Both the position numbers and the translations under genes were made by a program. Below are positions 1 through 58,328 of a stretch of DNA of 58,328 nt, piece after piece (within the stretch, counting starts at the first letter, position 1; each line of letters opens with the position of its first letter). The notes below the pieces were generated by a model. The model was not told where the DNA came from and made no database searches. It worked only from the letters and a program-made list of their open reading frames with translations. Location: the IMG/VR virus record IMGVR_UViG_3300043414_000784, positions 1 to 58,328 of that record. One strand, 5' to 3'. The DNA is from a virus. Its lineage: Duplodnaviria > Caudoviricetes.

Positions 1-127
1 TTTACCACGAAGTCCTGCTGCCCACGGTCAACAAGTTCGAAGCATACAAAGAATATCACAAAGCATTCCTCGACCTGGTCTGGCATGTCCGTGAGATGCG
101 CATGGAAGGTATCCACATCGACAACCC
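1..127. repeat. Terminal direct repeat (copy 1); circular assembly overlap
   Basis: Identical to 58202-58328; the polymerase ORF reads through the join, giving a 58,201-bp circle. Confidence 0.95.
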
Positions 128-1601
128 ACAACTCACTGCCTACAACCACGAACTACAAAAGCGAATCAAAGAGAAACGAACTATATTCCTGATGCACTCA
201 AACGTCAGACCACACGTAAACGAGTTTAACAAAGCAGTGTACACTCAGGAAGTTACCGAGAAGGAACCATCTAAATTTAAGAAGGGTGATGAATTAGGTA
301 ACGAGCCTGCGAAATTTAAGAAGGACGGTGGCCTCTCCCAGAACTGGGTGAAGTGGGACACACGCCGCCAGGAACTAGAGAGTAAAGTTCCCGAGGTCTC
401 ACAGACCTGGCTTAACTGGGAGAAGAAGAACCAGACTTATAACCTAGCACGTACTACATTCTTTCAACACGAACCGGAGGTGGACCTTGGACTCTTCAAC
501 TTACAATCGTCAAAGCACAAGCAATGGCTCTTCTACGAGGCGCTCTCGTTCGAAGTCAAAGTCTACACAAGTAACGAAAATAATCCGCAGCCTGCTGTTG
601 ACGAGGAAGCTCTTCAGGGGTTTGGTGAAGAAGGAAAACTCCTGATTGCACTGAACGAAGACGTCAAGCTACAGTCCATGGTTCAGTCCTGCCTCGACAA
701 GCTAGACGGCAATCTCCTGCGTGTCGGCCTGAAATGCCCAGGCACATACACAGGCAGACTCGGTGGCTCGGATGGACTCAACGTGCAGAACGTACCGAAG
801 GACGTAGGCTACCTATCCTGCTGGACACCACCGCCCGGATACAAACTGCTTATCCTAGACTTCGCCTCGCTCGAACCGCACGTCCTGGCTGCAGCCTCGC
901 TCGACCCTACACTCATGCGTATCTATGGACCCGAGTCTACAGGTTGGGATTGCATCTACCTGTCAGTCGGTGCCCAGCTAGGCGGAGATGTAGAACGACG
1001 TATCCGTGCAGTAGGCTATGACCCTTTGAGTAACACCAAGGAGTCGGTTGCCTACGCTAAGAAGGAAGCTAAGGATGCAAGGCAGATTGCAAAGGTCATT
1101 CACCTTGCAGCAAGCTACGGAGCAGGAGCAGGAAAGATTGCGCAGTCACTTGGTATCTCCTACGAGGAAGCCAAAGAGATGCACACAAAGTACTGGCAAC
1201 TCTTCGCCAAGGTAAAGCAGTACGAGACGTTCTTGCAGACACAATGGGAGCGCAACGAAGGTTGGATTCTCAATCCTATCGGACGCCCTCTCGCTGTTGC
1301 ACAGGACTACCTGCGTGACGTAGTTAACCGGTCTATCCAGTCCGGCGGCCACGACTGCTTTGTTCTGTATCTCAGCATCCTATCCGACTGCCTACGTGTG
1401 AATGGTATTGCATACAAGCCTTACATCTGGGACCTGCACGACGCTGTCATGCTCACAGTCCCGGAAGACCAGGTCGAGGACGCCGTGCATATTATGGACC
1501 ACACAGCAATGAACTTGCTTAACGAGAAACTCGGCGGTAAGGTTAAACTGAAGGGAGAAACAAATGTCGTCGACAACTGGGCAGCAGATAAGTTCGGGTA
1601 A
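1..1601 (+). CDS. polA: Family A DNA polymerase, polymerase domain
   Basis: TGRL, motif A LDFASLEPH, motif B RQIAKVIHLAASYGAG, N-x-x-IQS and motif C LHDA. Confidence 0.93.
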   Translation, partial: YHEVLLPTVNKFEAYKEYHKAFLDLVWHVREMRMEGIHIDNPQLTAYNHELQKRIKEKRTIFLMHSNVRPHVNEFNKAVYTQEVTEKEPSKFKKGDELGNEPAKFKKDGGLSQNWVKWDTRRQELESKVPEVSQTWLNWEKKNQTYNLARTTFFQHEPEVDLGLFNLQSSKHKQWLFYEALSFEVKVYTSNENNPQPAVDEEALQGFGEEGKLLIALNEDVKLQSMVQSCLDKLDGNLLRVGLKCPGTYTGRLGGSDGLNVQNVPKDVGYLSCWTPPPGYKLLILDFASLEPHVLAAASLDPTLMRIYGPESTGWDCIYLSVGAQLGGDVERRIRAVGYDPLSNTKESVAYAKKEAKDARQIAKVIHLAASYGAGAGKIAQSLGISYEEAKEMHTKYWQLFAKVKQYETFLQTQWERNEGWILNPIGRPLAVAQDYLRDVVNRSIQSGGHDCFVLYLSILSDCLRVNGIAYKPYIWDLHDAVMLTVPEDQVEDAVHIMDHTAMNLLNEKLGGKVKLKGETNVVDNWAADKFG

Positions 1602-1893
1602 TCTAATTGGTGTAGGCCTTCGCCTTGAAATCCTAGACCTGTTCGCCTCCTTGATTGTGCATCCGCTTAACTGGTATGCACCTAGGCTTGGCTACAACAA
1701 GTACTCCTGGGCTCTGACCATCGGACCTATTACACTCACTCAGGTTGATTATAAGAAGTACAGAAATTTGTTGGACGAACAGCAGCAGTCTGCGGCTAAA
1801 GAGTTAACCAAGGTACTCGAGAAGCTCGAAGGAGTTAGCGAGTCTGCCAAGGGTAAGCTTAAGGACCTCACTTCGGTGGAGAAGAAGAAATGA
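1564..1893 (+). CDS. Hypothetical protein
   Basis: Overlaps the polA end and is coupled to the next gene. Confidence 0.6.
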   Translation: MSSTTGQQISSGNLIGVGLRLEILDLFASLIVHPLNWYAPRLGYNKYSWALTIGPITLTQVDYKKYRNLLDEQQQSAAKELTKVLEKLEGVSESAKGKLKDLTSVEKKK

Positions 1894-2165
1894 ACAAGGA
1901 AATCCTGGATGAAGTATTAGACGAGTTTGACTTTGAGAAAGTCCACAAGGTCATGGTGGCACTTGATTGGGAGTGGACAAACGGTGTGCCAACAATCGGC
2001 GACCTTCGTCGAACAGCAAGGGAGCTACTTAACGACCTTATTCGAGGTAAACTTCGCGGTCTAGGTACCGGGGGACTCTATGCCTACATGGAGAACGGTC
2101 TAATAGGTCTTCGGTTTGAAGTCACCAACTGGGAAGTCGAAGTAGAAAAAGGCATAGGGCAATGA
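1890..2165 (+). CDS. Hypothetical phage protein
   Basis: ATGA overlaps with both neighbours. Confidence 0.75.
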   Translation: MNKEILDEVLDEFDFEKVHKVMVALDWEWTNGVPTIGDLRRTARELLNDLIRGKLRGLGTGGLYAYMENGLIGLRFEVTNWEVEVEKGIGQ

Positions 2166-2713
2166 CTCTTATAAAGCATACAAGAATAAAGCAGAGCAAG
2201 GGAGCCATGGACGCTATACTGCATGGCCGCGTCATAGCTATCGACCCTGCGTCCGGGGCTGCATCCAACCCAGGCTATTGCATTATGGAAGGCGGGGTCA
2301 TTCAGGAGTATGGAATACTCAAGATACCGCGTGCTAAGACTATTAACCTTAGACTGAAGGCAATCCATGAAACCATCCGCGATGAACTTCCGGAAGCAGA
2401 CATACTTATCATTGAAGATATACCACTCTTCTTTCTCAAAAAGTTTCCTCATTCGTGTAAGCCTTTGCTCTTTTCATGTGGCGTTATCATGGCGGCAAAG
2501 CCTTGGCCTTTTGTACTACCCATCCAGCCTCTCGTTTGGTACTCGGTAGTAGATAAAATTATACCGGGCAAAAGGGCAGCTTATGATAAGAAGGACGAGC
2601 ACGATGCCCTGATGCTTGCAGTCACGGCCTATGTTCTAGCAGCTAAGCCCCTGAAACATCCTAAAGAAATTATACTTCCCTCCGGTCTTGACATTACCCG
2701 TCTGACTAAGTAA
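2162..2713 (+). CDS. RuvC-like Holliday junction resolvase
   Basis: RNase H-fold acidic motifs IAIDP, LIIED and DEHDA. Confidence 0.75.
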   Translation: MTLIKHTRIKQSKGAMDAILHGRVIAIDPASGAASNPGYCIMEGGVIQEYGILKIPRAKTINLRLKAIHETIRDELPEADILIIEDIPLFFLKKFPHSCKPLLFSCGVIMAAKPWPFVLPIQPLVWYSVVDKIIPGKRAAYDKKDEHDALMLAVTAYVLAAKPLKHPKEIILPSGLDITRLTK

Positions 2714-2754
2714 TCATAAAAATCCGATTAACCACCTACCAGGAGAACTTCAGG

Positions 2755-4599
2755 ATGAGTCTTCTCGCCGACATCGCTATCCTTCGTACCTACTCTGCTC
2801 TCAAGAAAAATGGAGTAAAGGAAACTTGGAAAGAAGTAGTAGACCGCTACCAGCAATGCCTCATTGATTCCACACCAAACTGGGTACACGACAACATTGT
2901 ATCCGCTTGCCAGCTAGTCCACGAAAAGAAAGTCCTACCCTCGATGCGCTTCCTGCAATTCGCAGGCGAGGGCATCCAGCGTGAGAACATCCGTGGTTAC
3001 AACTGTAGCTACCTGCCTATCATAGACCACAAAGCTTTCGCAGAAGTGTTCTACATTCTGATGTGCGGCACGGGTGTTGGCTACTCTGTGCAACGCCATC
3101 ACATTGGACAACTCCATGCCGTCTCGGCCGGCTCCTCCGAAGAGCTGCTCGTCATACCGGACAGCAAAGAAGGATGGGCAGACTCGATTGCTGCACTGCT
3201 TCGCAACCCGGATATCCGTTTTGACTACTCCCTTATCCGCAGGGCCGGCTCGCGTCTGTCCACGGGCGGTACTGCATCCGGACCTGACTCCCTTGTCAAG
3301 GCTCACGGAAACGTCAAGCGCATCCTACGGGGTGCCACTGGGCGCAAATTAAGCAGCCTAGAGGTACACGACGTGGTCTGCCACATCGCAGATGTAGTCG
3401 TTGTAGGCGGTGTCAGACGTGCTGCACTTATCTCCTTATTCGACAGGGACAACGAAGAGATGCTTACCTGTAAGAGCGGACAGTGGTGGGAGACTGCACC
3501 ACAAAGAGCCAGGGCTAACAACTCTGCAGTCCTGCCACACAGTGAAGTTACAAAGGAAGAGTTCGACAATATCATGCAACGCGCCTATGCATCCTATGCA
3601 GGGGAGCCTGGAATCTTCTGGACAACAGACCCGGAAAACAATATGGGGACAAACCCATGTGCCGAGATTGCCCTGAACCCTTTCCAGTTCTGCAACCTCA
3701 CAACCGTAAACTTCAGTGCAGTGGAAAACACTCATGACTTCCTGACTGCTGTGTCTGCTGCTACTAGGCTTGGCACAATCCAGGCAAGCTTTACAAACTT
3801 TGGTTACATCAGACCACAGTGGCAGAAGCAGACAGAAGAGGAAGCACTGCTTGGTGTCAGCATGACCGGATTGGCAGCCAACGGTAAACTGTTTACGCGC
3901 TTCTTGCAGGACGATATATTCAGCAGAGCAGCCAGGCTGGCCAACGATGTGAACCACTTTGTTGCGCTGGACCTGGGTATTAAACAAGCAGCCCGTGTGA
4001 CTACCATTAAACCAGAGGGAACTACTTCGACCTGCCTAGATACGACGTCAGGGGTACACTCTGCACACTCGGAGTACTACCTACGGCGTATCAGGATTGA
4101 CAAAGACCAGGAACTAGCGCAGTATCTAAGTCTACAACTCGGGTCTGACTATATCGAGACAGACAAGTTTAATCCACAGAACCTAGTTGTAAGCGTACCT
4201 ATGCAACTAAAAGGTGCCATCACTCGAGAAGACGAAACCGCTTCTACCTTCTTCCAGAACGTACTAGCACTTCGCGAGCAGTGGGTTTTGCCGGGACACA
4301 ATGCAGGATGGAACACGCACAACATATCCTGCACTGTGTCTTACAAAGCCTCCGAGACTGAAACCTTGCAGAAGCTAATGTGGGAAAACCGGCACAACTA
4401 CAACGGCATTTCTATTCTGCCGCACGACGGGGGAACGTATGTTCAGGCGCCTTTTGAATCTGTGTCGAGAGAAACCTACGAATATCTTAGCTCTAATCTT
4501 CCTCCTCTTGACCTTTACGGTGTACGTTATGCACAAAACCAAGGCGATGATAGAGTTAGCATTCTGGCCTGCGCCGGTGGGGCTTGTGAAATAACGTAG
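2755..4599 (+). CDS. nrdJ: Class II (adenosylcobalamin-dependent) ribonucleotide reductase
   Basis: PSMR, YNCSY, GGVRRAALIS, NPCAEI, TTIKPEGTTS and C-terminal CAGGACE; AGGAG RBS; no NrdB gene seen. Confidence 0.92.
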   Translation: MSLLADIAILRTYSALKKNGVKETWKEVVDRYQQCLIDSTPNWVHDNIVSACQLVHEKKVLPSMRFLQFAGEGIQRENIRGYNCSYLPIIDHKAFAEVFYILMCGTGVGYSVQRHHIGQLHAVSAGSSEELLVIPDSKEGWADSIAALLRNPDIRFDYSLIRRAGSRLSTGGTASGPDSLVKAHGNVKRILRGATGRKLSSLEVHDVVCHIADVVVVGGVRRAALISLFDRDNEEMLTCKSGQWWETAPQRARANNSAVLPHSEVTKEEFDNIMQRAYASYAGEPGIFWTTDPENNMGTNPCAEIALNPFQFCNLTTVNFSAVENTHDFLTAVSAATRLGTIQASFTNFGYIRPQWQKQTEEEALLGVSMTGLAANGKLFTRFLQDDIFSRAARLANDVNHFVALDLGIKQAARVTTIKPEGTTSTCLDTTSGVHSAHSEYYLRRIRIDKDQELAQYLSLQLGSDYIETDKFNPQNLVVSVPMQLKGAITREDETASTFFQNVLALREQWVLPGHNAGWNTHNISCTVSYKASETETLQKLMWENRHNYNGISILPHDGGTYVQAPFESVSRETYEYLSSNLPPLDLYGVRYAQNQGDDRVSILACAGGACEIT

Positions 4600-4645
4600 A
4601 CTTGGCTGTATGGCCAAGTTAAACTAACAGTCGGAGGTGCTTACC

Positions 4646-4972
4646 ATGCCCACAACTGTAGTTGTTCTCGGCTCTAACTATGCAAGAATAGTGACAGACC
4701 AGGGGGATGAATATGAGTTCTACGGCGAGGAAGACGGACGACCCGTCCTTATCGAAGGCTGCATCGAAACGCTCCGCGAAATCGCAGCGAGATATTCTGG
4801 ACTATTTCCCGGGGACGCCCCGCCCTGGCCAGGCCTCCTTGCTCCGTCAACTACAGGAATCTTGGGACAAGGCGGACGTTTTTGTTCTCGACGCACCAGT
4901 CGCCTTCGGCAAGACTCTCGTAGGGATGACGATAGCCCGGTGGGCTGGAAAAGCTCACATCGCTCTGCCTAA
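4646..4972 (+). CDS. Hypothetical protein overlapping the helicase 5' end
   Basis: GGAGGT RBS before ATG 4646; overlaps the helicase in another frame. Confidence 0.4.
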   Translation: MPTTVVVLGSNYARIVTDQGDEYEFYGEEDGRPVLIEGCIETLREIAARYSGLFPGDAPPWPGLLAPSTTGILGQGGRFCSRRTSRLRQDSRRDDDSPVGWKSSHRSA

Positions 4973-6287
4973 CAATATGCTCGTACAACAAATGAAAGAG
5001 TCGTTTCCACAGGTGTCATGCTTGGAACGGAAAGACTCTTATCGCTGCCAGTCCTATCGTGAGGAGGTCGACCTTTCCTATGCTAACTGCGGAAGCCACA
5101 AAAGCCGCACCAATGAATACTGTACAGGCTGTCCCTACTTGGCTGCGACAAGGGCGGCTTATGCGAGACCAGTATCCGTATCCAATTACCATGTCTACAT
5201 GGCTTACAAACTGTACAAGCCAACTGTCATTATCGACGAAGCGCATCTTATGGTTCCGCTCGTGCAGGAGCTCGAAGGGCGGAAGGTATGGACGCAAGAA
5301 ATTGGGCTACCACACTTTGTTGATACATATTCTAAACTGCGGGACTGGCTCAAGAAAAACCCAAAGATAGTAGAGACTAGGCCTGCCCTGCAATCTATTC
5401 TAAAAGACCTGGATGCAGGGACCGAGCACTACCTTGTAAAGCGCAGCGAAGAGAAGTGGCGTAACGAGGAGAGGGACTGCCTGTCCTTGTTGCCCATCGA
5501 CACGTCGCACTCGCAGAAGGCTGCTATGCTTTGGCCAATCCAGAAAGTTAAGAAGCTCGTACTCATGAGCGCGACTATCTCTGAGATGGACGTTAGGCAG
5601 CTTGCACTGATGGGCAAACGAGTTAAGTACATCTACGGTGAGAGTCCAATCCCGAAGGAGCGTAGGCCTATCCTGTCCGGAGAAGTATACAACTGCTCGG
5701 CCAACTATCCCTACACATCCCAGGGACTGCAGCCGATGGTGGATAAACTGAAGGCTATGTTACAAAGCACTCACTTCTTAAGAACGACGAAGGGTTTGAT
5801 ACACACTCCCTACAGCATGGCCACGGTTATAGGACCAATGCTTCGCGCTGCATTGCCTAACCATGAAATACTTGTCCACGATTCGCGGAACAAACAAGAA
5901 GTCTTTCAGAAATTCAGGAACTCTAACAAGGCCTGCATTCTCGTAGGCTCTGGAATGTGGGAAGGCCTGGACCTGCTTGGCTACGAATATGGATGGCAGG
6001 TTGTTGCCAAGCTTCCCTTCCCTTCTTTGGGTGACCCTGCATGGAAATACATTGCAGAGAGCGAACCAGAGAGGTATGCGTGGGCTACGGCAAAGACTTT
6101 GCTTCAAGGTTTTGGTCGTATCTGTCGCGGCCCTGTTGACTTTGGAATGACAATTGTTCTTGACAAGACGTTTGAGAACTTCTACTTTCGCCAAGCGTCC
6201 ATCTTTCCACCGTATATCCGCGAGGCAATCGAGTATGGCAAAGGTCTACACGTGGAAGGAGCAGTTAGAAAAAGGGATGAAGGCTGA
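4713..6287 (+). CDS. DinG/Rad3-like SF2 helicase with probable Fe-S cluster
   Basis: Q motif PRPGQ, APVAFGKT, Cys cluster (YRC..NC..CTGCPY), DEAH, MSAT, WEGLD, LPFP and QGFGRICR. Confidence 0.88.
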   Translation: MSSTARKTDDPSLSKAASKRSAKSQRDILDYFPGTPRPGQASLLRQLQESWDKADVFVLDAPVAFGKTLVGMTIARWAGKAHIALPNNMLVQQMKESFPQVSCLERKDSYRCQSYREEVDLSYANCGSHKSRTNEYCTGCPYLAATRAAYARPVSVSNYHVYMAYKLYKPTVIIDEAHLMVPLVQELEGRKVWTQEIGLPHFVDTYSKLRDWLKKNPKIVETRPALQSILKDLDAGTEHYLVKRSEEKWRNEERDCLSLLPIDTSHSQKAAMLWPIQKVKKLVLMSATISEMDVRQLALMGKRVKYIYGESPIPKERRPILSGEVYNCSANYPYTSQGLQPMVDKLKAMLQSTHFLRTTKGLIHTPYSMATVIGPMLRAALPNHEILVHDSRNKQEVFQKFRNSNKACILVGSGMWEGLDLLGYEYGWQVVAKLPFPSLGDPAWKYIAESEPERYAWATAKTLLQGFGRICRGPVDFGMTIVLDKTFENFYFRQASIFPPYIREAIEYGKGLHVEGAVRKRDEG

Positions 6288-6681
6288 AGAGTTATTCCTG
6301 GACCTCTGCCACCTAAAGCTCACCAAGTCCGACACTCGAGACTACGACTTTGTCACCCGGGATGGGCGTAGAGTAGAACTCAAGACAGACTTCTATGGTG
6401 AGTTGCGTTCCGAGAACTTCTTTATCGAGCGTTGGTCTGTCGTAGAACAGGATAAGCCCGGCGGTCCTTGGCAAAGCAAGGATAAGAAGGTCGACCTGTT
6501 CATATATCTCTATGCAGACACCGGGGCTTACTACGTATTCAACGACCTAAAGACCCTATGCAAGACAGTGGAAAAGCTAGACTTGCCGCTCATGCTTGTG
6601 AAGAACAAGGGATACAACGGCGGTGGCTATAAAGTTCCAAGGGAAGAGATTAGGCATCTTTGTAGGAGATACGGGGGATGA
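6235..6681 (+). CDS. PD-(D/E)XK-type endonuclease
   Basis: G..AE, YDF, VELKTD and FIE pattern; start chosen at MAKVYTW. Confidence 0.65.
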   Translation: MAKVYTWKEQLEKGMKAEELFLDLCHLKLTKSDTRDYDFVTRDGRRVELKTDFYGELRSENFFIERWSVVEQDKPGGPWQSKDKKVDLFIYLYADTGAYYVFNDLKTLCKTVEKLDLPLMLVKNKGYNGGGYKVPREEIRHLCRRYGG

Positions 6682-6878
6682 GTAGAGAGGATTGCATCGC
6701 TGAGGTAAAACAGTATATCGAGGGAGCGTACGATGCTGGAAAAGAAACAGAGTTCCTGGCGGCGTTTATCTCAATGCTCGGCACTGACCCAGATGCTATT
6801 GCTTCTGTTTTTTATATGGCTTATCTGGAGTCCGTCGAGGGAGCAACAGGAACTGGAGCTGTGAGGATTATCAAATGA
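6678..6878 (+). CDS. Hypothetical protein
   Basis: ATGA-coupled ORF. Confidence 0.6.
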   Translation: MSREDCIAEVKQYIEGAYDAGKETEFLAAFISMLGTDPDAIASVFYMAYLESVEGATGTGAVRIIK

Positions 6879-7381
6879 AAAGCATGCTTGTGTTGTTTTT
6901 ATTGGGTGCCTGCGCTGCCTGTGGTACTACCGACAGCCTTACTACCACCACACAACCCAAACCACCAGAGCAAAGTACTTACATTGACAAGGACTTGCAG
7001 CGTTTTGTCGACGACTTCATGCGTGACTGCGAGGCCAGACGCACAGACTGCGCTGAGAAAATGAGCCAGATTGATAGTATCCGCGTTACGGTAATACCGG
7101 ACCTGGACACAAAAGATAACGAGTATGTAATTGGTCTTTGCTACGACAGGCCATTTAATAGGTACATCGAGATAAACAAAGAGATAATGAATAAATCTGA
7201 CTGGTATATCAAGACCTTGCTGTACCATGAGATTGGTCACTGCGCCTATGACCTGGACCATGACGAGCAGGAAAACACCATGATGTCTCCGCTTATCCCG
7301 CCGCTCTACATAATAATCCGAGACTGGCAGCTCATGCTTGGCGACTTCTTTTCTGCCATATATGAAAAACATGGTGACTGA
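6875..7381 (+). CDS. Putative lipoprotein zinc metallopeptidase (metzincin-like)
   Basis: Hydrophobic signal with lipobox-like LGAC/AAC; HEIGHCAYDLDH; Met-turn-like TMMSP. Confidence 0.75.
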   Translation: MKSMLVLFLLGACAACGTTDSLTTTTQPKPPEQSTYIDKDLQRFVDDFMRDCEARRTDCAEKMSQIDSIRVTVIPDLDTKDNEYVIGLCYDRPFNRYIEINKEIMNKSDWYIKTLLYHEIGHCAYDLDHDEQENTMMSPLIPPLYIIIRDWQLMLGDFFSAIYEKHGD

Positions 7382-7422
7382 TTACAGTGCCTTCGTTATA
7401 ATACCGGCGGAGGCTACCCGTT

Positions 7423-7731
7423 ATGAAACTCATAGATAGACTTTGTAAAAACTGTGGACATTCCGACGAGTACTTGCGCGACCGTACTGAGGAAGGCCCT
7501 TGGAAGTGCGAGTCCTGCGAAGTAGACGCTATGGTCGAGACTCTCCTGACCGCGCCTCGCATCCGGGACTCCAACTCTGCATCCTATTTAGACGGGACTC
7601 GTAGGTCTGGGTCCTTCTATGAACTCAAAGAAGCTAACAAACTAAAGCAGTCACTGCAAAGCCTGCGCCCGGAAGACCGGAAAGAGTTGAAGAAAGAGAT
7701 TGTCAAACTAGGGGGAACCACGGATGTCTAA
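7423..7731 (+). CDS. FmdB-like zinc-ribbon protein
   Basis: CKNC...CESC followed by ..TAP; GGAGG RBS. Confidence 0.6.
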   Translation: MKLIDRLCKNCGHSDEYLRDRTEEGPWKCESCEVDAMVETLLTAPRIRDSNSASYLDGTRRSGSFYELKEANKLKQSLQSLRPEDRKELKKEIVKLGGTTDV

Positions 7732-7963
7732 GGACGACCCGTTTCATTTTGCTATTGGGTTAGATTTTGCCGTGCAGATAATACGCGGGGATGAAGCCCA
7801 ATGGTCGACGGTAATGGACTGGGTCACTCTGGAAACTGCGCTTAGTAATTGTAGAAAACTGGCCCAAGAAGGCTTTATGCGTAAGATAAGATGCGTCAAG
7901 AAGAGTAGGTACTCGCCATATCCTATCTGCTCGGTGCATTACTACCGGGAGAACAAGCAATGA
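7724..7963 (+). CDS. Hypothetical protein
   Basis: Coupled ORF with GGGGG RBS. Confidence 0.55.
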   Translation: MSKDDPFHFAIGLDFAVQIIRGDEAQWSTVMDWVTLETALSNCRKLAQEGFMRKIRCVKKSRYSPYPICSVHYYRENKQ

Positions 7964-8409
7964 TAAAGGAATACTGGAAAGAGATAGCCATCCTTGGCCT
8001 GTGTGGAGTCGTCCTGTCTTCACATTTTGGTCCGCTCAGGCCAAAGCCAGAGACGGTTACGCGGGTACAGGTACAATACCGCGACCGGGTACAGACAGTC
8101 TATAAAGATAAGATTGTCTACAGGGAGAAAATCATAATCAAGCCCGACGGGACTCGCATCGAAGAGAAGGAAACTTCACAGACAGAAACTAGCAAGCAAG
8201 AGCGTACCAAAGAAGAGAAGCATGAAAAAGTGATAGTCGAAAAGCAACCGAAGCCTCGCTTTCTGTTGGGCGTAACCTACGATATAGTCAATGCACAGTA
8301 CAATGGACAGACCGGGATACGCATAGCCGACTTGCCTTTCCACATTATAGTATCATTGCACGGTCCTAGGCTAGGCTTAGGCCTTGGGCTCAGCGTTGAG
8401 ATTCGCTAA
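7960..8409 (+). CDS. Membrane-anchored protein, possible spanin-like lysis accessory
   Basis: N-terminal TM segment, V/K/Y-rich periplasmic stretch, beta-rich C-terminus; adjacent to the endolysin. Confidence 0.45.
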   Translation: MIKEYWKEIAILGLCGVVLSSHFGPLRPKPETVTRVQVQYRDRVQTVYKDKIVYREKIIIKPDGTRIEEKETSQTETSKQERTKEEKHEKVIVEKQPKPRFLLGVTYDIVNAQYNGQTGIRIADLPFHIIVSLHGPRLGLGLGLSVEIR

Positions 8410-8931
8410 AAGCCAAGCCCGCACTAACTCCGCTTCCTTAGCCCGGCGCTTTACAAGCCCGGGTCTTACCCTACCACCCGCCTTATTAAACCCCTGCATC
8501 TCCTCGATAGCATCTTCCCAACGCCCTTCTTGAAATGCCTTGTACGACCTAGACTGCTCGAATGCACCCTTGCCTATATTGAAGACCAAGGAAACAAGAC
8601 CTGCACACGGAGGAACTCCGCGCTTCTGCAACCACTGCAGTTCTTCTTGAACGCGAAACGACAACCAGAAAAGCTCTTGGTCTTTCGTGGTCACACTTCC
8701 TGCAAGTACATCTGGACCGGTTCTACCAAAGCCGATTGTCCAAGGACTGCCACGTAAGATGTCCCAGCCTACTTGGCGCCTTGATGGTGCCTTGCGGAGC
8801 TCAATGCCAAGCGGAGAGAACGGGTCTGGATATGCCTTGGCCTCGAAGCCCTCCTCGTTCTTTATGATTTCAATTGACTTCTGCACGTCCTCGCTGGTAA
8901 TCTTGTATTGTCTTTTGTTGGAGGTAACCAT
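8377..8931 (-). CDS. Endolysin, GH24 phage lysozyme
   Basis: EEG...AYPD...WTIGFG, LVFNIG and GLVKRRAKE. Confidence 0.9.
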   Translation of the reverse strand: MVTSNKRQYKITSEDVQKSIEIIKNEEGFEAKAYPDPFSPLGIELRKAPSRRQVGWDILRGSPWTIGFGRTGPDVLAGSVTTKDQELFWLSFRVQEELQWLQKRGVPPCAGLVSLVFNIGKGAFEQSRSYKAFQEGRWEDAIEEMQGFNKAGGRVRPGLVKRRAKEAELVRAWLLANLNAEPKA

Positions 8932-8933
8932 AT

Positions 8934-9338
8934 ATGTCAGCCCTTGTTGATGTTAGAGAACACACTGCCAGACATTCCTATCTAGGCCTAGACCCAGCTC
9001 CTGGAATCGTAGGCAAGAACGTAGCACGCAATCTAGGATACAGACTTTCTGGAATCAATGCTACCTATTTGACAGGACAAAAAGCAGGCGAGGCTATCGA
9101 AGGGACAGTCGTCAAGGCTAACCAGATAGTACAGTTGAACTTTGGTACTGTTTCTCCGAGCCGGTACGAAGCTCTTATAACCTACAATCCTACCTTAGCA
9201 AGCTATGCAAACGTAGTTACTGCTCCGATTATGTCACACGGAGATGGTCCACAACCGCTCGTAGTAACCTTGATAGCATTCCGCCAGTTTGACCTGGCAG
9301 AAGTGCCTTGGTTTGTTACGCTACATCTACTCGATTAA
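8934..9338 (+). CDS. Degenerate dUTPase-fold-like protein
   Basis: GGAGGT RBS; beta-strand pattern follows the dUTPase/dCTP deaminase fold but catalytic motifs are absent. Confidence 0.4.
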   Translation: MSALVDVREHTARHSYLGLDPAPGIVGKNVARNLGYRLSGINATYLTGQKAGEAIEGTVVKANQIVQLNFGTVSPSRYEALITYNPTLASYANVVTAPIMSHGDGPQPLVVTLIAFRQFDLAEVPWFVTLHLLD

Positions 9339-9550
9339 AATTGGCCGTCCACCGGTGTCGGTGGTATGACCTCTCCTGCGGCCGGCTGCTCTTCCTGCGG
9401 CTGGCCTTTCAGTTTCTGAAATATAGATTTAAGCAATTGCTGGTTCTGCAGAACAGGCTTAGGCGCTTCAAGGCCTAGCTCTCTTTCCACTTCCTTCGTC
9501 TTGCTCGCACGGCTTCCCAATTTCTGGGACAGGTCTTCTAGTCTAGGCAT
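9335..9550 (-). CDS. Hypothetical protein (end of late operon)
   Basis: GAGGAG RBS; converges on 8934..9338. Confidence 0.65.
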   Translation of the reverse strand: MPRLEDLSQKLGSRASKTKEVERELGLEAPKPVLQNQQLLKSIFQKLKGQPQEEQPAAGEVIPPTPVDGQF

Positions 9551-9561
9551 ACGGTCTCCTC

Positions 9562-12500
9562 TTATTCAAACGCCTCTAGCGCATCTGTAACTATGTTAAC
9601 TACTTTTGAACCAGGAATAAAGAGCTTTGCTGCATCCGTTGTAGCTTTAGCTAGTGCTTCCGGGTCTGCCTTTAGTGTAGCCGCAGCCACGCCTGCCGGG
9701 ATGGAAACAATCGGTGGAGCGACGTCTCCCTCGAAGATAGACTTCAGAGAGTTAACCGGAGCCCAGTTTTGCATCCCGCGCTTACCTGTTATGAGGAAGG
9801 CAGTCTCTGGGTCTTCTCTCCAGCCAGTCACGTTGTCTAACATTATAAGTGTAGCAAGCGGAGCCATACGTCTGTAAAGGAAGTCTGCCGTTCCTGCAGT
9901 TACGCCGTTCTTTGCAAACGTATTAACTGCATCACCAAGCTGCTCTGTAGGCCACTTAGTAAAGGAAGAGAGGATAGGACCCAAGGACCGACCAATCTCG
10001 GAAGCAGAAGCTTGATTGTAGTTATAGACGGTCTTACCAATAATGTAGTCAGTAAGTAGTTTCTCTCGGGAGGCAGTGTCCTTGGCTTTGTCGAGCAATT
10101 GACGGTATGACCTAGGGAGTGTATCGGCAAATTTAGCAGCCTCAGCTCCACCGGCCTCGTAAGCCTTAGCGACCTGCTTAGCCATGTCGACTGCCATGGT
10201 ACGGTAGATAGTCTCTGTTGCTTCAAACATGGCCATACCGAGTTTTGCATAGCCCTTGATTGTGGAGTCAGCGACCTGGCCCTTCCAAGTTTTCTTCATA
10301 GAGTTGGCAATAGACCGCTCGATATTCTCATTCCACTGGCTAGAGGCCAACCCTTCATTTTCAAGGGCAAGGCGCATCGAACGAGTATTTACCTTACTGC
10401 CTATCTCCACGCCTAGCTTCTTTGCAACAGCGGGGCTCTTTACGATGATTTCTTTTCCGAAGGTCACGTCGTTCAGCGCCCGTACTATTGCTTTGCTTGC
10501 CAAGCCTGTTCCGAAGGCATAGCCAAGCTCTGGGATGGTTTGTGTAGCTAGGGCAGAAAGGTTTGCAATAGCTTGACGAGGGGAGAAGCCAAGCGCATTG
10601 GCATACATCGAGTTGTACATAAGAGGCATTGCATCGGTGAAGGACTGGATACCAGAGTAGACTAGCTTCTGTGCGCCCTTCGCTTCGAGAGCTTTGTCTG
10701 CCAGGTTAGCTGCCATGTTTGCCTTAACCTGGGCAAGCTCTCTACCGAGTCCGCCGTCGCGTGGCATACCAGTGATGTCTGCTACTAGATTGTTAAGGTA
10801 CTTGTTAGCTCGCTTGTCTCCGATGGAACGCATAATGTTAGAAGCATTCCGAAGCTCTGCAATAGAATCCCGGAGCGTACCAGACTTGAAGGTAGACTCT
10901 AGCCAGCGTTGCGCGAGACGGCCTACATCCTGGTCTTTAATCAAGGAAGGCAACTCCTCACCTGTACGCTCGAGTGCTCTCGACGAGATGACTCGGTTGA
11001 TTCCGCCTGTCTTAGAATCATTGAGGACACCAAGGAGTTTAGCAGAATAGTTCTTTGCTTTCTGGTCGCCAGACAGGAGGTCGAGTGAACGTAGGAGGTC
11101 GGACTCCATGCCGCCCATCTTTCTGAACTCTTTGATTTGCTCTGGTGATAGGTCTTGGTTTAGCAAGTCAATGCCGTGCTTGGTTCTAAACTCTTCGGCT
11201 GCATTCTTAAGTGTAGCGTAGAGCTCCTCTTGTGGTTTCACGGCGTAGGGTACGTAGTTCTTTCGTTTCTGGATTTGTACACCGAGAGTACCTGCATCAT
11301 CGGCTGCATCCGAGAAGAACTTCCGCCAACTTTGCAAGACTGCATCCTTGGTTTCATCACCGAAGTAGCCACCTTTATCAAGCTTTTCATATAGTTGCTC
11401 GGTGGTCATATCTGTCCCACGAGTTTGCTTGATAAGGTCCGAGACTTCCTCAGCTTTTGGCCTCACATATGCATGAAACTCATTAAACTTTCTTGACATA
11501 GTATCAAGCAGGGGTTGCAGTTTAGTTCCGTGTCTGCGGTCGATAGCCTCTGCCGTATAGCGCGAGCCCATGACTACATCACCCATGCGCTTCAGAGAGG
11601 ATGCAACTTCCGGCATAGCCTTATAGTTACCTTGTCTAACCTGCGAACGTACTTCCTGGGAGACACGCATGCGGTTTAGCGCCGAGGAAACGTCTTCTGT
11701 TTTGTTTAGCATGGTACGGACTGTCTTAAGAACATCGCCTTGTCTGTAGGGAATCTTGGAACCAAAGGTTTCTAAGGCAACCTGTCTGACAGAGTTCTCA
11801 GTAAACCAACGGGTAGCTTCCTCGGCAATCTTCTCTGGAGTAGCCTGACCGACTCTGTCTAAGTTTTCTTTGATGACTTCTATCATAGCCGGTCTGGTCT
11901 TTTGGACGTGCTCGGCAATAGCAGAGACGTTCTCCGAGCCTAACTTTTGGGCTAGCTTGGCACCGTCTTTTAGGTCTTCTCCAGTGATGGAAGTATTCCT
12001 AATTACTGCATTGTTAAGGATAGTATCTACTCCCTGGAATTTCTCTGCCGCTTTAGCCGAGGCCTGCTCCACAAAGTTCGGATTCGCCTCCTGGAGTTTC
12101 TTGCTTGCTTTGGCTGCCAGTGTCCTACCAGCGCCTATGACCTCTCCTGCCAGCTTTGTTCCACCCAGCAGGGCTCCACCGAAAGCCAGTGCTGTTGTAG
12201 CGCCTGCCACTTCCTTGCCTGCTTCTGCCTGTGCCGCACCGCCTACTGCTAGCTCTGTAGCAATTGCTCCGGCTCCAAGAGCCTTGGTTGCCGCTTGGCC
12301 TAGTTGTGCAGCCTTGGCTGCCTTCTCTGCTCCGGAAACAATAGCTCCGGCAAACTTAAGTCCACCAGCAAGCTCCGCTACTCGTACTAGCCCGGAACGC
12401 TTTGCGTCTGCAACCGTCCGAAGGTCTTCCAAAGCTTTTTGCATCTTAGGGTCTGACTGGGTCTCTATAGCTAACTTCTGTGGGACGCCAAAGCCGAACA

Positions 12501-13431
12501 TGTTTGAAGCAGTACCGGCAAGCATCTTGCCAAACTCTACTGCGTCTTCGACTAGGCCTTTGCTTTTCGCTTCTGGTGTACCGAGGAACGCTGACCAGCC
12601 CTCTAGGTTTGAGACTGGTACGTTGTGCTTTCTTGCAATGGCAGTCAACTCGGATGGCAGGACTCGAATTTCTTCGGCCTTGCCAGTAATCATCCCGCGC
12701 TGCGCATCCTTAATAGCCTGCTCGTCGAGTGCTTTTCTTTCCTCTGGCGTAACCAGGGTAGCCAACTCTTTCTGAAGCACATCAAAGTCTTTCCTTGTAC
12801 GGAAAGCATCGAGTGGGTCTTTCTGTTTTACAGGCTCTGCCGGGGCTTTCATTGCGACTGGCGCTGCAGGCGCTGCCGGAGTTGCTGCTACTTTTGCTTC
12901 TCGGAATTGTGCAAGATATTCTGGAATAGTTTTGTTAACCTCCCCAGGAGCCATAACTTGCTTTCCGGTCTGCAGGTATTGCTTACTCCTGCCGTAACCT
13001 TGAAAGTGAACCAAGGCAGCAAGGTCATCTATGTCCTGGATTCCTCGTTGCTTTAGTACATTACCGTATTCTTTTTGCAGTCTTTCTGCTTGTGGCTTAA
13101 GAGTAGTATTGTAGTTATACTCAGCCCACTTTTCTTGCAAGTCCGGGTTATTCATAAAGTCTTGTGGGGTTAACTTTGGATTTTCTGCAAATTGCTTAAT
13201 CTGATTTCCCCAGATAGACCAAACATATTGATGCTTGCCTATAGCCGAAGAGGTGGGTGCTTTAGCCTTATACGGGTCTTTCTGCCCCCGTGTTTCTACA
13301 TTGGCAATGCCTTCTAATACATTTCTAGGTGTAGGAGCTGGACCAAGTTCTTGCTCAGCAGAGACGGCGAACTCAGCAAATGGGTCAGCCGACTCTACAG
13401 CAAACTCAGCAAATGGGTCTTTCTCTGCCAT
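9562..13431 (-). CDS. Large internal virion (ejection) protein with N-terminal lysozyme-like/transglycosylase domain
   Basis: DPFAEFAV x2 at the N-terminus; IANVET...SSAIGKHQY motif; large helical body; last gene of the ejection cluster. Confidence 0.75.
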   Translation of the reverse strand: MAEKDPFAEFAVESADPFAEFAVSAEQELGPAPTPRNVLEGIANVETRGQKDPYKAKAPTSSAIGKHQYVWSIWGNQIKQFAENPKLTPQDFMNNPDLQEKWAEYNYNTTLKPQAERLQKEYGNVLKQRGIQDIDDLAALVHFQGYGRSKQYLQTGKQVMAPGEVNKTIPEYLAQFREAKVAATPAAPAAPVAMKAPAEPVKQKDPLDAFRTRKDFDVLQKELATLVTPEERKALDEQAIKDAQRGMITGKAEEIRVLPSELTAIARKHNVPVSNLEGWSAFLGTPEAKSKGLVEDAVEFGKMLAGTASNMFGFGVPQKLAIETQSDPKMQKALEDLRTVADAKRSGLVRVAELAGGLKFAGAIVSGAEKAAKAAQLGQAATKALGAGAIATELAVGGAAQAEAGKEVAGATTALAFGGALLGGTKLAGEVIGAGRTLAAKASKKLQEANPNFVEQASAKAAEKFQGVDTILNNAVIRNTSITGEDLKDGAKLAQKLGSENVSAIAEHVQKTRPAMIEVIKENLDRVGQATPEKIAEEATRWFTENSVRQVALETFGSKIPYRQGDVLKTVRTMLNKTEDVSSALNRMRVSQEVRSQVRQGNYKAMPEVASSLKRMGDVVMGSRYTAEAIDRRHGTKLQPLLDTMSRKFNEFHAYVRPKAEEVSDLIKQTRGTDMTTEQLYEKLDKGGYFGDETKDAVLQSWRKFFSDAADDAGTLGVQIQKRKNYVPYAVKPQEELYATLKNAAEEFRTKHGIDLLNQDLSPEQIKEFRKMGGMESDLLRSLDLLSGDQKAKNYSAKLLGVLNDSKTGGINRVISSRALERTGEELPSLIKDQDVGRLAQRWLESTFKSGTLRDSIAELRNASNIMRSIGDKRANKYLNNLVADITGMPRDGGLGRELAQVKANMAANLADKALEAKGAQKLVYSGIQSFTDAMPLMYNSMYANALGFSPRQAIANLSALATQTIPELGYAFGTGLASKAIVRALNDVTFGKEIIVKSPAVAKKLGVEIGSKVNTRSMRLALENEGLASSQWNENIERSIANSMKKTWKGQVADSTIKGYAKLGMAMFEATETIYRTMAVDMAKQVAKAYEAGGAEAAKFADTLPRSYRQLLDKAKDTASREKLLTDYIIGKTVYNYNQASASEIGRSLGPILSSFTKWPTEQLGDAVNTFAKNGVTAGTADFLYRRMAPLATLIMLDNVTGWREDPETAFLITGKRGMQNWAPVNSLKSIFEGDVAPPIVSIPAGVAAATLKADPEALAKATTDAAKLFIPGSKVVNIVTDALEAFE

Positions 13432-13433
13432 TT

Positions 13434-14963
13434 TCAACTCCTCTTAGCGCCGCGAGCTTCAAGCTCTTGCACCTTGTTTGCTGGAACTTTCAGCTTTCTT
13501 CCGTCAGGAGCAATCATATCGACAAGACCACCCTGCGCTGCTGCCGCTGCCGGCGCTGCTTGTCCTGGCCTGTACTTTTCCAAGATACCTGATACTTGCT
13601 CTTCATCGGCAAGGTTAAATAATCCTTTACCAGTAGTCTTATTGATAAGTAAATCAATTTCTTCTTTTGGAATGCCTAGTTTAGTAGCATTGGCTACCAC
13701 TTGTTTGTTTGACATGGGGGTGCTCTTCTCTTTTAAAGAAGCCAAAGCCCCAGATAGCTCGGCAAACGCTTTGTCTTTACTCGCCGCCTCTTTCTCGGAT
13801 GCTTTTCTAGCAACTTCTGTCGCTGCCTTTTGCTCTTTAATTCCTAACGCTTCGCGCTTCAAACCCAGTTCTTGCTGGAAGCGAGCCTCACGACCTGTCT
13901 CTGCCGCTTGAGCCCTTTTTTCTGCAGCTTCAATCTTGTACTTCTGGGTGATAAGACCCATCTGTGTAGCATAGTCTTTCTGCAATCGGTCAAATTGTGA
14001 GTTCCAGTCTGTCTTTGGTCCTTGCGAAAAGTCTACTGCAAAAGGAGAGTTACGGTTCAACAAAGCATTTGCACCGATGGCAGTCACAAGTCCGCCCATC
14101 ACGGTTTCTGCTAACTTCATAAGCTCTACTCTAGCTTGTTTCTTCTCGTAGTCAGAAGTCAGTTTAGCCTCGATAGATTGTGCAGCAGCTTGTAATTGTT
14201 GCGCTTGCTCCAACAGTGCAGCCTGTTTGTCTGGTTCAGTAGCCTGTATTGCATTTTGTATAAGAGGAGCAACGTCTTCTACTTTATCCAGAGCTGCCTC
14301 TCTAATTACAGCAGGTGCATTGGCTTCTTTAGAGAAACCTGCCGAGGCAAGGACTGCCGCGCCGGCTGCTGCAGCTCCGAGTCCTGCCGCCTTTTTCGGG
14401 ACTATACTCTTGGGAGCGCCGGTAACTTCATCTATGCCCATACTTGCGTTGAACTCGTCACCGAGACTGCCACGCAAGGTTTCTTCTCTACGACCAGCAG
14501 GTCCTAGTTGAAGGGGAGCTTTCTCTTCTAGTTTCTGACCTAGGCCGCTTAGACGCGGAGAAGGAACAGGAGTCATTTGTCCTGGTTGTTCTATTGTAGC
14601 AAGAGGTCCACCAGGCTGGCCTGGCATCTGAAATCCTGTCTCACCTGGTGGGTTAATTTGTTCTTTTGCAAACGGTGGTTGCACAGACGGGGGTTTTACT
14701 CCACCCTTGGCTGCTTCCATCCCGACTTGTTCTAGCTCGGTAGGGGTTCGTCCTACAAATTTATCTACAAACTTCTGAGCACCCTCGACGCCTTCGCCGA
14801 GTTTATCAGCAACTTTTTGTAAGAATTTGCCTGAAGGCTTTTTAATAAAGGCGTTTAGCTTAGTAGCATCTACGCCTAGCTCGGCAGCAGCATCGTCTAG
14901 TTTATCTGCTGGAATGCTTTCCAAAATACCAGCAAGCTGCTTTGGTTTTAAAATGTCCGCCAT
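13434..14963 (-). CDS. Putative internal virion/ejection protein
   Basis: Ala/Gln-rich helical protein; position in the cluster. Confidence 0.6.
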   Translation of the reverse strand: MADILKPKQLAGILESIPADKLDDAAAELGVDATKLNAFIKKPSGKFLQKVADKLGEGVEGAQKFVDKFVGRTPTELEQVGMEAAKGGVKPPSVQPPFAKEQINPPGETGFQMPGQPGGPLATIEQPGQMTPVPSPRLSGLGQKLEEKAPLQLGPAGRREETLRGSLGDEFNASMGIDEVTGAPKSIVPKKAAGLGAAAAGAAVLASAGFSKEANAPAVIREAALDKVEDVAPLIQNAIQATEPDKQAALLEQAQQLQAAAQSIEAKLTSDYEKKQARVELMKLAETVMGGLVTAIGANALLNRNSPFAVDFSQGPKTDWNSQFDRLQKDYATQMGLITQKYKIEAAEKRAQAAETGREARFQQELGLKREALGIKEQKAATEVARKASEKEAASKDKAFAELSGALASLKEKSTPMSNKQVVANATKLGIPKEEIDLLINKTTGKGLFNLADEEQVSGILEKYRPGQAAPAAAAAQGGLVDMIAPDGRKLKVPANKVQELEARGAKRS

Positions 14964-15003
14964 ACCAAGTCTCCTTTAGCTAATGAGCTGCAGGAGTCTA
15001 GCA

Positions 15004-15798
15004 TTATTTTACGGTAGAAGCTATACTCCCTGCGCCTGCACCCAATGCAGCGCCTAGTTGTCCTCCGGCAGCGTAGCCACCGGGTCCGGCAATCAGGGCT
15101 CCGGCTACACCGCCAACAACAGTACCGATGCCTGACCACATAGCTGAACGATTCTGGGCCTTTGCCTTTTCTCTGGCCAGCTTGTCTTTAGCGTCTGCCA
15201 CGGCTCGGGCCATGTTTAGTTTGTGTTCTTGGTTCAGCGCAGACTGCTCGTAGGTATACGCGTTCCTTAGTTCCATCTCTATTTTCTGCTGGGCAACCTG
15301 CATAAGCCGGAGTCTACGCTCAGACATCTGGGAGATAGTTTGCTCGTAGTCCTGCATAGTCTCGACGTCCTTAGCATGCGTGACTGCATAGTCTAGTAAT
15401 TGTCGTTCGTTAAAGACTGTCTTGCCAAGCTCGTCCTGCTCGAATTGCATAGAGGCATCGAACAACTGCTGCTTTGTCGACATCCCTAGCTTAGTCAGGG
15501 TGTCTTCTGCTTTGCGCAAAGACGTATTGAGGGCGGCCCGACGTTGGTTCAAAAGCTCTCTTTGGTCAAGCTGGGACTGTGCTTGCTGTTCCCGGACCTG
15601 CCCCTCTTGGAGCTGAAGCTGGGTCTGCTGTGCCTTTTGCACTGCCTGGGCTTGCTGCTGCACAGCCTCTGCGCCAGCCAGGGCTACCTGGGCACGACTG
15701 ACTGGAGCCTGCGTACCGAGGCCCTTCATTGCAGATTGTAGTCTTGTCTTACTTGCCTCTGCAGCGCCTTGGTCAAGGCTTTGCAGGGGTGGTTGCAT
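15004..15798 (-). CDS. Putative ejection protein with glycine-zipper C-terminus (start uncertain)
   Basis: Gln-rich coiled coil; GTVVGGVAGALIAGPGG zipper. Confidence 0.6.
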   Translation of the reverse strand: MQPPLQSLDQGAAEASKTRLQSAMKGLGTQAPVSRAQVALAGAEAVQQQAQAVQKAQQTQLQLQEGQVREQQAQSQLDQRELLNQRRAALNTSLRKAEDTLTKLGMSTKQQLFDASMQFEQDELGKTVFNERQLLDYAVTHAKDVETMQDYEQTISQMSERRLRLMQVAQQKIEMELRNAYTYEQSALNQEHKLNMARAVADAKDKLAREKAKAQNRSAMWSGIGTVVGGVAGALIAGPGGYAAGGQLGAALGAGAGSIASTVK

Positions 15799-16573
15799 TG
15801 CTCGCAGTCCCACTTGGTTTCTCCTTTTTCTCTGTTGCTGCATACTCAAGAGTACCAGAGATAATAGACTTAGCTCCAGAAGCAATCTGGGCTATCTGTG
15901 TAGCCTCGGATTCTGTCGATGCTAATCTAAGGGCAGTCTCTAAGTCCATGTTAGCAAGAAGTTTATCGAAGTCTCGCTCTTCTCCGGCTAGCGCACGTTT
16001 GAAAGATATGTCAGACTGCAGCAAGTCCCGCTCATCTCTAAAGAGGGCCTCGGTCAAAGCTTCCTTAAATTGGACCGCATTGTCGAGCCTTCTTTTCCTT
16101 CCTTGGATTTCTAGCTGGTCTGTGTATTTCTTGTTCGAAAGACGCATCCCGAACAACGCCTGCTCCATCTTAGCCTTATCTTTACCTAAGTCTAGCTTAG
16201 CCCTGCCTTGCTCGAAGTCTTGTAAAATCAAGAGGCTGCGGTTCATAAGTTCCTGCGAGGCATTGACTTGCTTCTCGTCCATCTCTTCTAGGTTGAACTT
16301 TAACTGTTGGGTCTGCTCGGCCTGTTGTAGCTGAGCGCCGGCTTGCATTTGCCTGGCCTGCTCTTGCATGACTCGCTGGCCTTGCTCTGCTTCCTGCAGG
16401 GCTACTTGTTCTTGGATGACGTCTTCTTGGATTGGTCCTGCCTCACGGGCACGACCGGTGGCTGCTTGCTGTACGTTCCGCAAAGCCTGTGTCGTACCAC
16501 CAATGGATGCCAAGGCAGAGGGCTGCCCGGCCTGGGGACCTAGTGGTGCTGGGGCGTTCTTGTTAATAGCCAT
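15773..16573 (-). CDS. Putative ejection protein
   Basis: Gln-rich coiled coil; position in the cluster. Confidence 0.55.
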   Translation of the reverse strand: MAINKNAPAPLGPQAGQPSALASIGGTTQALRNVQQAATGRAREAGPIQEDVIQEQVALQEAEQGQRVMQEQARQMQAGAQLQQAEQTQQLKFNLEEMDEKQVNASQELMNRSLLILQDFEQGRAKLDLGKDKAKMEQALFGMRLSNKKYTDQLEIQGRKRRLDNAVQFKEALTEALFRDERDLLQSDISFKRALAGEERDFDKLLANMDLETALRLASTESEATQIAQIASGAKSIISGTLEYAATEKKEKPSGTASNATTPAKP

Positions 16574-16579
16574 AATGTT

Positions 16580-18889
16580 TTATCCTGTATAACTTACTAA
16601 TTTATTGCTACCAAAAGCTTTTAGAATTGTTGCTAGTTTTTGAGGAGATGACATTAAATTCTTATCTCTAAGTTCTATGTGCATATCCTTTTCAAGTCTT
16701 TGGCGAATAACTTGTTTTTGGCCTGCACTCAGACTGTCAATCAACCCGGCTGACATAATCTGTTCTGCAGCATCAAGGGCATCTCCCGGACGAGTATTCC
16801 CGTCTCCTAGGAATGCAGCGAGTTCTCCTGCAGCACGTCCTTTGATTTCTTTAACCTTGTTTTGGAAGTTGTTTAACTCTGTTTGAAGAACTTCTGGCTC
16901 CAGATTTGCCGCTAGTTTTAGCTGAAGGTCTGTCTCCAGAGTTGCAAGCTCGGAAACCAGCGGGGCTAGCTTCTGAGTTCCTTGTGTGTTTAACCAATTC
17001 TTATTCCCACGACCAGAGATAGCCTGCAATACATTCTTGATGCTTGTCTTTACTGGGGCAGTAGCACTGGCTGCATCTTTCTTCGCTCGACCTATCTGTA
17101 CGTTTTGCTTAAGCTTAGTTACAGCCTCTGGGCCTAACTCTCGATTTGCAACACTTGCTATAGTACCAAGACTTAAGTACATCTCTTGTGCTTTCAGTCT
17201 CTCGACCGGAGTTCCCGTAGTAAGTCTTTGCATCTCTGCGATGTAGTCAACAAATGTTGTCTGGGTGTAACCCTTGCCAAGCCCTTTGATAATCTCGCTT
17301 TGTTTTGCACCCAAGGTCTCTGCGGTAAAGTCTGCATCCACGACTGGCAATGCAAAGTCCAGCACTGCCTTGCCTACTGTATCCGAGCTTAACCAAGCAT
17401 CGGTTAATGCCTTAGCTTGTGTTACATCTCCGTTTGCAGCGGAGGCAATCGCTGACAGGTTGTCCGTGTTGAAGCTCTTGGCTTTGTCAGCAGGCATCGA
17501 CTCGAGGATTTTGAACTTAACACTCCGCGCTGCAGAGGGTGGCTCGTTAAGGACTGCCGCAAAAGTTGGAGCAGTCTTAGCAGCTTCTGCAGACCAGGTT
17601 GCCCAGTCTACGTCTTTAGCCTTATTCCAACCGGGGATAGTGGAATCGAGTAGCTTCGAGTAGACTGCTGCGTCGTCGCCAAACTTATCTACAAATTCCT
17701 TGTTGGTCTTTGCAAAGCCTTCCGCTCCGGCCAACAACTCGTTGCGAATCGGGACGAGTGCAGCTTTGTTTCTGGTAATCCAGTCTGCCAGGCCTTTGTC
17801 TATTCCGGATAGTTTAGTCAGTTCTTCATCACTCTCGAGTGTAGTAGCAATCACGCCTTTAAGTTTAGGGTCAGACATGAGTTCTGAGACTTTGACGGCT
17901 TGACCGCCGACAATGACAGTGTCTCCCTCGGCTACCTGCGCTTCTAGGTTATTAGCCTTCTGTTCTATGGAAGTAACACCGATAGCGCCGAGTTCTGCCA
18001 AGCGTTGCCGTGCGTAGTCTTTCTCGGTCATGCTGTACGTCGGGTCCTGCAGAACGTCACGAAGTGCGTCTACATCCTGGAAGCTACGGTTCTTCCATGC
18101 TTTTAGTTGTGCCTGGACTTCTCCAAGAGTCATCTTTCCGAAGTCTTCGTCTGACACACCGAGGATAGCTGGTACATCCGAGACATCGTTTTGTTGGTCT
18201 ACAAATTGGGATAAGGCTTCTGGCAAGTCTGACATCTTCATTTCAGAGAAGTTCTTCAGTACGGTAGCCATCTGGGTTTTGATAGTACCGACGTCTGCTT
18301 GTGTAAAGAATTTACCGAACTTGTCTGCCAGGCTAGTTGTGCTATCTGTGATAGCTCCACCAAGTTTAAGTGCATCTAGGGCTGCAGTGATGTCTGCAGG
18401 AGAGGCATCCATCTTCTTAATCTTGTCTAGGGCAGCCATAGCTTTGTCTATCGAGCCTTGGTCTGTCAGGCCCAAGGAAGACAAGTGGGCAGCCACGGCT
18501 GCTTTGTTGACAGGGTTTGGTACTGCTACGTTTGCTGTAGAACTAATCTTGGTCTGCAAAGCAGTCTGGATGCGTCCGTCCAGTGAGCCTAACCCTTCCA
18601 GGACGTTCATCTTTTCTTGGAGAGACTCGACCGTAAAGCGACCTCTTGCCCCGTTACGCTCGGATTCTTGCATCAAGTCTTTAGTTCTGAGTCTTTCTTT
18701 CAGGGTTCCCTGGACCATGCCACGGATTTGGTTTGGCGTTCCGGCCATCTTGGACACATCTTGCGATGCGCCGATGCCTTGTGCGCCCAGTGGAGTAGGC
18801 GGTGCAGCTGGCAGACCTTGCTGTCTGGCAAGTTCTTCGCCAGACATTTCTTGAAGAGTTCCAGATATTTTGGCTAGTGCGTCAGCCAT
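16580..18889 (-). CDS. Putative internal virion protein
   Basis: 769-aa helical protein directly after the nozzle gene. Confidence 0.55.
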   Translation of the reverse strand: MADALAKISGTLQEMSGEELARQQGLPAAPPTPLGAQGIGASQDVSKMAGTPNQIRGMVQGTLKERLRTKDLMQESERNGARGRFTVESLQEKMNVLEGLGSLDGRIQTALQTKISSTANVAVPNPVNKAAVAAHLSSLGLTDQGSIDKAMAALDKIKKMDASPADITAALDALKLGGAITDSTTSLADKFGKFFTQADVGTIKTQMATVLKNFSEMKMSDLPEALSQFVDQQNDVSDVPAILGVSDEDFGKMTLGEVQAQLKAWKNRSFQDVDALRDVLQDPTYSMTEKDYARQRLAELGAIGVTSIEQKANNLEAQVAEGDTVIVGGQAVKVSELMSDPKLKGVIATTLESDEELTKLSGIDKGLADWITRNKAALVPIRNELLAGAEGFAKTNKEFVDKFGDDAAVYSKLLDSTIPGWNKAKDVDWATWSAEAAKTAPTFAAVLNEPPSAARSVKFKILESMPADKAKSFNTDNLSAIASAANGDVTQAKALTDAWLSSDTVGKAVLDFALPVVDADFTAETLGAKQSEIIKGLGKGYTQTTFVDYIAEMQRLTTGTPVERLKAQEMYLSLGTIASVANRELGPEAVTKLKQNVQIGRAKKDAASATAPVKTSIKNVLQAISGRGNKNWLNTQGTQKLAPLVSELATLETDLQLKLAANLEPEVLQTELNNFQNKVKEIKGRAAGELAAFLGDGNTRPGDALDAAEQIMSAGLIDSLSAGQKQVIRQRLEKDMHIELRDKNLMSSPQKLATILKAFGSNKLVSYTG

Positions 18890-21800
18890 TACTTAGTGCT
18901 CCCTTGTTTGCTGGTCTGGGCTGCTTCGGTGATGCCTTCCGTCCCCAGACCGGCCACGCGGAACGAAAGTCCGGTGACCTGGAGTGGGGTGTGCAGGCCA
19001 TTATCACTGATTTTAGTCTGGAAGTAAAGGCTCTTCGGGTTGCGGACTGCATACCGGAGAGTAACTTGTTTACTAGGTGTTAGCGTGGAAAGACCGTCCG
19101 GCTTGTTTGGCACGTCCAGATAGAACGTATCCAAGGCAGGGAAGCTATCCACAAGGTTAACGGCCATTCCTACGGTAGCCGTGTTAACATCGACGGCCCC
19201 CTCTATGAGCTGCGGGATACGGTAATGTACAAGAAGATGCAGCACTCGTTTACGGATTGCCGAGTCACCGAAGTCCAGGGCGCGGAAAGTCACAGAACAA
19301 CTGATTGCCTGTCCGTCGTCTGCATAGTCGTACTTAGAGTTGCCAGACGAGACTTGATAGACCCGGCCTGCAGTCGTACAAAAGAATGCATCTTCCAGGA
19401 GGTTACACCAGCCTGTCGTCGGATGGTTTGTATAGCGTGTCCAGGAACCATAAGAGTTCTTGGTGTCTTCCTTGGTATAGTCATAGACGAGGACAGACGA
19501 GGGAACAATATTGGCTGTCTCCGGATAGGAAACCTTGTACTTACGACCGACTCCGTATGCATGACCGTGCATGAGGTCAAGCTGGGATTTCTCTACGTCT
19601 TGCCGCCAGAGACGGTCAGCGTAGGAACCGATGGGCTCGACAGTCAGGGCGCGAGTCAGACGGTACAGTCCGGCTTCGTTTGCGAACATGATACCTTCGC
19701 GAGTCGCCGCGATGGAATACGGAGCGGTACAACCAAGACCATTGGATTCTAGTTGCTGTGCTCGCCTTGACTCGACATCGACGACATAGATAGAATTGGA
19801 CTTAAAGACAATCAGCGACGAACTCTTAAGAGCGGCACCGAATGCAGACTCCGAGAAGAATGGAAACACTCCAGTAATCTCTTGTCCGTCTGCAGGGTTG
19901 ACGTCTACGATAGAGTCTGACAGGACACCATCCGTGTCGAACGGACGATGGAAGACTTCGGCGTAGTTTGGATAGGATACGACAAGCCTGGACGGAAACT
20001 TGGCAGTCGTGGCTCCGACTTGTACGCTAGCCCCGATGACCTTCACGCCGTTACCATAGTACTCCACACCACCAAGCGAGGCCGGCATGACTATTTCAGG
20101 AGTAGTTTTAAGGCTGTTCTCAGGGAAAGTCAGAAGCAGAGTCTGACCACCGAGGTCAAGCCCGGCGTTTGCGAATAGCCAAGGAGTTGTCTCTATGGCT
20201 TGCGAGAAGTTAATTGCATTAGATAACCGAAGCAGAACACGAGACGCAGCGGAGTAAAGCACGTCGTTATTTGCATTACGCCAGGAGTAATTGTAGTCAG
20301 AACCTACATAGATAGGGAAAGAGGTAGGACCTGGTGTTAATATCTGGCATTGCAGCATTGAGTCCGGATAATGATAATGCCTAATCAGGTAAATATCTGT
20401 ACTGCTGTTCTGCACTACCTGTAAAATTGTATAGTAATCAACTCCAGGAGCAGCTTGGTTTGGCGCTAAAGAGTAGGTTCCTGCACTGTAAAGCAGCTTT
20501 TGTCCAACAGTCCAGTTTGTGTTTCCTGTTGTAATTTGAAACTCAGGCCAGGTCGGCTCAACACCAAGCTGGATAGTAACTTGTGTTACGCTTGTTCCGC
20601 CAACGGTAACTTTATGCCAACCACAAGAAGTTAGATGTTCCCTGTTTGCTTGAACACCCTGAAATAGGTACAACCATTCACCTACAACAAATGTTTTTGC
20701 ACTGGTTATTGTTAGTGTGACAGTGCTGTCATTGTTTATAGCCGCCGAAATAACACTAACTCCATTGGTTTGTAATTCAAAACCAAGGTCATTTACGCTT
20801 GTTGTTCCATCTTTACGTAGATAAAATAGCTGGTTATCAAAAGCCGACAACAGTGGGTTACCATAGATGTCTATCTTAATCTTAGGGTCGTCCTGGATAT
20901 TAGCCAAGACCAAACGATTATCAGTCACGGTGCAGTACTTAGCTTGCGGTGGCTGCGACAGGCCGTTACCCAGATTTGCTCCAGCAAGGAAAGTCAGAGT
21001 CCTGTCGTCTGGTTGGGCAGGAAGTGCTTCATCCGAGACTGTATCTATCACATCTATGTAAGGCTTTATAACGTCAAACAGGATAGGAAGTTTTGCGATA
21101 TTGTAGAATGGCGCTACAGAGTTTCGCTTGGTCCTGTAAACTTCTAGATAGACTTTGCTGTAGTTCAATTGCTCGAACTTAGGCAGGCCTATTAAGCGAA
21201 TCCGGATGGCAGCAGAGTCTGTCAAAGAGATGTAAAACTCGCTTGAGCCTGTCGTCGCTGAAGTCACCACGTTGTCGTTCGCGTCGTAGGCTGTCAGGCG
21301 AAAGTAGTAGCGGTATATGTTTGGTTGATACTGAGCAATAGATGCACTTGTATTTGTTACATCCAGAGCGTTATCAAGCACTACGTGGTTGTTGGTAATA
21401 TCAATGGTAATCACATTAAAATACAACTTACTACTTCCGGCTACGGTAATTTTATCACCGGGAAGGAAGTTATTAATTGTACTGACTGTTGCTACAAGAT
21501 AGTTATTACCGGTTGTTGCATTCATTGTAACGGCAGATTTGGTAGGAACAATAATTTTACCTGGATTGATAGAATCCATGGTAGCAAACACCTGTGGCTG
21601 CCAACGGACCAGGCCAGACCGGTAAAGGTTAACCCCGTCGTACTTCATAAGATGGTCGGAGTAGTTTGCAAAGTACATGTTGTCCTGGGCCATGACGGAC
21701 CGGACGAACTTCTGCTCGGTGTATGGGCTACCCTCGAGATGCTTAATTCGGGAGACGGACCCGGTCGGATTCTCCAGGACTAGCCAACGACGAGGGACGG

Positions 21801-24123
21801 TCACGGAGAGCAAGGAGTTCGGGTCATCGTAGAACTCGTCCTCGTAGGACAGCTCCAGGACCTTTCCAAGAATGTACGGCGAGACCCCGAGAGACGTGGA
21901 GGTAGTGCTATCCTTAACATTGGTAGAGTCCAGCGTAATGCTTGTAGTATTTTCCAGTGCCTTGATTACGTATTCCCCGGAGTAGCGTCCACAGGAAGCC
22001 AAGACTACCCGCTGTCCGACCGTGAAGTTCGAGGAGTTGACGTTCGTCACGAGGGCTTCCCCGGTCTCTCCGTCGAAGGAGACTGCCACGCCTGTTAGGT
22101 TAGCAGGGACGATGTACTTGACTCCGTATTTCCGCTCTCGGTCTGACAGGGCTACTACATCGCCTACCACGAATTTCTCGTAGGGCTCGGTATTAGGATT
22201 GTTAACGTCGCGGACCTTCAGCATTCGGCCAGTCCTGCGTAGAGTATAGACCTGCCCGCCAGGCATGGTGATTCGCTCACCTACGCCTGTCAGCCAAGAG
22301 GTATTGCCGGACGTTGCCACGCAGGACAAAGAACCAGACAGACCTTGTGGGAATGCTTCACTCTCCAGGATGTCTCCGTAAACGAGGGACCACACAGAGC
22401 TAGACTCGGCATTGAAGACAACCTTGTCCGTGAAGACGCCTGCCTCACCGATGTCGTCCTCGTCGTAGTCCGGCGTGATAATGGCTGCATTGTAAATTCT
22501 AAATATGATATGGTCGGACGCCGCTGCACTGAAGTACTTAATAGCCCACTCACCACGATGGATAGACTGGGAGGAGCCAGAGATAGTCAGCCTGTCGTGC
22601 TCGAGGGAAATAGCATCACCGGTTCCTGCCTGCGAGACTCTGTTTGGCGTGAGTACTTTAACTTCGACGACACCCTCAGAGTAGTACCGGATGTAGGAAA
22701 TGTTACCCCAGCCCTCTGCTCCACCGGTGAAGCCGTAGGATGGACGAGTACGACCGGCTGGACCGAAGAGGGGTCCAATGACAACTTCTGTGTCGACTGT
22801 CGTCCGGAGCAATGGCTGTCTGGAAGGCAGGCTACTGTCATACACGGCTTTGAATAGATTCCAGCCCAGTCCGGCAACGAGATAGTTCTCTCCCTCGGAT
22901 TTGTACGAATCAAGGTGAGAGACCCATCCAGAGCGTTTTGGATTGCCTGGGTATAGCTTGGCATGGTCGAGACCGTAAAGGCATAGCTGTGGGCTTAAAT
23001 CGACTCCGTTTGACCCGACGTCCGTTACACACAGTTTGTTTGTCCGGACCGATGCACGTTCCCAGAGAATCTTAAGCTCGACAGACGAACCTGTTTCGTT
23101 AGTTAGATAGACAAAGGCTTCTTGGTTTATGACTTCTACCTTGTCAGGCAGGACTCGAGACCAGCTTGCGCCGGCTTTCTGATAGACTTCGAAAAATGCA
23201 AAGTCTGCAGCAATAGGAAATTTACGAGAAGCATTGACGCTGTTGTCCTGGATTGTAGCAGTACCAACGTCGATTTCCGGGATAGAGGCTACAACCATAC
23301 GGATAGACGCTGGCTTAGCCTGACCAGTAAATTGCGCTACGATGGTCGAGCCCGTCACGGTTACGCTGTCCGGGAAAATCTCCTCGCCGGTCGTAGGATT
23401 GTAGTACCGGGTAATGTAGTTCTGGGTATTCAACTGGTGGATACCCTGGCCTACAGTATAGCGACCAGGGAAGCCGACATCTTGGCTAATCGTCGCAGCC
23501 CAGCTTTCGCCGGCGACAGTCTTGTGGTCCTTAACATAGACAAAGCATTTAACATCTCCGGTTACACCCTCTATGGAGTCTACTTCGACGTCAAAGCTTA
23601 CTGTATTGATTGTGATGGAATCTGCATAGACGATTTCATTGCTCTTTGTGCCTTCTCTTTCTGGAGCGTTGTAGCCCAGTCCGACAAAGAGGTCCCTGGA
23701 AGTCGCGCCGATTTCGGCTGCATTCAGGATGTAGTTCTGCGTACCAAGTATAACACGAGGGTCAACTGTAAAGGTCGAGTAGTACCTAGGCACTGACCCG
23801 GCCAGAAGAGTAGACGTACCGTAGAGCATGACCGGGTTGGACTTCAGAGTCGAGAAGTCAATGGTTGCCGTACCACCGGTAAGTTCGTCAAAGTAAAAGC
23901 AAAGCTGGTTGCCGTTGATGCGCTCGGCTTTGTAGACACGGAGCGGGAGAAAGCCTGCATAGGGCTCGTAGCCCTTGCGCTTCTCGACGTAGCCCTGCGC
24001 GTTCGGGTTCATGTTCTCGAGGTCTTCGACGAAGGTCGGCGGGACCGCATCTTCCGAGGCAAGTTTGTTCATGCCGGAAGAGAAGTCTTTTTCCAATACG
24101 GTTTGATAGTTGGCACTAGCCAT
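18889..24123 (-). CDS. Tail nozzle/tubular protein (P22 gp10/T7 gp12-like) with large inserted beta domains
   Basis: N-terminal DFSSGMN..LENM..VEKRKGY; beta-propeller-like C-terminus (GQEITG, LIVFK, GCTAPYSI, KRV..L); follows the adaptor gene. Confidence 0.7.
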   Translation of the reverse strand: MASANYQTVLEKDFSSGMNKLASEDAVPPTFVEDLENMNPNAQGYVEKRKGYEPYAGFLPLRVYKAERINGNQLCFYFDELTGGTATIDFSTLKSNPVMLYGTSTLLAGSVPRYYSTFTVDPRVILGTQNYILNAAEIGATSRDLFVGLGYNAPEREGTKSNEIVYADSITINTVSFDVEVDSIEGVTGDVKCFVYVKDHKTVAGESWAATISQDVGFPGRYTVGQGIHQLNTQNYITRYYNPTTGEEIFPDSVTVTGSTIVAQFTGQAKPASIRMVVASIPEIDVGTATIQDNSVNASRKFPIAADFAFFEVYQKAGASWSRVLPDKVEVINQEAFVYLTNETGSSVELKILWERASVRTNKLCVTDVGSNGVDLSPQLCLYGLDHAKLYPGNPKRSGWVSHLDSYKSEGENYLVAGLGWNLFKAVYDSSLPSRQPLLRTTVDTEVVIGPLFGPAGRTRPSYGFTGGAEGWGNISYIRYYSEGVVEVKVLTPNRVSQAGTGDAISLEHDRLTISGSSQSIHRGEWAIKYFSAAASDHIIFRIYNAAIITPDYDEDDIGEAGVFTDKVVFNAESSSVWSLVYGDILESEAFPQGLSGSLSCVATSGNTSWLTGVGERITMPGGQVYTLRRTGRMLKVRDVNNPNTEPYEKFVVGDVVALSDRERKYGVKYIVPANLTGVAVSFDGETGEALVTNVNSSNFTVGQRVVLASCGRYSGEYVIKALENTTSITLDSTNVKDSTTSTSLGVSPYILGKVLELSYEDEFYDDPNSLLSVTVPRRWLVLENPTGSVSRIKHLEGSPYTEQKFVRSVMAQDNMYFANYSDHLMKYDGVNLYRSGLVRWQPQVFATMDSINPGKIIVPTKSAVTMNATTGNNYLVATVSTINNFLPGDKITVAGSSKLYFNVITIDITNNHVVLDNALDVTNTSASIAQYQPNIYRYYFRLTAYDANDNVVTSATTGSSEFYISLTDSAAIRIRLIGLPKFEQLNYSKVYLEVYRTKRNSVAPFYNIAKLPILFDVIKPYIDVIDTVSDEALPAQPDDRTLTFLAGANLGNGLSQPPQAKYCTVTDNRLVLANIQDDPKIKIDIYGNPLLSAFDNQLFYLRKDGTTSVNDLGFELQTNGVSVISAAINNDSTVTLTITSAKTFVVGEWLYLFQGVQANREHLTSCGWHKVTVGGTSVTQVTIQLGVEPTWPEFQITTGNTNWTVGQKLLYSAGTYSLAPNQAAPGVDYYTILQVVQNSSTDIYLIRHYHYPDSMLQCQILTPGPTSFPIYVGSDYNYSWRNANNDVLYSAASRVLLRLSNAINFSQAIETTPWLFANAGLDLGGQTLLLTFPENSLKTTPEIVMPASLGGVEYYGNGVKVIGASVQVGATTAKFPSRLVVSYPNYAEVFHRPFDTDGVLSDSIVDVNPADGQEITGVFPFFSESAFGAALKSSSLIVFKSNSIYVVDVESRRAQQLESNGLGCTAPYSIAATREGIMFANEAGLYRLTRALTVEPIGSYADRLWRQDVEKSQLDLMHGHAYGVGRKYKVSYPETANIVPSSVLVYDYTKEDTKNSYGSWTRYTNHPTTGWCNLLEDAFFCTTAGRVYQVSSGNSKYDYADDGQAISCSVTFRALDFGDSAIRKRVLHLLVHYRIPQLIEGAVDVNTATVGMAVNLVDSFPALDTFYLDVPNKPDGLSTLTPSKQVTLRYAVRNPKSLYFQTKISDNGLHTPLQVTGLSFRVAGLGTEGITEAAQTSKQGSTK

Positions 24124-24193
24124 GCTGAGATACTCCTTTGCCTGTAGGCCGCGTAGAGTTGCGCCAACAGGAGTCTCTCAGACTTGCAGGGAG

Positions 24194-25168
24194 TTATCTA
24201 CCCCGAGGCAGATAATTTAGCGGTCTTCCGCCGGCAGGATAGAAGCGGGACCGGGATTGGATTCTCTCGGTACTAGGCCTGTTTGCCCAGGAACGCTCGA
24301 CTGCTACCTCGAGCTCCTTCTTCAGGGCTACGCCAAACTCTGCCTGCTCGCCAAGCTTTCTGCGAAGCTCTGCTTCTGCGAAGGCAACGATGTAGTTAGA
24401 CAGGGGCTTGCGAAGCACGGAAAGGCAAGAACCATAGACCGGACAGATATAGTCATCGGCTTCGACCGTCGTAGGGATTTCGCCGACTACGGTACGGTCC
24501 TGCACGGAAGTGCGGACAGGGACTTGCTTAAAGGTGAGTTTCTTACCAGTGATGTTCTGGATTTGCAGAGTACACTTAATACGACCCGTGTTCTTGTCGA
24601 CCAGGTTAACAAACCCTTTGAGGTCGTCCACGGTTGTGTCTAGCTCTTCGCCTACGTCGTCCAGGGTGATGTACCGTCCTGCGACGTTCACGCTGGTGAT
24701 GCGTCCTTGCTCTTTGACGAGCGGGGATGGGTCTTGCAGATACCATGCACGGATTTGCCAGTCCACGCCGGACGGGACAGGAACAAAGCGAATCTTATCT
24801 TGGTAGACTGTGTAATAGGTAGGCACTGCCTGCTTACCAGGACTCTCGTAGGTAGAGATGTCCATGAAAGAAATACGTTGAATGTCGTGGTAGATGCCGC
24901 CTTTGAAGACTTCTACTTTCATAAGACGGTCTTCGAAGACGTCTTCTGGCAAGTAGTACTCTGCTTGCCCGTCGACTTTTGAAATTGTGGTATAGGTCAG
25001 GAGCGGAGATTCGTACTGCCGGGAGAGGATAGAGCAAGCCTGGTCCTGCCCCCGGTTGATGGCCGCAAGGATTTCTTCGTCAGAAATGGCAGAGGTATTG
25101 TCCTCACCAATGACTTGGCGGACTTCCTCAACAAGACGGCGGGTCGTGAGTCGTCGCTGACTAGCCAT
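24194..25168 (-). CDS. Head-tail adaptor protein
   Basis: LVEEVR..I....ISDEEILAAIN, EYYLPED and PTYY...IRFVPVP pattern. Confidence 0.7.
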   Translation of the reverse strand: MASQRRLTTRRLVEEVRQVIGEDNTSAISDEEILAAINRGQDQACSILSRQYESPLLTYTTISKVDGQAEYYLPEDVFEDRLMKVEVFKGGIYHDIQRISFMDISTYESPGKQAVPTYYTVYQDKIRFVPVPSGVDWQIRAWYLQDPSPLVKEQGRITSVNVAGRYITLDDVGEELDTTVDDLKGFVNLVDKNTGRIKCTLQIQNITGKKLTFKQVPVRTSVQDRTVVGEIPTTVEADDYICPVYGSCLSVLRKPLSNYIVAFAEAELRRKLGEQAEFGVALKKELEVAVERSWANRPSTERIQSRSRFYPAGGRPLNYLPRGR

Positions 25169-25183
25169 TCCTGGAGACTCCTA

Positions 25184-25510
25184 TTAAACTTTAACTGGCT
25201 TCTTTTTAGGCTGTGGCATTTCTTCTTCGCTGACTTCCGGTAGCGGCGTAGAGGATGCTCCACCTGTTGCAACTTCAAGGCCGCGCTTTTCGACTTCAGC
25301 CATGAGCTCTTCGTCGGATAGTTTAGCGAGTTCTCCGACAGAGACTTCCTCTTCCGCCATGCCTTCGCCTTCGCTCATATCTTCGCCTTCAGGACCTTCT
25401 TCGCCTTCGATTTCAATCTCGATGCCGGCCATAGGCTTTTTCTTCTTGCCTTCCTCTTCCGAGTACTCTTCTTTCATGCCTGGCATTTTGCTCTTCATAC
25501 GGTCTAACAT
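25184..25510 (-). CDS. Acidic low-complexity hypothetical protein
   Basis: Glu-rich protein in the late operon. Confidence 0.65.
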   Translation of the reverse strand: MLDRMKSKMPGMKEEYSEEEGKKKKPMAGIEIEIEGEEGPEGEDMSEGEGMAEEEVSVGELAKLSDEELMAEVEKRGLEVATGGASSTPLPEVSEEEMPQPKKKPVKV

Positions 25511-25511
25511 G

Positions 25512-25775
25512 TTAATCTTCCCTTTCTACTCTACGTAAACGGTCTTCATGGTCTTTAACTTTTTCGACCAACTCTGTCAACTTAATAGACTGTACTACAA
25601 GTTCTTGCCTAATTCCACTAAGTTCTTTAGATACATCTGTGAGCTTATCACCAAGCGAGGCAATGCCCTTGTTGGCAAGGTCGTAGGCACCGTAGAGGAC
25701 AAGGACGGCAATGAGCAGTGCAGCAGCTCGAGATTCCAAAGCTTTTGTTAGCGAGGAGAGCGATTCCTTGACCAT
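25512..25775 (-). CDS. Single-TM coiled-coil protein, possible holin/XhlA-like
   Basis: TM segment AAALLIAVLVLYGAY plus a coiled coil ending DHEDRLRRVE. Confidence 0.45.
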   Translation of the reverse strand: MVKESLSSLTKALESRAAALLIAVLVLYGAYDLANKGIASLGDKLTDVSKELSGIRQELVVQSIKLTELVEKVKDHEDRLRRVERED

Positions 25776-25962
25776 GGCCTGTCCTTTCCTTTTTGGTTGG
25801 GGTACAGGCGGTAGTTTAGCTGGCCAGTCTAAGGATTTCTATAGGGGGTTTTAGTTAGAAGAATAGTATAATTTTTCTAACAGGAGGGGTTTATACTACG
25901 GGGATACGCCAAAGCTTCGCCTCGGACTTCGTCCTCGGAAGGAGTCCTCCCTTCGGTCGGCC

Positions 25963-26214
25963 TCACCAAGCTGGAGCTCTACAGGCCCAGTAGCCCGCCT
26001 TGAATTTGTCTTTCTTTTCGCTGCAGCTATGGCGGTCACGGAAAGCCTTGCGACGCTTGGGGTCGTCCGGGTGGTTTGGCATTGAAGAGTCACCGTAGCG
26101 GACAATCTTTTCTTCGCCGTCTTTACAGGCTTTTACTTTATAGTCGTGCTTTCCATCGTTTGCACGAGTCGGTTTGTTGCACGGCATCCGGTCCTTCATG
26201 GATTTGACAGGCAT
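25963..26214 (-). CDS. Small basic conserved phage protein
   Basis: IVRYGD..M...RRKAFRDRHSC...AGYWAC, a pattern I recall from many phage hypothetical proteins. Confidence 0.7.
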   Translation of the reverse strand: MPVKSMKDRMPCNKPTRANDGKHDYKVKACKDGEEKIVRYGDSSMPNHPDDPKRRKAFRDRHSCSEKKDKFKAGYWACRAPAW

Positions 26215-26216
26215 GG

Positions 26217-26468
26217 TTATGCTCCGTACCTCTTAGCCAGCCAATCGACACCTGTCTTCAGGGCCTTGACTGGGTCTCTGTAGAATCCTGCCTTTATGAT
26301 TAGCACGATTATATCTGCCAGGACTACCATGATAAAATCTTTGTACTCTTCTTCCGAGAGGGTCTGACCGTGGGACTGGATATAGTGGAAGCAGTCCTTG
26401 GCCTTCGTAGCGACTTTCTTGTCGGACTTACGCTGCCTTAAGTTTATGACGTTGTTTGACTCTTCCAT
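26217..26468 (-). CDS. Hypothetical protein
   Basis: GAGG RBS; in operon. Confidence 0.65.
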   Translation of the reverse strand: MEESNNVINLRQRKSDKKVATKAKDCFHYIQSHGQTLSEEEYKDFIMVVLADIIVLIIKAGFYRDPVKALKTGVDWLAKRYGA

Positions 26469-26470
26469 GG

Positions 26471-27259
26471 CTATTCCTCCTGGGACAGCAACTCACATAG
26501 GAAAAGCATATCCCAGCCCATGCTATCATGCCAAGCCTTCTCTGCGCTATCTCTTTCCCAGGCCCATTGTCTGCCGTTTCCAGGCTGGACGTTCATGCTA
26601 AGCAGGGTCAACGCGGCACGGTCTTTGTCGCCCGCTAGGTAGAGAAACCAGGGATTCCCGGAGTCGCGCCTGGCGAGTATTCCGGGAACTCCGGAAGACT
26701 GACCAAGGAGGTTACAAATCAGGGCTTTCACGGAAAGCAGATGACATTGGTATCCCAAGGGCGTCACGAGAGCGGAAATCGCCTCGAGTGAAAAGAATAG
26801 CCAGCCAGGCATCCAGTCAGACTTAAGCCGCGAGTCGCAGCCTACGGCCTTCGCTACCTGGTTAGTCAGGTAAGTCATCTGCGGAGTGAGAGTACAGCGC
26901 CGGTCGGAGGACTTCGGACAGAGACACCCGGTCTTATTGACGTACCCGATGAGTCGTTCAAGAGGGGCAGGGTTCCGCGTCACCAGGGTCCACAGAAGGA
27001 CACCGAGGAGCATGTCCTTCGAAAAGCCGTCCGTTTCTGGAGGCAGGTCGACGAGGTCTGGCGACCGGACTGGCCGGCCATCCAAAGCGATGCAGAGGGG
27101 AGTGTATCCGACCGCCTCTCCTACACCTGCGAAAGTCAGGAGAGCGTTGAAGAGAACCATGTCCCCGCTGTCACCGCCCGACTTACAAGGAAAGCCCAGC
27201 TTGGAGCTGGTCCAAGGCCGGGCTTTTTCTTGCAAGTATTTCAGTTGCATTTCGTACAT
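26471..27259 (-). CDS. Hypothetical helical protein
   Basis: AGGAG RBS before MYEMQ; in operon. Confidence 0.65.
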   Translation of the reverse strand: MYEMQLKYLQEKARPWTSSKLGFPCKSGGDSGDMVLFNALLTFAGVGEAVGYTPLCIALDGRPVRSPDLVDLPPETDGFSKDMLLGVLLWTLVTRNPAPLERLIGYVNKTGCLCPKSSDRRCTLTPQMTYLTNQVAKAVGCDSRLKSDWMPGWLFFSLEAISALVTPLGYQCHLLSVKALICNLLGQSSGVPGILARRDSGNPWFLYLAGDKDRAALTLLSMNVQPGNGRQWAWERDSAEKAWHDSMGWDMLFLCELLSQEE

Positions 27260-27290
27260 GAGTCGAAGACTCCTTCCCGTTAGGGGGGCA

Positions 27291-28214
27291 TCATTTACTC
27301 TCAAGGGCAGCGAGGCGGGCTTCGAGCTCTTGAATTGCCTTGACCAAGACTGGAATCATGTTTCCTGTTGCCAAGAACTTAGAGTCGGCAAAACCGCCGT
27401 TTTCGGATTCATCTTTGGTCGTTACACATTCCGGAAGAACTGCCTCAACTTCCTGCGCGATAAATCCTTTGATATTTTTTTCTCCACCAAACTCTTCTTT
27501 CCAGTCATAACTTACAGGATTAAGTGCTTTAATTTCTTTTAAACCGTAATTCGCAGGTCTCACGTTTTCTTTTTTACGAGAATCAGAGGCGTCTATAACT
27601 TGCAGAGTTGTACCAGATACACCAATATAACCCTCAAAGCCACTACTTGCGGCGAGAAATTCAATATACGAGTTTCCAGAATTATTTAATGAAACTGCCG
27701 GCTTTCTTACATACAAAACCGGAGTTCCGGCAGGGTTGGTAGTCCCTTGAAGTTGATGTGTATTAGTTGCAGAAGCAGCAGTGCCCACCAACAAGTTCCC
27801 GCTCGCTTCGATGCGCATGCGTTCTGTAAACGAAGCATAATTTTCAGCTGAATGAGCAAAACGAATTACTCCCCCAGTATTGACGTTGATAACAGAACCA
27901 GATGTGGCATCAGAGTACATTCTAAAAAAGTTTGTACCGTCTGCAGAGTCTGTTGACTGCAGTGCGTTGGAACCTGCTATACCTTTAACCTCCAATGGTT
28001 TTCTTGGACTCGCCGTCCCGATTCCTACATTCCCGCTCGCATCCACCACGACGCGCTGCACGCCGGCGGTACTAACACCGAGAACATTTGCAGACACACG
28101 ATAGAAACCTGTGCCGCTGCTGTTAGAAAATGCAAAGGAAGGGGATGCCGCGCTACCATCTGGTACGGCTGTCCAGGATACGGGGGTGGTGGCAGGGATT
28201 ACTGAGCTAGACAT
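27291..28214 (-). CDS. Tail fibre/spike with peptidase S74 intramolecular chaperone
   Basis: SGNVGIGT repeat; SDSRKKEN, LNPVSYDWK, GFIAQEVEAVLPE and LVKAIQEL. Confidence 0.85.
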   Translation of the reverse strand: MSSSVIPATTPVSWTAVPDGSAASPSFAFSNSSGTGFYRVSANVLGVSTAGVQRVVVDASGNVGIGTASPRKPLEVKGIAGSNALQSTDSADGTNFFRMYSDATSGSVINVNTGGVIRFAHSAENYASFTERMRIEASGNLLVGTAASATNTHQLQGTTNPAGTPVLYVRKPAVSLNNSGNSYIEFLAASSGFEGYIGVSGTTLQVIDASDSRKKENVRPANYGLKEIKALNPVSYDWKEEFGGEKNIKGFIAQEVEAVLPECVTTKDESENGGFADSKFLATGNMIPVLVKAIQELEARLAALESK

Positions 28215-28220
28215 AGGGGG

Positions 28221-28752
28221 TTCTCCTTAGTTTAGTTTTTTGGTTTTAGGCTATACGGACTGCGCGGATTGTGCCTTTTCTTGAAGGTGTACCCAATGTA
28301 AAAAGCATATAATTGTTTAAATAGATTGTTTTAGAAGTTGCTGTTGAATAGACAAATGACGGATGTGTAATAGTCGCTTGAGAGACGTTGTTTGAAGGCC
28401 ATATTCCTATATCTACTACGCTAGCGCCAAATCCAGCGATAGTGTTTCCGGTGGCAGAAACATCTGATAATACAGAACCGGCCGCTGTTCCGGTAGATGA
28501 ATTTTGTAAGAATGATTGGCTTGCGCTGATTAACCATGTCCCTGGTGTTAAAGTTATAGAAAGGAATCCTGTAGTACTATTATTTGCTAATCCAGTTGTA
28601 GTAAATGTGTTAGACTCCGCCGAAATAACTTCCCCTACATACCCCGCCGGTACCGCAGTACCATCTCCCGCCGATTGCAGTAATTGTTTATTGCTCATTT
28701 GTGTGTTCTCCTTAGTTTAATTTTTTGGTTATGCGATTCGGACTGCGCGGAT
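28221..28752. repeat. Imperfect ~50-bp direct repeat pair (28221-28269 and 28706-28752) spanning the end, stop and next RBS of two fibre-tip genes
   Basis: TTCTCCTTAGTTTARTTTTTTGGTT...GCKATWCGGACTGCGCGGAT in both copies. Confidence 0.85.
28246..28698 (-). CDS. Stand-alone fibre tip domain, paralog of the C-terminus of 28729..30753
   Basis: Shares AGYVGEVIS, LT/SxGTW and IRAVRIA with that C-terminus. Confidence 0.75.
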   Translation of the reverse strand: MSNKQLLQSAGDGTAVPAGYVGEVISAESNTFTTTGLANNSTTGFLSITLTPGTWLISASQSFLQNSSTGTAAGSVLSDVSATGNTIAGFGASVVDIGIWPSNNVSQATITHPSFVYSTATSKTIYLNNYMLFTLGTPSRKGTIRAVRIA

Positions 28753-30753
28753 ACTTGCGCCTTGCGATGCGTAACTTGTAACAGTTGCTGTTGTAGCCAT
28801 TGATAATTTATATGTTGTAGAACTTGATATAGTAACAATTGTAATTCTTGATGTTGTTAGTCCAAAACTTCCAGCAACACTTTCATTTCGGTGAAGCCAC
28901 CAAGAATCTATCATCGTGTTATCACTTTTTCTAACATAACCTAGATGAATAATGTCGGCCGTTCCTTTGCCGTATAATCCTGTTATTTCTGAATATAAAA
29001 TCCAAGTTCCAGCTGAAAGAGTCACGGTTGCACCAGAAATATCTGCAATTGCACCTGACGTTCCATAATTTGTATAAGTTCCTGAATTTAATCCGCTAAT
29101 AACTTCCCCAACATACCCCGCCGCCGGAGCTACGCCACTCGTACTACCCAACACAGGACCAGTTACCAATCCACCAGAAATCTGCAGCGGCAATGTCGCG
29201 CCAACAGCCGGGGCGTTCAGGGCGAAGTTAATACTACCGGAGACCCAGCCTGCGACCGGCGGCATCTGGACCTGCACAAATGCGTCCGGGCCGGAGATAA
29301 TCACGTCCACATTGAAGCCAGCCGGAGGCGTGTCGCCCGTGGTCTGGTAAGCTACCTTCCAAGCGTTAGCCGCGTCCTTAACGAACTGGGCCTTGATGTA
29401 AAAGCGTCTGTCAATTGTTGCATCAATGTAGACCCAGCCAGTCAATTCGCCTGCCGTATAAGCCGTGACGTTCTGGATGTTCGTGGTCTGGCTAACCAGT
29501 GCCGCGCCGTTCAAGCCAATTTGCGTCTGGACGTTAGCTCCGCCTACTACTGCGCCGCGCTTAGGAGCGACGTACAGACTGGTAGCCGAACTAGCAACAC
29601 CGATAGGCAGAGAAACCTGTCCGACAACGCTTGGCTCGGTTGCTGTGATAGCTCCAGCCGTTGCAGCCGAAAGGAAGTAGTTCTCGCCTACAGTTAAACC
29701 CGAAAGTCCTGCAACTTCTCCGGAGAGAGTTAATTCAAAAGTATTAGCGTCAATGACACGGGAGACCATACCTACGACTTCTGCCGTGTTTGCAGCGTCT
29801 GCCTTGGCCTTAGCGTAAACCGAGCCGTTCATATACAGGATGTCGCCGATAACAAAAGCATGCGATGCTTGAGTAACACGGTCTGTAGTACCGCCGCCGC
29901 CGAGGCTTGACCAGCCGGACAACTCGTTGTAGCCCTCGAATGCGTCGTCTGTATCGTTATAGCGAATCATACCCTTGAGCTGCGCAGCCGTGCCCGTCGG
30001 GCGGTTCGTCGTTGCATTACCCAAAGGAAGACGGAGTGCGCCTGTACCAGAAACAGTAAGCAGGCCGCTCTCTGCAGTCACGGAGCCGATTGTTTTGTTG
30101 GACAGAGTCTGTGAACCCGCTTCTGTGACGAGCACACCGGTTGCAGGGAAGGTGACGTTTGTCATGTCTGCGCCGGCACCGCCGCGAATCTTAGCAAGAG
30201 CTGCTTCAGAGTCGAGGTCACCGTTAGCGTCCGAGATAAGGACGTGGCTGTTACCTACGCCTGTCGTAAGGCTGCCAAGGTAAATACGGCTAGCAGAGTT
30301 AATTGCCACGCCGCTCATTGTTGGGTTGGTAATGCTTGCGCTGGCAATTGTACCGCCGGAGATTGTCTTTTGTGATAAAGTCTGGCTAGAGTCTGTGTCT
30401 ACTATAACTTTAGGAACGCCGGAACCTTTACCAACTGTTAAGAGTAGGTCGTCCGAGTCCCAAACCATAGAGCCTGCAGCAGTCTGTGCTGGGCTTGCGG
30501 TAGCAGGCAATACTATTGTGCTGGCTGAGTTGATTGCCGCGCTCGTCATAACAGGAGCTGTCAGCGTCTTGTTAGTCAGAGTCTGCGCAGTGTCTTTCAT
30601 TACCATTTCGTCCGCGCCGTCAAGCACGTCCGGGATAGTAACTATAGTTTCGCCTGCGGCTGTTTGCTCGCTTGCTTCGATTTTGACTGTCTTGCCGCTT
30701 GCAAGGCGGATGACTAAGGATGCTAATTCTGTTAGAGCACCATATAACCGCAT
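28729..30753 (-). CDS. Tail fibre protein
   Basis: QTLTNKT/QTLSNKT repeats, GMIRYN...FEGY, beta-rich tip domain. Confidence 0.8.
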   Translation of the reverse strand: MRLYGALTELASLVIRLASGKTVKIEASEQTAAGETIVTIPDVLDGADEMVMKDTAQTLTNKTLTAPVMTSAAINSASTIVLPATASPAQTAAGSMVWDSDDLLLTVGKGSGVPKVIVDTDSSQTLSQKTISGGTIASASITNPTMSGVAINSASRIYLGSLTTGVGNSHVLISDANGDLDSEAALAKIRGGAGADMTNVTFPATGVLVTEAGSQTLSNKTIGSVTAESGLLTVSGTGALRLPLGNATTNRPTGTAAQLKGMIRYNDTDDAFEGYNELSGWSSLGGGGTTDRVTQASHAFVIGDILYMNGSVYAKAKADAANTAEVVGMVSRVIDANTFELTLSGEVAGLSGLTVGENYFLSAATAGAITATEPSVVGQVSLPIGVASSATSLYVAPKRGAVVGGANVQTQIGLNGAALVSQTTNIQNVTAYTAGELTGWVYIDATIDRRFYIKAQFVKDAANAWKVAYQTTGDTPPAGFNVDVIISGPDAFVQVQMPPVAGWVSGSINFALNAPAVGATLPLQISGGLVTGPVLGSTSGVAPAAGYVGEVISGLNSGTYTNYGTSGAIADISGATVTLSAGTWILYSEITGLYGKGTADIIHLGYVRKSDNTMIDSWWLHRNESVAGSFGLTTSRITIVTISSSTTYKLSMATTATVTSYASQGASIRAVRIA

Positions 30754-30774
30754 GTATTTATTCTCCTTTTTGTG

Positions 30775-31653
30775 TTATCCGCCGAGGGTTGCTAGTCGTC
30801 GTTCTAATTCTAACACCTTAGCTTCTAGTTTCTCTACGTTCTGTTTAGCGTTCTCGATTGTCATACTGGACTGGATTCTAAAATTGACTGTATTCCCCTG
30901 GAAGCTCGCGTGTGGACACACCATCTCGACCGTGTTTGCCGAAGCAGTAGTGTCGGTCGACACAAGGGCAGTCATCACCACTTCGGTAGCGCCTTCTGGT
31001 CCCCGGGCCGACGAGGGCTCGCGTGTCAGAGGGATGCGCTGCATACCGGGATATACTCCTGGGTCTGCTCCGAAGTGTAGCAAGTAGGTCCCAGGTACCA
31101 CCGGAGTCGTTCCTGTGTAGGACACACGGGAGCGGTACCAGGATGCGCCGTTCAGACCGTCTGCTTGCGGAAGAGTGTACAGCGACAGGAAAGGCAATTT
31201 GTTAGTGTAGGTCGTGACGACCATCCAGAAACTATTGACCTGCCCGTATTGCACTGCTTGCTGGGTATAGCTAAAGAAGTACCAGTTAAGCTTTTGTCCA
31301 GTCGTAGCGTTCTTGAAGTACCAACCTTCCCGACCGGATGGGTCTGCCACCGGGGCTGCACCGTCTGCATAAACCTGCGAGTTGGACTCGTAGATTGTAT
31401 TAGCCGGTGCGACCGAGGACTTGTCCATCATGTCGAGGCGTTGCCATTGGGTTCCGTTGTGGAGGAGCCAGTCGCCCGCGTCTGTCTCTATGAATGTTTT
31501 ACCACCCAACGAACAGACGTAGTACTCGCCTTTCTTGCCGGTCGCATGCGAGAGTGCGGGTACATTGGTCGCGGCGTTCCACGTTCCTTTGTAGTCCAGC
31601 ACGCCTAGCTTCTTTGCGAATCCATCCAGAAAGCCCACCCGTTCGTACCTCAC
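30775..31653 (-). CDS. Tail/virion-associated protein
   Basis: YKGTWNAATN...GDWLLHNGTQWQRLD module; C-terminal coiled coil. Confidence 0.6.
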   Translation of the reverse strand: MRYERVGFLDGFAKKLGVLDYKGTWNAATNVPALSHATGKKGEYYVCSLGGKTFIETDAGDWLLHNGTQWQRLDMMDKSSVAPANTIYESNSQVYADGAAPVADPSGREGWYFKNATTGQKLNWYFFSYTQQAVQYGQVNSFWMVVTTYTNKLPFLSLYTLPQADGLNGASWYRSRVSYTGTTPVVPGTYLLHFGADPGVYPGMQRIPLTREPSSARGPEGATEVVMTALVSTDTTASANTVEMVCPHASFQGNTVNFRIQSSMTIENAKQNVEKLEAKVLELERRLATLGG

Positions 31654-31698
31654 TCGTAAGGAGCCTTCCCCTGCGGGTCGGCTCGCTCGTTCATTTTT

Positions 31699-31725
31699 TA
31701 ATAAAGCAGGGGCCTGTTAGACCCC
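31699..31725 (-). terminator. Possible rho-independent terminator
   Basis: GGGGTCT-AAC-AGGCCCC followed by TGCTTTATT, just after the stop at 31732. Confidence 0.5.
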
Positions 31726-31731
31726 GAAGCG

Positions 31732-34185
31732 TTACGCCTGATATTGAACGAAAATCCAGTCGCCGGAAGCCAACGACTCTTGTCCAGGGCTGACCAAGGA
31801 GTTCAAGAAGGTAACTCTCGAAACACCGCCGACCGTAGTCACAGTGTAGTCAAGGCTTGCTCCTTCGTGAATCATCAGGCGGCCTACTGCGATAGAAGTA
31901 GACTTCGATACTGCAGCGTGGTCGAGCATGATATAGCCGTTGCTTACATCTTGAGCCGACAACTGCACTGCCTTCTTGTAGAAAGCCTTAGCTTCGAGAG
32001 CCGAGATACGGGAGTTGTGAGCCGTGTCCACGCTTGAACGTGCTGCAGCTTCAACTGACATCTCTTGGTCTACGTAGCCCTTAGGAGCAGCGTGCTTAGC
32101 CAAGGTAGGCATTGCAACAGCGCCATTGCTTTCTTGGAGGTTGATGAAGCCTGCACCGATGAATGTCTGAGCTCCACCGAGGTTAGCACCAGCTTCGACC
32201 TTGATTGCTCCGCCGACCATTTCTGTAGTCAGGTTGTTTGGACTTGCGTAGCCAAACACTGCGCTGGACTCAGAAGCGTCGAACAAGGCAACGGTCTGGC
32301 CGGATGGGTTCTTAACGCGGAGGTCAGCGTTCTGGAAAATCATCTCGCCAGTGATAGTATCGCCAGCTTTGTTGACTTTCAGGGCTTCAGCAGCTTCAGC
32401 GCGGCTACGCTCTGCAGAGACTGCAGCAGCACGAGCAGATGCTTCAGAAGCAACGCTTGCGGAAAGACCAGCTTCAGCGGATTCAGCACGAGCTTTTTCT
32501 GCAACAACTTTAGCGTCAACTGCACCAATTTGGCCAGCCATAGTAGCAGCAAAGTTCGCGTCTCCACCGATTGCGTCGGAGATTTCTTTCAATGTGTCGA
32601 GGATTGCAGGAGCCGAGTTAACCAGGGCTGCAACCTTAGCATCAGCATACGATTGAGCTGAACTAAGAGTAGCGGCGTCGCCTGCAACGCGAGCTGCGCT
32701 TTCAGAAGCAAGGCTTGCGGAGAGAGCTGCATCAGCGGCCTGACGAGCAGAAGCCTCACCGGAGACAGCAACACCACGAGCGGCAATTTCGCCGTCGATT
32801 GCGCTTTGGAGGGCAGCGTCGTTAGCCGAACGGGTTGCAGCTTCAGCGGAAACGGCAGCTTGACGGTCAGAGATTTCAGTGCTGAGCGAGGACTGGAGTC
32901 CGGCTTCGGCAGTCTGAGCACGGGTGACTTCACTTGATAGGTTATTCTGGAGAGTAGTAACAGCAGCTTGACGTGCAGAAACTTCTGAAGAAAGGCTTGC
33001 CTGAAGAGCAGAGTCTGCATTTCCACGGCTAAGTGCTTCAGCAGCGATTGCAGCTTCGAGGTCGTCGATTGCTTCGCTAAGGTCTTGTCCGACTGCGCCT
33101 TGAAGAGCAGTGACGGCGGACTGTAGGCTAGCTTCAGCGGCTTGTGCGCGGCTAACTTCTGAGCTTAACGAGCTTTGTAGACTAGAGACAGCACTTGCAC
33201 GGGAAGATGCTTCTGCGTTAATAGCAGATTGAAGGGCAGCGTCTGCAGCTTGGCGTGCGCTGGCTTCAGCAGAAACAGCGGCAGCGCGGGCTGTAGCTTC
33301 AGCCGAGACTGCAGCGGAGAGTGCTGCTTCGGCGGCCATTGCGCGGGATTCTTCTGCGTCCAATTCGCCTTGAACTGCAGATACTGCAGCTGCACGTGCG
33401 CTTGCTTCTGCACTGACAGCAGCGGCGCGAGCAGCAGCTTCAGCGTTAACATTGGATTGAACTGTAGCAACAGAGTTTGCAATCGAAGAAGCAAAGTTAG
33501 CGTCGTCGCCGATAGCCGCAGCCAACTCGTTAAGAGTATCAAGCAGGCCAGGAGCGCCATCGATAAGGTCGGAAATCTTTTGGTCGGCATATGCTTTAGC
33601 GTCTGCTTTAGCCTTAGCGACTGAGCCTTCGCCTGCACCTTCAATGACGTCCAAACGAGCGTCAAGAGCAACGTCTGCAGCCTGGCGAGCCGAAGCTTCG
33701 CTGGAAACTGCTGCTGCACGAGCAGAGGCTTCTGAGTCAATGTTTGCTTGAAGAGCCGAGTCAGCGGAAGTACGAGCTGCAGCTTCCGATGCGATAGCGG
33801 CAGCGCGAGCAGCGGCTTCGCTTGCAACGGCAGATGCGCGGGCGGATGCTTCGGCTGTGATATTTGCCTGGAGAACTGCGTCGGCAGCTTGGCGGGCGCT
33901 AGCCTCGGCCGATACTGCTGCAGCACGGGCGGATGCTTCGGCAGAGACAGCGGCAGACAATGCAGCTTCTGCAGCCTGGGCGCGGGACTTTTCTGTCTCG
34001 AGGTCGGCATCAAGAGCGAGTTCGTCGCCGTTAGCGAGAATCTCACCGTTTGGTCCAATCTTGAGGAGCTCAATGTCCAAACCGTTTTCGTCGGTTGCAC
34101 GGATTGCTTCACCTTGTTTAAGTTTAAGCTTCGAGCCGTCGACGGCCTCGTTGGAGATAAATTTACCTTTAATCTGTAATGCCAT
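31732..34185 (-). CDS. Long Ala-rich coiled-coil fibre/whisker protein
   Basis: About 11-residue AEASARAAAVS repeats; two L..GAP..LDTL.E...AI..DANFA motifs. Confidence 0.8.
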   Translation of the reverse strand: MALQIKGKFISNEAVDGSKLKLKQGEAIRATDENGLDIELLKIGPNGEILANGDELALDADLETEKSRAQAAEAALSAAVSAEASARAAAVSAEASARQAADAVLQANITAEASARASAVASEAAARAAAIASEAAARTSADSALQANIDSEASARAAAVSSEASARQAADVALDARLDVIEGAGEGSVAKAKADAKAYADQKISDLIDGAPGLLDTLNELAAAIGDDANFASSIANSVATVQSNVNAEAAARAAAVSAEASARAAAVSAVQGELDAEESRAMAAEAALSAAVSAEATARAAAVSAEASARQAADAALQSAINAEASSRASAVSSLQSSLSSEVSRAQAAEASLQSAVTALQGAVGQDLSEAIDDLEAAIAAEALSRGNADSALQASLSSEVSARQAAVTTLQNNLSSEVTRAQTAEAGLQSSLSTEISDRQAAVSAEAATRSANDAALQSAIDGEIAARGVAVSGEASARQAADAALSASLASESAARVAGDAATLSSAQSYADAKVAALVNSAPAILDTLKEISDAIGGDANFAATMAGQIGAVDAKVVAEKARAESAEAGLSASVASEASARAAAVSAERSRAEAAEALKVNKAGDTITGEMIFQNADLRVKNPSGQTVALFDASESSAVFGYASPNNLTTEMVGGAIKVEAGANLGGAQTFIGAGFINLQESNGAVAMPTLAKHAAPKGYVDQEMSVEAAARSSVDTAHNSRISALEAKAFYKKAVQLSAQDVSNGYIMLDHAAVSKSTSIAVGRLMIHEGASLDYTVTTVGGVSRVTFLNSLVSPGQESLASGDWIFVQYQA

Positions 34186-34242
34186 GTTGGACTTCTCCTA
34201 TAAGCGCAGAAGTGCGCCGGAGGCTAATATAAGCTGGCTAGA

Positions 34243-35025
34243 TTAAGGTGTCCAGTAGGTGATGCGGAATATCTCGTCTGCCAAGTCTTCGTTAAGAAGG
34301 TTTGGGCCAAAGACTAGCCTAACATCTCCATTTGGCATGTAAGTCACTGTGTAGTCTTCGCCTGTACCTTCGAAGAGCGGGATACGGTCAAGGAAGGCCA
34401 CGACTGAGTTAGGAATAACTTGTCCTGTAGTCAGGGTTACATAGCCATTTATGATGTCTTGGGCGGTTACTATTATCTTTCTTTTGACGGCAGTAGGTGC
34501 TGGTCGAAAGGCCAGCCAGTCAGAGGGAGCAGTCTTGTCCTTGGAAACATAAAGGACAGGGGGGTTAACCGAGTTATCAAGGACTATCGCACCTTTCGTC
34601 TCTGGTATCCCAGTTGGAGCCCCCTGCTGAATTTCTACACCCGTGATGTTATCAACGGCTTGCAGAAAGTCAGTAATTTGTGCAGCAGTAATGGCAATTG
34701 GTTTAGCGGCAATCTGGGTTACTCGACCCTTTTTGTCTGCCGTAAGTTGGAATGTAGCCGAAGCGTTGTTAAACTCGAATAGGTTCTCACGGACGTCTTT
34801 TAGGGATAAGCCAGCTTCTTCGCTCGCCTCAACGTCGCCAAGTTTAGTTGTATCTGCTTCGACTATTTGTTCAGATTCACTACCAACGTAGACATGCTTT
34901 GGCGCGAGCTTTGATAAAAACTCAGCGAATCTATCGATGGCATAAAGGTTTGCTTTAGCCTCGCTAGACAAGTTATCCGACACAAAAAGGCGGAGATTTC
35001 TAGTGCGTGGGGTGCTCGTAGCCAC
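34243..35025 (-). CDS. Fibre attachment/virion protein
   Basis: N-terminus paralogous to 35084..36739; C-terminus paralogous to 31732..34185; AAGGAG RBS. Confidence 0.65.
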   Translation of the reverse strand: MATSTPRTRNLRLFVSDNLSSEAKANLYAIDRFAEFLSKLAPKHVYVGSESEQIVEADTTKLGDVEASEEAGLSLKDVRENLFEFNNASATFQLTADKKGRVTQIAAKPIAITAAQITDFLQAVDNITGVEIQQGAPTGIPETKGAIVLDNSVNPPVLYVSKDKTAPSDWLAFRPAPTAVKRKIIVTAQDIINGYVTLTTGQVIPNSVVAFLDRIPLFEGTGEDYTVTYMPNGDVRLVFGPNLLNEDLADEIFRITYWTP

Positions 35026-35047
35026 AGAGGTCTCCTTCTCTTCGACG

Positions 35048-35077
35048 ACTTTACGAGAGAGAAGGTAGGTAAGTCAA
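35048..35077 (-). promoter_or_regulatory. sigma70-like promoter
   Basis: TTGACT-N18-TAAAGT in the intergenic gap. Confidence 0.5.
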
Positions 35078-35083
35078 GAAAAA

Positions 35084-36739
35084 TCAAACCTTGAGAATGA
35101 GGACACGCCAGGTGAATGTCGCTGGTTTGTTTTGTCCGCTGAGAATTACTGTATTGGTAGTCCGCAAGATGCTATCTAAACCAATTGTTTCACCGTTTGC
35201 TGTGTCCACGACTTGTACGATAGTGTCTACCGAACCAAGGTTGTGAGTCACAACGAATGGGTCTATGTCTGCCTGAGTCCAGTTAGCCTTGAATGACTGA
35301 ACACCGATTGCAGACGATAATGCACTCAGAGTTGTCTTCTTTAGTGTGTTGGAATCGGCAGAGTCTGCCAGGAGGATTGTATCTGCTCCAACCGGCGATG
35401 CTTTCGATATGGCTACCGTAGGGTCTACGGAGAGGGTTCTGGTTGCAGAGATGTCTCCACCGCCGGATAGGCCTCCGTTGGCTGCCGGGTTGATAGACAC
35501 CGAGGTATGCGCAACGTGCTCGTCTGCCACAAAGTTTGTAATAAGGTCGTGGTCGATTGCGACAGGTGCGGCTACAGTAACACGTCCTTTTGCGTCCACC
35601 GTGACTTGCGACGACTGTGTTGCTGACCCGTAGGTCCCGGAGGTTACGCCGCTTGGTTTGAGGACTAGGCCTTCTCCTACAGAAGCAATGATGTCCGAGG
35701 AGTTTAGTACACCAGGGTTAGCCGGTGTAGGGGTTCCACCGAGTCCTACATAGATTTCACCTGTCTGTAGGAAGGTAGTACCTGTGCTGACCCAGCCTAA
35801 TGGAATCTGTGTCTGACCAGGAGCTTGAGGTAACATAGCCAGAGCCTGGCCTACAATTCCTGGCGCGGATGGTAAGATGAACTCGTAGTTATTCGGGATG
35901 TTTGCCGGAGCCTTAATCACTGCTTTTTGGTTCAAGGCATTGCGTACCGAGAGTCCGCCGCTTGTTATGACTTCCTGCGTCTGGAAGTCTGTGTCGACTT
36001 TCGTGCCGGCTAGTTTATGCAAAGGATTGGCTGACCAGTCAGTGTTACGCAATTGGCCTAGTAGATTGACTTGGCTGTAGCTAAGTTGCTCGCCTGGAAT
36101 ATTGGTAAAGTCTGTCGCTCGGATAGAGTTTGTCAGGACTAGTTTTGAGTAGGCAATGTTTGCACTGGCAGAGACATCGCTATTAGTTATCTTGCCTGTC
36201 AGGTTTATACTATTGCTGCTATCAATTACTTTATTAGAGAGAGTCTGAGGTGAGCTTGTGTTAACTAGAGTCTGCTCGCCAGGAAGCAAGGTTGCTGTCA
36301 CACTACCCGAGGCTAGCAAAGAGATGTTATGCCCGGTTGTGAAGTCTCCGCCAAGAGAAAGGACTCGATTAGCTCCGCCTGTATTGAGTGTCAGGGTCGA
36401 GGCTATCGTATCGGCTGAGGTAAGGGTTAGTATGTTCTTGATTTTGATTGGCGTGTAGAAGGTAGCTAGAGAGACTGGGTGAAAGTCCATCGTAACTACT
36501 TTGTTGTTCACTGTACCGAAAGACATTGTACCAGTGTTGGCTGTCCCGTTAAGGTCGTCTGCCGCTGGCTGGAAGACCATGTTAGTCTTCGCACGGAAAG
36601 TGATAGTCTCTGTGGACTCTATGAATGTATTGTCTGCAAGACGGTCAATAATCTCAAGGTTTGCTCTTGCCTCGGCCGTTAAGCCAGAGGACAAGAACAA
36701 CCTAAGATTTCTGGTTCTTGTGGTTGTACCGTTAGCCAT
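35084..36739 (-). CDS. Tail fibre/virion protein
   Basis: QTLSNK, GTYGSAT...VTVDAKGRVT and VTHNLG motifs. Confidence 0.7.
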   Translation of the reverse strand: MANGTTTRTRNLRLFLSSGLTAEARANLEIIDRLADNTFIESTETITFRAKTNMVFQPAADDLNGTANTGTMSFGTVNNKVVTMDFHPVSLATFYTPIKIKNILTLTSADTIASTLTLNTGGANRVLSLGGDFTTGHNISLLASGSVTATLLPGEQTLVNTSSPQTLSNKVIDSSNSINLTGKITNSDVSASANIAYSKLVLTNSIRATDFTNIPGEQLSYSQVNLLGQLRNTDWSANPLHKLAGTKVDTDFQTQEVITSGGLSVRNALNQKAVIKAPANIPNNYEFILPSAPGIVGQALAMLPQAPGQTQIPLGWVSTGTTFLQTGEIYVGLGGTPTPANPGVLNSSDIIASVGEGLVLKPSGVTSGTYGSATQSSQVTVDAKGRVTVAAPVAIDHDLITNFVADEHVAHTSVSINPAANGGLSGGGDISATRTLSVDPTVAISKASPVGADTILLADSADSNTLKKTTLSALSSAIGVQSFKANWTQADIDPFVVTHNLGSVDTIVQVVDTANGETIGLDSILRTTNTVILSGQNKPATFTWRVLILKV

Positions 36740-36772
36740 GTAAGAGCTCCGTCCTAACTAGAGGAGAGCTCC

Positions 36773-37114
36773 TTACGCTAGGGCTCTCACGACGATGTAT
36801 GAAAGAACAGTCGAAGCACCTGGGTCTGCGCTGAGTGTGACAGCGACAGAGTCTGTGCCTGGAACTGACTTTACTACATAGGAGGCGTTAGTGGAAGCCT
36901 GAACTTGAACAATTACAACATCTGTTGCAACAACACCGGCAGCGGTGATATTTGCCAAAGTTGAACCGCCAGTAAAGTTGACTTTACCGGAGATAGCTAC
37001 CTGTACTGGAATAGCTGCAGCGACGGACTCAAGTAGCTTGCGCTCGCGTTGGCCGAACCGGCGGGATGGGTATTTGCCTGCTTTGTTTGCTTCTGGTTTC
37101 AAACTGATAGCCAT
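36773..37114 (-). CDS. Small beta-rich virion protein (possible decoration protein)
   Basis: AAGGAG RBS; Val/Thr-rich beta pattern; near the capsid gene. Confidence 0.55.
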   Translation of the reverse strand: MAISLKPEANKAGKYPSRRFGQRERKLLESVAAAIPVQVAISGKVNFTGGSTLANITAAGVVATDVVIVQVQASTNASYVVKSVPGTDSVAVTLSADPGASTVLSYIVVRALA

Positions 37115-37177
37115 GGGATGTCTCCTTCGAGGGTTGTTACGTGGCTAAAACTTGGGCAGCCACCACCCGGTTTATTC

Positions 37178-37354
37178 TTACTCTTTTTTCTTTTTCTTGG
37201 CTACAGGCATTCTGTCTTTCATTTTGTCGTACTTGGACTTGCCTGCCTCGGACAGGGCGATAGCGACTGCCTGCTTCTGTGGTCTACCGGACTTCATAAG
37301 TTCCGAGATGTTTGAACTAACTACCTTGTCTGACTTACCTTTTTTCAGTGGCAT
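37178..37354 (-). CDS. Small basic protein, 58 aa (not in the ORF track)
   Basis: AGGAG RBS; [39 protein letters not shown]..., a common phage pattern. Confidence 0.8.
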
Positions 37355-37363
37355 GGCCTACTC

Positions 37364-38038
37364 CTACATCGACATGCTGCGTTTTGGTAACCGTCTGAGT
37401 GCTTTGCTTAGGGCAGAACCGCCTCTTCGAGGGGCTGGCTCTTCTCCTGTTAATCTGGATACGTTCTGCATTGGTTGCGGTTGCTCGAATCTTTTGTAGT
37501 TTGTATCTACAGGTTCTCTAGGTCTAGGCACTGTTTGTTGTATTGGTGCAGTAACAACTTGGTTATCCTCTGCATTCGGGTCGATGTTTGGCAAGGCCAT
37601 TATGGCAGAACCACCGGATGCTACCTTTGTACCTTCGGATAGTTTGTCAGCTATACGCTGGACTACCGGAGTATAGCTACTTGAACCAAGAGTATTTTGT
37701 ACGTCTTGTCTGTCCTCTGCCATGCCTTTTTGTACGAATGCGGAGTTGCTTGCACGATTTGCAGAGGTCATAGCTTTGCCCATGGCTACTTGTGCATCTA
37801 CCGGGTCAAACGCCTGGGGGCCAATCTTTGTACCGGTCAGGCCTGTTGGGTTTTCTGGCATAGCTTTTACTTTGGGTGCTCGGTCTTGGTATGGTTGCGC
37901 TATTGATTTAAAGAAGTTACCAGTGCTGTTTGCGGCACTTTGCGCTACGTTCTGTACCTTCTGCAGGATTGCAGGTTTGTTCTCAATCTTGACTGCGTTT
38001 TGGGCCTTGCTGACCCATTTGGGTTTTTTCCAAGCCAT
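37364..38038 (-). CDS. Hypothetical protein
   Basis: AGGAG RBS; in operon. Confidence 0.65.
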   Translation of the reverse strand: MAWKKPKWVSKAQNAVKIENKPAILQKVQNVAQSAANSTGNFFKSIAQPYQDRAPKVKAMPENPTGLTGTKIGPQAFDPVDAQVAMGKAMTSANRASNSAFVQKGMAEDRQDVQNTLGSSSYTPVVQRIADKLSEGTKVASGGSAIMALPNIDPNAEDNQVVTAPIQQTVPRPREPVDTNYKRFEQPQPMQNVSRLTGEEPAPRRGGSALSKALRRLPKRSMSM

Positions 38039-38052
38039 ATCTAGCTCCTATG

Positions 38053-38077
38053 AAAAAGGAGGAGACTAAGCTCCCCC
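38053..38077 (-). terminator. Rho-independent terminator after the major capsid gene
   Basis: GGGGGAG-CTTAGT-CTCCTCC followed by TTTTT. Confidence 0.7.
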
Positions 38078-38099
38078 GGTTAGGCTAGCGGTCTGCTTA

Positions 38100-39491
38100 T
38101 TATGCAGGTTCGCTGTTTGTGAAGTTCTGAATCTTCAAGCAAGCCTTAGGATGTTGGTTCACGAGCACGCCGAGACCGAACATGTAGCTTACAAGCTTCT
38201 TCTCGTGTCCGCCGCCTGAAGTAGGACGGAGGTGGAATTTGCTTGAGCTTCCGGGAGTTTCGACTGCTTTGAAGTCTGTACCGATAAACTCGATACATTT
38301 GCTCTCTTCGCCTTTACCGCTTGGAAGAGCGAATGCTTCGTTCTTACGGCAGAACTCGGAAGTAACGAACTCGACTGCATCTTCAGCGTGTTGATAGATG
38401 AACTTGCGGACACCGCGAGTAGCATCTTCTACAGAGTTGAAGCGACGGTCAGTTTCGCGGCCTTCGATGAGGCTGTCAAGCATTTCAGGAGCAGAAAGAA
38501 GCTGGCTGTACTTGTAACGGCCTTGTCCAACTGCAGTCTTAACTTGCGAAAGAGCTTGCTGGATGAAGGTTACGTCGATAGGGTTTCCGCCGCAGTCTTT
38601 AACTGTCGAGCCGGTTACACCGCTCATGCTAATTCCGTGTACTTGACGTCCGTCGTTTGCAACGAGAGCGCCGAGACCAGCGATGATTTCGGTTGCTGTG
38701 CCGTAGTCACCAGCGTATGCAGAGCTGAGGTCTACACGGCTGTGCGAAGCAGAGGTCGTTCCGCGATAGAGAAGGTCTGATGCGTCGATAGAAGCAGCAG
38801 CCACGTTAGCGAGAACAACAGGAGCTCCAGCAGAAGTGATAGCTTGGAGAGTAACCTTGTTTGTTGGACGGTCGATAGAAATAACTTTCCAAGCAACTGC
38901 AGTTGCAGGCATGTCAGATGCTCCGCTTGGGTCGCAGTTCAAAAGAAGGTCGTCATACTCGAACCAACCGATGTGACCACGGGAAGCAGCGAGTGCGCTG
39001 AGTGTGATTTCGACTTTGCCTAAAGCAACGCCAGCGTCAGCAACAGAAGCTACAGTACCGACAACACCAAGTCCGTCGTTGTAAAGGTCAGCAGCAACAC
39101 GGCGCTTCAGATACACGAGTTTGTCTTCGAGTTCCATAGCGAGGTTGTCAGCATACTTAGCAGGAGCCATCTTAAGACGCTCGAACAACATATAGTCGAT
39201 TTCGATTGTCGCGTTGAGCTCTTTGAAGATTGCGATTTTTTCTTCGACTGCAGAGCGTTGAGCAGCAGGGAATGCGCCCGACGAACCGATTGCAGCGTAC
39301 TGAATAGCAGCAGGTCCACCGCCAACTTGGAACATGAAGCGATGCTCACGTCCGCCTGGCATACCAACTGTCATTTGTTTTACAGATTCCCAATCTCGGT
39401 GGTCACGAACCAACTGGCGTCGGAACCCTTTCGAGAAAGTAATCTGCAGGAGTTTACCTAGCAGAAGCGAGTCTACGTTATTAATAGCCAT
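38100..39491 (-). CDS. Major capsid protein
   Basis: Follows portal and scaffold; 463 aa; strong codon bias; GGAGG RBS; downstream terminator. Confidence 0.8.
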   Translation of the reverse strand: MAINNVDSLLLGKLLQITFSKGFRRQLVRDHRDWESVKQMTVGMPGGREHRFMFQVGGGPAAIQYAAIGSSGAFPAAQRSAVEEKIAIFKELNATIEIDYMLFERLKMAPAKYADNLAMELEDKLVYLKRRVAADLYNDGLGVVGTVASVADAGVALGKVEITLSALAASRGHIGWFEYDDLLLNCDPSGASDMPATAVAWKVISIDRPTNKVTLQAITSAGAPVVLANVAAASIDASDLLYRGTTSASHSRVDLSSAYAGDYGTATEIIAGLGALVANDGRQVHGISMSGVTGSTVKDCGGNPIDVTFIQQALSQVKTAVGQGRYKYSQLLSAPEMLDSLIEGRETDRRFNSVEDATRGVRKFIYQHAEDAVEFVTSEFCRKNEAFALPSGKGEESKCIEFIGTDFKAVETPGSSSKFHLRPTSGGGHEKKLVSYMFGLGVLVNQHPKACLKIQNFTNSEPA

Positions 39492-39522
39492 GAAACAAAA
39501 CCTCCAAAATTAGGACCGAAAA

Positions 39523-40602
39523 TTACTGGCCCCGTAGTAAGAGCCGGGTCAAACCTCTGATATCTCCGGCGTCGATTCTTGAGTTAACTGCATCCTGGGC
39601 TGCTTGTCTACTAGGGGTTGCAGCGGAAGTGGCCTTAGCTGCTACCTTTTGTTGAGCCGTGGTCTTGGAAGACTCTACTGCCTTGGACACTGCTTCTTTT
39701 TGCGTCTTAGCAAACTTGTTCCGCACTTTACTTGCGACATCATTCATAATCTGTTTGATTGCAACATCAGGAATGTTCGGGTTCTTAGCCTCGACTTCGG
39801 TGAGTTGGTCGATGGTTTCTCGCCAGATTGCTTTATTTACAAAGGTTTCCAACTCGTCGTCGCCAAACATGCCATCTACACGGACTTGGTTAAACTGGCG
39901 TTCCAGTCTAGAATACAGTGCATCTTCAGCAGCTTGTGTTTTCTGGGCTTCGATTGCTTGCTTTTCAGCCTCGAGCTTTGACTTTTCTTTTTGAGTCAGG
40001 CGATGGGACTTGCGGGCCTGGTCTTCTCGCTCCATGAGAGCAAGCTCTTCTGGCGAAGCATACTGGCGGGTTTCACGGCGTTGAATTTCTGCGTCGATAA
40101 GGGCTTGGAAAGAACCTTGCTTACCGTAGAGTAGGTCTACTAGGGCTTCTGGACCTTCTTCGGCAGCTTCTTCTATCTTCTCGAAGGATGACTTCAGGTC
40201 CGTGTAATCGGGCCGGATGGTCTCAACTTCCTTAGCAAGGCTTTCCGCTCGTCTTGCGGCGGCGTACTGCTCTGCGATGAATCCTTTGACTGCTTCTTTG
40301 TCTGAGAAGTCGACTTTGATTTTAGCGAATCTTCCGTCTCCAAGTTCAACTCGGACGGTGTCAACGAGGGAGGAAGGGTCTCCTGCAGGTTTTGCTGCTT
40401 CGACTTGTATTCCTTGTTCCTCGGTCGGACTCTGCGTCCCTGAGAGTTCTTTCTCGATGTCTTCGTCGGACATTGGCGAGTCAAGGTAATCTGGCTCCAT
40501 ACTTATGGTTGGGTCTGTTTCTGCCTGAAGTTCTTGCATTGACTCCAGAACAATGTCAGACATACTAGCACTGCCTGCTTTTGGGTCGATAGTCGTTGCC
40601 AT
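39523..40602 (-). CDS. Scaffolding protein
   Basis: Acidic N-terminus and coiled coil; lies between portal and capsid. Confidence 0.75.
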   Translation of the reverse strand: MATTIDPKAGSASMSDIVLESMQELQAETDPTISMEPDYLDSPMSDEDIEKELSGTQSPTEEQGIQVEAAKPAGDPSSLVDTVRVELGDGRFAKIKVDFSDKEAVKGFIAEQYAAARRAESLAKEVETIRPDYTDLKSSFEKIEEAAEEGPEALVDLLYGKQGSFQALIDAEIQRRETRQYASPEELALMEREDQARKSHRLTQKEKSKLEAEKQAIEAQKTQAAEDALYSRLERQFNQVRVDGMFGDDELETFVNKAIWRETIDQLTEVEAKNPNIPDVAIKQIMNDVASKVRNKFAKTQKEAVSKAVESSKTTAQQKVAAKATSAATPSRQAAQDAVNSRIDAGDIRGLTRLLLRGQ

Positions 40603-40633
40603 GGTTTTCTCCTATATTGGCGGACCATGGCTA

Positions 40634-40662
40634 TTTTTACCGAGGAACTGCCTGTAAGTCAA
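40634..40662 (-). promoter_or_regulatory. sigma70-like promoter upstream of scaffold/capsid
   Basis: TTGACT-N17-TAAAAA; shares TTGACTTAC with the 35048-35077 site. Confidence 0.45.
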
Positions 40663-40668
40663 GCCGAA

Positions 40669-42624
40669 CTATTGCGCTGGAGGAGCTCCGCCGCCGCCCA
40701 TCAAGGCTGCGAGAGGATTGGCTGCTGCGCCTGCTTCTTCTGCAGGAGCTTTTGCTGCTATCTGTTCTCTGTCCTTAATGTGTTTGTCGACCAGTGCCTT
40801 GTCTGCCTCTGGAAGCGAATCGTACTCGGCTGACATGACGTAGGTATAGGCTTCTTCCAGCATGGCTTTGTGCTCTTGCAATTCTCTTGGTGCAATGTAT
40901 GCCTGGTTGGCAATCATGCGTTCGAATATTTCTCGCTGTCTTATGGCCGCTAATTGTGTTCTATCTACCAAGGAGTCTAGCTCGTTAAGTTTAAGCATAC
41001 CAAGGATAGCTCTGGCTGTTAGGCCTGCTTCTTTGAGAAGCGGAATCATTTGGTAGATTTCTTGGCGACGTGCCATAGGGTCGAGTGAAAAGCTTGTACC
41101 GTATTCTACGACAAGGTCGAATCCGCCTTGGATATCCGCGCCTTGCAGGTCTACGGTTTCGAATGCACGTTCTTTGCCTAGCACTTTGATTGTCTTAGGT
41201 GTCTTCCAGTGTTCGCGGACAATGGATAGGTAGTCTTTGTAAACTGCTTCTACGAATCCTACGTATTTGTTAAACAGACGTCGGCGAATCATATTGGATT
41301 GTTCGACCGCGTACTGCATTGAGAAGCCTGAAGTTTCTCTGGACTGCTGACCTACAAGTGCCTCGGTAATGCCCATGATGTCATCGAGGTTTTGCTTCAT
41401 ACGGTCACGGATATTAGGAAGGGCTGCCGGCATAGGCAGTGGTTCCATGAAGTTCGGGGGAATTGCGCCGGTGTATTTCACGATGTCCCAAGGGGAGTTT
41501 GTGATAGAACCTTTGGCAATCTCTGCTGATTCTGGAATGAGTAAGCGGGCTACACCGTGCGCTGCTAGGATATCCAGCATGACGTTGTCGAGTCTGTTGA
41601 TAACGTCCTGCAGAGCTGCAGCGTATGCTACTACAGACTTGCCCCAGTAGGTGCCAGGCACGTCGATGTCTGTCAGGAGGTGGTAGGGCAGTTTAGCGTA
41701 GGGAGCGCCTTGCTTGCCGTCTTTGCCTACTGTGTGGAATCTGTGTGGTGATACGGATAGCTCGGTCAACTGGCAGCCGTCTTCAAGGCACCAGCAGTAA
41801 CGACCTTGCATTCCGTTTTCCGGTGTGCCTGTTTCCCAGTATTGGTAGACTCGGACGATGTCGTAGAAGTTCTTGTTGCCGATGGAAGACCTGGAGGCAG
41901 GCATGTTTGCTGTCTCGTCCTGGCTTCTTAGGCGATACTTCTGTAGTTCTTCTATCTTGTCTGGGAAGAGACGGCAGGCTGTCTCGTATCGCATTGGGAG
42001 TTCTTCGAATACGAATCTAACGTCGTCCCACACGGATGCGTCTGCATCTGGATAGACTGCCCAAACGGAAGGTACAGTGTAGGCAAAGTCGCCCTCGGTC
42101 TTTACAGAGTTTGTTGCTTCGTCGTAGGAGACAATCTCGCCTTTATCTGGGTCGAGCACTGCCTTGCCAAAACCGTTGCCGTAGACTAACGTATTAAGAT
42201 TAACGCGGTCTTGGGTTTCTTGCATCTTGTATTGACGGATACCGAAGCGTACTAGTTTGTCTGCAGCGTCTGCTCGACGACGGTCGTCACGGTCTGAGGT
42301 CAGCGGGCGTGGTACGACTGTTGGTGGGTTTGCGGACATCTGTGAATGGAAGAAGCGGATGTTCTTCATGATATAGTTGGCTGCTACGTTTGATGCCGAA
42401 GAGTCGACAGGGGCAAGGCCAAGCTCGGATACTGATTCAAAGGAGAGATTGACGTCTCCGCCTGTGAAGAACTCTTCGAAGCGCGAAGCAAAGACTGCTC
42501 GCTCGTTCTGCTCCCACTGTGCTTCTTCCTTACGTCGTGCAAGTTTGGCAAACTCGAGACGCTTCTTTAGTTCTTGTTCTATCTTTTCCTTGGAGTCCCA
42601 AAGGTCTAGGGTATGGACTGGCAT
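40669..42624 (-). CDS. Portal protein (P22-like)
   Basis: 651 aa after TerL; GNGFGK, YWGKS.V...QD.IN.L and GITEALVG...SG pattern. Confidence 0.85.
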   Translation of the reverse strand: MPVHTLDLWDSKEKIEQELKKRLEFAKLARRKEEAQWEQNERAVFASRFEEFFTGGDVNLSFESVSELGLAPVDSSASNVAANYIMKNIRFFHSQMSANPPTVVPRPLTSDRDDRRRADAADKLVRFGIRQYKMQETQDRVNLNTLVYGNGFGKAVLDPDKGEIVSYDEATNSVKTEGDFAYTVPSVWAVYPDADASVWDDVRFVFEELPMRYETACRLFPDKIEELQKYRLRSQDETANMPASRSSIGNKNFYDIVRVYQYWETGTPENGMQGRYCWCLEDGCQLTELSVSPHRFHTVGKDGKQGAPYAKLPYHLLTDIDVPGTYWGKSVVAYAAALQDVINRLDNVMLDILAAHGVARLLIPESAEIAKGSITNSPWDIVKYTGAIPPNFMEPLPMPAALPNIRDRMKQNLDDIMGITEALVGQQSRETSGFSMQYAVEQSNMIRRRLFNKYVGFVEAVYKDYLSIVREHWKTPKTIKVLGKERAFETVDLQGADIQGGFDLVVEYGTSFSLDPMARRQEIYQMIPLLKEAGLTARAILGMLKLNELDSLVDRTQLAAIRQREIFERMIANQAYIAPRELQEHKAMLEEAYTYVMSAEYDSLPEADKALVDKHIKDREQIAAKAPAEEAGAAANPLAALMGGGGAPPAQ

Positions 42625-42627
42625 GGA

Positions 42628-42834
42628 TTACTCCTTTTTCTTTTGCTTCCGTACTTTACCCGGAAAACGAATAAGAAGCAATTTAATCAAGCTTTGTTTT
42701 TCTTCGCCGTTGGAAGTAGTCTTGCTGGAGTTGCTGTACTTTTTCTCTTGTGAGTCCGACCCAGTCTCCCGCATAGTCTGTGACCTTTCCTTTTTTTTGC
42801 ATTCCTGGCACCCGCATCCATTCTTTCCGTGCAT
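42628..42834 (-). CDS. Small overlapping Cys-containing ORF
   Basis: Strong AGGAGG RBS; MHGKNGCGCQECKKK. Confidence 0.4.
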   Translation of the reverse strand: MHGKNGCGCQECKKKERSQTMRETGSDSQEKKYSNSSKTTSNGEEKQSLIKLLLIRFPGKVRKQKKKE

Positions 42835-43000
42835 TGTACCTCCTAGTGCCTCTTGCTACATGCAATACGTTATTGTAGTCCTGAAGTGCTCTGGCGACTC
42901 GGCGCATTTTCTCTATGCGTCTACTCGTGTAGACAGAAAGTCCTGCGAAGACCATAAGCTGCACCAGCAAGAGTATAACGAAAGTTACCAGCGAGTCCAT
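42683..43000 (-). CDS. Hypothetical membrane protein
   Basis: GGGGGAG RBS; N-terminal TM segment. Confidence 0.5.
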   Translation of the reverse strand: MDSLVTFVILLLVQLMVFAGLSVYTSRRIEKMRRVARALQDYNNVLHVARGTRRYNARKEWMRVPGMQKKGKVTDYAGDWVGLTREKVQQLQQDYFQRRRKTKLD

Positions 43001-45456
43001 GGTCTCCCCCATGCAGAGCGTTTAATTTTAGTCTGAGTCTGGGCCTTTGCGTGTTTTTCTCTGTTGTATTCACGGACTTGCTGGTCCCAGCTTTTAGCGA
43101 TGTCTACTACATTTCCTTCGTATTTCGGACGGTTGTCTACAAAGTAGTTTAGTGCATCACAAAGGTGGTAGTCGTGGGCGTGTGCAATCTTGGTTGGGTT
43201 GGTCTCGGACCACTGAGCTGATTGGAGTTCGTCCACCAGGTCTGTACACCAGTCGGCCACAAACAGGTTTACTCCGAGGGCGTTGTTGGATGCTGCAATC
43301 ATGTCAAGCTTACGGTCTGACTTTTTGTAGACTCCCATGTAGCTAATGCCCTGGGCTGCCGCGAGCTGCATATACCAGGTCGCAGAGGTGTCGTATATGC
43401 GTCTGACTATGTTCAGGCCAGCAGTACGTCGCATGACCTCGTTAATGGTCTCGTTGGGGTTCTTTGAGCGTAGGTAGTCGGCCTTGATGATATACCAATG
43501 GCCGGTCGAGGGGTCCTCGGCTGCCACGATAAGGCCATGCTCGGAGGCGGCTGCTGGGTCTGAGGACTCGACATGACGCCAGGCTGGGCTGTAGTTGACA
43601 GGGTTACGGATAATACTAGGCCGGAAGTTGTAGACCCCTCGGTCTCCGACGAGCCAGTCTCCGTGGAGGATTGTGTTCATCATGGACTCGCCCATTACCC
43701 GGGCTGTCTCTAGCTGGACTTGCTTTTCCTCGTCGTCGATGGCTGGGTTGTCTAGCATGTTGATACGAATAGTCATTGCTAGTTCTGGTGGCAGAGAATC
43801 CAGGAAGTGTTTGACTTCGGGGTTAGGAACCTTTGGTGTAAAGGTTAGGAGCATTGGCCCTTTATTGATAAGGATTCGTTTAGATGTTTCTTCTATAATA
43901 CGGGAAGACGCGGGAAGCTCGTCACACCAAGCTGCATGACCGGTAAAGGACTGCACGGCCTGTTGGGCCTGGTTAGTATTGTGGTGAGAGAAATAGAGAA
44001 TGGTATTACCGTTGTATTTATTGATGACTTTCTGCAATGCGCCGCCTTGCCGGATTTCTCGGATAGAGTCTGGCTCGTGGATATGGCGGATAATACGCTG
44101 GTGCAGGGATTCCTCGACCTGCTTTGAGGTACGGCCAAGGATGTAGAATTGAAGAGAGTCGTGCCAGTGGTCTGGCCGCTTCCAGGTTACCTCGTCTTCG
44201 CGGAACATGGTCGCGAATGCTTTGGCTCCGGTGGAGGACTTTCCTGAGTTGTGTGTAACCAGGCCGTTGGCTAACAGGTAGAGATTAGTAGAAGAGTCTA
44301 CGTGCAAGTCGTAAGTTTCTACTTCTCCCGCTGGTTCTGGCTTGAGACTGATGTAGTTTGGCCGGCTCCGCTTGCCGTAGTTGTCGTACTCTGGTTTCCA
44401 ATGTTTTTGCTCAGAAACAAGATGTGGCTGCAATTCTGAGTAGATACGCTTAATGTCGTGAGGATTTCTGCAAGACAAAGTCCATACAGGTGCATTGACG
44501 TACTTTGGTCTGTCGTCTATATGCCAGGACATCTGTACTTGCCAAAGTGAAAGGATGGCCCACTCTAGAGCCTTAAGCACGTCTGTTGCCTGCATACTTA
44601 CGCTGAACATTACGGTCTTAGCTTTTACACTACCAGTCAGACAACCGTCGGTATCCATGACTCCAGCGACAAACTCTACTAAGGATTTGCGTGACCAGGT
44701 TTTAATTGCGGTTAGATTTACAGTCTTTTCATGAGCATAGCGATGTTTACACCAATCTTCGTAGTAAGAAGGTTCTTTGCAATCTTTCAGAACCCAAGTG
44801 TAATTAGAGATATGCTGTCTTACAGCTTCTCCGCCTAGCAAGCTTGCGACTTTCTGTGGAACACCTTCTTGCCCTGAGATGGAAAGTCTACGTTCACGAG
44901 AGCAACCATCGCCAAGCAGAGCACCTAGTGCATAAGGAGCGAAGGGCTCTACCATTCCAATATCGGCCTGCACAAAGTTTCTGCGAATCGGTGTTTCTTC
45001 AGAATAGTCTAGTGTTGTGCTTTCGGTATGACCCAAGAATTTAGAACTCTTGCGAGCAAACTCTGCTCTTTGCCAGACATGTTCTCCGGTTGCTGTTGCC
45101 CAGATTTTTCCACGGCTAGTCAGGTTATAGACTTGCTTAGGTCCGTTTTCGAAAGTCTTCAATACCTTGATTGGCCTACCGTCTTCGGAGTAAACATAGT
45201 CGTTTGGCTCAATAAGCTCGATAGGCATAGCTCCACCAGGAGTCATGACTAGCGTTCCCTTGGCAAGGCACTGGTTACCAGCTCTTACGACAATGTACCG
45301 CCGCTTGCGTTGAAGGACGGCGTTGATGATTTGCTGTTGGGCGTCGGTTGCTTTAGAGCCTGGCCTGGTTGGGTCGAAGGCCTCGAGGAGCTCTTTAGTT
45401 TTGAGTTGCTCCGCAGCCGCAGCGAGTTGCCGTAGGAGCGTGTCCTTGGAACTCAT
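42985..45456 (-). CDS. terL: Terminase large subunit containing an intein (about 482 aa after splicing)
   Basis: Split Walker A AGNQ|SGKS; Walker B AWCDE; LTFTP; nuclease SDP...DALNY. Confidence 0.92.
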   Translation of the reverse strand: MSSKDTLLRQLAAAAEQLKTKELLEAFDPTRPGSKATDAQQQIINAVLQRKRRYIVVRAGNQCLAKGTLVMTPGGAMPIELIEPNDYVYSEDGRPIKVLKTFENGPKQVYNLTSRGKIWATATGEHVWQRAEFARKSSKFLGHTESTTLDYSEETPIRRNFVQADIGMVEPFAPYALGALLGDGCSRERRLSISGQEGVPQKVASLLGGEAVRQHISNYTWVLKDCKEPSYYEDWCKHRYAHEKTVNLTAIKTWSRKSLVEFVAGVMDTDGCLTGSVKAKTVMFSVSMQATDVLKALEWAILSLWQVQMSWHIDDRPKYVNAPVWTLSCRNPHDIKRIYSELQPHLVSEQKHWKPEYDNYGKRSRPNYISLKPEPAGEVETYDLHVDSSTNLYLLANGLVTHNSGKSSTGAKAFATMFREDEVTWKRPDHWHDSLQFYILGRTSKQVEESLHQRIIRHIHEPDSIREIRQGGALQKVINKYNGNTILYFSHHNTNQAQQAVQSFTGHAAWCDELPASSRIIEETSKRILINKGPMLLTFTPKVPNPEVKHFLDSLPPELAMTIRINMLDNPAIDDEEKQVQLETARVMGESMMNTILHGDWLVGDRGVYNFRPSIIRNPVNYSPAWRHVESSDPAAASEHGLIVAAEDPSTGHWYIIKADYLRSKNPNETINEVMRRTAGLNIVRRIYDTSATWYMQLAAAQGISYMGVYKKSDRKLDMIAASNNALGVNLFVADWCTDLVDELQSAQWSETNPTKIAHAHDYHLCDALNYFVDNRPKYEGNVVDIAKSWDQQVREYNREKHAKAQTQTKIKRSAWGRPWTRW
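44248..45270 (-). mobile_element. Intein with LAGLIDADG homing endonuclease (341 aa)
   Basis: N-terminal CLAKGT, block B TGEH, LGALLGDG and VAGVMDTDG, VETYDL, C-terminal VTHN followed by Ser. Confidence 0.93.
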
Positions 45457-45734
45457 TAGAGGCTTGCTCGTTTCTTCTGTCTTGGATTCTTTGTTAGGGC
45501 TTTGTGTAGGTCTTCTGTGGCGACCAGCTCTGCGTCGCCGATGCTTCGCACATCCACGGCGTCCAAGGATAGAATCTTGCGTTTGTCGATGTAAAAGTAA
45601 TACGCCGTGACAGAACCATCTTCTGTGTAGACAGCTTCCCAGGTCTCAGCCGGAATCACTACAGAAATGCCTGTCGTGAGTAGCACGGAATATTGATGCC
45701 GCACTTTGATAATATTTTTAATTGGCTGTATCAT
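45456..45734 (-). CDS. Hypothetical protein
   Basis: AGGAG RBS; stop overlaps the TerL start. Confidence 0.6.
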   Translation of the reverse strand: MIQPIKNIIKVRHQYSVLLTTGISVVIPAETWEAVYTEDGSVTAYYFYIDKRKILSLDAVDVRSIGDAELVATEDLHKALTKNPRQKKRASL

Positions 45735-46299
45735 CTGGCTCCTCCTGGGCTTCGGAGAGATTAGCAGGTTTCTCCTCGTCAAGCAATGGTCTAATTAGAT
45801 GAGCGTTTTGTTTGAGGAATCCGCGTAACTGGTTAATATCCATATTATCAAACTTGGTATGAGTCTTCTGGGTTTGCTCCTGCGCCTCATAGGCCAGCAG
45901 TGTTTTCAGGATGTTAACCTTAGCCGAGGAGGCACGGGGGTCCGGGTCGTCCAGGATTTGGACTGCAGCTTCGAGGGCCTTGTCTGTCAAGTACTTGATT
46001 TTCTGGCGGGACTCTTCCTTGTTGATGAACCAAGCTCGGAAGCCCGGCTGGTTCCACCAGGTCCTAAGAGCAGGGATGCCGGTCAAGGAGATGGCACGGT
46101 CCACGGACAAGCTCTTCAGGTCGAACAGCATAGTCTCAGGGTCCGCCAGGAAGGCCAGTAAGGCGGCCTTGGCTTTACGTTGCGAGTCGGTAGGCCTGAA
46201 GGTATCGGCAATCAGTTTGCCTATTACGTTGGTCTCCGTTTCGCTGTCCTGCGCTGGATGTCCTGTATCGCGCTCGAATACCGGTTTCTTTCGTTCCAT
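45718..46299 (-). CDS. Putative terminase small subunit
   Basis: Helical protein with an HTH-like segment, two genes upstream of TerL. Confidence 0.5.
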   Translation of the reverse strand: MERKKPVFERDTGHPAQDSETETNVIGKLIADTFRPTDSQRKAKAALLAFLADPETMLFDLKSLSVDRAISLTGIPALRTWWNQPGFRAWFINKEESRQKIKYLTDKALEAAVQILDDPDPRASSAKVNILKTLLAYEAQEQTQKTHTKFDNMDINQLRGFLKQNAHLIRPLLDEEKPANLSEAQEEPDDTAN

Positions 46300-46574
46300 A
46301 GGGGCTCCTCGATTTGGAAGAGGACTGTGCCTCTGATTCTCGTTAACTGGTTGATGACGCCCCGTTGCTGGAGCATTTGCAGGTCTTCGTAAAACCTGGA
46401 GTGATTCATCCCCAGGGTTCGGCAGGCGGTGAGAATATTGATACGCATGTAGCCTTCGCCGAACCGCTCAAAGAAATCATAGTTTCCGTAAAGCAGGATA
46501 AAGAGAACTTTATAATGCCTTAGCTTGACCGTACCGAGTCTAGGCCGCTTTCTTGCGGAAGTGACAGCGTGCAT
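46224..46574 (-). CDS. Possible winged-helix DNA-binding protein
   Basis: ACRTLGMNHSRFYEDLQML..RGVI wHTH-like pattern; start uncertain. Confidence 0.4.
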   Translation of the reverse strand: MHAVTSARKRPRLGTVKLRHYKVLFILLYGNYDFFERFGEGYMRINILTACRTLGMNHSRFYEDLQMLQQRGVINQLTRIRGTVLFQIEEPLWNERNRYSSAIQDIQRRTAKRRPT

Positions 46575-47589
46575 ACTTGGTAGCCTCTCTGCGTCGCTTC
46601 TCTGTAATGCCTGGAAGCCGGGAGACCCAGCGTTCGAAGGAATCCTGGGAGTCGAATCGGTTCAAGGCAGAGAGCATATCTTTGTAGAACATACCGGGTC
46701 TGACTGAAGAAATCAATGGTTTACTTGTCTTATAGCCTGCCTTATGCTTTTGGATAGCCTTGTAAAGCGAACCGTGGGCCTTGTAAGTCTTGGCTTTGAC
46801 TCCCCATTGGTAGGTATGGTCTACGCATTCGAGGACGCCTAGCTGTTTAAGTTCCTTGAAGAAACGGGAAATAGTAATTGGGGTTACGCCTACTTGGTTA
46901 GCAATAAGCTCGAGCGGCAAATTAAACTTCTCTAGCAGACCCCAGGTCGCACTCAGGATACGAAGCAGGTGGAGCCGCTCTGGAGTCTTACCCCAAAGAC
47001 GGAGTTCCTCTGGCAGGGCAGTCAGGGGGGCTTCGTAGTACTGGTAAGTCCTTGTCTTTCCATCTATGTTAAGGATAGTCCTACTCCCCTCGATAGGCTC
47101 CGGGCTGGACCCACCTTTGACAGGCGGGGGGGAAGAGGAAAGCCAGTCCGAGAGTTCCTCGACTAGGGGTTGATTGACGTAGCATCGTGTTGCTCCGGCT
47201 CTGTCGAAGAAGTGGAGCGTTTCCGGAAGTAGTGTTTTCAGAAAGGAGTCGACGTCGCTTGGAACTGCTCCGTCCAGTACGACGAAGGCTTTGACGTTTC
47301 CACTGACTGACTGGGTGACGAGTGCAAAGGGTAGTGAGAACTCGAGCGCGTTCTTCAGTCGGTCCGCAGTCCAGCCGGTCGGGTAGTCTTTTTTGTCATA
47401 GTCTAGGCAGACCATGTTCTGCAATCCGAGGATTGGCAGACGACTCTTCTTTAGTTTTTGCGTGTTCTCTAGTTGGTCTAGGTAGAAGCGAGTCCGGAAC
47501 CACTGTCTTTCGTTGCCGAGGTCTTTCGGCAGTTTGTACTTCAGGGTAGGGCCGTTCGGGACTTTTAACTCTTTGAATTTTCCCTGCAT
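46540..47589 (-). CDS. Replication initiator/primase, AEP-like N-terminal domain plus C-terminal wHTH
   Basis: VCLDYD (DxD), TQSVSGNVKAF, FD; LIANQVGVTPITISRFFKEL..LGVL; AGGAG RBS. Confidence 0.55.
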   Translation of the reverse strand: MQGKFKELKVPNGPTLKYKLPKDLGNERQWFRTRFYLDQLENTQKLKKSRLPILGLQNMVCLDYDKKDYPTGWTADRLKNALEFSLPFALVTQSVSGNVKAFVVLDGAVPSDVDSFLKTLLPETLHFFDRAGATRCYVNQPLVEELSDWLSSSPPPVKGGSSPEPIEGSRTILNIDGKTRTYQYYEAPLTALPEELRLWGKTPERLHLLRILSATWGLLEKFNLPLELIANQVGVTPITISRFFKELKQLGVLECVDHTYQWGVKAKTYKAHGSLYKAIQKHKAGYKTSKPLISSVRPGMFYKDMLSALNRFDSQDSFERWVSRLPGITEKRRREATKYARCHFRKKAA

Positions 47590-47625
47590 TGTTTATTCTC
47601 CTACTTGATTTTACTTCCCGCCTCT

Positions 47626-47655
47626 GATATAACAATAAATGCCCGGACCTGTCAA
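47626..47655 (-). promoter_or_regulatory. sigma70-like promoter for the rep/packaging arm
   Basis: TTGACA-N18-TATATC with a TGn extension. Confidence 0.5.
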
Positions 47656-47726
47656 GTCCCCCCTGACACGTCGTGCGGTAGCGAGCGTCCCACTCGTTGC
47701 AATTCCCCTACTTGGCCAGTCTGGCT

Positions 47727-48200
47727 TTATGCCAGGCTGGTTTTCTTTTTGTCTAAAATTGTGTCTATCTGCTGCTTCGTCTTCTGCTGGATAATGCCTG
47801 ACCGGCGGTGCCGGGCGTAGTACTCGCATTTAACTTCGCCCATGAAGACGTGCCAGGACATCATTTTAATCCTCGAGACGACGTACAGGGCATGATTGAT
47901 TTTCGGTTTCGCCTCGTTGTCGAACCGCCCGTCCATTTCTTGCAAGACGTAGACCTCCCGGTCGGTCAACTCGGCCAGCCGGACGAGGAGTGCTTCGTCG
48001 CGGGTAAGGTCCAGGTCGCCGTGCCAGACCTTGCCCAGCCCTTCCACGACGACATTCGCGTTGAACAGTACAAGATTCTTGGGAAAGTTCTTCCGGTAGG
48101 TCGACTTGGACCCGGCTATCATACGTCCGTTGTGCCCGAGGAGCAGCCGGACAGTGTTTTTGACGGTCTCAGAGGCGTCGGTCTGGGTAGTGTCGGCCAT
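47727..48200 (-). CDS. Hypothetical protein
   Basis: AAGGAG RBS before MADTTQ. Confidence 0.75.
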   Translation of the reverse strand: MADTTQTDASETVKNTVRLLLGHNGRMIAGSKSTYRKNFPKNLVLFNANVVVEGLGKVWHGDLDLTRDEALLVRLAELTDREVYVLQEMDGRFDNEAKPKINHALYVVSRIKMMSWHVFMGEVKCEYYARHRRSGIIQQKTKQQIDTILDKKKTSLA

Positions 48201-48235
48201 AGTGTTCTCCTTCGCAGTACAGGCATAGTACAACG

Positions 48236-48265
48236 AGTTTAGCACTTCCGGGGGGTTGCGGTCAA
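48236..48265 (-). promoter_or_regulatory. sigma70-like leftward promoter
   Basis: TTGACC-N18-TAAACT with a TGn extension. Confidence 0.55.
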
Positions 48266-48419
48266 GGCCTTTTGGAGGGCGTAACCCCCAGTGTGGACAG
48301 GGAAATTCCCCCTGCCCCCCTACGCTGACCCCACTTGGCCCCTCTTCCGAGCCCAGCCGGCCCCAGAATTGCACCCTCGGTCGGTCAAAGGGGCGGGAGT
48401 GGACGTGGGCCAATCCCCC

Positions 48420-48503
48420 GCTGTCGGGCTGGCCGAGCCTAGCTGACCGAGCCGGGCTAACCGTGTCGGGCTGGCCGAGCCGGACTGGCCGGGTCGGGCT
48501 GGT
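48420..48503. repeat. Six tandem degenerate 14-bp repeats (consensus CGAGYCGGGCTGGC)
   Basis: Units start at 48420, 48434, 48448, 48462, 48476 and 48490; A-rich tract follows. Confidence 0.85.
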
Positions 48504-48550
48504 CTAACCAAATAAAATCTGCCGGACTAAAAAAAAGTTGCTTGACCCCC

Positions 48551-48577
48551 TAAAGTTTTTCCAATACGTGCCGATAT
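48551..48577 (+). promoter_or_regulatory. sigma28 (FliA/SigD)-type promoter for the early arm
   Basis: TAAAGTTT-N11-GCCGATAT against the consensus TAAAGTTT-N11-GCCGATAA. Confidence 0.8.
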
Positions 48578-48584
48578 GTATTAC

Positions 48585-48720
48585 ATCGGCGGGCAAGGAA
48601 GTCCCTCGGTGTTCTCCCTAGAATGACGGCCCTCGGCGCTGAGTCGAGATTGCCACTAGCGAGTTATCTACACCCGGGCCTAGCCCGCGCCGTTATCTAT
48701 TTAGAGGGAGGTCTACCAAC
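48585..48720 (+). promoter_or_regulatory. Structured 5' leader with CsrA-type GGA hairpin
   Basis: Hairpin 48585-48610 presents CAAGGAAG; CTCCCT..TGACGGC can pair with GCCGTTA..AGGGAG (the RBS). Confidence 0.5.
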
Positions 48721-48960
48721 ATGAAACTATCTCAGATGTTCCTTAAACGCCTTCGCGACCTCGATACCAACTCTCGTGGGAAAATCTACAGTCACAAACT
48801 CAATGAAGAACTACAGAGCGCCGGGTCATTCGCTTCCCGAGTCGACCAAGACGGCTCTGCTTTGGTCTATCTCTTCCCTGACCGCTCAAGACTCCGTATC
48901 GAAAATCCGAGCCAAGTAACAGACAAGGCGAGTTTCTACATTCTATCTAACGTGGGGTAA
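48721..48960 (+). CDS. Early hypothetical protein
   Basis: GGGAGG RBS; first gene of the + arm. Confidence 0.75.
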   Translation: MKLSQMFLKRLRDLDTNSRGKIYSHKLNEELQSAGSFASRVDQDGSALVYLFPDRSRLRIENPSQVTDKASFYILSNVG

Positions 48961-48966
48961 ACGACT

Positions 48967-49203
48967 ATGACACAACTACATGACTACCAGCTCGAAGAAA
49001 TGTTTGATGAAATGTTAGACCAGTGTCACGAACCGGTAAAGTTTGGCTGCTTATCTTATGACGTGTCAATCTTCCTTAAACGAGTTGACCCCGTTGCTTA
49101 CCGTCAAGAATTTCTGAACTATCTCGACCTTCAGTTATCGGACGGCCAACTATTCGAACACGCGGACGGCTCAATCCACGACGAAGAAGAGGAAGCAGTA
49201 TGA
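48967..49203 (+). CDS. Acidic early hypothetical protein
   Basis: FDEMLD...LKRVDPVAYR pattern common in phage early genes. Confidence 0.75.
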   Translation: MTQLHDYQLEEMFDEMLDQCHEPVKFGCLSYDVSIFLKRVDPVAYRQEFLNYLDLQLSDGQLFEHADGSIHDEEEEAV

Positions 49204-49484
49204 AGCTCACAATCAATTTCAACGATTTCACGGAATTTCCACAGGACTGGATTGACTCTATCCCAAAACAGGGAGCTGCAGACACTGCGATTTCCCAAAT
49301 CATGATGTACAACACAGTAAAATGCGACAGAGATGGTGCAATAAATTATCTGGCAGGTATCGGGTTCGATGACTCTGAAGAATTACAGCAGGAATCCGAT
49401 GAAACACTGACTAGCCGCATTCTCTGGATTGCGCTACTCGATTGCCGAGAAAACGAAATCAACGAAGCTTATCTAGGAGTCTAA
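49200..49484 (+). CDS. Acidic early hypothetical protein
   Basis: ATGA-coupled ORF. Confidence 0.7.
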   Translation: MKLTINFNDFTEFPQDWIDSIPKQGAADTAISQIMMYNTVKCDRDGAINYLAGIGFDDSEELQQESDETLTSRILWIALLDCRENEINEAYLGV

Positions 49485-49485
49485 A

Positions 49486-49659
49486 ATGTGCATTGCCAGA
49501 TATAAAACACTTGACGGGCATCCTGTCTTCAAGTATTCGGTCGAGCTGTTGGTGCAGACCAACGGAAAGTTAATCAAGATAGCCGAGCTCAACTGCAAAG
49601 ATGAGCAAGAGCTAGCACAGGCGACAGAGTGGGTAGACTACACAATTCAGGGGGAATGA
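49486..49659 (+). CDS. Small hypothetical protein, 57 aa (not in the ORF track)
   Basis: AGGAG RBS; MCIARYKTLDGHPVF... Confidence 0.6.
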   Translation: MCIARYKTLDGHPVFKYSVELLVQTNGKLIKIAELNCKDEQELAQATEWVDYTIQGE

Positions 49660-49662
49660 ACC

Positions 49663-49905
49663 GTGAGTGACTCAAAATATCTACTAAGGCTAACACCAAG
49701 CGAGGCAAATAGTTTACTTTACACCCGACTCAAACGCTCCACCGAACAGCTTATGAAAATTTACCACGATGACGCATTGGATACACCAGAGTCTCTGGAC
49801 GCAGTAATCACGCAACTACAAGAGCTCAAAGCGTGGGTGGAATTGCTTGATACGTGGAAGAAAGAGACGCTTACTAAGCTTAACAGTAAGGAGACAACCA
49901 AATGA
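49663..49905 (+). CDS. Hypothetical protein
   Basis: GGGGG RBS; GTG start. Confidence 0.65.
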   Translation: MSDSKYLLRLTPSEANSLLYTRLKRSTEQLMKIYHDDALDTPESLDAVITQLQELKAWVELLDTWKKETLTKLNSKETTK

Positions 49906-50015
49906 CTTTCAATTTCACACTGCTAGAGTATTTCATTGTATTCGTGACAGCAATCGCGGTCCTCTCCATGTTTGACCTCATCAAGACTGCAATCAAAGAA
50001 GGAATGGAAAAATGA
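49902..50015 (+). CDS. Small membrane protein, 37 aa
   Basis: AAGGAG RBS; MTFNFTLLEYFIVFVTAIAVLSM... Confidence 0.55.
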   Translation: MTFNFTLLEYFIVFVTAIAVLSMFDLIKTAIKEGMEK

Positions 50016-50392
50016 ATTTAACTAAACAACAAATATTCGACCGAGCAACGGAACATCTTAGACAACAAAGAGCGCAGAGCATTGACCCTGTCACCTCTGT
50101 CTGCCGCTATCGCGGTCCGGACGGCCTGAAATGCGCAGTCGGTGTGCTCATCCCGGACGAACTATACAGCCCGGAAATGGAGGGCTTGTTGGCCGACGAG
50201 GTAGTCAAGCGGCATCCGGTACTGGCCTCACTCTTCAGCGCGGACAGCCCGAGCCTGCTTAACTCTCTGCAGCATGTACACGATTTCTGGGCATTGAAAG
50301 ACTGGGAAGAGGGCTTCGCGGAGATTGCAAAAGAGCACCGGCTTAACCTCCGGGCGAAGCGGGAGCGGCAAACACCAGCGGGCATTGTTTAA
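50012..50392 (+). CDS. Conserved phage hypothetical protein
   Basis: CRYRGPDGLKCAVG.LI.DE.Y...LQ.VHD pattern. Confidence 0.75.
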   Translation: MNLTKQQIFDRATEHLRQQRAQSIDPVTSVCRYRGPDGLKCAVGVLIPDELYSPEMEGLLADEVVKRHPVLASLFSADSPSLLNSLQHVHDFWALKDWEEGFAEIAKEHRLNLRAKRERQTPAGIV

Positions 50393-51014
50393 GCTCGGCA
50401 GAGCAGGCAGCCACGCCGAGAACGTCAGCAGCCCGGACATCCAGAGCCTTAGTACCGACGAGCCACCAGTCATTCACAATCTTAGCTCGGTAGTCCTCGA
50501 CGGACAGGCCGAGCCGGGCAGCAACCCGAAAGTCTAGGACTTGCAACAATTGTCGGACAAGGTCCATGCGAGTCTCAATTTCACCAGCTTTACCTCGGAC
50601 ACCAAGGGAGGCCTGATGGCTCATAAGCAGCGAGAAAGAGGAGACGACCCGTTTATCGCAGGCAGTCTGGAGGAAAATAAAAGCCATCGAGGCGGCAGTC
50701 TGGGCGAAACAATGCAGCTTAACACCTGGCCGGACAGCTTTGATTCCTACAACAGCGTCAATCATACGGATGCCAGCGAGGACGTCACCACCGGGGGAGT
50801 CGATATAGACCGAGACAACCGGGGACTTGGCGGACACAGTGTAGAGCTCTTGGATAAAAGCGGAGGCGGAGGGCTCGCTTATCTCGCCGACAAGCCGGAC
50901 GAGGTTATCTGGGCCGAGCTCGACGACCTCGAAAGGCTGAGAGCGCATGATTTCTTCCCCGAAGACTACTGGGGAGAATACTAAGCAAAGCAGGGCGAGC
51001 AAAACCTTGAACAT
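50343..51014 (-). CDS. ClpP-like serine protease with N-terminal signal peptide
   Basis: GGAGG RBS; MFKVLLALLCLVFSPVVFG; IDSPGG, AASMA (Ser), MSHQ (His) and NDWWL (Asp). Confidence 0.85.
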   Translation of the reverse strand: MFKVLLALLCLVFSPVVFGEEIMRSQPFEVVELGPDNLVRLVGEISEPSASAFIQELYTVSAKSPVVSVYIDSPGGDVLAGIRMIDAVVGIKAVRPGVKLHCFAQTAASMAFIFLQTACDKRVVSSFSLLMSHQASLGVRGKAGEIETRMDLVRQLLQVLDFRVAARLGLSVEDYRAKIVNDWWLVGTKALDVRAADVLGVAACSAELKQCPLVFAAPASPGG

Positions 51015-51057
51015 ATGAGAGACCTCCAGGTCTGACAATACCAAGAAAGGGCGGGGA

Positions 51058-51312
51058 ATGCAAAACAAAACCTATATAATCACGGCCATGATAGACGGAT
51101 GGGAGTTTGCACTGGCTAGGGACGTCCCGGAGGAGGAAGTCGAGGGAGAATTGCAGCACCTCACCCGGAGGCACGAGTACAAGAACGTCGTGCGATTCGA
51201 GGTCAGGCCGAGCGAAGCGAGGACTGCTTCCCTTGGAAGGGGCAAGGAACACCGGGAAACTCAGACTGCCTACCCAAGACCTATCGAACACACCCAGGAG
51301 GGGGGTAGATGA
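51058..51312 (+). CDS. Hypothetical protein
   Basis: ORF in the early cluster. Confidence 0.55.
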   Translation: MQNKTYIITAMIDGWEFALARDVPEEEVEGELQHLTRRHEYKNVVRFEVRPSEARTASLGRGKEHRETQTAYPRPIEHTQEGGR

Positions 51313-51509
51313 ATACTATCCATCGACTCGAGTATATTTCGCATCATCTTAAAGTCTGTGCAGAGCGTTCCATTTCCGAGCCAAATAGCCTTCTCATAAT
51401 AAACCTAGAACGAGCAGCAAGAGGGCTGAACGAGCTCATCGAGCATTTAAAAGCGAAGGAAGAGGCGGGACTGGGCCGAGCACCAGGCGAGGCTCCCCTG
51501 AGCGAGTGA
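51309..51509 (+). CDS. Hypothetical protein
   Basis: GGAGGGGG RBS; coupled ORF. Confidence 0.6.
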   Translation: MNTIHRLEYISHHLKVCAERSISEPNSLLIINLERAARGLNELIEHLKAKEEAGLGRAPGEAPLSE

Positions 51510-51565
51510 AACGGGAGGAGTAGGACTATCCTTAACATAGACAGCATATCAAGGAGTTATATACC

Positions 51566-51916
51566 ATGGCAGACCTCTTCGAGAAGACCCAAATTTCCAT
51601 CAAAGGCATCCCTTGCAACCTCTTCCTTTCTATCAGCCCAGCCTTCACGCCAGGCAAGGACCATACCCTTTCGGCTACAATTACCCTGGCTGCTGTCCCT
51701 GAGGTTCTCCTCGCGGCAGTCACCGAGTTCGACGCTATGCATATCCCGGACGGCTCCATCGAGGACCACCTAGACAGACAGGTAGCCCTAGCCTCAGCCG
51801 AAGCCCTGCTCGACACGAACAAGCTCCAGGAGAAGGCAGCCCAGACTCTCCGCAGACTCGAGTCCCTCTACATGGACTACTTCGGACTACCAGACAGAAC
51901 AATCTCGGGAGTTTAA
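51566..51916 (+). CDS. Hypothetical protein
   Basis: AAGGAG RBS. Confidence 0.7.
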   Translation: MADLFEKTQISIKGIPCNLFLSISPAFTPGKDHTLSATITLAAVPEVLLAAVTEFDAMHIPDGSIEDHLDRQVALASAEALLDTNKLQEKAAQTLRRLESLYMDYFGLPDRTISGV

Positions 51917-51918
51917 CC

Positions 51919-52095
51919 ATGGCAAAGAAACAGATAACCGTGAAAGATAATCTCAGCGAGCAAAATAGAGCAAGAAAAGACTTGAATCTCCCGCTTCTTC
52001 AGCCTAAAGAACGGAAGTGCCTTTCGTGTGATACGATTTTCATCTCGGCTACCTACAGGAGGTGCTTAAAATGTCGAACGGAATGCCCGTCGTAA
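51919..52095 (+). CDS. Small zinc-finger protein, 58 aa (not in the ORF track)
   Basis: GGGAG RBS; RKCLSCD...RRCLKC. Confidence 0.65.
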   Translation: MAKKQITVKDNLSEQNRARKDLNLPLLQPKERKCLSCDTIFISATYRRCLKCRTECPS

Positions 52096-52322
52096 AGAAA
52101 AGAAAGCCATCTAAACTAGCAGACTCCGAGGATGGATTCCCGGACCACTTTGTCCCGGCCTACCTGATTCTCTTTGACCGCAAGACCAAGATGTACCGCT
52201 GCTACCACGCAGATATGGAAGACCTAGTGGTGCTAGACGATGACCCAATCGATGCACTGATTGCACTCATAGATATTATTTCACTGGAGGTTAACACCAA
52301 TGAAGACGAACGGTATAACTAA
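52071..52322 (+). CDS. Hypothetical protein, HicB-antitoxin-like fold possible
   Basis: AGGAGG RBS; YLILFD....YRCYHADMEDLVVLDDDPIDALIAL pattern. Confidence 0.45.
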   Translation: MSNGMPVVKKRKPSKLADSEDGFPDHFVPAYLILFDRKTKMYRCYHADMEDLVVLDDDPIDALIALIDIISLEVNTNEDERYN

Positions 52323-52581
52323 CAAGGACAATCCCGAATCAAACGAAGTGCAGATTCCTTCCGAGCCGAAGGCGAGCGTGGTATCCCTGGCCGACTATAA
52401 AAAGAAAAAGCAGACCGAGCAAGAAGTCAAACAAGTATTCAAGCAATCCCTCGACAACGACCAAGTCATGAAACGCTACAACATCAACCAACCAACAGTC
52501 GAAGAGCGGACAGAAAAAATCAAGCAAGGCATCGAGCGTATCAACAAACTCATGGAGCAAATCAAGGAAGCAAACAAATGA
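52300..52581 (+). CDS. Hypothetical protein
   Basis: GGAGG RBS; VVSLADYKKKK; coiled coil. Confidence 0.65.
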   Translation: MKTNGITNKDNPESNEVQIPSEPKASVVSLADYKKKKQTEQEVKQVFKQSLDNDQVMKRYNINQPTVEERTEKIKQGIERINKLMEQIKEANK

Positions 52582-52669
52582 TACTGTTCTTGCTCATTCC
52601 AATCTTTGTTGGTATGTTATTGCTCGTCGTTGTGGACATCCTACAAGATATGTTCGGAGGCTACTAATA

Positions 52670-52933
52670 ATGTTCTACTCTCTCGCAATCCTAGCCATGA
52701 CCTACACTGTCGTACCGGATGCAAGCCAACCCAACCCGACTAACCCTAAAGAAACACCGAGGCGCAAGGCCGGCCGGCTCTGCCCGGACGAAGTAAAGAA
52801 GCCGCGCAACCCGAAGCAAGAACCCAAGGACGTGCGCGTCCTACCTTACTGCGAGCCGAGCGGAGTGAAGGCTCCCTCCGAACCGAGCGGAGTGCCTGCA
52901 CCGACAAAGCCAGCGCGGAGGATTGAGAAATGA
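52670..52933 (+). CDS. Pro-rich protein with hydrophobic N-terminus
   Basis: GGAGG RBS; EPSGV repeated twice. Confidence 0.55.
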   Translation: MFYSLAILAMTYTVVPDASQPNPTNPKETPRRKAGRLCPDEVKKPRNPKQEPKDVRVLPYCEPSGVKAPSEPSGVPAPTKPARRIEK

Positions 52934-53325
52934 AGCCGCAATACCAGACCAGACAATCAGCAGGACTAGACCTGCCGTCCCTCGAATCTTGCACCCTCTA
53001 CCCCGGCCAACGAGTCTTGCTCGACACGGGAGTCTACCTTAAGGACGTCCTCCCCGCTGGCATCCCCGGGACTGCTTTCGGAATGGTCGTCCCTCGCTCC
53101 GGTCTGGCAACTAAGCACGGGGTGACTATCCTGAACTCCCCAGGCATCGTAGACCTTGACTACTCAGGAAAAATTCATGTAAATCTAATCAATCTCGGTA
53201 AGGATATCGTAAACATACAAGCAGGCGACCGCATCGCCCAGCTCGTCTTCACCACTGCCTATCGTCGCTCCGAGCTAGTCAAAGACGAGGAACGGACAGC
53301 AGGGCACGGTTCCACCGGCACGTAG
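52930..53325 (+). CDS. dut: Trimeric dUTPase
   Basis: SAGLDL, PRSGLA, GIVDLDYSG, GDRIAQLV and RTAGHGSTG. Confidence 0.95.
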   Translation: MKPQYQTRQSAGLDLPSLESCTLYPGQRVLLDTGVYLKDVLPAGIPGTAFGMVVPRSGLATKHGVTILNSPGIVDLDYSGKIHVNLINLGKDIVNIQAGDRIAQLVFTTAYRRSELVKDEERTAGHGSTGT

Positions 53326-53348
53326 TCCACATTTCAGAAGGATGAAAT

Positions 53349-53582
53349 ATGAGACGCAGCTACAGCCTACTCCGCAGTGACTACCTATACCACTGCCTCT
53401 TCACCGACGAGTTCAACACTCCGGAAGAGAAGATTAACCAACAGATAGAGGACATCCTCAAGAACGAGGCAGAGACATGGGAATGGGCGGAGTACGACTG
53501 GGTCAAGCACAAGGTCGTCAGTGAATTCATGGAGCCAAAGATTGCTTACTACGTCGTGGAAGTACGGGGGAAAGAGAAATGA
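53349..53582 (+). CDS. Hypothetical protein
   Basis: AAGGA RBS; coupled ORF. Confidence 0.6.
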   Translation: MRRSYSLLRSDYLYHCLFTDEFNTPEEKINQQIEDILKNEAETWEWAEYDWVKHKVVSEFMEPKIAYYVVEVRGKEK

Positions 53583-53869
53583 AAGTCTACATCATCTGCT
53601 TTGACGGTGACCACATCTCCTATCCCACCGCCTTCCTCGACAGAGAGACGGCCGAGGAGCGCCTTAGAATTATGCAGGACGATATGGATGCGGACGCAGA
53701 TAAGCATCAGCGCAAGAGTTACTCGCAGTGGTACTCGGTGGAGGAGCTGGAAATGGAACGCCCCATCAAACTGAGCACCGAAGGTACCTTGAAGTTCCTT
53801 GAAATGCTAGACGGACAGGCCGAGCCAAACGAGAAACTCAAGAAGGCTGCACTGGAGGTTGAAAAATGA
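53579..53869 (+). CDS. Hypothetical protein with TacA/AtaR (DUF1778)-like C-terminal segment
   Basis: N-terminal part paralogous to the next gene; C-terminal IKLSTEGTLKFLEMLDGQAEPNEKLKKAA. Confidence 0.6.
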   Translation: MKVYIICFDGDHISYPTAFLDRETAEERLRIMQDDMDADADKHQRKSYSQWYSVEELEMERPIKLSTEGTLKFLEMLDGQAEPNEKLKKAALEVEK

Positions 53870-54096
53870 AAGTCTACATAATCACATTCAATAAACTGGA
53901 GATTGCTTTTGATAAAGCGTATCTCAACAAAACACAGGCTGAGAATGACATGCGGCGATTAGCAAAGGATATGGATAGTAAATCTGCAGAATTACAGATA
54001 AAGTCATACTCGCACTTCTACGCTGTAGATGAACTGGAACTAGTCTTCGGCGAGCCGACTCAACCGATGACACTAGAGGAGATATACGAGCTATGA
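53866..54096 (+). CDS. Hypothetical protein, paralog of 53579..53869
   Basis: Shares MKVYII, AxL....AE and KSYS..Y.V.ELE. Confidence 0.7.
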   Translation: MKVYIITFNKLEIAFDKAYLNKTQAENDMRRLAKDMDSKSAELQIKSYSHFYAVDELELVFGEPTQPMTLEEIYEL

Positions 54097-54434
54097 CCGA
54101 CTACCTAGACGAACTCGAGCGCGACTTCGGCTACATGCTCACACATACGTCGGGCTATGTATGCCCAGGTTGGGAGCAACTCATACGGGATATGCTCACC
54201 GAGATTGCACATAACTCCGATAGAATAAGTGCCCCAGAATTTACACAGATAAAGGAGAAGTTCGGCACACTCCGAGTCTACGGCTACAACATCAGCGACG
54301 ATGAACAAGAAATACTGGACAAGTACGAGCGTCTCTCCGCAGTAACATGCGAAGTCTGCGGCAAAGCAGGCACAATGCGAGAGAAGAACCGGTGGCAATA
54401 CGTGGCCTGCGACGAACATGCGAAGGAGGACTGA
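54093..54434 (+). CDS. Conserved phage zinc-binding hypothetical protein
   Basis: GW..LI, QIKEKFGTLRVY and CEVCG...ACDEH. Confidence 0.8.
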   Translation: MTDYLDELERDFGYMLTHTSGYVCPGWEQLIRDMLTEIAHNSDRISAPEFTQIKEKFGTLRVYGYNISDDEQEILDKYERLSAVTCEVCGKAGTMREKNRWQYVACDEHAKED

Positions 54435-54468
54435 GCCGAGCAAAGTGAGGCTCCCAACGACCGACAGA

Positions 54469-54690
54469 ATGGAGGGAAGCGTGCAAGTCTGGCTTAACTT
54501 TGAGTCCGGTATAGAACTAAAGAAGTACACAATCGAACTTGGATTCTACCTTATGCAATGGAAATTTTCTATTCGACTAACAGAAGGAGGACTAAAAACA
54601 ATAAGCCTTGGACCGCTTTACATTTCCATCTGGGACAACGACAAACTACGCGCCTGGCACGACAGCCTTATTGAGAGGACTGACAAATGA
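54469..54690 (+). CDS. Hypothetical protein
   Basis: Coupled to the next gene; start uncertain. Confidence 0.5.
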   Translation: MEGSVQVWLNFESGIELKKYTIELGFYLMQWKFSIRLTEGGLKTISLGPLYISIWDNDKLRAWHDSLIERTDK

Positions 54691-54950
54691 ATAAGACCAC
54701 ACTGCTTCTAGTTATCCTGGGCTCTGCAACCCTAGCCATTGGTGTATCCAAGCTAGCCGGAGTCCTGCTTTCTTCTCCCGGACTATCTGCCCTGAGTTGT
54801 ACACCGGTCCACATCGTAGCAGTCGGTGGCTGTGACTCGGACGGACTCTGCGGTGTCGTCGCCCTCTCGCAAGACAAGCAAGTAATCAAAGGCAAGGCAT
54901 CCTACCCAGTGGCAGGACTGGTTGATTGCCGGGAGTCTGTCAGTGAGTAA
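54687..54950 (+). CDS. Secreted/membrane Cys-containing protein
   Basis: GAGG RBS; hydrophobic N-terminus; four Cys. Confidence 0.6.
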   Translation: MNKTTLLLVILGSATLAIGVSKLAGVLLSSPGLSALSCTPVHIVAVGGCDSDGLCGVVALSQDKQVIKGKASYPVAGLVDCRESVSE

Positions 54951-55170
54951 TCCGTTCGCCTGGAAGTACGAAACATACGAGGAGGAATCTACAGTGAGCA
55001 GCAATAATCAAGCAACAGTATATCTCGAGGCAATCATCGAAGCACCAGAAGACTCGACACTCTCCGACGGAGTCGTAGTCATCCGTGAGCCGTCCCAACC
55101 AAGCAAGGCAAACCTCAAACTCGTGTTCGACCTTGAGACAGGAGCACTCCTCGATGCGCGGAAAGACTGA
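54943..55170 (+). CDS. Hypothetical protein
   Basis: GGGAG RBS before a GTG start. Confidence 0.5.
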   Translation: MSNPFAWKYETYEEESTVSSNNQATVYLEAIIEAPEDSTLSDGVVVIREPSQPSKANLKLVFDLETGALLDARKD

Positions 55171-55403
55171 CCCCAAGTCTGACTATCCACCGGATAGACC
55201 AGACTGGCTTATGGTCGACGAGTACGCCCGAAAGAAAAGCATCTTCGGGTGTATCCTCTGCGACAAGACACACAAGGCAAAGGACTGCGAGCACAAAGCC
55301 AAGAGGACAGCCTCGAATAGTTATACCAGCAAGGTCTATCAAACCGAACCAGACGAAACTTACGGGAGTTGGGGATAAACCCCCTCCCCAGGAGGTCACT
55401 ACT

Positions 55404-55655
55404 ATGTTCCTTGTATCAGCCTACTACCAACATGCCTCAACAGGAACCCGATTCACAGACCAGCTCGGAAGAGTCTGGGAGAAGCAAGTCCAGTATAAGC
55501 AAGGCTTCCTCGTCGGGATAACCCGGGACACCCCGTCTTTCACCGAGCAACAAATAAAAGGTATTGTCATCGACGGGTTCCACGTGCTACCATCCGACCA
55601 TGAGAAAGACGACGATAATAAAAGAAGTTTCACATCCAGATTCCTTCGGCGTTGA
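55404..55655 (+). CDS. Hypothetical protein
   Basis: AGGAGG RBS. Confidence 0.6.
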   Translation: MFLVSAYYQHASTGTRFTDQLGRVWEKQVQYKQGFLVGITRDTPSFTEQQIKGIVIDGFHVLPSDHEKDDDNKRSFTSRFLRR

Positions 55656-55869
55656 CGACATCGCGAGGGCTGCCCTCCCGTATGCAGAGGGCTACCGCAT
55701 GTCCGACATCGAACCGTATCTGGAGAAGGCCAAGAAGATAGGACGGCCCTACATCCTAGTCACCTACTCTGGGATACTGGAAGGCATCCAATCCAGGTCT
55801 GAGGGAAGAGCAATACCAAAGCGTATCTTCTCTCTGTACCTTTTGAACAACGGGTTCTACGACGCATAA
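55600..55869 (+). CDS. Hypothetical protein
   Basis: ORF in the early cluster; start uncertain. Confidence 0.5.
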   Translation: MRKTTIIKEVSHPDSFGVDDIARAALPYAEGYRMSDIEPYLEKAKKIGRPYILVTYSGILEGIQSRSEGRAIPKRIFSLYLLNNGFYDA

Positions 55870-55879
55870 GGGGGAAGCA

Positions 55880-56107
55880 ATGCACAACAAGGGGAAGAAG
55901 GCTAGTCTCGAAACAAGAATCAAACAATCCCTAGCACTAGGAGGAAGGCCTTTCGTCTCCATCCGAGACGGAGTTATCCAGCAGCAATTCCATACACTCA
56001 GACAAGCCGGAGAATACTACGGAGTCCGAGGCGAACGCATCCTGGAAGTCTTACAAGGCCGAAGAAAGTCTACTCGCGGTATGACTTTTACATACACAAA
56101 GGAATAA
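55880..56107 (+). CDS. Stand-alone NUMOD1-like DNA-binding protein
   Basis: FHTLRQAGEYYGV....I..VL.GRRKSTRGMTF.Y. Confidence 0.65.
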   Translation: MHNKGKKASLETRIKQSLALGGRPFVSIRDGVIQQQFHTLRQAGEYYGVRGERILEVLQGRRKSTRGMTFTYTKE

Positions 56108-56110
56108 AAA

Positions 56111-57082
56111 ATGAAGACCAAGAGCAGGGTCGAGGACCTGTTCGACGCGGGAGTTAAACTCTCCGTCGAAGAACATGCAGTCCTTGAGAAACAAAAGGTC
56201 GGCATCCTACGCGCAGGCAATACAGGTATCTCAGCTATCAACGCCAAGGGCGAGCTCGAGGTAGCAGGGAAGTGCCATCGCCAGACCATGCTGCGCCTGC
56301 TCGGTATTGCAGCAGAGGACGCAGACTACTCTCGTGAACTTATGTTCGACTCGGGCAGAGGTAACGAAGACCTGTGGTACTCGGTCCTCGCCAGGTCATA
56401 CAAAGAAGGTATCATTCTGCGGGAAGAGGAAGTCCCCATCCGATGGATGACTGACAACGGAACGCCGGTCTCTGGTCGTCCTGACCTTGTGCTCTGCGAC
56501 CACGATAAGAAGCCCGTCCTAGGCCTCGAACTCAAACTGATATGCGCATTCTGGACAGCACGTTCTATCCTACTTGGTGAGCCTAAGACCATGCATATCA
56601 TGCAGGCGGCACACTACTCGTGGAAGCTTGGCGTACCATTCGAACTGTGGTACACGAGCCGCGTTGACTGGCCCATCATGGGTTGGGCTGGCAAGCATTT
56701 ACCTAAGCCAGGTGAGCCTGGTTCGGAACACATAGAGATAGACGACAAGGGAGAGCCAAGAAAGATTGTACCATTCAAGCTTGGTTTTATCTTGACTACC
56801 GATGACGATGGCTTTATAAGCTACTCTGTAGTTGGGAGAGAACAACAACCAGTTAAGTCAATCGTATCTATACAAAGAATCAAAGACTACTACGAGTTCG
56901 TGGCACGCATGGCAGAGACAAAGAATCTCGGTCCTCGTCCGCAGAATCTCACTGCAACGGGCGACAAAGTGAGCTGGTCATTCTGCTCCTTTTGCCCAAT
57001 TAAACCTACTTGTGATGCGCATGAGTCAGACTTTGACACATGGCTGCAAGCGGCAAAGGGAGTGGTTCCCCAAGCCGAGTAA
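56111..57082 (+). CDS. Cas4-like PD-(D/E)XK exonuclease with probable Fe-S cluster
   Basis: CHR, GRPD, ELK, QAAHY and C-terminal CSFCPIKPTC. Confidence 0.8.
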   Translation: MKTKSRVEDLFDAGVKLSVEEHAVLEKQKVGILRAGNTGISAINAKGELEVAGKCHRQTMLRLLGIAAEDADYSRELMFDSGRGNEDLWYSVLARSYKEGIILREEEVPIRWMTDNGTPVSGRPDLVLCDHDKKPVLGLELKLICAFWTARSILLGEPKTMHIMQAAHYSWKLGVPFELWYTSRVDWPIMGWAGKHLPKPGEPGSEHIEIDDKGEPRKIVPFKLGFILTTDDDGFISYSVVGREQQPVKSIVSIQRIKDYYEFVARMAETKNLGPRPQNLTATGDKVSWSFCSFCPIKPTCDAHESDFDTWLQAAKGVVPQAE

Positions 57083-57106
57083 CTGTTCCGTTCTAGGAGG
57101 TCCTAT

Positions 57107-57487
57107 ATGGTACTCGCACGCCCTGCCTCGACTGCCCCAACTTCTTCTCCTTCTTCCGCTGCTAAACCAGGCGCAGGAATGAAGCCTGACTATTCTGTCA
57201 AACACAAGATAAAGGATGCCGAAGCATACACTGCACTCACTGGCTTGTTCTTCAAACCTTTCCGCAACGGAAGCAAAGCCTGGTCAGGCAAGGACAAGAA
57301 CTCTGGTGTAACCTACACGATGACACACGACCGCGAGAACAACCTCGTGCTCAAGTGCCGGAGTGGCGAAGAGAAACTTGTTCTTATCTGTAACCTGAAG
57401 GAGGTCACAAAGAATGGCAATACCTTCCACGTCGGAGAAGCAGAAGACGGAAGCAGCTACTTCATCTTCAAGCAAGACCGCAAGTGA
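57107..57487 (+). CDS. Possible ssDNA-binding protein
   Basis: AGGAGG RBS; two NG-turn beta modules with aromatic residues; lies between the exonuclease and polA. Confidence 0.4.
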   Translation: MVLARPASTAPTSSPSSAAKPGAGMKPDYSVKHKIKDAEAYTALTGLFFKPFRNGSKAWSGKDKNSGVTYTMTHDRENNLVLKCRSGEEKLVLICNLKEVTKNGNTFHVGEAEDGSSYFIFKQDRK

Positions 57488-57633
57488 GACGAGGGGCGCA
57501 AGCCCCGCAGTCTCCACGCAGTTCTCCGGTTTCTGGTATTGGACCTCGGAGATGGAGCGGCTGGGCCAATGGCCTGGTCTCTCCGAGGCCTTTGCAAAAC
57601 GAGTCTTAGAGCATTCAAGGGGGAATAACAGCC

Positions 57634-58328
57634 ATGCCCGCACTACTGAAGCCAGTCGTAACCACACCCCGTCCGTACTCCGTCGTTAATCTCGCCGACC
57701 ATCCGCTACATACATGGCTTGTTCCCCTCATGCTTTCCAAAGAGCCTCTCGTTCTCGACCTCGAGACGACAGGCCTCCACCCACGCTCGGCACGAGTGGT
57801 CGGCTTCGCGCTGGCCAACTCGTCCGGGTCCACATACTTCCACATCGGCGAGTCGAGCCAAGCCCTCTCGATGTTCTACGAAGTATGTAATCAACTAGAC
57901 TACAACCAGACCCCACTCGTGGCACACAACGTCGCCTTCGATTCATGCTTCCTGCCCGAGACTTGCAACTGGGTTTTCTGTACATACGCTGCTTACAAAC
58001 ACCTTGCTTCCGAAGGCTACGCCGGACAGAAGTGGGACCTCAAGTCTGCCCAAGTCGAGATGCTTGGCTGGGAAGACAAGGGTGACGTTGAGCTAGTCGA
58101 ATGGCTTGACGCAAACAAGCTGACCAAGGGAGATATGTGGAGGGCACCGAGGGACATCCTCGGCAAGTACTGCGCCCTCGACGCCGAGGCTACGTACCAG
58201 TTTTACCACGAAGTCCTGCTGCCCACGGTCAACAAGTTCGAAGCATACAAAGAATATCACAAAGCATTCCTCGACCTGGTCTGGCATGTCCGTGAGATGC
58301 GCATGGAAGGTATCCACATCGACAACCC
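57634..58328 (+). CDS. polA: Family A DNA polymerase, N-terminal 3'-5' exonuclease part (continues into 1..1601; about 722 aa in total)
   Basis: ATG at 57634 after an AGGGGGA RBS; ExoI DLETTGL, ExoII AHNVAFD, ExoIII YCALDA; in frame across the overlap. Confidence 0.92.
   Translation, partial: MPALLKPVVTTPRPYSVVNLADHPLHTWLVPLMLSKEPLVLDLETTGLHPRSARVVGFALANSSGSTYFHIGESSQALSMFYEVCNQLDYNQTPLVAHNVAFDSCFLPETCNWVFCTYAAYKHLASEGYAGQKWDLKSAQVEMLGWEDKGDVELVEWLDANKLTKGDMWRAPRDILGKYCALDAEATYQFYHEVLLPTVNKFEAYKEYHKAFLDLVWHVREMRMEGIHIDN
58202..58328. repeat. Terminal direct repeat (copy 2); circular assembly overlap
   Basis: Identical to 1-127. Confidence 0.95.

Follow-up and report, generated by a model that had tools for sequence, protein, structure and literature searches.

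A sigma-28-type promoter sequence at the head of the rightward gene arm of an uncultured freshwater phage and its relatives

Textbook phages start transcription on the housekeeping sigma factor of their host, or they bring or make a polymerase or sigma factor of their own. The locus described here raises the question of which enzyme starts the rightward arm of a phage genome when the sequence in front of that arm resembles the promoter of a flagellar gene. The window, meaning the whole stretch of DNA that was analysed, corresponds to a complete 58,328-bp virus record, which has direct terminal repeats measured at 127 bp. The phage is uncultured and from freshwater, with a virulent-looking genome, and DNA contigs of 90-99% likeness to it were seen in several aquatic metagenomes. 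We found no DNA match to it among cultured phages and no tRNA genes within it, and the best cultured match of its portal protein, from a Microbacterium phage, is 23% identical.

The genes of this phage lie in two arms. The leftward arm, with genes from ~48,200 to ~8,400, encodes in order a 157-aa protein, a 349-aa protein, an 823-aa ORF, a portal of the P22/SU10 type, an adaptor of the SU10 type, a tail-fibre chaperone domain and a lysozyme. The 823-aa ORF (42985-45456) has a weak Hint domain as its sole Pfam match, and we take it for the large terminase, judged by its position just before the portal gene. Virion proteins of 1,744 aa and 1,291 aa could be assigned to no family. The rightward arm runs from 48,721 over the genome ends to ~9,400 and carries ~60 small ORFs in close succession, followed by genes for DNA polymerase A, a ribonucleotide reductase and a helicase. 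Early-gene order is mosaic, since a homologue of the first rightward gene stands third in the corresponding arm of a related locus, L005. On the plus strand, no terminator-like site was found between 48400 and the record's end, and positions 1-10000 hold four: 1344-1359 and 8626-8640, both weak, 9380-9406, which is the strongest, and 9459-9478. As far as such a scan can tell, this leaves room for one long rightward transcript.

Directly ahead of this arm, an earlier note on the sequence had reported a 15/16 match to the sigma-28 (FliA) consensus and had read it as the promoter of the first early gene. We confirmed the match at 48551-48577 on the plus strand, 143 nt before the ATG at 48721. The consensus against which it was scored, TAAAGTTT-n11-GCCGATAA, is the one that a study of E. 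coli and Salmonella gives for class 3 flagellar promoters (PMC2859248). The features of the site and of the leader that would follow it are these:

48551-48558, plus strand: -35 octamer TAAAGTTT, 8/8 consensus letters
48559-48569, plus strand: 11-nt spacer TTCCAATACGT, its length matching the consensus
48570-48577, plus strand: -10 octamer GCCGATAT, 7/8 letters of GCCGATAA
48578-48720, plus strand: untranslated leader of ~140 nt, with the ribosome-binding site GAGGGAGG at 48704-48711
48583-48586, plus strand: predicted transcript start, 6-9 nt after the -10, placed from known sigma-28 promoter geometry
48583-48612, plus strand: 5' hairpin, with loop AAGGAA at 48595-48600 and CAAGGAAG at 48594-48601
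48721-48960, plus strand: first rightward gene, 79 aa, no known family

Scanning both strands of the whole genome with at most one mismatch returned 48551-48577 alone, where uniform-base arithmetic gives an expectation of ~0.001 sites, and a looser sigma-28 pattern again returned this site alone. With up to three mismatches allowed there are two matches, the second being an intragenic one on the minus strand (13603-13629, three mismatches); shuffled sequences gave a mean of 0.43 matches at this level, and at least two in 8/100 shuffles. The site thus combines a -35, a -10 with the CGA core, an 11-nt spacer and a promoter-like placement, as sigma-28 promoters do. A sigma-70 promoter as the reading of the same site is not supported, there being no TTGACA/TATAAT-like pair 16-18 nt apart; on the plus strand no sigma-70-like hexamer pair at this spacing was found anywhere in 48400-48720, and the TTGACC at 48543-48548 lacks a -10 partner at that distance. 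Against the sigma-28 reading, a single site is little for a lytic programme when the arm spans 19 kb.

The leftward arm is headed by a promoter of another type, and the space between the two promoters, which lie ~290 bp apart, is occupied by further elements:

48529-48546, plus strand: A-run of 8 (48529-48536) followed by TTGCTTGAC (48538-48546), just upstream of the -35
48422-48528, no strand assigned: iteron-like direct repeats of the GGGCTGGCCGAGCC type, with a 14-nt period and a GCCGGAC core, five copies in register
48283-48337, no strand assigned: nearly invariant non-coding block AACCCCCAGTGTGGACAGGGAAATTCCCC ... CCCCACTTG, seen in an alignment of 10 lineages and lying between the divergent promoters
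48236-48265, minus strand: sigma-70-like promoter TTGACC-18-TAAACT, with a TG before the -10, heading the leftward arm
47727-48200, minus strand: first leftward gene, 157 aa, of a widespread phage family with no function assigned

The claim that the opposite arm uses a sigma-70-like promoter held: TTGACC-18-TAAACT, read from 48265 to 48236, is kept as TTGAC(C/G)-17/18-TA(A/C/T)A(C/A/T)T in those relatives whose rows reach that far. An A-run upstream of the -35 of the rightward site is present in most aligned relatives (absent from L001 and L129), and TTGAC stands in 5/10 rows; the A-run and TTGCTTGAC may serve as an UP-element-like or activator site. Similar iteron arrays occur in the relatives, with variable copy number. 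A pattern made from the invariant block brought up no new relative in viral contigs, and in 596 Gb of genome contigs, for which it is too loose, no relative was among the at least 120 matches listed. One stretch among these block-pattern matches held a CCCACTT nearby, with no sigma-28 site there.

We also asked what the first two leftward genes encode. The 157-aa protein is predicted by AlphaFold2 to adopt a mixed alpha/beta fold (pLDDT 92.2), for which no fold match was found in the PDB (best TM 0.24) and for which the BFVD matches are uncharacterised phage proteins only. The 349-aa protein has a weak HTH_Crp_2 match and a poor model (pLDDT 57.8). As no more than a lead, its language-model neighbours (score 0.91) link it to AEP-type primase and to replication proteins of the HTH_36/DnaD_N kind, and a replication protein would suit the adjoining iteron array.

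For comparison, we fetched related genomes through the two neighbouring leftward genes. All viral-contig relatives that reach the place (6/6: L001, L002, L003, L005, L006 and L008) have the site on the same strand with 0-3 mismatches, while three further loci stop short of it. Of seven metagenome relatives that share at least 63% identity and extend at least 450 nt upstream, six have it as well (L129, L136, L137, L138, L141 and L144); the seventh, L139, which is of the same sequence type as the viral locus L118, has sigma-28-like sites in a different arrangement. The consensus is matched 16/16 in L001, L002 and L005, and both L003 and L005 carry a further perfect copy downstream. Such tandem copies number three in L001, two each in L003, L005 and L138, and four, lying within 550 bp, in L141. 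Across 18 close loci (87,411 nt), N11 sites with at most two mismatches occur 15 times on the rightward strand (13 distinct) and not once on the other strand, where 0.023 per strand would be expected with uniform bases. Homologues of the 157-aa gene at greater distance (<60% identity), which belong to other phage types, show no consistent motif.

The pattern of variation among these sites is that of a promoter. Over 19 distinct related sites, which were picked by their likeness to the consensus, the -35 letters T-AAG--T are nearly invariant and CGATA is present in the -10 of 19/19, the last letter of this octamer being C, A or T and mostly C. The spacer is 11 nt in all related sites except one N12 in L003. 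Alignment of the orthologous intergenic regions shows the -35 and -10 blocks kept, with variation in the 3-4 nt that precede the -10 and in the upstream region, and paralogous promoter copies have unrelated spacers. Conserved blocks joined by variable or unrelated spacers are the signature of a two-block promoter and not of a palindromic operator. Conservation at the same place and strand, multiplication and promoter-like placement in the relatives together support the sigma-28-type reading that the earlier note had put forward from a single genome.

Sites of this kind are also found beyond the family. In a viral-contig collection, the exact 16-letter consensus was matched in at least 120 stretches. 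Among the matches listed, 11/78 loci (L305-L382) have two to four perfect sites; these loci range from 33 to 55% GC and, with the exception of L324, hold their sites on one strand within a few kb. The matches listed include 120 distinct perfect sites, 66 of which have downstream of them, at 12-90 nt (median 32), a start codon with a ribosome-binding site and an ORF of 40 aa or more, compared with 17% (414/2,400) of random positions on the same strands. The multi-site contigs are phage-like, with terminase, portal, ligase and methylases, and no close cultured relatives were found for those tried. In three complete records the sites with at most two mismatches number 5, 6 and 6, where reversed-pattern controls gave 0, and two of the three carry all of theirs on a single strand in a span of 6-8 kb. 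Single perfect matches include chance ones, and two perfect sites in one stretch are not chance. This suggests that the one-strand sigma-28 design is not confined to the family of this phage.

The leader adds a second recurring feature. At minimum free energy, the 45 nt after the -10 fold into a hairpin in which 48583-48594 pairs with 48601-48612 (-13.3 kcal/mol). Taken alone, this hairpin is unexceptional: its z-score relative to shuffled sequences is -1.24, and an equally or more stable fold is found in 15.8% of 3,679 background windows of 45 nt. We then surveyed 18 promoter copies by single-sequence folding of the 45 nt that follow them and found a stable hairpin at 13/18 (-13.1 to -15.8 kcal/mol), compared with the 15.8% of background windows that reach -13. 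The core stem mostly starts 10-14 nt after the -10 octamer. The remaining 5/18 copies lead straight to a ribosome-binding site, lying 22-33 nt before the ATG, and several hairpin copies lie ~50 nt before theirs. A leader of ~140 nt is shared with L144 only, the other relatives having 22-65 nt. The stems vary in sequence (GGUCGGGG/CUCCGGCC, GCGGGAG/CUCCCGC, GAGCCC/GGGCUC, and the own stem of this phage), as do the terminal loops: AAGGAA (2), AUGGAGC (3), AAGUCA (2), AUACA, AUGCA, ACAGA, AAGACA, GCAA and GAACGCCA. RNAalifold, run on an unanchored alignment of 13 leaders, predicted no pairs because the loop lengths differ. Rfam has no family match to the leader; elsewhere its one match, to SorX at 47687-47744, is below threshold (16.8 bits, cut-off 46.6). 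When the full leader is folded, its ribosome-binding site pairs with an upstream UCUCCCU in a fold that is not significant (z = -1.41). It is known that 5'-terminal stem-loops stabilise bacterial and phage mRNAs, the 5' hairpin of ompA being the type case. As in that case, the phage stem lies within a few nt of the predicted 5' end and its structure is kept while its sequence changes, which fits a role in RNA stabilisation.

A different function had been proposed for this hairpin, namely that it is in addition a CsrA/RsmA binding site subject to post-transcriptional control like that of flagellin mRNAs. A hairpin with a GGA loop does exist, at 48583-48612, and the CsrA/RsmA motif, CANGGANG, is fitted by the loop AAGGAA, closed by C-G, in this phage and in the near-identical L144. 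The loop is AUGGAGC in three more hairpins, GGA is also present in the ribosome-binding site GAGGGAGG, and the candidate host MAG considered below encodes CsrA (79.5 bits). Set against this, only 5/13 of the recurring hairpins, in two loop types, carry GGA in the terminal loop and 8/13 do not, so that CsrA control is not supported. The only other GGA of the leader, that of the ribosome-binding site, is ~110 nt away, probably further than CsrA dimers are known to bridge. Moreover, CANGGANG is common in the genome (39 matches against 27.9 expected), and five promoter copies have no hairpin at all. We thus regard CsrA binding in this lineage as possible, and CsrA binding as the function of the hairpin as quite unlikely and not supported.

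A further question is who reads the promoter. A six-frame Pfam search of the phage at E<=1 found no FliA_WhiG, Sigma70_r2, Sigma70_r4 or Sigma70_r4_2, and no T7-type polymerase was found in a phage search whose control cannot match in bacteria; with neither a sigma factor nor such a polymerase gene found, a host holoenzyme of the FliA class is the likeliest reader. It seems fairly unlikely that the promoter is instead read through a factor made by the phage, whether a cryptic sigma-like protein or a virion-borne or early polymerase, in which case the motility link would be spurious. Such a factor could hide among the many phage proteins without a known family, which include the 157-aa product and the two giant virion proteins, and a very divergent sigma-like factor or virion polymerase would escape Pfam searches. 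Phage-encoded sigma factors exist, for example in phiEco32-like phages (PMC8948821). Weighing against a phage factor, 10 other phage records with site clusters likewise gave no match to Sigma70_r2 at E<=0.1, and the modelled mixed alpha/beta fold of the 157-aa protein is unlike the all-helical sigma domains, so that on its model this protein does not look like a sigma factor. A 15-16/16 match to a cellular consensus in unrelated lineages of 33-55% GC is also explained more simply by a shared cellular enzyme. Because the motif heads the arm, its reader would be needed at, or very soon after, entry. Very improbable, in our judgement, is that the two blocks are no promoter and form a protein site of another kind (operator, partition or packaging) or a chance match. 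The motif does adjoin the iterons and the invariant block, which surely bind something. It is asymmetric, however, and is always oriented as the genes are; copies with unrelated spacers recur 22-50 nt ahead of start codons, the strand bias is 15 to 0, and chance is excluded by the expectation of 0.023 per strand.

We favour a reading in which 48551-48577 is probably a working sigma-28-class promoter that is read by the host sigma-28 holoenzyme and starts the rightward unit, as judged from sequence comparison. Under this model, host sigma-28 RNA polymerase would start the rightward unit at 48551-48577, with the 5' end of the transcript most likely at ~48583-48586. A start there would place the conserved hairpin at the very 5' end of the transcript, where it would most plausibly guard the RNA from 5'-end-dependent decay rather than bind CsrA. 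The leftward arm would start from its sigma-70-type promoter. Sigma-28 is free only once a cell has completed a flagellar basal body or, in Bdellovibrio, during the free-swimming attack phase, and the rightward programme would therefore fire only, or best, in motile hosts. It is from this restriction that we infer the motility link, a switch that would depend on cell state. Of four sequencing runs mapped to the genome, the single RNA run covered 51556-51968 only, and RNA cover of 48400-49000 was nil.

The identity of the host bears directly on this model, and one lead was obtained. A portal 80% identical to that of the phage lies on a contig in a 3.9-Mb MAG titled 'Proteobacteria bacterium', and on a second contig of the same MAG a sigma-28-like site accompanies an early gene with 72.7% identity to 49486-49659. 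The GC content of the other contigs of this MAG, 52%, resembles that of the phage. The MAG encodes a FliA (263 bits, cut-off 189.6) and, besides the CsrA mentioned above, eight flagellin-family matches; counting the MAG and 12 relatives, FliA is above cut-off in 12/13 genomes. Its FliA is 84-93% identical to those of Silvanigrellaceae, Silvanigrellales or Oligoflexia MAGs and 77% identical to that of Fluviispira multicolorata, which places the MAG in the Bdellovibrionota. To our knowledge, the Silvanigrellaceae-like clade is not known for obligate predators. Host prediction of the kind that the earlier note had envisaged thus gave one FliA-positive MAG by protein homology and nothing by CRISPR: when 38329-58328 was searched against 33 genomes of the family of the MAG, no CRISPR or prophage link was found, and the search returned the binned phage contig and one 28-nt match outside any repeat array. 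A search of genome contigs with the 349-aa protein again gave the binned contig only. In the MAG itself, the strict sigma-28 pattern is in weak excess (11 matches against 6 in the control) and the loose pattern is not enriched (26 against 30), and the upstream regions of its flagellin genes show no clear sigma-28 consensus. A Bdellovibrionota host is thus one lead from a single binning event, suggested by sequence similarity and short of proof.

The proposed promoter can be compared with three described systems. Like the FliA promoters of E. coli and Salmonella, it has two octamers, an 11-nt spacer, 15/16 consensus letters and a position facing a gene with a short leader. Unlike them, it heads an arm of replication genes rather than flagellar or chemotaxis genes, its FliA dependence is a prediction, and the last -10 letter in the phage family is mostly C. 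In Bdellovibrio bacteriovorus, TTAAG-N16-CCGATA is reported at 92/140 mapped attack-phase promoters (PMC3627812). There, too, a sigma-28-type motif reaches beyond flagellar genes and serves the programme of the free-swimming stage, and the only host lead for the phage is of the same phylum; the phage spacing is nevertheless one base shorter, T[AC]AAG-N15-CCGATA, as in E. coli, and no link of the phage to Bdellovibrio itself was found. A third parallel comes from phages that bind the pilus or flagellum of Alphaproteobacteria, for which one report describes clusters of CtrA sites in promoter regions and a 'lytic deferment' (PMC9437464). As that report presents them, those phages similarly have promoters wired to a host regulator of the motile state and cell cycle, in one early or intergenic region and in several lineages. 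They differ in their hosts and in that a transcription factor modulates transcription there, whereas here a sigma class would be required for initiation.

As a sequence element, the site is an ordinary sigma-28 promoter, and what is unusual is its location. A full-text literature search, outside which most subscription journals and supplements lie, found no description of sigma-28-dependent phage early promoters. We suggest, tentatively and with less confidence than we place in the promoter itself, that there may be a guild of uncultured phages, this family included, that launches its first transcription from host sigma-28 promoters, so that infection would be gated by the swimming state. If this is true, the one-strand clusters of five to six sites in complete phages without sigma factors would be batteries of early promoters. 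The motif would serve as a short marker for host prediction, as the host must carry fliA, and the set of motifs would be a collection of natural sigma-28 promoters of graded strength. Phages that adsorb to rotating flagella would be well served by the arrangement, as FliA is active in every cell open to them. In Bdellovibrionota-type hosts, whose free-swimming stage is governed by sigma-28 and is the only one within reach of a phage, it would be a route to transcription at all. Phage development would then be tied to the motile subpopulation with free FliA, which predicts that infection of non-motile cells would be non-productive or delayed and would bear on the ecology of lake phages and on the state in which hosts are used for their isolation.

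The proposed sigma-28 promoter of this phage lies between two arms transcribed in opposite directions.

42985-45456, minus strand: 823-aa ORF that immediately precedes the portal gene
46540-47589, minus strand: gene for a 349-aa protein
Within 47604-47750, plus strand: sigma-70-like promoter TTGATT-17-TATAAC, overlapping the 349-aa gene's ribosome-binding site
47714-47750, plus strand: terminator hairpin with a T-run, ~80 nt beyond that promoter
47727-48200, minus strand: first leftward gene, encoding a 157-aa protein
48283-48337: nearly invariant non-coding block, AACCCCCAGTGTGGACAGGGAAATTCCCC ... CCCCACTTG, between the divergent promoters
48422-48528: array of iteron-like repeats (period 14 nt), immediately upstream of the sigma-28 promoter

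In alignment, the non-coding block is kept across lineages whose neighboring proteins are only ~73% identical, and it could be a regulator, an origin or a packaging site. As a lead only, language-model comparison (score 0.91) places the 349-aa protein near AEP-primase/HTH_36/DnaD_N replication proteins. The iterons and the neighboring gene for this protein may together supply an origin and its initiator just upstream of the sigma-28 promoter; the structure model of the protein is of poor quality.

Clustered sigma-28 sites also occur in other phages. Among the matches listed, unrelated uncultured phage contigs with GC contents of 33-55% carry one-strand clusters, each of 2-6 perfect or near-perfect consensus sites (viral-contig loci L305-L382 from an exact consensus scan, and the complete virus records G043, G044 and G045). 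The majority of the listed sites lie ~30 nt upstream of a ribosome-binding site and ATG, and the same matches favor additional letters: a C preceding TAAAG, a T following TAAAGTTT and a T preceding GCCGATAA. A search for sigma-70-family region 2 found it in none of the 10 cluster-bearing records searched.

Sigma-28-like sites are also present in a different phage type (L118 / L139; a 110-kb contig), where they lie on the same strand as a homolog (64% identical) of the 157-aa gene. One such site, TAAAGTTT-N12-TCCGATAG, sits 20 nt upstream of an ATG with a ribosome-binding site. The 157-aa protein family itself is found on many phage contigs of 56-207 kb and shares the conserved core GSKS.Y...FNAN...KVWHGDLD...R.E.E. 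The AlphaFold2 model of the 157-aa protein is confident (pLDDT 92.2); it has no fold match in the PDB, and the protein matched no family in Pfam or PHROG.

Related-strain contigs from other metagenomes skip 48956-49138, 49203-49499 and 49646-49900 while remaining 95-99% alike across the leftward genes (46000-48200), so the rightward arm is, over its first kilobase, a mosaic of gene cassettes. Further along the leftward arm, the 823-aa ORF is likely the large terminase. Its length is high for such a protein, and with a weak Hint-domain match near its N-terminus (E = 0.0036, below cut-off), it may have an intein inside.

The plus-strand promoter near the 349-aa gene reads TTGACA-17-TATAAC in five related viral contigs (L002, L003, L005, L006 and L008) and TTGACT-17-TATAAC in a sixth (L001). 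Across the window and its relatives, 8 of the 17 pairs in the downstream hairpin show two-sided changes with pairing kept. The unit is a candidate for an RNA of ~100 nt that would run antisense to the stretch separating the first and second leftward genes, and such an RNA might influence the timing of read-through into the late genes.
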